DNA of 20,000 nt. It comes from an uncultured virus (IMG/VR IMGVR_UViG_3300025610_000020). Lineage: Duplodnaviria > Heunggongvirae > Uroviricota > Caudoviricetes. The position numbers and the translations under genes are program-made. The stretch lies in the IMG/VR virus record IMGVR_UViG_3300025610_000020; one strand, given 5' to 3'. Of the stretch, positions 1 through 20,000 are shown piece after piece. The notes under the pieces are model-generated. The model was given only the letters and a program-made list of their open reading frames with translations, did not search any database and was not told where the DNA came from. Position 1 is the stretch's first letter. The number at the start of each line of letters is the position of its first letter.

Positions 1-1547
1 AGTTCAAGTTGCTTTGGAGATGAATAGAAAACATAGTTACGATATGAATAGGCCATCCTCCAGATGTTACGCATACAATTTTCAAATTGACTGGTTTTGG
101 TGCGATTGCTGATGAAGTTCATCAGACAAAAATCTGGAGAGACTTGGACTAGTCCATTTTTGTACTCATAATGTTTTTTTGGATAAACTGGTTTATCATT
201 CTCATCATAAGTTATACGTTTCCAGTTATTAGTAAATGCATATACCTCAAAAGGAATATTTGTTTTTTTGCAGAACCAGATCAAATTGAACAACTGTTTT
301 ACAGTATCCAACATAATATCAGCCATTGATCCAGACCAATCTAGAACAAAGACGAGACCATGATTCTTACCATCTGCAAGAGTGGTTACTTTTTTAAATA
401 AATCTTCATTGTATTTGTAGGTATGAAGTTTGGTACAGTCAAGAACACCAGTTTTGGACACTGTTGCACGGGAATATGATTCAGCAGATTTTTTACACTC
501 AAACTCCTTTACAAGATAGTTTACCTCTTTTTGAGCAGACTTTTTATAAGACATATACGCTTTGTCTGCAGATGCAAAAATATTTTTATTTACCCGAGAA
601 TATGTTTTATCCACATCATCAGAAATTTTCTGCTGTTCAGCATATGACTCATTTGCATATTTGTGAATTTCAGTATAGTCAACAACGACTGTTTCGAGAT
701 TAACTTGTGGAAGCTCAATATAAACATTCTCGAAAGAATTTTTGTTGATTAGATCTTTGAGGTTTTCCTCAAAAGAACTTTCAGTATGAACTTTTGGTTC
801 CTCAGAATCAGATTGTTGACCTTCATAACTGGGAGTATCAAGATCAGCATCATCATTCACTTTTTCATCGGACTCACCAGTATCATCAGACTCTTCACCA
901 TTATCAGAATCATTTTCAACAAAATCTTGAGGTTCAGAACCCGAATTTGATTGACCATCGGTATTATTGATGTTATCAACTTTTTTCTTAGTATCCTGAT
1001 GTTCTTTACAGTATTTGTAAAGTACTTCTGCGGCTAAAAGTGCATCCGCAAAGGTTTCTGAGTCGGCAACCATATTGACAATATCCATCTCTTCACCACG
1101 TTCAATGGGAATATCAACGTAATTACCAATCTTGAACCACAGATTCAACCTATCAGCAAGATTGAATTCGGAGATGTCCTCATCTTCAAGAGAAAAGAAA
1201 TCATTATCAGATAGTTCACTATATCCCCTAAAGAAAGTCTTGGACAATCCAGGATATTTACGTTTCATCAGTTTTTCAATACGTGCATCCTCAACAACAT
1301 TGACAAACTGAGGAGGAATTTTATGGTTTTTTGACCAGTCTTCATCTGGAGTGAACAGTGCATGGCCAACTTCATGACCCACAAGAAGATCATAAACAAC
1401 ATTACTCGCTTTCTCCCACATAGGAAGAGTCAGAACGCGAGTATGAACATTGAAACAAGCGGTTTCAACATTCTTATGCTCCACGATCAAGTCTTCCGTG
1501 GCAAGCAGTTTTGCAAGTTGGGACTTGATTTCGTGTAGGACTGCCAT
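1..1547 (-). CDS. HExxH metallopeptidase-like / vWA (CobT-like) protein, conserved in T4-like cyanophages; 3' end truncated by the window edge
   Basis: Not in the ORF track; translated by hand from ATG at 1547: MAVLHEIKSQLAKLLATEDLIVEHKNVETACFNVHTRVLTLPMWEKASNVVYDLLVGHEVGHALFTP (HEVGH zinc motif). An acidic linker lies at ~780-960. The same frame gives GKNHGLVFVLDWSGSM (MIDAS DxSxS) at ~325-372 and is still open at position 1. Confidence 0.85.
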   Translation of the reverse strand, partial: MAVLHEIKSQLAKLLATEDLIVEHKNVETACFNVHTRVLTLPMWEKASNVVYDLLVGHEVGHALFTPDEDWSKNHKIPPQFVNVVEDARIEKLMKRKYPGLSKTFFRGYSELSDNDFFSLEDEDISEFNLADRLNLWFKIGNYVDIPIERGEEMDIVNMVADSETFADALLAAEVLYKYCKEHQDTKKKVDNINNTDGQSNSGSEPQDFVENDSDNGEESDDTGESDEKVNDDADLDTPSYEGQQSDSEEPKVHTESSFEENLKDLINKNSFENVYIELPQVNLETVVVDYTEIHKYANESYAEQQKISDDVDKTYSRVNKNIFASADKAYMSYKKSAQKEVNYLVKEFECKKSAESYSRATVSKTGVLDCTKLHTYKYNEDLFKKVTTLADGKNHGLVFVLDWSGSMADIMLDTVKQLFNLIWFCKKTNIPFEVYAFTNNWKRITYDENDKPVYPKKHYEYKNGLVQVSPDFCLMNFISNRTKTSQFENCMRNIWRMAYSYRNYVFYSSPKQLE

Positions 1548-1568
1548 AGGTCTGTTGCGTATGGGCCT

Positions 1569-1622
1569 ATTATACAAAAAAAGAGGGTCTTGCGACCCCC
1601 TAGTGGACAGTTTGAAAATTGG
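1569..1622 (-). promoter_or_regulatory. Putative early promoter of the peptidase/vWA gene
   Basis: Perfect -10 TATAAT (plus 1569-1574), 21 nt upstream of the ATG. No good -35, because that position falls in a hairpin. Upstream motif CCAATTTTCAAACTGTCCACT (1602-1622). Confidence 0.55.
1576..1600 (-). terminator. Rho-independent terminator
   Basis: Minus strand GGGGGTC-GCAA-GACCCTC followed by T7; GNRA tetraloop; just downstream of the stop at 1625. Confidence 0.85.
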
Positions 1623-1624
1623 CC

Positions 1625-1939
1625 TCAGTCTCTCTGCCGCCAATCATCTGGTTTGTCTTGTTTGAACCAATCAACGATTTCATCAGCACTATCAAATCCC
1701 GTTTTATAATTGGATGGGTCGGGATCTCCTAGCCCCATCCTATTCATAAAATCATCAATACTACCTTCTTCAATATCTCCAGCAGATTGTCTTCTTGCTT
1801 TTTTTAACATCTCTCGGGCAGATGTATTTGCCTTTGACAATTTCTCTGCCCATATCATATCTTCAAGTTTTACTTCTTCCCCATTCACAATACACTTGCA
1901 AATGAATTCGAGTCTCAATCGATATTGCGTAGACAGCAT
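1625..1939 (-). CDS. Conserved cyanophage hypothetical protein (104 aa)
   Basis: Likely start is MLSTQYRLRLEFICKCI at 1939, with GAGG SD-like sequence upstream, rather than 1957. Ends PDDWRQRD. Recalled as a cyanomyovirus gene found downstream of gp46. Confidence 0.75.
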   Translation of the reverse strand: MLSTQYRLRLEFICKCIVNGEEVKLEDMIWAEKLSKANTSAREMLKKARRQSAGDIEEGSIDDFMNRMGLGDPDPSNYKTGFDSADEIVDWFKQDKPDDWRQRD

Positions 1940-1960
1940 ATATATCCTCACTATCACTAG

Positions 1961-1968
1961 TATTTAGA
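1961..1968 (-). promoter_or_regulatory. Putative gp55-dependent late promoter (TCTAAATA)
   Basis: One mismatch to TATAAATA; overlaps the gp46 stop codon; about 20 nt upstream of the ATG at 1939. Confidence 0.5.
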
Positions 1969-3673
1969 CTATTCTACTGAATCCTTTTACTTTGTCAAAT
2001 TTGATGACATTTTCAAACTTATCATATAAACCATCTTTATGTGAAATTACAAAAACATTTGCATCTTTAATTACATATCGAATGATTTTCAAAAACTCTT
2101 CCGTACCAAAACCATCCAGAGAACTATCAAATACTTCATCCATAATGAGAAGATTTGTATTTACTGAATTTTTGGCCCTTGCTATTTCTCTCCAGGTAAA
2201 CAAAAGAGCCAAATCAATTCTCATTTTCTCACCCTCAGAAAAAGATTCATAAGAAAACTTTTCATGAATTGGTGATTGAACAGATTCGTTAAATTCTTCA
2301 TCAAGTTTAAAGTTGATGTAGAAATCCATCATCCTCAAATAGCGGTTTACTTGTTGATTGATGAGAGGCAAATACTTTTTAATAATCTGCCTCTTTACAC
2401 CACCATCTTTGAGAAGAGAAAACGCAAAGTCATAGTAACTTAACGACTCTTTGTGATCTGAGAGATCAGCATAAATTTTATCTAACTGATTTTGAAAGGA
2501 GACTAACTTGTCATGCTCAGTATTTCGGTTTTCAAGTTGATTGGCAATTGTTTGAATTTCAGATTCAAGTTGTTGTACCTGTCTCTGGAATCCAGATATA
2601 GTCGAATTGTTTTTAGAAATCTCATGATTGAGATTAACGATCTCCTTACTAATTGTTTTAAATTGCTGCTCTCGTAATTCTTCTTCTTTAATTGCTTGCT
2701 CTAGTTCTTTATAACCAGATTGCAACTCTTTTGCTTTAGATTGAGCAGCTTCAACTCTATTTAACCGAAACTCTTCTTCTATATCCTGTTCACATGTTGG
2801 GCAAACCGTATGCTCAGTAAAAAACTTGTGCTCTTTTGTGATGGTTGTAACTTTTTGAGAAATTTTTCCTTTTAAGTTTCCAAGTTTACGAAGTTTTTCT
2901 GATGCACTTTCAAGGCCAACAATCGTTGTTTGTAATTCATTCGTTTCTTCTAGAAGGTCCAGATTTTTTTCAGTGTAATTACCAACCTCATTCATAATAT
3001 TGGCAATGTTTTCTTTCTTGGCATTTATGTTGGCATTGCCACGATTTTCTAGTTCTTCTATAAACTCTTCTTGCATCTTGATTTTATCAATGATGCCTTC
3101 CTTCTTAACTTCAAGAATTTTTGTTTTTTCTCTAAAAATTTTAATCTTTTCTTTGATAAGGGAATTCATTGCCGAAAAGATCTTAATGTCAAGAAGATCT
3201 TCAATAACTTCCCTTCTATTACTACTTGAAAGTTGCATGAAGGGAACAAATGTCGATGATCCCAGAATTACAACCTGAGTGAATGATTTGTGATTCAGTT
3301 TGAGAATATTATCTTCTAGAATTCTTTGATTCGCTCTATCATCAGCTTCTTTATGGAGTTTATTTCCATTGACTTCAATATCAAAAACATTTGGTTTCAT
3401 TCCCCTACGAACGAAATAGTTTTTGTTACCAACCTTAAATTCAACTTCAACTAAACAGTTCTTTTCATTAACCGTATTGACAAGTTGTGGTTTATTAATT
3501 TTACGAAAAGGTTTATTAAATAATGCAAATGTTAGTGCATCCAGAAGTGTTGACTTTCCAGATCCATTTGATCCAATAATAATTGTATTATTAGATTCCG
3601 TAAAATTTATTTCGGTCCACTGATCACCAGTCGAAAGAAAGTTGCGCCACCTAATTTTCTTGAAGATTATCAT
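1964..3673 (-). CDS. gp46: Recombination endonuclease subunit gp46 (Rad50/SbcC-like ATPase)
   Basis: Walker A GSNGSGKS, coiled coils, zinc hook CPTC, signature FSEGE, Walker B LLIMDE, D-loop SSLD, H-loop ISH; downstream of gp47. Confidence 0.97.
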   Translation of the reverse strand: MIIFKKIRWRNFLSTGDQWTEINFTESNNTIIIGSNGSGKSTLLDALTFALFNKPFRKINKPQLVNTVNEKNCLVEVEFKVGNKNYFVRRGMKPNVFDIEVNGNKLHKEADDRANQRILEDNILKLNHKSFTQVVILGSSTFVPFMQLSSSNRREVIEDLLDIKIFSAMNSLIKEKIKIFREKTKILEVKKEGIIDKIKMQEEFIEELENRGNANINAKKENIANIMNEVGNYTEKNLDLLEETNELQTTIVGLESASEKLRKLGNLKGKISQKVTTITKEHKFFTEHTVCPTCEQDIEEEFRLNRVEAAQSKAKELQSGYKELEQAIKEEELREQQFKTISKEIVNLNHEISKNNSTISGFQRQVQQLESEIQTIANQLENRNTEHDKLVSFQNQLDKIYADLSDHKESLSYYDFAFSLLKDGGVKRQIIKKYLPLINQQVNRYLRMMDFYINFKLDEEFNESVQSPIHEKFSYESFSEGEKMRIDLALLFTWREIARAKNSVNTNLLIMDEVFDSSLDGFGTEEFLKIIRYVIKDANVFVISHKDGLYDKFENVIKFDKVKGFSRIV

Positions 3674-4139
3674 GAATGTAAGAAATCATATTACGAAGGA
3701 TTTGTGGATCTTCTCGCAGAAGTCCAAGAGAAGTATTACAAGCGCGACAAAGTAAAGATCTAACTTTGCCTGTTGTGTGATCGTGATCTACTTGAGGTGG
3801 AGACATCTCATAGCCACAGATTTTACACTTATTGTTCTGTTCCACCACCATAGCAGAAAACTCTTCGGTTGTCAAACCATATTTGGTTTTTAGTTTCCAC
3901 GATTTACGATATTCATAATTATTACAAGAGTTTTTTGATGCTCTCGCCCGCTTTTCCTCTGGAGAAAGTTTGTGATACTTCTTCAAAGATTTTTTGCTGT
4001 AGCATTCTTTACAGGAAGTTTTGTAGATGGTAGTGTTTCTCATGTATCCATCTTTTCCCATAGTTCCAGCTTTCTGGGCGATAGAATATTCGCTCACAGA
4101 TTTTTCAACTTTACAGGTCTTACAGATCTTAGTATCCAT
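3651..4139 (-). mobile_element. Free-standing Endonuclease VII-family (His-Me finger, F-CphI-like) putative homing endonuclease, 162 aa
   Basis: C-terminal KYGLT..EQNNKCKICG..VDHDHTTGKVRSLLCRACNTSLG matches the EndoVII motif. N-terminal CKTC...CKEC Zn finger. Interrupts the gp47-hypothetical-gp46 cluster and overlaps the gp46 start by 23 nt. Confidence 0.88.
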
Positions 4140-4142
4140 TAG

Positions 4143-4181
4143 CGTTGGAAGAACTATAACTATTTATAATTTTTTCCAACG
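4143..4181 (-). promoter_or_regulatory. Hairpin enclosing a perfect T4-type late promoter TATAAATA (4161-4168) upstream of the endonuclease
   Basis: Minus strand CGTTGGAA-AA-AATTATAA-ATAG-TTATAGTT-C-TTCCAACG. The outer 8-bp inverted repeat is perfect (4143-4150 / 4174-4181), and the inner stem is 8 bp with one G-U. The hairpin ends 3 nt before the ATG at 4139. Confidence 0.8.
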
Positions 4182-4202
4182 AATATTTTTAAAAAGAATC
4201 AT
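4164..4202 (-). pseudogene. Truncated 5' remnant of gene 46 (MILFKNIRWKKL*)
   Basis: ATG ATT CTT TTT AAA AAT ATT CGT TGG AAA AAA TTA TAA. 7 of the first 9 aa are identical to the gp46 N-terminus MIIFKKIRW. Starts 1 nt after the upstream gene's stop. Confidence 0.85.
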
Positions 4203-4203
4203 A

Positions 4204-4464
4204 TCAAATTACTGGGGGGACAACAAAATCATTTTTGGTAATAATAGCATAGTTCACTCCTTTGACAATACATGTTTTGATTGCAAGGTCTGGATCAATT
4301 TCTACAGCCTCAATCTCATCATAGTTGTTTTGAGTTTCTAACATCATAACATATCTTTCGGCATCATCCTCTTCTTCAAAGAGAAATAAAACTTTTTCCC
4401 GTTTTTTGTTGAAAACGGCATATGCACCTTCTTTAGTTTCTGATTTATGCACCAGCATGTACAT
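4204..4464 (-). CDS. Conserved hypothetical protein, resembling cyanobacterial DUF3110
   Basis: VLFLFEEEDDAERYVMMLE motif and C-terminal VVPP; abuts the gp47 stop; recalled as the usual gene between gp47 and gp46 in cyanomyoviruses. Confidence 0.7.
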   Translation of the reverse strand: MYMLVHKSETKEGAYAVFNKKREKVLFLFEEEDDAERYVMMLETQNNYDEIEAVEIDPDLAIKTCIVKGVNYAIITKNDFVVPPVI

Positions 4465-5514
4465 TTACTCAACCTCGCAAGCAGATGTGTATACTTTTTC
4501 TAGAATTGATTTTAATTTAGAAGTGTTTAAAGAACATTCAGATTCATCAACATATCTATTCAATATCGAAAGTGTGTTTTCAGATTCTTCGGTTTCAAAT
4601 TCTTCGGATTGGTAAAATCCATTGAAATCAAAGTTTTCAACAATTTTTAAATCATTCACACCAGCAGAGTATAATTTATCAATAAATTGATCAAACTGTT
4701 TTACATTTGACTTCTTGTTGACAATAACCTTTACAATTTTGTCTTTGTAAATATCAGTTTTAAATGTTTGGTGGGCTGTGTCTGAATATGGAACAACATA
4801 GAACAGTCGATGTGGATTATTAACTGGAGTGTGCTCTAGAGTTTCGGTATCAAAGATATGAAATCCTCTTGTTTCTTCAACATCATGCCAATAAATTTCA
4901 TATGGATTTCCAAGATAGTAAACATTATCTTGGAAGTTTCTATGATGATAATGTCCAGAAAAAACTTTTTCAAACTTTTTATAATCTGATTTATCTTCAC
5001 CATGCTCACAGATATAGGTTTTATTAGCATAAAACCCTCTCATTTCTAAATGTCCAAAAGCCACTTTTGCTTCGGTCCTGGAAATGAGATTAATTGTCTC
5101 TTGACGATTTTCATCGTTGATCCATGGAATAAAAAATGTTTTTAGATTTTCAAATTTAACTTCGGTAGGACTTCCATAAACAATAACGTTATCATACTCT
5201 CGCAATAGTAGATCAACAGAGTTAATGTTATTAGTGTCCTTGTAATACGCGGTATGATTTCCGACAATTGTATGCACAGTGACACCCATAGACTGGAGAC
5301 GATCATAGTAGTTCTTTTTAGCCCAATCAAGAGACCAAAAATCAATCCCCTTACGAGTGTCGAAAGTGTCTCCCATATCAACAACAGTTGTGATACCTTC
5401 TCTTTCGAGGGTTGGGAAGAAGATGTCGTCGTAGAATTTTTTGAAGTAGTCATGAAGATTCTTGTTTCCCTTTCTAGCTCCAAAATGCTGATCGGTAATG
5501 ATTGCGACTTTCAA
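4465..5514 (-). CDS. gp47: Recombination endonuclease subunit gp47 (Mre11/SbcD-like nuclease)
   Basis: Metallophosphoesterase motifs TDQHFG, GDTFD, VGNH, FGHLE, SGHYH; TTG start overlapping the upstream TGA. Confidence 0.96.
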   Translation of the reverse strand: MKVAIITDQHFGARKGNKNLHDYFKKFYDDIFFPTLEREGITTVVDMGDTFDTRKGIDFWSLDWAKKNYYDRLQSMGVTVHTIVGNHTAYYKDTNNINSVDLLLREYDNVIVYGSPTEVKFENLKTFFIPWINDENRQETINLISRTEAKVAFGHLEMRGFYANKTYICEHGEDKSDYKKFEKVFSGHYHHRNFQDNVYYLGNPYEIYWHDVEETRGFHIFDTETLEHTPVNNPHRLFYVVPYSDTAHQTFKTDIYKDKIVKVIVNKKSNVKQFDQFIDKLYSAGVNDLKIVENFDFNGFYQSEEFETEESENTLSILNRYVDESECSLNTSKLKSILEKVYTSACEVE

Positions 5515-5771
5515 AGTTTCCCTCCAACAACTCCACTATTAACAACTCTTGTATACAAATGTAAGGTTCCTTCTTGTTCACACTTGAGATGCCATCGTGT
5601 GATATCAGTGACTTCTTTTTCTGTTAAGGCAAAGAGAAAATCTTTTCCAGTATCTTTACGAACACTCTTCCACATAAAACGAGTTTGTTCTACTCGAAAG
5701 GAATCATCAATCCATTCGTAGTTCTCTTCTTCGCGGAGGCGAGCTTCATCCAGCATTTCTTCGTGGGTCAT
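5511..5771 (-). CDS. Hypothetical protein (86 aa)
   Basis: 4-nt overlaps with gp55 (ATGA) and gp47 (TTGA) suggest translational coupling; ends SGVVGGKL. Confidence 0.75.
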   Translation of the reverse strand: MTHEEMLDEARLREEENYEWIDDSFRVEQTRFMWKSVRKDTGKDFLFALTEKEVTDITRWHLKCEQEGTLHLYTRVVNSGVVGGKL

Positions 5772-6274
5772 CGGTTCATTTTTGTCTGAATGTTTTCTTT
5801 GATCGTATTATAGTCTGAACTGGTGCGAGAAAGCAAGCTATCGTCAACAGCCATAACTTCTGCAAATCCAGACTTCTCAATAATACGATTTTTGATCTCA
5901 AGTTGCTTCTTTTCTTTACCAATTCTTCTCAAGAAAGCAAAGTAGATAATCTGAGTAAAATATGCAAATGGATTAGAACTTTTCTCTGGATCAAAGTTTG
6001 TAACATATTCAATACAATTTTCAAGCCCGTCCGAAATCATGTCTTCTTTGAACATATAGTTGACAAAATTTGGTTTGTGGGATAAATGATCACCAATCTT
6101 TTTAAAACAGGTGCCAAGATATTCGTGAGTTTTCCTAAACTCTCTTGATTCTCTCAATAAATCTGACTTTGTTTTTCCTTCTTTTTCAGCTTGCTTAAGG
6201 AATTTTTTGTATTTGTTGATCTCCGCAAGGAACTCTTTATTGTTAACATAATGTTCTGGTTTCTTTTTAGTCAT
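5768..6274 (-). CDS. gp55: Late transcription sigma factor gp55
   Basis: HYVNNKEFL, KPNFVNYMFKEDMISDGLENC, NFDPEKSSNPFAYFTQIIYFAFLRRI motifs; usual position between uvsW and gp47. Confidence 0.96.
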   Translation of the reverse strand: MTKKKPEHYVNNKEFLAEINKYKKFLKQAEKEGKTKSDLLRESREFRKTHEYLGTCFKKIGDHLSHKPNFVNYMFKEDMISDGLENCIEYVTNFDPEKSSNPFAYFTQIIYFAFLRRIGKEKKQLEIKNRIIEKSGFAEVMAVDDSLLSRTSSDYNTIKENIQTKMNR

Positions 6275-6298
6275 TATTTTATTTTATCTGTTGATAAC

Positions 6299-6327
6299 AT
6301 TATATCATACAAAACAAAGCTTGACAA
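6299..6327 (-). promoter_or_regulatory. Sigma70-type promoter for the gp55-gp47-gp46 operon
   Basis: Minus strand TTGTCA, 17-nt spacer, TATAAT with an extended -10 TGn. Confidence 0.8.
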
Positions 6328-6349
6328 GGTATCCAAAATCAAGTAGACT
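6321..6349 (+). promoter_or_regulatory. Sigma70-type promoter pointing antisense into the uvsW operon
   Basis: Plus strand TTGACA (6321-6326), 17-nt spacer, TAGACT (6344-6349). Confidence 0.55.
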
Positions 6350-6374
6350 CTGGCTTGTCCAGGATGAAAAGAAA

Positions 6375-6830
6375 TTATAGCTCTTTATGATTATCTTTAA
6401 TATCTATTTTAAAAAGTTTCTCTAGATTCTTTTTTGTTTCTGATACAGATCCTAGGAAACCCATATTTTTAGTTACATCTCTTTGATTTTTAGAATCATT
6501 ATCTTCATCATCATAGTCATTCAAATATTCATGTTTTGAGTCATTGAAGTTTTTATATAATTCTATCAATTCAATATCATCAATTTCACTCATGGTGATT
6601 ACATTTGACAATCTTATAAAAAAGATATCATCATTACATAATTTCATCCAAGGCTCAATTTTTAATTCAGTATAACTTCCTTGGACATTGTATTTTAAAA
6701 TGACTGGATCTTGTAGAATAATAATAGGATCTTCTTGATCACTATCATCAACCATGATTAAAGAAACAATTTCTTCACCAGAAACTAGTTTCAATGTGCA
6801 ATAAAATTCTTGTTCTAAGTCTGAATTCAT
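6375..6830 (-). CDS. Conserved hypothetical protein downstream of uvsW (possibly Sm-like fold)
   Basis: EFYCTLKLVSGEEIVSL and EPWMK, C-terminal MGFLGSV..LEKLF; recalled as a cyanomyovirus core gene at this position; 1-nt overlap with the uvsW stop. Confidence 0.75.
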   Translation of the reverse strand: MNSDLEQEFYCTLKLVSGEEIVSLIMVDDSDQEDPIIILQDPVILKYNVQGSYTELKIEPWMKLCNDDIFFIRLSNVITMSEIDDIELIELYKNFNDSKHEYLNDYDDEDNDSKNQRDVTKNMGFLGSVSETKKNLEKLFKIDIKDNHKEL

Positions 6831-8293
6831 TATTGATTTAAAGCAACGTTTATAATCTCATAATTAAAATTTTCTTCCTTATAAATTTTTAGTCTTTCAA
6901 CTAAATGATTGAGAGTGTAATTTCTTTTTTTGTTAAATGTGATATCATCCGCAATATCAAAAAGAGTGGCCTTCAATTTTTTTTCACTTTTTCTGAGGAC
7001 TCTACCAATACTTTGCAGGTTTCGGACTCTTGACTTGGAGGGAGAGGCAAAGATAACATTATGAAGATTCCTGATGTTAATCCCAGTAGAAAAAGTTCCA
7101 TAAGATGCGACGATGATTGCGTTTTCTTCGGTTTCGGTTATTTTGCGAATTCTTTCTCTATCTTCTGTATCTACTCCACCATAAACAAAGAAAACTTTTC
7201 TGTTATTTTTTACCGAATTATTTATCAATTCATATAATGGTTCTCCATGAGTTTCCACTCTTGTAAAAAGAATCAAAGTATTTCCTTTTTGAATCAAGGC
7301 TAAATTTTTAATAAATTTATTCCTTTGAGGGTTTTCGCAAAGATATCGAATTTCCTCTTGATAACTATCAAAGATTCTTGGTTTATGTTGTAGTCTAATA
7401 ATTTTTACATCAAGATCTGATAAGTGTTTCTCTTTGATCAACTCTTTTGTTTTAATTGTTGAATATGATGGGCCAAACAAACCCTCCAGAATCCACTTGT
7501 GAGTTTGACTTCCATCAAGTGTTCCCGTAAATCCAAATCTATATTTTGCATCAGCAAGTTTCGTCATGATGCTGACTAAAGATTTAGATTTAAATAGGTG
7601 TGCTTCATCACCAACTACAACTTCAAATCGTTCAAAGTATTTTCTGTCGAGTTTGTAGATGGATTGCCAAGTGGTGATAATAACCTGATTATCAGTTTCT
7701 CTTTCCTTACCACCATAGATCTTGTGGCAGTATGATCCAACATCCCAACCATAATCCGCAAAGTCCTTGTACATCTGTTCTACAAGAGATGTGGTTGGAA
7801 CAATAATTAAAGTATCTTTTCCCCTTTCAACATAGTATCTTACCACGGAGTAAATCATGAGAGATTTACCTGAGCCTGTCGGTGATACTATAAGTCGTCG
7901 ATTACACTTCAGTGCATCATAGACTGCTTGTACTTGATAATCCCTGGGTTTATGTGCAGAGATCTTTGTCATATAATCTTTGACTCCCTCATAGGAGATC
8001 ATTTGATTTAGATCAATCGGATGGCCATAGTATTTGTTATCTTGAAACTCATACTTGTATCCATGATCATCACAAAATCTTAGGAGTTTGTCTAATAGAC
8101 CAATATAAATTTCTCCAGTCTGAATATTGAATAATCTGATCTTTCCGTCCCACCATCTGTTTCGATATTGTGGCATATATTTTGCACCCTCAACATCAAA
8201 CGTAAACTGATCGGATAGTTCGTGTTTGATGTGAGGCTCAGTTTTGATTCTTAGATATACTTCATTCTTTTTGGAAATGATCAGATCACTCAT
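6830..8293 (-). CDS. uvsW: UvsW RNA-DNA/DNA helicase (SF2)
   Basis: PRDYQ Q-motif, SPTGSGKS, DEAH, TGT, QSIGRVLR; follows uvsY. Confidence 0.97.
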   Translation of the reverse strand: MSDLIISKKNEVYLRIKTEPHIKHELSDQFTFDVEGAKYMPQYRNRWWDGKIRLFNIQTGEIYIGLLDKLLRFCDDHGYKYEFQDNKYYGHPIDLNQMISYEGVKDYMTKISAHKPRDYQVQAVYDALKCNRRLIVSPTGSGKSLMIYSVVRYYVERGKDTLIIVPTTSLVEQMYKDFADYGWDVGSYCHKIYGGKERETDNQVIITTWQSIYKLDRKYFERFEVVVGDEAHLFKSKSLVSIMTKLADAKYRFGFTGTLDGSQTHKWILEGLFGPSYSTIKTKELIKEKHLSDLDVKIIRLQHKPRIFDSYQEEIRYLCENPQRNKFIKNLALIQKGNTLILFTRVETHGEPLYELINNSVKNNRKVFFVYGGVDTEDRERIRKITETEENAIIVASYGTFSTGINIRNLHNVIFASPSKSRVRNLQSIGRVLRKSEKKLKATLFDIADDITFNKKRNYTLNHLVERLKIYKEENFNYEIINVALNQ

Positions 8294-8296
8294 ACA

Positions 8297-8725
8297 TTAC
8301 ATTCCTGATGTAAATTTCAACCAATCGATGGCGTTCTTTATTATATATCCACGATTTGAGAGTGATTTTATGATTTCCTCCAGATAGCGAAGCATAATAT
8401 CGTAATATTTAATCTTGAGATCTACTTTAGAAAGTCTCTCATCGGCACTCATATGCCTCTGTATGCTCTCTTTTTCCCTCACCTTATAGGGAAATGGTTC
8501 ATCCTCGTAGACCGCAGGATCTGCCTTTCCTGTGTAGTAGTTGTAACGCTCAAGATATACCTTATCGTAGGTCTCTTTAGCTCTTTCTCTTAGCAGTAAA
8601 GTTGTGTTGTAAATTTCATAATATTTTGCATGAAGTTGTGGAGTCTTGAGTGATTCGTTCGCTAGATCATCTCTGTCTATCTCAGAATCACGATCCCACA
8701 TCTTCTGAATATCTTCAAGATTCAT
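8297..8725 (-). CDS. uvsY: UvsY recombination mediator
   Basis: 142 aa, ESLKTPQLHAKY, C-terminal RGYIIKNAIDW; synteny gp3-uvsY-uvsW. Confidence 0.9.
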   Translation of the reverse strand: MNLEDIQKMWDRDSEIDRDDLANESLKTPQLHAKYYEIYNTTLLLRERAKETYDKVYLERYNYYTGKADPAVYEDEPFPYKVREKESIQRHMSADERLSKVDLKIKYYDIMLRYLEEIIKSLSNRGYIIKNAIDWLKFTSGM

Positions 8726-9270
8726 AAATTAGTTCCGAACAAATTAGTTACTTCGTATATACTATACTTGAAAACAGCCTGTGCTGTAAAGAACTCTTCA
8801 CTTTGAAGTTTACTATCAAAGTCAAGTCCACTTAGACTGACTGGAAATAAATCCCTAAAAGTAATTTTAAAATTAGGCCTAAGATTACTACTCAATACAA
8901 TGAGTGATCCATCAGAGAACTGTTCCTGATACTTATCGGTAATTCCTTCATTGTCTGTTGTTAGATCTTCAAACTGTTGAGGTGTCTTTGGGAATCCTAA
9001 ACCAGTCAACCAGTTGTGTACAGCCATATAGTTTTCAAAATTTTCATCCACAAGAAATGACATCGTAAAGTCTGAATACTGGAGTTTTTCTCCAGGAACA
9101 TCTAGATTTTTAAGGTACGATGGTTGAACAGCTGTTCCTAGTGATATTTCTGGAATATTGGCCGTTTGACAAAAGAAGTTGATCTTCGGGTTTTTATTAA
9201 TCGTAAATTCAAATCCAGTAGGACTTAAAAAATTCCTGTTCTGGATTTGATTTCTATATGGGGACGCCAT
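8722..9270 (-). CDS. gp3: Tail completion / tube terminator protein gp3
   Basis: NRNFLSPTGF, FFCQTANIPEISLG, FLVDENFENY, FPVSLSGLDFD; tube-like family, downstream of gp23. Confidence 0.9.
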   Translation of the reverse strand: MASPYRNQIQNRNFLSPTGFEFTINKNPKINFFCQTANIPEISLGTAVQPSYLKNLDVPGEKLQYSDFTMSFLVDENFENYMAVHNWLTGLGFPKTPQQFEDLTTDNEGITDKYQEQFSDGSLIVLSSNLRPNFKITFRDLFPVSLSGLDFDSKLQSEEFFTAQAVFKYSIYEVTNLFGTNL

Positions 9271-9279
9271 TTTTATTTT

Positions 9280-9287
9280 TATTTAGA
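9280..9287 (-). promoter_or_regulatory. Putative late promoter (TCTAAATA) for gp3
   Basis: Lies right after the terminator T-tract, 9 nt before the gp3 ATG. Confidence 0.6.
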
Positions 9288-9288
9288 T

Positions 9289-9312
9289 AAAAAAAGAGGG
9301 TCCGAAGACCCT
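9289..9312 (-). terminator. Rho-independent terminator with cUUCGg tetraloop
   Basis: Minus strand AGGGTC-TTCG-GACCCT-C-T7; overlaps the stop of the 90-aa ORF. Confidence 0.9.
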
Positions 9313-9583
9313 ACTGAACACGTTCACACATATAACCATGTGTTAAACCCCTTTTTGCTTTGTATGTTTTATACTTAATACCATACTTAGAAAGAGTTTT
9401 AGTTGGGACGGTTGGACGACCTTTCTCAGATGCAACTTCTTCATAAGAACGCTCAATGAAAAAGCCACTACCAACGGGAATGGATTTGTCTAACCAAGGA
9501 TATTTGAGACCAGTTGAACCACCCCTTTGACCAAGAGGAGTAACACTATTTGCTGTGCAGATGGTGTAGTTTGTTGACGCCAT
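9311..9583 (-). CDS. Hypothetical basic 90-aa protein (moron-like)
   Basis: Has its own sigma70 promoter and terminator; K/R-rich C-terminal half; KYPWLDKSIPVGSGFFI motif. Confidence 0.75.
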   Translation of the reverse strand: MASTNYTICTANSVTPLGQRGGSTGLKYPWLDKSIPVGSGFFIERSYEEVASEKGRPTVPTKTLSKYGIKYKTYKAKRGLTHGYMCERVQ

Positions 9584-9611
9584 GATGAATAGAACGTTTG
9601 ACTATGTTTAC

Positions 9612-9640
9612 ATATTAGACGACTAAGGAAAAAATGTCAA
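9612..9640 (-). promoter_or_regulatory. Sigma70-type promoter for the 90-aa ORF
   Basis: Minus strand TTGACA (9635-9640), 17-nt spacer, TAATAT (9612-9617). Confidence 0.75.
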
Positions 9641-9644
9641 CCAT

Positions 9645-9669
9645 AAAAAAAGGGGACCTTTCGGTCCCC
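9645..9669 (-). terminator. gp23 terminator
   Basis: GGGGACC-GAAA-GGTCCCC-T7; perfect 7-bp stem with GNRA loop; 27 nt after the gp23 stop. Confidence 0.92.
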
Positions 9670-9696
9670 GTTGAATATATCCCGCTTGGGCAAGAA

Positions 9697-11121
9697 TCAC
9701 ATGAGGTTCTTGACGGAAACGCGACGATAGTAGCGGTTGGTGCCAGCCTTGATAGCGCCAAGAGCGGCGTCGGTTCCTTCAGCGAAGGGATTAGCGACCA
9801 TGCCGTAGCGGGTCTTGAATCCGATCTTGGGCTGGAAGGTGTCCTGACCAACGGCACGTACCATCTGGAGGGGTACGTAGGGGCAGTAGAATAGACCAGC
9901 GTCATAGGGGGAAGCACCCTTATAACCAACGACGTAGTACTGAAGAGCACTGTTGTTGGAAGCGAAGGGGTCAATATACACGCGATACTTACCATTGATA
10001 GTACCAGCAAAGGTGTTGCCAGTGTCATCAACGTTAAGGTTAGCGTTGAGGGCGGGGGTGTAATCAAGTACACCAGCCATGGTTAGAGCAGAAGCAACAT
10101 CAGCGGAAGTTAGGATGATGTTACCCTTTCCACGACGAGTTCTCTGGGCGATCTGGTTAGCATCGCGCTCGATCTGGAATAGTAGACCCTTGAACTTCTC
10201 AACAGACCAACGACCGTTAGAGTCGATGTCTAGGTCAAACTGACCAGCGGTAGCAGTGTTGAGTTGAGCACCAGCCTCAGCAGACTTATAGATGGTTCTG
10301 ATAACTTCGCGGTTGATCTCAGCCATGATCTCTGTGGAGAGAATGTTGGCGAGTTCAGCCTCGGCGTTTAGACCATGGATTGCCTTGAGGTCTTGTGCTA
10401 GTTCTAGGGAGTACTCAGCCTTGAGTGCTCTGGACTTAGCGGTTACGGTGACTTTCTCGATTGAGAAGGCCATCTGGTTGAAGTCAGTTCCGCTCTCGCC
10501 TAGGGCCTCAGAGTCGGTAACTGCCATACCCTGACCTACGCTGTAGGTGCTAGGAGCAGCATTAGGATCGAGAACGCCAGGATTGGAACCACGCTGTAGG
10601 GTAGTACCGAAACCAACGCTACCACCGCTGTCAGAACCACCAGTGTAGTCACCCTGAGTAGCAGAGTAACCAGAGTTCTGAGCAGAGAATGCAGAATCGG
10701 GCTCGTTGAATAGAGCTTCGTCTCCATTCATGTTGTTGTACTTAGAACGCATCGCGAAGATGAGTCCAGTGGGTCCGTTCATGGGCTGAACGCCAGCGAG
10801 GTCATAAGCGACCAAGTTGGGCATAGAGCGACGGATGAGGCTGATTAGTACGGGATCGAAACCGCCAGTGGGAGCGCCACTGTCAGTCTGACCAGAACCA
10901 CGATAGTATGCACCACCACCAGTGGAGAATGAGTTAGTGGGGGTAGCTTCTTGAAGGTCGAAACCGCCTTCAGCGAAAGAACGCTCTTCACTGAGGAAAC
11001 GCTCTTGGTTCTCTAGAAGTTGGGCTGTGACAGCACGACGGTGGTTGTCTTTGATAGACTCGCAACCTTCATAGTCTAGAAGGGGAGCCCACTTCTCTAG
11101 GAGTTGGGGATTGTTATACAT
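9697..11121 (-). CDS. gp23: Major capsid protein gp23
   Basis: LLEKWAPLL, FDPVLISLIRRSMPNLVAYDLAGVQPMNGPTGLIFAMR, KSRALKAEYSLELAQDLKAIHG, FQPKIGFKTRYG. Confidence 0.99.
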   Translation of the reverse strand: MYNNPQLLEKWAPLLDYEGCESIKDNHRRAVTAQLLENQERFLSEERSFAEGGFDLQEATPTNSFSTGGGAYYRGSGQTDSGAPTGGFDPVLISLIRRSMPNLVAYDLAGVQPMNGPTGLIFAMRSKYNNMNGDEALFNEPDSAFSAQNSGYSATQGDYTGGSDSGGSVGFGTTLQRGSNPGVLDPNAAPSTYSVGQGMAVTDSEALGESGTDFNQMAFSIEKVTVTAKSRALKAEYSLELAQDLKAIHGLNAEAELANILSTEIMAEINREVIRTIYKSAEAGAQLNTATAGQFDLDIDSNGRWSVEKFKGLLFQIERDANQIAQRTRRGKGNIILTSADVASALTMAGVLDYTPALNANLNVDDTGNTFAGTINGKYRVYIDPFASNNSALQYYVVGYKGASPYDAGLFYCPYVPLQMVRAVGQDTFQPKIGFKTRYGMVANPFAEGTDAALGAIKAGTNRYYRRVSVKNLM

Positions 11122-11169
11122 TTTACTTTGGTAAGTTTAAGGTTTTATGAAAATAATTTAGGTTAACGA

Positions 11170-12126
11170 TCACTTAATTCTTGAAAGTGTCTGTAGGTAA
11201 CGAGACATTGAACCAGAAACATCTGGGCCAGCATCTACACCTTCAGAAAGGGTTTCGGTAGTTTCACCTTTTGTATCAGCGGGGAAATATGATTCCCTTA
11301 GAGTCGCTAACTTATCACGGTAAGATTCTTCACCCTCAAACTCAACACCTTCTGCTAGAGAAGCGAGTTTCTCCTTCTGAGTTAGTGCTAGACCTTCAGA
11401 AACCTGAGCGAAGATACCTTCAGCGGTGGTTTCTCCAAGTCTGCGATTCAGTTGGATATTTCTCTCGATTTGCTCGTTGAGCTTGGTTTCCATGTCATCA
11501 AGTTTTTCTACCATATTCTCAACAACATCATATTTATCGTCAGGGATGGATACATAATGATCTTCAAATAGACCCTTCATTCCTTGGAGGAATGATTCGG
11601 TCATTTCAGTCTTCAGACCGTGCTCGATCTGAAGTGCATTCTCTTCGATCCACTCTTGAGCAACGTACTCAAGATATGAATCAATCTTTTCCGCTAGATC
11701 AGCTTTAATACCTTCTAGCTCTTCGGCAATAGTTGCCTCATAGTTTTCTTGGATTTGAGCCTTGACTTCTTCTACGCGAGCGTGAAGAGCAGCCTCAAAT
11801 ACGGTTCTTGCTTTTTCTTGGAACTCTTCGGAGAGTTCTTCACCAGCAAAGAGAGCAGCAACGTCTTCATCAACGTTGACTTCTTCGATGGTGGTTTCTT
11901 CTGATTCTACTTCTTCTTTCTTGGTAGCACCCTGAGCAGTGGGCATAGGGGCTCTTCCTAGCGAAGCACCAGGATCTTTTAGTTTAGCGGAATCGTCGTC
12001 GGGTCTGTAGTTCTCGGGGGTAGGACCACCGAGATCTTCGATTTGAGCACCGCCAGCAACCATAGGTTCGCCTGCAGCTGCGCCTTTTTTCACGACGTTA
12101 TCCATTTCTTGTAAATTAGCGGACAT
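11170..12126 (-). CDS. gp22: Prohead core scaffold protein gp22
   Basis: Acidic coiled-coil protein; DLGGPTPENYRPDDDSAKL, ELSEEFQEKARTVFEAA, YLEYVAQEW; between gp21 and gp23. Confidence 0.95.
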   Translation of the reverse strand: MSANLQEMDNVVKKGAAAGEPMVAGGAQIEDLGGPTPENYRPDDDSAKLKDPGASLGRAPMPTAQGATKKEEVESEETTIEEVNVDEDVAALFAGEELSEEFQEKARTVFEAALHARVEEVKAQIQENYEATIAEELEGIKADLAEKIDSYLEYVAQEWIEENALQIEHGLKTEMTESFLQGMKGLFEDHYVSIPDDKYDVVENMVEKLDDMETKLNEQIERNIQLNRRLGETTAEGIFAQVSEGLALTQKEKLASLAEGVEFEGEESYRDKLATLRESYFPADTKGETTETLSEGVDAGPDVSGSMSRYLQTLSRIK

Positions 12127-12171
12127 TTGGGAACTCTCCGAAAATAGATCTATATTGTTGAAATCTATACT

Positions 12172-12179
12172 TATTTATA
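12172..12179 (-). promoter_or_regulatory. Late promoter TATAAATA upstream of gp22
   Basis: Exact T4 late consensus in the gp21-gp22 intergenic region. Confidence 0.8.
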
Positions 12180-12181
12180 AA

Positions 12182-12832
12182 TTATAGATTTGATAGGAAG
12201 TTTTGGAATAAGTTTAACTTATTCTCTTCTAGTCTTTTTTGATCAACCATGGTGTTGATCTGCTTGTATGTTTTTTCTGCAAGTCTTTCGCGGAGAATGC
12301 CGCCATCCCAAACCCACTCTTTTCCTTCCATGATGCCATTAACAAATGCATCAGGAGCTGAGGGATCTGCTACAATATCAGCAGCAGTTGCTAGAGAGAA
12401 ATCGTCATTAACCATACTATAACCTTCTCTAGTTGGAGAAAGTGTTCCAACACCACGAGAAGATACGCCAAGTTTTACACCATCATTAAGGAGAGCTTCG
12501 GCAATCTTACCCATGGGGGTTGAAAGGATTTTAGCCTTTCCAATAAAGTTGTTACCCTCTCTTTGGAGTGAAACAATTTTATGGGAAACTCTATCAAGAT
12601 TAATGGAAGGTCCATCGGGATGGCCTAGTTCTCCCAGAGCACGACCCTTAGAAACAAAACTTTCATTATAACGCTTTACTTCTCTATCAAGAAGATTGCA
12701 GTCATACATTCTTCTGTTTCTATTGGGGATGTTTCCCTGAAGGAAAACTCCTTCAATATAGAGATGTTTTTGACCGTTGCGTTGCTCAACGATAATCTCT
12801 ACCTGTTCGATCTCTTCTCTGATGAGTTTCAT
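12182..12832 (-). CDS. gp21: Prohead protease gp21
   Basis: ALGELGHP (His), LGVSSRG (Ser), DIVADPSAPDA (Asp). Confidence 0.97.
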   Translation of the reverse strand: MKLIREEIEQVEIIVEQRNGQKHLYIEGVFLQGNIPNRNRRMYDCNLLDREVKRYNESFVSKGRALGELGHPDGPSINLDRVSHKIVSLQREGNNFIGKAKILSTPMGKIAEALLNDGVKLGVSSRGVGTLSPTREGYSMVNDDFSLATAADIVADPSAPDAFVNGIMEGKEWVWDGGILRERLAEKTYKQINTMVDQKRLEENKLNLFQNFLSNL

Positions 12833-12836
12833 TTTT

Positions 12837-13103
12837 TTATACGGTAAATCCTACTTTGGTTGCTTTTACATCGGTAGATCCTGCTAAGATCATATCCTTA
12901 TGCTTCTTTTCAATATATTCAACAGTACCAGTTGGCATAGTCATAGAACCAATACCCTGATAATTTTCATCTAATATGGTAATCAACTGATCACCTGCAT
13001 TGCTATTATATAAACGTACTACTGTAGCAGCTCCAATGCTAGAAGCACCACCAACACTAGTAGGACAATTTTCCTGTGGTCCAAGGACAAGTGATCTTGC
13101 CAT
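12837..13103 (-). CDS. Conserved hypothetical protein, probably virion or prohead-associated
   Basis: 88 aa, ATVVRLYN...KVGFT; in the head cluster between gp20 and gp21. Confidence 0.75.
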   Translation of the reverse strand: MARSLVLGPQENCPTSVGGASSIGAATVVRLYNSNAGDQLITILDENYQGIGSMTMPTGTVEYIEKKHKDMILAGSTDVKATKVGFTV

Positions 13104-13270
13104 TATTCTTCTCCAGAATCTTCGATTTCATCTCCAAATAATGATGCTGCAGCATATGGACGAAGAGCATCAATTTTTTCTGCAGCCTTGCCATAAAGAG
13201 CATCTTTAATATTATCACTAATCTCAGATGCACTTGCATCAGAAAAAATTAAATCAACAATATTTTCCAT
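13103..13270 (-). CDS. Small acidic prohead-region protein (55 aa; positional analogue of T4 gp67)
   Basis: Not in the ORF track; hand translation MENIVDLIFSDASASEISDNIKDALYGKAAEKIDALRPYAAASLFGDEIEDSGEE*. TAATG overlap with the next gene; late-promoter motif upstream. Confidence 0.8.
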   Translation of the reverse strand: MENIVDLIFSDASASEISDNIKDALYGKAAEKIDALRPYAAASLFGDEIEDSGEE

Positions 13271-13296
13271 GAAAAGGTTATGAACTAACTAGAAAG

Positions 13297-13304
13297 TATT
13301 TATT
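13297..13304 (-). promoter_or_regulatory. Putative late promoter (AATAAATA)
   Basis: NATAAATA motif just after the gp20 stop. Confidence 0.6.
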
Positions 13305-13307
13305 CTC

Positions 13308-14960
13308 TTAGATTTCTCCACCTTTCATATCTGCCTGTGTAGGCCCAGCATCAATCTCCTCATCTTGCGGAACTTCACCCATCATATTTGGGTCTTCTGG
13401 AATGGGATTTCCAAATTCATCTACTGGTGCATTGGGATCGGGGAGAATTCCTTTCTCAATTTCATCCTGAATTTGCTCATCAATTTCAATGATTTCTTCA
13501 TCAGTTTGGCGAAGAACTTTTCTACGGAGATATTCGACAGAGTAATACTTACCAAGATAAGGTTCTGCGAGTTGAGCTAATCCAAGTCTCCCTTCAAGAA
13601 GTTCTTTCTCCTTAAGTTCTGCAAAATGATTATCATACATATAATCAAATTGAATGTGCTCCTCAAGCATCTTCCAATCTTGAGGGGTGCAAATATTTTT
13701 AAGAAGACACTGAGTTTTCAGCATATCAATAAACATATTGCTGAAACGCTTTCTAAGGCGACCAACAAATTTGGAGAACTTAAGTTCGTCTCTTAGAATC
13801 TCAGAAGAACGGCCAAGATTGAATCCACCCTCAGCTGCAATTCTTGATTCTGGAACTCCTAGTGATCTGTATAATTTCTTCTGGAAATACTGAACATCAC
13901 TCAGTTCGCCAAGATTTTGTCCACCAGGAAGTGTGGAGATTTCAGTTCCTCTACCACCTTCACGTCTTGGTAGCCAGAAATCTTCTAGCATAGACATGTA
14001 TTTCTTATCATCACGAACTTCTCCAGTGGAAGCATCATAGGTAAGTTTATTTCTATACCTATTCATTACATCACGAAGATATTGCTCAGCTTTAATCTTA
14101 GGTAGATTGCCTACGTCAATGTAAAAAATTCTACGCTCAGGAGCTCTTGATAGTCTGTAGATAACTAGGGAGTCCTCAATCATACGAAGTTGATTGAGTG
14201 ATTTGATTGCCTTATGAAGATATGATAGAACTACACCTTTATTTCTATCTACTAGTCCAGAAGTGCAATATGTGATTGCATCTTTGGCAAACTTAATTCC
14301 TTTTGTTCCAGAATATTTACTACCAACACCACCAGCATAGGTTGGTCTTGGTGTATACATGAAGTATTCTTCAATTTCAGGGAACTGAACAACCTCATTT
14401 GGATTTGCTCCATTTGGTTGTCTGAATATTGCATTACCTTCTTGTTTTTTCTTTTCTTCACGAACATATCTCATCTTGAGAGGATCAATATATCTTAACT
14501 CTTTGATCCCTTCATGTGGATTTTTGATGTCAATTACTTTATGATAATAAAGTCTTCCATCAACATACCAGTTTCTAAAGATCTCATGTGACTTCGCATC
14601 AAAGTTTAGAAGATCTTTTATATTTTTAAATTCTTCTCTAATTCTCTTTTTGATGCCATCACTAGCTGGGAGATTATCAAGGTTAATAGTAACGGGAGTA
14701 TCATTAAGATCACTAACAATTGCCTCATTTACAACATCTTCGATGGCAGTATCCGCTTCGGGATGAAGAGCCATTTCACGATATCTTTTTACAAGTTCAA
14801 ACTCTGATTTATATACTCCTTCTAAGTCAAGGTATTGGCCATAAAAATTACTAGCAATATAATGGTCAACCCCGTCCTCATTATTTTGAGGAACGGGGGA
14901 CACTATAGTTTTAGATTTTTTCTCGCTATCTTCAATTGAGAATCCAAACAGTCTCGCCAT
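13308..14960 (-). CDS. gp20: Portal vertex protein gp20
   Basis: MARLFGFSI, FRNWYVDGR, LRMIEDSLVIYRLSRAPERRIFYIDVGNLPK, EDFWLPRREGGRGTEI. Confidence 0.99.
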   Translation of the reverse strand: MARLFGFSIEDSEKKSKTIVSPVPQNNEDGVDHYIASNFYGQYLDLEGVYKSEFELVKRYREMALHPEADTAIEDVVNEAIVSDLNDTPVTINLDNLPASDGIKKRIREEFKNIKDLLNFDAKSHEIFRNWYVDGRLYYHKVIDIKNPHEGIKELRYIDPLKMRYVREEKKKQEGNAIFRQPNGANPNEVVQFPEIEEYFMYTPRPTYAGGVGSKYSGTKGIKFAKDAITYCTSGLVDRNKGVVLSYLHKAIKSLNQLRMIEDSLVIYRLSRAPERRIFYIDVGNLPKIKAEQYLRDVMNRYRNKLTYDASTGEVRDDKKYMSMLEDFWLPRREGGRGTEISTLPGGQNLGELSDVQYFQKKLYRSLGVPESRIAAEGGFNLGRSSEILRDELKFSKFVGRLRKRFSNMFIDMLKTQCLLKNICTPQDWKMLEEHIQFDYMYDNHFAELKEKELLEGRLGLAQLAEPYLGKYYSVEYLRRKVLRQTDEEIIEIDEQIQDEIEKGILPDPNAPVDEFGNPIPEDPNMMGEVPQDEEIDAGPTQADMKGGEI

Positions 14961-14987
14961 GTTATAAAGTGACTACGTTAATAAGAT

Positions 14988-14995
14988 TATTTATG
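14988..14995 (-). promoter_or_regulatory. Putative late promoter (CATAAATA) upstream of gp20
   Basis: NATAAATA motif in the gp19-gp20 spacer. Confidence 0.65.
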
Positions 14996-14999
14996 AATC

Positions 15000-15590
15000 T
15001 TAGTTAATGTCACCAGCAGCGGCACCATTTCCACTTCCAGCAGCTGTCCACCACTGAACTTGTAGTTCAACAGTGAATTCTTCAATGGTGTCAGAAGAAT
15101 CGTATGAAAGATCAATCTGACTAATGTTTGTTGGGAATACATCATGGAACTTGTACTTTCTTAGTACAGAACCATCTCTATCTAATTGATATACAAATGC
15201 ATCAGCCTGATAGTCTGCTGGGTTTGTAGAACCAGTAGCATCAATAACATTATTGATACTGTTCATCCATCTTTCAAATGCACCTCTGATTTTGAAATCA
15301 GTGTCATTGATGACGGTGATTGTCCAGGTATCAAAGGTTCTGTCCCCTGCAATCTTGAGGAGACGACCACGGAAAGCAACGTCAATTGGAGCTACGTTAG
15401 ATGCGGGTAGAGCTGCTGTCTTGACTAAAAATCTTGACTCGGTTAAAACACTCTCCCCAATTCCCAGATCAGCTGGGAATGAAAGGACAACTTCAAATAG
15501 ATTGGGCCTTGCGCCACCTCCTGATAGTTTATTTTTGAAGTCTGAGATAGTCCTTAAAGCAGGAGGATTTTGTTGATTCTTGGATGCCAT
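15000..15590 (-). CDS. gp19: Tail tube protein gp19
   Basis: GGGARPNLFEV, FRGRLLKIAGDRTFDTWTITVIND, FPTNISQIDLSY, IEEFTVE. Confidence 0.97.
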   Translation of the reverse strand: MASKNQQNPPALRTISDFKNKLSGGGARPNLFEVVLSFPADLGIGESVLTESRFLVKTAALPASNVAPIDVAFRGRLLKIAGDRTFDTWTITVINDTDFKIRGAFERWMNSINNVIDATGSTNPADYQADAFVYQLDRDGSVLRKYKFHDVFPTNISQIDLSYDSSDTIEEFTVELQVQWWTAAGSGNGAAAGDIN

Positions 15591-15609
15591 TTTAGGTTAG
15601 ACCTCTAAA

Positions 15610-17790
15610 TTAAACGTTTCCGATGATTTCTTCAAAGGAAACACCAGTGCGGGTAGCAACGAAGGTGAGACCGACGAAGTTGATAGAGCGAGCTGGTTTG
15701 ATGTAAATGTCAGCAACAAATTCATTGCGATCAATAACAGCAGCAGTGTTGTTTGTCTCGTCACAAACAACTACGAAATCTTGAACACCACGGTTTGATT
15801 GAACTTCGCGTAGGAAAGGTTCAACAGCATTTACAAAGTTTGTTCTGGTGATTTCATCGTTGAATTCAAAGAGTTGATCTCTAGCAACTGCGGAGATTGC
15901 TTTCTCTAGATAGAGGAAGAGTCTGCGAACATTGATCCTATCAAAAGCAGAAGCCTTGGCAAGACCAGTCTTATCACCATATAGTACGATACCAGATCCA
16001 GGAATGAATGTTACTGGATTGACTCTATTTGAATAGAGGCGATCTCTTTGTGTCTTGTTTGGATTGTATGGCAGTTTGACTGCGTTCAAAATTGCACCTC
16101 TCTGGGTTCCAGCAGGTGAGAACCAAGGGAAGTTGTTAATATCAGTTCTTGCACAAGTACCAGCCACATCTCCATTTAGAGGAACATAGCGGAACTTATC
16201 AGCGAAACGATCATACATGTACTTATAACCGCTATCGAAGATAGCAAAGGATGAAGAAGTAATTGGTGAGAAGTGTCCAATTACATTATCGGTAATTGTT
16301 TCAGCATCTCTTACAACAGAGTCAGTGGCGGACTCATTAAAGATTGCAGATCTATATGGTGAGAGGAATGCGATTGCATCCTTTCTTCTTTCTGCAATAT
16401 CAATTGCTTTTTGGCCAATTGCCTGAGTCTGTTCTTTAGTATAGTTGCCAGATCCTTGTAGGATGAAATCTACTGAATACTCATCGGGATTGTTGAGTAA
16501 TTCGTAACCAGCATTTATATTTGCAACGGATGCACTTAATGAACCAGTTGTTTGTAGACCAATGCTTGCACCATAGTTTACACCAGATGCTAATGCTGCA
16601 GTGGTGTTTCCATATCCAGCGAATGAGATTCCAGAAGCATTTTGATCCCAGGCAATGTCAGTTACCACAGAAAATCCATTTCCTGCAGCTGATCCAGTTT
16701 TGAAATCAATTGCAGTGGTTCCAGCAGGAGCACCACCAGCAAAAATATATCCAGAACCTGATCTTACAAATTCTCTATAATAAGAAACCGAACCATTCTC
16801 AAATAGTGCGTCCTTAGCCTTTGAAAGATTTAGGTGCTTCTCAAGAATTGTTCCAGGATTACCAGTGATATCTCCACTGTCATCGACAACAACAATATGA
16901 GTTTCGTCAAATCTGGATCCTCTATTTGCTGCAAACTCGGAAGTTCCAGGTCTTGATGCTAGTTGATTCCAGTAAATTTCGGTTCCAGTTAGCTCAATCT
17001 TTTGAGCATCGAACCAATCAGTTGGAGTTGAATTTGTCGTGATTGTGGTAACAGCAACACCTGAACTGTTATAAACAACTAGATCTTTTGTGCTGGGATT
17101 TGTAAATCTATATACACCGTTTTCTTGATAATCTTTTTGAGTTGTAACACCAGCAGCAGAAACGTGCTGTACAAATTTGAGATCAATAGAATTGGTTCCA
17201 ACACCAGTAACAACTGCCTTAAAGGATCCATCTAGAATTGATGTTGTCCCAATACCAGGAACAATCAAATTATCAGGAACAGACTGACTAACACCCATAC
17301 CAACTGTAATTCCAGAGGTAGAGATTCCACTGATAGTTTGGTCAGCACGGCCATCAATGATGGCAACCTTCATGTTATTTCCCCAAGATCCAGGGTTTCT
17401 AGCAGCAAAAGTTATACCTGAAATAGTGTTTTCATCATAACCAAGATCTGCATAGTGATCTACACTCTTGATTTTTGGAGCTGTGGTTGTTGATCCAAAA
17501 AATGCATTTTTCATGTCAGAATCATCTGCTCTGACAACTCTTAGTGAGCCACCATATGCAAGATATGATGAAGCAACTAACCAATGCTCATAATGTCTAT
17601 CAGCTTCATATGACTTACCAAAGTTTGCAAGTAAGTCAGACTCGTTTTCAACGAGAGTTGGAACTTCTACTGGTCCTTGTGCAAAAGGTGCCACTACAGC
17701 AGCAACTTTATCAGATACGGGATCTACTCTCCCTAAAGTAAGATCAACCTCTCTTACTACGATACCAGGAGATGCTAAATTTAGCGGCAT
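15610..17790 (-). CDS. gp18: Tail sheath protein gp18
   Basis: Start more likely MPLNLASPGIVVREVDLT at 17790 (AGGAG SD upstream) than 17814; PWFSPAG, FDRINVRRLF, CDETNNT, IKPARSINF motifs. Confidence 0.97.
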   Translation of the reverse strand: MPLNLASPGIVVREVDLTLGRVDPVSDKVAAVVAPFAQGPVEVPTLVENESDLLANFGKSYEADRHYEHWLVASSYLAYGGSLRVVRADDSDMKNAFFGSTTTAPKIKSVDHYADLGYDENTISGITFAARNPGSWGNNMKVAIIDGRADQTISGISTSGITVGMGVSQSVPDNLIVPGIGTTSILDGSFKAVVTGVGTNSIDLKFVQHVSAAGVTTQKDYQENGVYRFTNPSTKDLVVYNSSGVAVTTITTNSTPTDWFDAQKIELTGTEIYWNQLASRPGTSEFAANRGSRFDETHIVVVDDSGDITGNPGTILEKHLNLSKAKDALFENGSVSYYREFVRSGSGYIFAGGAPAGTTAIDFKTGSAAGNGFSVVTDIAWDQNASGISFAGYGNTTAALASGVNYGASIGLQTTGSLSASVANINAGYELLNNPDEYSVDFILQGSGNYTKEQTQAIGQKAIDIAERRKDAIAFLSPYRSAIFNESATDSVVRDAETITDNVIGHFSPITSSSFAIFDSGYKYMYDRFADKFRYVPLNGDVAGTCARTDINNFPWFSPAGTQRGAILNAVKLPYNPNKTQRDRLYSNRVNPVTFIPGSGIVLYGDKTGLAKASAFDRINVRRLFLYLEKAISAVARDQLFEFNDEITRTNFVNAVEPFLREVQSNRGVQDFVVVCDETNNTAAVIDRNEFVADIYIKPARSINFVGLTFVATRTGVSFEEIIGNV

Positions 17791-17828
17791 CTTTTGTTCT
17801 CCTATGAGGTCCAAAATTAATCTAAACT

Positions 17829-17836
17829 TATTTATT
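17829..17836 (-). promoter_or_regulatory. Putative late promoter (AATAAATA) upstream of gp18
   Basis: NATAAATA motif in the intergenic region, about 40 nt before the gp18 start. Confidence 0.65.
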
Positions 17837-17874
17837 GTTTAGTATGTTTTGACTGGGGAAACTATACGTGAACA

Positions 17875-18099
17875 TTACCAGTCTGGATATTCCCACCTTT
17901 TATTGTCCGTTTTTCTAGTATTGAGTATTCGTTTTTTTGTGCATTCTTTACATTCATAAGAATATGATGATGGAAACTCTCCCCTATCCTTTCTAGTCAA
18001 GTAATAACCTTCGATCAAGTCCTTTGTCTTTTTACATACTCTACACTTTCTTTCTTTGAATAGTAAATGTTCTAAGGATAATTGATCATCAAAGTTCAT
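17875..18099 (-). CDS. Small Zn-finger protein (74 aa)
   Basis: CRVC...CKEC, C-terminal WEYPDW; TAATG coupling to the gp17 stop. Confidence 0.8.
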   Translation of the reverse strand: MNFDDQLSLEHLLFKERKCRVCKKTKDLIEGYYLTRKDRGEFPSSYSYECKECTKKRILNTRKTDNKRWEYPDW

Positions 18100-19748
18100 T
18101 ACCTATATTCCCACATATATGATTGATCTCCATACTCATCGATGTGCCAGCGATCACCTTCATTATCAACAAATCCACCAACATCATTGACACCATCTAA
18201 TATAAATCCGAACGGGGCCATATCTTGCTCAATCTGATTTTTTTGCTCTTCATAAATTCTCTTACGGACATCATTATCCGTCATCTCTTTAAAATAATCT
18301 TGAGCTACCAACCAAGAGAAAATAACAAGGCACATTGCTAGGTCATCATTACAACCTTCCTCAGCCTCAAAAGACTGCCTCTTCTGTACAAAAGTTGTAA
18401 GTTCTGATATAATATCGTAGTCATTGGTAACTAACTTATCATCTTCGATAAGTGTTTTGAGATTTGAACATCCCAACTTCTTAACGGCAGATGTCATCCT
18501 GACACCAAGTTGTGATTTCTTTCCAGAGAATCCAGAACCAACAACCTGTCCAGCCCTACCCCTCATGGCACACATGAGCATGTTTTCATACTCAAGATCA
18601 AAGTATAAAATTGATGCCACTTGATCACCAATATCATTCACCTCAACCAATACCCAAGATTGATTATATGCATCGGCAACTTGTTTAATGATGCTAGGAA
18701 ATAGCATCGGTTTGATTTCATTATTTCTATATTTTGCTACAACTTTATATGGAAATTGTGTGATATCATAGACAATAAAGGCTGAGTAGTCGTGTTCGAC
18801 TCCCCGAGCAACGTCTACTGTCATCATATAATTGTGATCTTTTATTGAATTTTCATAGATATCCAATCCTTTATTTCTTTTAACTGGATCTTCATATACT
18901 AAGTTTCTGAGTTTAGTGACATCAATAAGAGTATCAACAGATCCTAGGAACTCGCACTCAAACTCAACCTTGAACTGCTGTTCTGATGTGTTTGCAATAG
19001 TCTGGGCCTTCCACTTTGCATTCCTTCCAGGAACCTCAGACCAATGAACTGCGGTTGGAATATATTCATTCTTCTTTCTTTCAGCATCATGCCACATGCG
19101 GTAGAAATGGTTCATACCATGTGGTGTGGAAACAATAATTACTTTGGTGTTTTTACCAGACGAGATAGTAGGATAAACAGAGGCAAAGAACGCATCAGCA
19201 ATGTGATTTGGGATGAAGGCGAACTCGTCCAAAAAGATGATATTATACGATCCACCACGGACAGCAGATGCAGACGTAGATGCGGCGATAATCTTAGAGC
19301 CATTTTCCAGTTCTAATGATTGTTTGTTCCAGGATACAATACCCTGTTGCATCCATTTAGGCAAGTTCTCATAAGCAAGTTGTAATCTTCCGAGAAGATC
19401 CTTAGCCGTAGATGCTTTGTTTGCCAGAATGGCAATATTAACGTTGTCATTGAAGACGGCATAATGTAAAAGATATGACACCACGGTAGTTGACTTACCA
19501 GTCTGTCGTGGCATCTTACAGATATTGAACCTGTTTCTATGGAAGTTCTTTACAAGTTTCTCTTGAAACTTGTACATCTTGAATGGTACAAGGCCTTCAT
19601 CAAGAGAAACGATCTGAATATAATTTTTAGCAAAATATACAGGATCTTCCTTACATTTCAAAAATTCACGAACATCATCTTCTGTGAATTCTATTTTCGT
19701 GTTGGCTTTCTTTAGATTAGGATTACCAAGATAAATGTTGTCACTCAT
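18099..19748 (-). CDS. gp17: Terminase large subunit gp17
   Basis: YLGNPNLKK, Walker A PRQTGKST, Walker B IIFLDEFAF, STPHG coupling motif, RNase H-like VDVARG and DDLAM; no intein or intron. Confidence 0.99.
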   Translation of the reverse strand: MSDNIYLGNPNLKKANTKIEFTEDDVREFLKCKEDPVYFAKNYIQIVSLDEGLVPFKMYKFQEKLVKNFHRNRFNICKMPRQTGKSTTVVSYLLHYAVFNDNVNIAILANKASTAKDLLGRLQLAYENLPKWMQQGIVSWNKQSLELENGSKIIAASTSASAVRGGSYNIIFLDEFAFIPNHIADAFFASVYPTISSGKNTKVIIVSTPHGMNHFYRMWHDAERKKNEYIPTAVHWSEVPGRNAKWKAQTIANTSEQQFKVEFECEFLGSVDTLIDVTKLRNLVYEDPVKRNKGLDIYENSIKDHNYMMTVDVARGVEHDYSAFIVYDITQFPYKVVAKYRNNEIKPMLFPSIIKQVADAYNQSWVLVEVNDIGDQVASILYFDLEYENMLMCAMRGRAGQVVGSGFSGKKSQLGVRMTSAVKKLGCSNLKTLIEDDKLVTNDYDIISELTTFVQKRQSFEAEEGCNDDLAMCLVIFSWLVAQDYFKEMTDNDVRKRIYEEQKNQIEQDMAPFGFILDGVNDVGGFVDNEGDRWHIDEYGDQSYMWEYR

Positions 19749-19754
19749 AAAAAA

Positions 19755-20000
19755 TTACCGTTGTTCAATCCAGTTCAGTACTGCAAGTGCTGCTTTGTTT
19801 GTGTTGGGAGATGCACAGGCAAGAGTGTAAGTATCGCTGATTGTACCAATACCAGATCTTCCAATCTGCAGTGCTGCTTTATCATCAACATCAACCAAAG
19901 AGGCACCACCAGCAATCGTAAATCCTGAGAGAAGTGCTTGACCTCCAGTGAGTGCAGTTGCTGTAGTATCATATTGCATAAAGGAGTTTGGATCTGGATG
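19755..20000 (-). CDS. C-terminal part of a hypothetical, probably structural, protein upstream of gp17; 5' end outside the window
   Basis: The frame stays open to the window edge (HPDPNSFMQYDTTATALTGG...LQIGRSGIGTISDTYTLAC...LNWIEQR*); stop 6 nt before the gp17 ATG. Does not resemble gp16. Confidence 0.65.
   Translation of the reverse strand, partial: HPDPNSFMQYDTTATALTGGQALLSGFTIAGGASLVDVDDKAALQIGRSGIGTISDTYTLACASPNTNKAALAVLNWIEQR

Follow-up and report, generated by a model that had tools for sequence, protein, structure and literature searches.

Free-standing homing endonucleases of phages have been described as intergenic or as breaking genes into pieces. Gene 46 of the virus studied here raises the question of how such an enzyme can be lodged inside an essential gene and leave its product complete. 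In the window, the whole 20,000-nt stretch of DNA that was analysed, the initial annotation had seen an endonuclease that invaded this gene and rebuilt its 5' end, a strategy of cutting, inserting and rebuilding. This interpretation is partly supported. Positions 3642-4181 are very probably a mobile homing-endonuclease cassette that entered the gene 46 of a cyanomyovirus (T4-like) behind about base 29-32. The comparisons demonstrate how the locus is built and where the unit begins and ends, that the site is empty in a near-isogenic genome, that the unit also occurs amid very different flanks, and that a hairpin is conserved.

Anatomy of the locus and its empty counterpart

All readings at the gene 46 locus are on the minus strand (Table 1). 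Upstream lies gp47, whose Pfam Metallophos_2 match is weak (E 0.0064, below the cut-off), followed by a DUF3110 ORF (4464-4204) that ends in TGA at 4206-4204. As the initial annotation had described, a stub (ATG at 4202, TAA at 4164, translation MILFKNIRWKKL before the stop) begins 1 nt past this stop, an EndoVII-family ORF of 162 aa with a Pfam PF02945 match follows at 4139-3651, and a second, complete gp46 start at 3673 overlaps the endonuclease 3' end by 23 nt in another frame. The two N-termini have 7 of their first 9 residues in common, with the reported codon differences ATT/ATA, TTT/TTC, AAA/AAG and CGT/AGG; at the nucleotide level, the stub and the rebuilt gene 46 start are direct repeats of 33 nt with 21/33 identical positions. 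The TAA of the stub falls within a late-promoter motif. Insertion inside the gene without an intron was likewise borne out, as gp46 is a single open frame and, with E values of up to 1 allowed, no Rfam family matched in 3300-4700. The endonuclease has an ORF of its own beside this continuous frame, as is expected of a free-standing enzyme. Because the AAA_23 and SMC_N matches of gp46 begin at residues 6 and 5, the replaced codons specify the ATPase head's first strand.

Table 1. Features of the gene 46 locus, in window coordinates
Feature	Position	Strand	Evidence or remark
gp47 (SbcD-like recombination nuclease subunit), upstream neighbour	4465..5514	-	ORF; homologous to annotated gp47 of S-T4, Sf-CH5, P-SSM2, S-CAM9
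DUF3110 small ORF	4204..4464	-	Pfam PF11360, E 1.2e-11; usually abuts or overlaps gene 46 start
Stub, displaced native gene 46 5' end, 12 codons + TAA	4164..4202	-	Bases 1-29 (4202-4174) equal gene 46 start of G001 and L028
Probable mobile cassette (hairpin, promoter, endonuclease gene, replacement gene 46 bases 1-32)	3642..4181	-	Delimited by comparison
Predicted hairpin 5' arm CGTTGGAA, stub codons 8-10	4174..4181	-	Pairs with 4143-4150 in minimum-energy fold
Putative T4-type late-promoter motif TATAAATA in hairpin loop	4161..4168	-	22 nt upstream of endonuclease ATG
Predicted hairpin 3' arm TTCCAACG	4143..4150	-	Ends 3 nt before endonuclease ATG; stem covariation in 12 relatives
Free-standing EndoVII-family (beta-beta-alpha-Me) homing endonuclease gene, 162 aa	3651..4139	-	Pfam PF02945
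Replacement (foreign) gene 46 codons 1-11, cassette-borne	3641..3673	-	21/33 against G001 allele; 32/32 against L108
Overlap of endonuclease last 7 codons + stop with gene 46 codons 1-8	3651..3673	-	23 nt, different frame
gp46 (SbcC/Rad50-like ATPase), complete, 569 aa	1964..3673	-	Pfam AAA_23 residues 6-229, SMC_N 5-561

The virus record G001 lacks the endonuclease and is 99.95% identical to the window (99.96% on one side, with 6 mismatches in 15,827 nt, and 99.95% on the other, with 2 in 3,643 nt). The sole block difference is a run of 530 bases, window 3644-4173, which is replaced by 1 nt in G001; the only mismatch near the block is at base 3641. The gene 46 start of G001 equals the stub at 29/29 bases and the window's working start at 21/33, and the alignment locates the end of the divergent tract, with identity again from gene 46 base 34. 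Contig L028 has the same empty DUF3110-gene 46 junction, and the likeness of the stub to both starts (29/29 nt, or 33/35) is far above chance. The occupied form is thus found in the window, L008 and L009 and the empty form in G001 and L028, all of them elsewhere 99.95% identical; close relatives thus differ in whether a single fixed site is filled, as is known from free-standing homing endonucleases of T4-like phages. As the flanks are identical in the window and G001, no co-conversion tract marks a homing event. Contigs were searched for the cassette in four runs, one of them an RNA library. No contig joining across the cassette was found in the three DNA runs, and the RNA library gave a single assembled contig, which is uninformative as to 5' ends. 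Its likeness to the window, at about 91% identity, is confined to 3663-4181, and it represents a related cassette.

The same unit among relatives

Mobility of the unit is seen in L108, where the flanks are only about 55% identical to the window at the nucleotide level and the cassette is highly identical from about 4181-4193 to about 3642 (74/80 at 4193-4104 and 233/240 at 3893-3654). After about 3641 the identity falls back to the level of the flanks, about 45-65% per 30-nt bin. Over its first 32 nt, gene 46 is the same in L108 and the window (32/32), although the N-terminal 200 aa of gp46 are 56% identical; the replacement start therefore travels with the endonuclease. That the replacement 5' end belongs to the mobile unit, as had been proposed, is supported also by its being the sole tract that differs from G001.

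Loci with a related enzyme were fetched from IMG/VR (6) and metagenomes (19), amounting to 18 distinct sequences when the window's own is counted, with enzyme identities of 45-100%. The arrangement of stub, endonuclease and gp46 was found in all 25, each time with the enzyme between DUF3110 and gp46 and a stub remnant upstream, and gene 46 starts 14, 23 or 32 nt inside the end of the enzyme ORF. The 5' part of the stub is decayed or deleted in many of these relatives (L010, L108, L113 and L123 among them), and of the whole stub only the promoter-side arm is retained in nearly all cassettes. In L112, stub bases 1-22 match L084, its closest endonuclease-free relative (gp46 body identity 0.89), at 19/22 positions and have the FHKI codons of L084 (TTTCACAAGATTA), while the rebuilt start of L112 is of the FKKL type. 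Such pairing of a cassette with its closest empty relative covered 14 of 17; L124 had no partner of sufficient length.

Among phage records that match the window, 0/321 cover the insert, and neither endonuclease nor stub was seen at any of 79 readable gp46 loci; endonuclease-free relatives do not carry the stub on its own. DUF3110 lies directly upstream of gp46 in 77 of these 79 endonuclease-free loci, and the same simple junction is found in S-T4, Sf-CH5, P-SSM2 and S-CAM9. More distant EndoVII-family genes were examined for the same architecture at 35 loci, of which 24 could be evaluated. A stub was present at two, both being one contig fetched twice, and the remaining genes are mostly intergenic with a 4-nt overlap.

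The initial annotation had further expected the stub to be nearer than the rebuilt start to orthologous gene 46 starts. This holds for the nearest relatives, G001 and L028, and fails at large: against 78 distinct endonuclease-free starts, both tracts have a mean of 20.4/29 matches, the stub being nearer to 32, the rebuilt tract nearer to 35, with 11 ties. The idea that the tract was recoded for cleavage resistance gains nothing from this comparison, the rebuilt tract being no more distant than the stub from natural starts. Its sequence has the appearance of an ordinary foreign allele on which the overlapping endonuclease C-terminus has left its mark. The rebuilt tract is indistinguishable from natural alleles, so that immunity by way of its sequence is a supposition.

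The enzyme, its leader and rival explanations

The PF02945 (Endonuclease_7) match of the enzyme spans residues 82-156 and scores 75.9 bits (cut-off 23.6; E 2.3e-21). F-CphI of S-PM2 is 34.8% identical over residues 4-155 (E 1e-14). D118, H119, H121, N135 and eight cysteines, C105, C108, C131 and C134 among them, are invariant in the 18 sequences; from the family, we take the four named acidic, histidine and asparagine residues and the four named cysteines to be catalytic and zinc positions, respectively. A structure model with a pLDDT of 85.6 recovered Hpy99I (E 1.9e-6) and T4 EndoVII (E 3e-3) by Foldseek, entries that phmmer also finds; as the alignment takes in just one domain, the TM-scores stay low (0.27-0.31). 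With dN/dS of 0.08-0.37 in 12 pairs, the enzyme is, judged by its coding sequence, intact and constrained. When the window is compared with L108, the N-terminal half has a dS of 2.9 and the nuclease half one of 0.06.

Such constraint could mean that the nuclease has been domesticated and serves the phage, in junction resolution or repair with gp46/gp47 or as a regulator, with homing lost and the stub and duplicated start left as fossils of a single insertion long ago. None of the 18 distinct copies is broken, and dN/dS has these low values, whereas a selfish gene would usually be expected to decay once fixed; the gene has a late promoter like structural genes, it adjoins recombination genes, and the lineage is old, with enzymes down to 45% identity at one site. 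This explanation is nevertheless unlikely, as only one of two 99.95% identical genomes has the gene, which is missing from every matching cultured-phage record and readable gp46 locus counted above and has the same cassette ends amid flanks of about 55% identity, for which horizontal movement is needed.

A feature newly found here is a putative late-promoter motif inside a predicted hairpin that covers the enzyme start and takes its 5' arm from stub codons 8-10. The exact motif TATAAATA is present in 17/18 distinct cassettes. Its core ATAAATA occurs seven times in the window, always on the coding strand, and five of these lie 15-46 nt upstream of gene starts, gp22, gp20 and gp18 being among the genes so preceded; the full motif is not enriched in the window (2 observed against 1.27 expected). 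For the window's leader, folding gives the hairpin as the structure of lowest energy, at -13.2 kcal/mol (z -3.70). It is the minimum-energy fold with z <= -2.9 in 8/14 folded leaders, and weak or absent in 5/14 (L011, L125, L126, L123 and L112). RNAalifold returned no consensus structure on all 18 leaders. In the MAFFT alignment anchored on the promoter motif, the stems of the window and L108 are two columns out of register, so that covariation was counted on 12 in-register sequences and the other leaders were folded singly. Within these 12 relatives, 93.6% of cells are paired and 5/13 pairs have compensatory changes; the stem covariation score is 0.29 against 0.16 for shuffles, and slid controls pair at <=57.7%. 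No Shine-Dalgarno sequence is visible before the endonuclease, so what the hairpin hides can only be presumed. Judged from sequence alone, the combination of the motif and a hairpin over the initiation region is that of T4-type late-promoter/hairpin control.

The hairpin bears on a second alternative, in which the stub is a neutral scar, the inverted repeat a product of chance, and immunity stems from splitting of the target and not from the sequence of the tract. Target splitting is the usual source of immunity in intron and intein homing, which counts for this explanation, as do the decay or loss of the stub 5' part in the four relatives named above and the position of the rebuilt tract within natural variety. 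Against it stand the compensatory changes in the stem (5/13 pairs), with a covariation score that none of the 500 shuffles reaches, and the retention of the promoter-side arm. In addition, a complete gene 46 5' region is regenerated by the insertion, by which the whole site would be offered again and sequence differences alone could protect it. On balance the explanation is improbable.

It could also be supposed that G001 and L028 are deletion derivatives, whose ancestral cassette disappeared when the stub recombined with the rebuilt start. The 33-nt direct repeats could in principle recombine. However, bases 28-33 of G001 gene 46 differ from both tracts, which speaks against a simple recombinant, and the simple junction is the state of nearly all readable loci and of the four named phages. 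The readable loci also suggest that genomes free of the endonuclease are basal and diverse; a history of loss is very hard to credit. Least credible, to the point of being negligible, is an assembly artefact or a local tandem duplication unrelated to the endonuclease, for although the window and G001 come from metagenome assemblies and might be chimeric, occupied junctions recur in independent contigs L008 and L009 and in runs X1 and X17, empty ones in both G001 and L028, and the architecture in 17 further distinct cassettes.

Proposed mechanism, known systems and significance

As a probable mobile cassette inserted into gene 46, the unit consists, in this order, of an 8-11-nt 5' arm derived from gene 46, the putative loop promoter, the 3' arm, an intact F-CphI-like endonuclease gene and foreign gene 46 bases 1-32. 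The foreign start joins the resident gene 46 at base 33, so that full-length gp46 would be made without splicing, and the first 29 resident bases remain upstream as the 12-codon stub. The enzyme may cut endonuclease-free gene 46 near codon 10, and repair of the break would copy the cassette; the stub would then provide the left homology and gene 46 from base 33 onward the right one. The rebuilt allele may escape cutting because 12/33 bases differ from the native left half-site. Early read-through transcripts would hide the endonuclease start in the hairpin, and late transcripts that begin within the loop would be translated, as for I-TevI, segB and mobE. Loss of the element would be hindered because the endonuclease ORF contains an essential gene's start codon.

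One of the closest parallels is found in the mobile ORFs (mORFs) of fungal mitochondria, which, in the part of the account cited here, make gene hybrids in atp6 of Allomyces macrogynus and in atp6, atp9, cox2 and nad3 of Glomus (PMC3630166). Both have a free-standing endonuclease gene inside a coding gene together with a foreign duplicate of the displaced end, and both keep a remnant of the native end that is nearer to a close relative than the inserted copy is, with no intron or intein (as far as that account goes; PMC3630166). The fungal elements described there replace the C-terminus, often in frame with the host gene, whereas the cassette replaces the N-terminus and the start codon out of frame (PMC3630166). 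Their enzymes are LAGLIDADG or GIY-YIG and that of the cassette is of EndoVII type; the cassette also differs in its phage host, phage late promoter and translational hairpin. By analogy, it would work like an mORF without being a member of that class, as it has the duplicated end and lacks the C-terminal position, the in-phase fusion and the enzyme type.

Among phages, fractured genes are exemplified by mobE in nrdA of Aeromonas phage Aeh1 and by cases from ocean metagenomes (PMC2677866, PMC2988022, in the portions drawn on). Invading endonuclease elements, as described in part of the first of these papers, end the upstream piece with a stop of their own and provide the downstream piece with its start, overlapping by 6-69 bp (PMC2677866). 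From what these portions describe, the cassette resembles them in lying within a coding sequence, in giving an upstream stop at its 5' end and overlapping a downstream start at its 3' end, and, as for mobE, in having TATAAATA in a hairpin upstream of the endonuclease start (PMC2677866, PMC2988022). The fractured genes described there are two functional pieces or are rejoined by split inteins (PMC2677866, PMC2988022). In the cassette, by contrast, all that remains upstream is a 12-codon stub of no use, and a duplicated 11-codon tract makes the downstream gene whole.

F-CphI of Synechococcus phage S-PM2 belongs to the same family, has the same two-domain length and is free-standing in a T4-like cyanophage. 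It adjoins psbA and targets the psbA intron insertion site, according to the passages used here (PMC10448857, PMC3037559); unlike the cassette enzyme, it is not known to lie inside its target gene or to rebuild it. Control by late promoter and hairpin is described for homing endonucleases of T4 and Aeh1 in the part of PMC2988022 consulted, where I-TevI and segB have a late promoter and an RBS-sequestering hairpin and the I-TevI operator resembles its homing site. As in those two genes, the late promoter of the cassette is placed so that late transcripts would omit the inhibitory 5' arm, and, as in I-TevI, a homing-site-like sequence lies next to the promoter (same portion of PMC2988022). The cassette departs from both in that its 5' arm and homing-site-like sequence are the displaced half of the target gene itself. 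Autorepression by the cassette enzyme may be conjectured from this analogy.

A broader reading, held tentatively and with some doubt, is that an EndoVII-type lineage is dedicated to codon 10 of cyanophage gene 46 and has persisted, down to 45% identity, by start-codon capture. Under it, the replacement start would be both the immunity determinant and a hostage, as deletion of the endonuclease would kill an essential gene. The displaced native start would be reused as the hairpin 5' arm that times translation, and is perhaps the operator of the enzyme. Swapping of N-terminal DNA-recognition domains, suggested by the dS contrast between the window and L108, may retarget the cassette to new gene 46 alleles.

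No description of a phage endonuclease cassette that replaces an N-terminus was found in the literature searched, most subscription journals being outside its reach. The near-isogenic occupied and empty pair provides exact substrates for the cut position, immunity through the 12 differences and lock-in by the overlap. Annotation is affected too, as both the 12-codon stub and the overlapping start invite wrong calls. The locus represents a third solution in phage, insertion inside an essential gene with portable replacement of the N-terminus, which mirrors the effect of mobile ORFs on gene C-termini in fungal mitochondria, and it bears on the spread of the recombination module among marine and freshwater cyanophages. 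If the broader reading is true, then together with the same design at a NAMPT gene (L020) it would make a general, undescribed route for phage endonucleases into coding sequence.

Occupied and empty forms of the gene 46 junction

The minus strand carries every gene of the region (Table). The endonuclease ORF begins 24 bases after the end of the stub, and gp46 starts 23 bases inside that ORF in a different frame. The stub, endonuclease and second gp46 start described in the initial annotation were confirmed and its counts are right, with the stub and gp46 N-termini agreeing at 7 of the first 9 residues, four of these by different codons. An Rfam scan of 3300-4700 matched no family, and hence no group I intron. 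The stub and the endonuclease ORF share one frame, with 63 nt from ATG to ATG and a lone TAA between them (window 4139-4202); this is probably chance, since the two frames differ in L110, another occupied locus.

Features of the gene 46 locus and promoter-like motifs in the window
Feature	Position	Strand	Remarks
gp47	5514-4465	-	ORF
DUF3110 ORF	4464-4204	-	Pfam E 1.2e-11
Stub, 12-codon ORF MILFKNIRWKKL*	4202-4164	-	Starts one base past DUF3110 stop
Hairpin	5' arm 4181-4174; 3' arm 4150-4143	-	5' arm = stub codons 8-10; 3' arm ends 3 bases before ATG; promoter motif in loop
Promoter motif TATAAATA	4168-4161	-	22 bases upstream of endonuclease ATG; encloses stub stop codon
Endonuclease, 162-aa ORF	4139-3651	-	Pfam Endonuclease_7, 75.9 bits (cut-off 23.6)
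gp46, 569 aa	start 3673	-	AAA_23 residues 6-229; SMC_N residues 5-561
ATAAATA near gene starts	4161-4167, 12172-12178, 13297-13303, 14988-14994, 17829-17835	coding	15-46 nt upstream
Remaining ATAAATA	7219, 11531	coding	

The virus record nearest to the window, G001, served as the comparison genome for the empty site. It differs from the window by 6 mismatches in 15,827 bases (4174-20000) and 2 in 3,643 (1-3643), the only one close to the junction being at 3641, while the 530 bases of window 3644-4173 are represented by one base. Gene 46 of G001 is unbroken and begins one base past the DUF3110 stop. Its bases 1-29 equal the stub exactly (33/35 over a longer stretch); only 21 of its first 33 bases agree with the working start of the window, to which it is identical from base 34 onward. 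That G001 is a recombinant deletion product of the window form is ruled out, because its bases 28-33 match neither the stub nor the working start. L028 is a second contig with this empty junction, and the occupied junction was found in L008 and L009, with an enzyme identical to that of the window, and in contigs of two public runs.

Extent of the cassette and its relatives

The metagenome contig L108 shares with the window 56% protein identity in the N-terminal 200 residues of gp46, 40% in DUF3110 and 78% in the endonuclease. Nucleotide identity is sharply mosaic: ~55% in gp47 and DUF3110, 74/80 bases in the leader and first enzyme codons (4193-4104), ~64% in the enzyme N-terminal domain (4103-3894) and 233/240 bases in the nuclease domain and gene 46 start (3893-3654), dropping past ~3641 to flank level (~45-65% per 30-nt bin). 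Window and L108 agree at every one of gene 46 bases 1-32. A third variant, a 612-nt contig from an RNA library (run X21, marine metatranscriptome), is like the window only in 3663-4181 (~91% identity); upstream of 4181 it departs from the window and resembles L108. This contig suggests that a related cassette may be transcribed, an assembled contig establishing neither transcription nor a transcript end. Judged from the L108 mosaic profile and the limits of the X21 contig, the cassette extends from ~4181 to 3642, and the replacement gene 46 start is evidently part of the mobile unit. The bases common to cassette and native gene number 8-11 at its left end, where they correspond to stub codons 8-10, and two to three at its right end. 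Comparative evidence supports the central proposal of the initial annotation: an essential gene was invaded with neither intron nor intein, and it is rescued by a replacement 5' end that the cassette brings with it and that overlaps the enzyme C-terminus.

A search with the window enzyme found 6 IMG/VR loci at 53-100% identity and 19 metagenome loci at 45-78%, with 18 distinct enzyme sequences, the window's own counted in. The stub-endonuclease-gp46 order suggested for search was found at these 25 related loci, every one of them at the junction of DUF3110 and gene 46. The gp46 start was located by tblastn in 24; the remaining contig, L121, stops 31 bases into gene 46. To judge from these loci the enzyme lineage is devoted to this junction. 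The gene 46 start overlaps the enzyme ORF by 14 bases at most loci, or by 23 or 32. In the 14-base form, a TAA made by gene 46 codons 4-5 is the enzyme stop; in the window these codons are TTC AAG, so the enzyme ORF continues to a TAG. Stub remnants occur throughout the occupied loci with varying decay: L110 and the window keep the entire stub, L011, L013 and L108 keep a shortened one, and in L010 and L113 it lacks the ATG. Bases 1-22 of the L112 stub match L084, the closest endonuclease-free relative (gp46 body identity 0.89), at 19/22 positions with FHKI codons in common, and the rebuilt start of L112 is of a different type from its stub.

The insert is covered by none of 321 phage records matching the locus, and in S-T4, Sf-CH5, P-SSM2 and S-CAM9 gp46 lies right behind, or overlaps, the DUF3110 homologue. 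Among 80 IMG/VR gp46 loci taken, none of the 79 with a readable start has the endonuclease; DUF3110 is directly upstream in 77, one has no upstream sequence and one (L068) has a different insert. These loci were taken in order of their likeness to the window gp46, and L008 and L009 were not among them, so no frequency can be estimated from this set. The L068 insert (L068:684-1214) is a 176-aa ORF between DUF3110 and gp46, overlapping both, with a weak 2OG-Fe(II) oxygenase match (E 3.7e-4, below cut-off); the DUF3110-gp46 junction appears to be a hot spot for insertions in general. In S-SKS1 a further hypothetical ORF, of 55 codons, separates gp47 from the DUF3110 homologue (L003:724-891).

In one contig (L020/L143; L020:1384-2030) a nicotinamide phosphoribosyltransferase gene has a 167-aa EndoVII-family gene (Pfam E 4.4e-22), a more distant member of the family, at its start. 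The upstream 14-codon stub MKVLPILNSDNLLK* matches the rebuilt start MRVLPILNADSYK... at 26/34 nt (z 6.0 against shuffles), and TATAAAT-like motifs precede the endonuclease ATG. By its arrangement, this locus is one further instance of the stub-endonuclease-rebuilt-start design.

Origin of the endonuclease and the replacement start

Over residues 4-155 the endonuclease shares 34.8% identity with S-PM2 F-CphI, and it resembles T4 endonuclease VII and Hpy99I by sequence and by fold (model pLDDT 85.6). D118, H119, H121, N135, four nuclease-domain cysteines and four N-terminal-domain cysteines are invariant in the 18 sequences, and dN/dS is 0.08-0.37 (12 pairs). Compared with L108, the window gene shows a dS of 2.9 for residues 1-80 and of 0.059 for residues 81-162, with the leader ~93% identical; the mosaic bounds are window 3894-4103 (N-terminal, zinc-binding half) and 3654-3893 (nuclease half). 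This contrast suggests that the endonuclease gene is itself recombinant, with the N-terminal domain, which presumably recognises DNA, swapped within the cassette.

Set against the nearest relatives, the stub is the native sequence and the working start a foreign one. From 78 distinct endonuclease-free gene 46 starts, both are equally distant. Stub and rebuilt tract alike match these at a mean of 20.4/29 bases (32 nearer the stub, 35 nearer the rebuilt tract, 11 ties), and AGG, TTC AAG or ATC at the corresponding codons are found in natural alleles. In 14 cassettes, 20-24/33 bases of the rebuilt tract agree with the closest empty relative. Given the equal distances and the natural alleles with such codons, the most fitting description of the rebuilt tract is an allele of natural type, foreign in origin and under double-coding constraint, not a designed recoding. 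The reasoning of the initial annotation keeps its weight: since the cassette restores the whole 5' region of gene 46, the target is not merely split, and protection of the rebuilt allele could come only from sequence differences in the left half. We infer that the rebuilt allele may resist cleavage and that the cassette may resist deletion.

Putative leader regulation and known systems

Of 18 distinct cassettes, 17 carry the exact TATAAATA motif; across the window the full motif shows no enrichment, with 2 copies where 1.27 are expected. Its core, ATAAATA, has 7 copies there, five of them ahead of the endonuclease, gp22 scaffold, a small ORF after the portal gene, gp20 portal and gp18 sheath. 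The placement of all copies on the coding strand, five of them shortly before gene starts, fits use as late promoters in the window phage. The window hairpin folds at -13.2 kcal/mol (z -3.70); among 14 leaders, the homologous hairpin is the minimum-energy fold in 8, all at z -2.9 or lower, and is weak or absent in 5. With 12 leaders aligned in register, 93.6% of cells pair (slid controls at most 57.7%), 5 of 13 hairpin pairs have compensatory changes, and the covariation score is above all 500 shuffles. Arm sequences are very different between the window/L108 and L124-L126 groups, with pairing kept.

A late-promoter motif within a hairpin is also described for I-TevI, segB, Aeh1 mobE and fractured-gene endonucleases, where read-through transcripts conceal the initiation region and late transcripts begun inside the hairpin are translated (PMC2988022, PMC2677866). 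I-TevI is reported to bind a homing-site-like operator at its own late promoter (PMC2988022). Whereas that operator resembles the homing site, the promoter-adjacent sequence of the cassette itself makes up one half of the presumed homing site; by analogy, we conjecture that the cassette enzyme may repress itself. The promoter motif and hairpin of the cassette, and the regulation they would bring, are new here.

The nearest analogue in design is a fungal mitochondrial mobile endonuclease ORF that enters atp6, atp9, cox2 or nad3 and brings along a C-terminus of foreign origin, while the native one stays behind as a remnant matching the sister species (PMC3630166). The cassette is its mirror image, with the N-terminus replaced, a phage host and another enzyme family. 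The nearest phage analogues, mobE in Aeh1 nrdA and fractured genes, provide a stop and a start, yet the gene stays in pieces (PMC2677866, PMC2988022). In the literature searched, which most subscription journals lie outside, no phage cassette that replaces an N-terminus was found described. The finding is of solid interest for researchers of homing endonucleases and of phage genome evolution.
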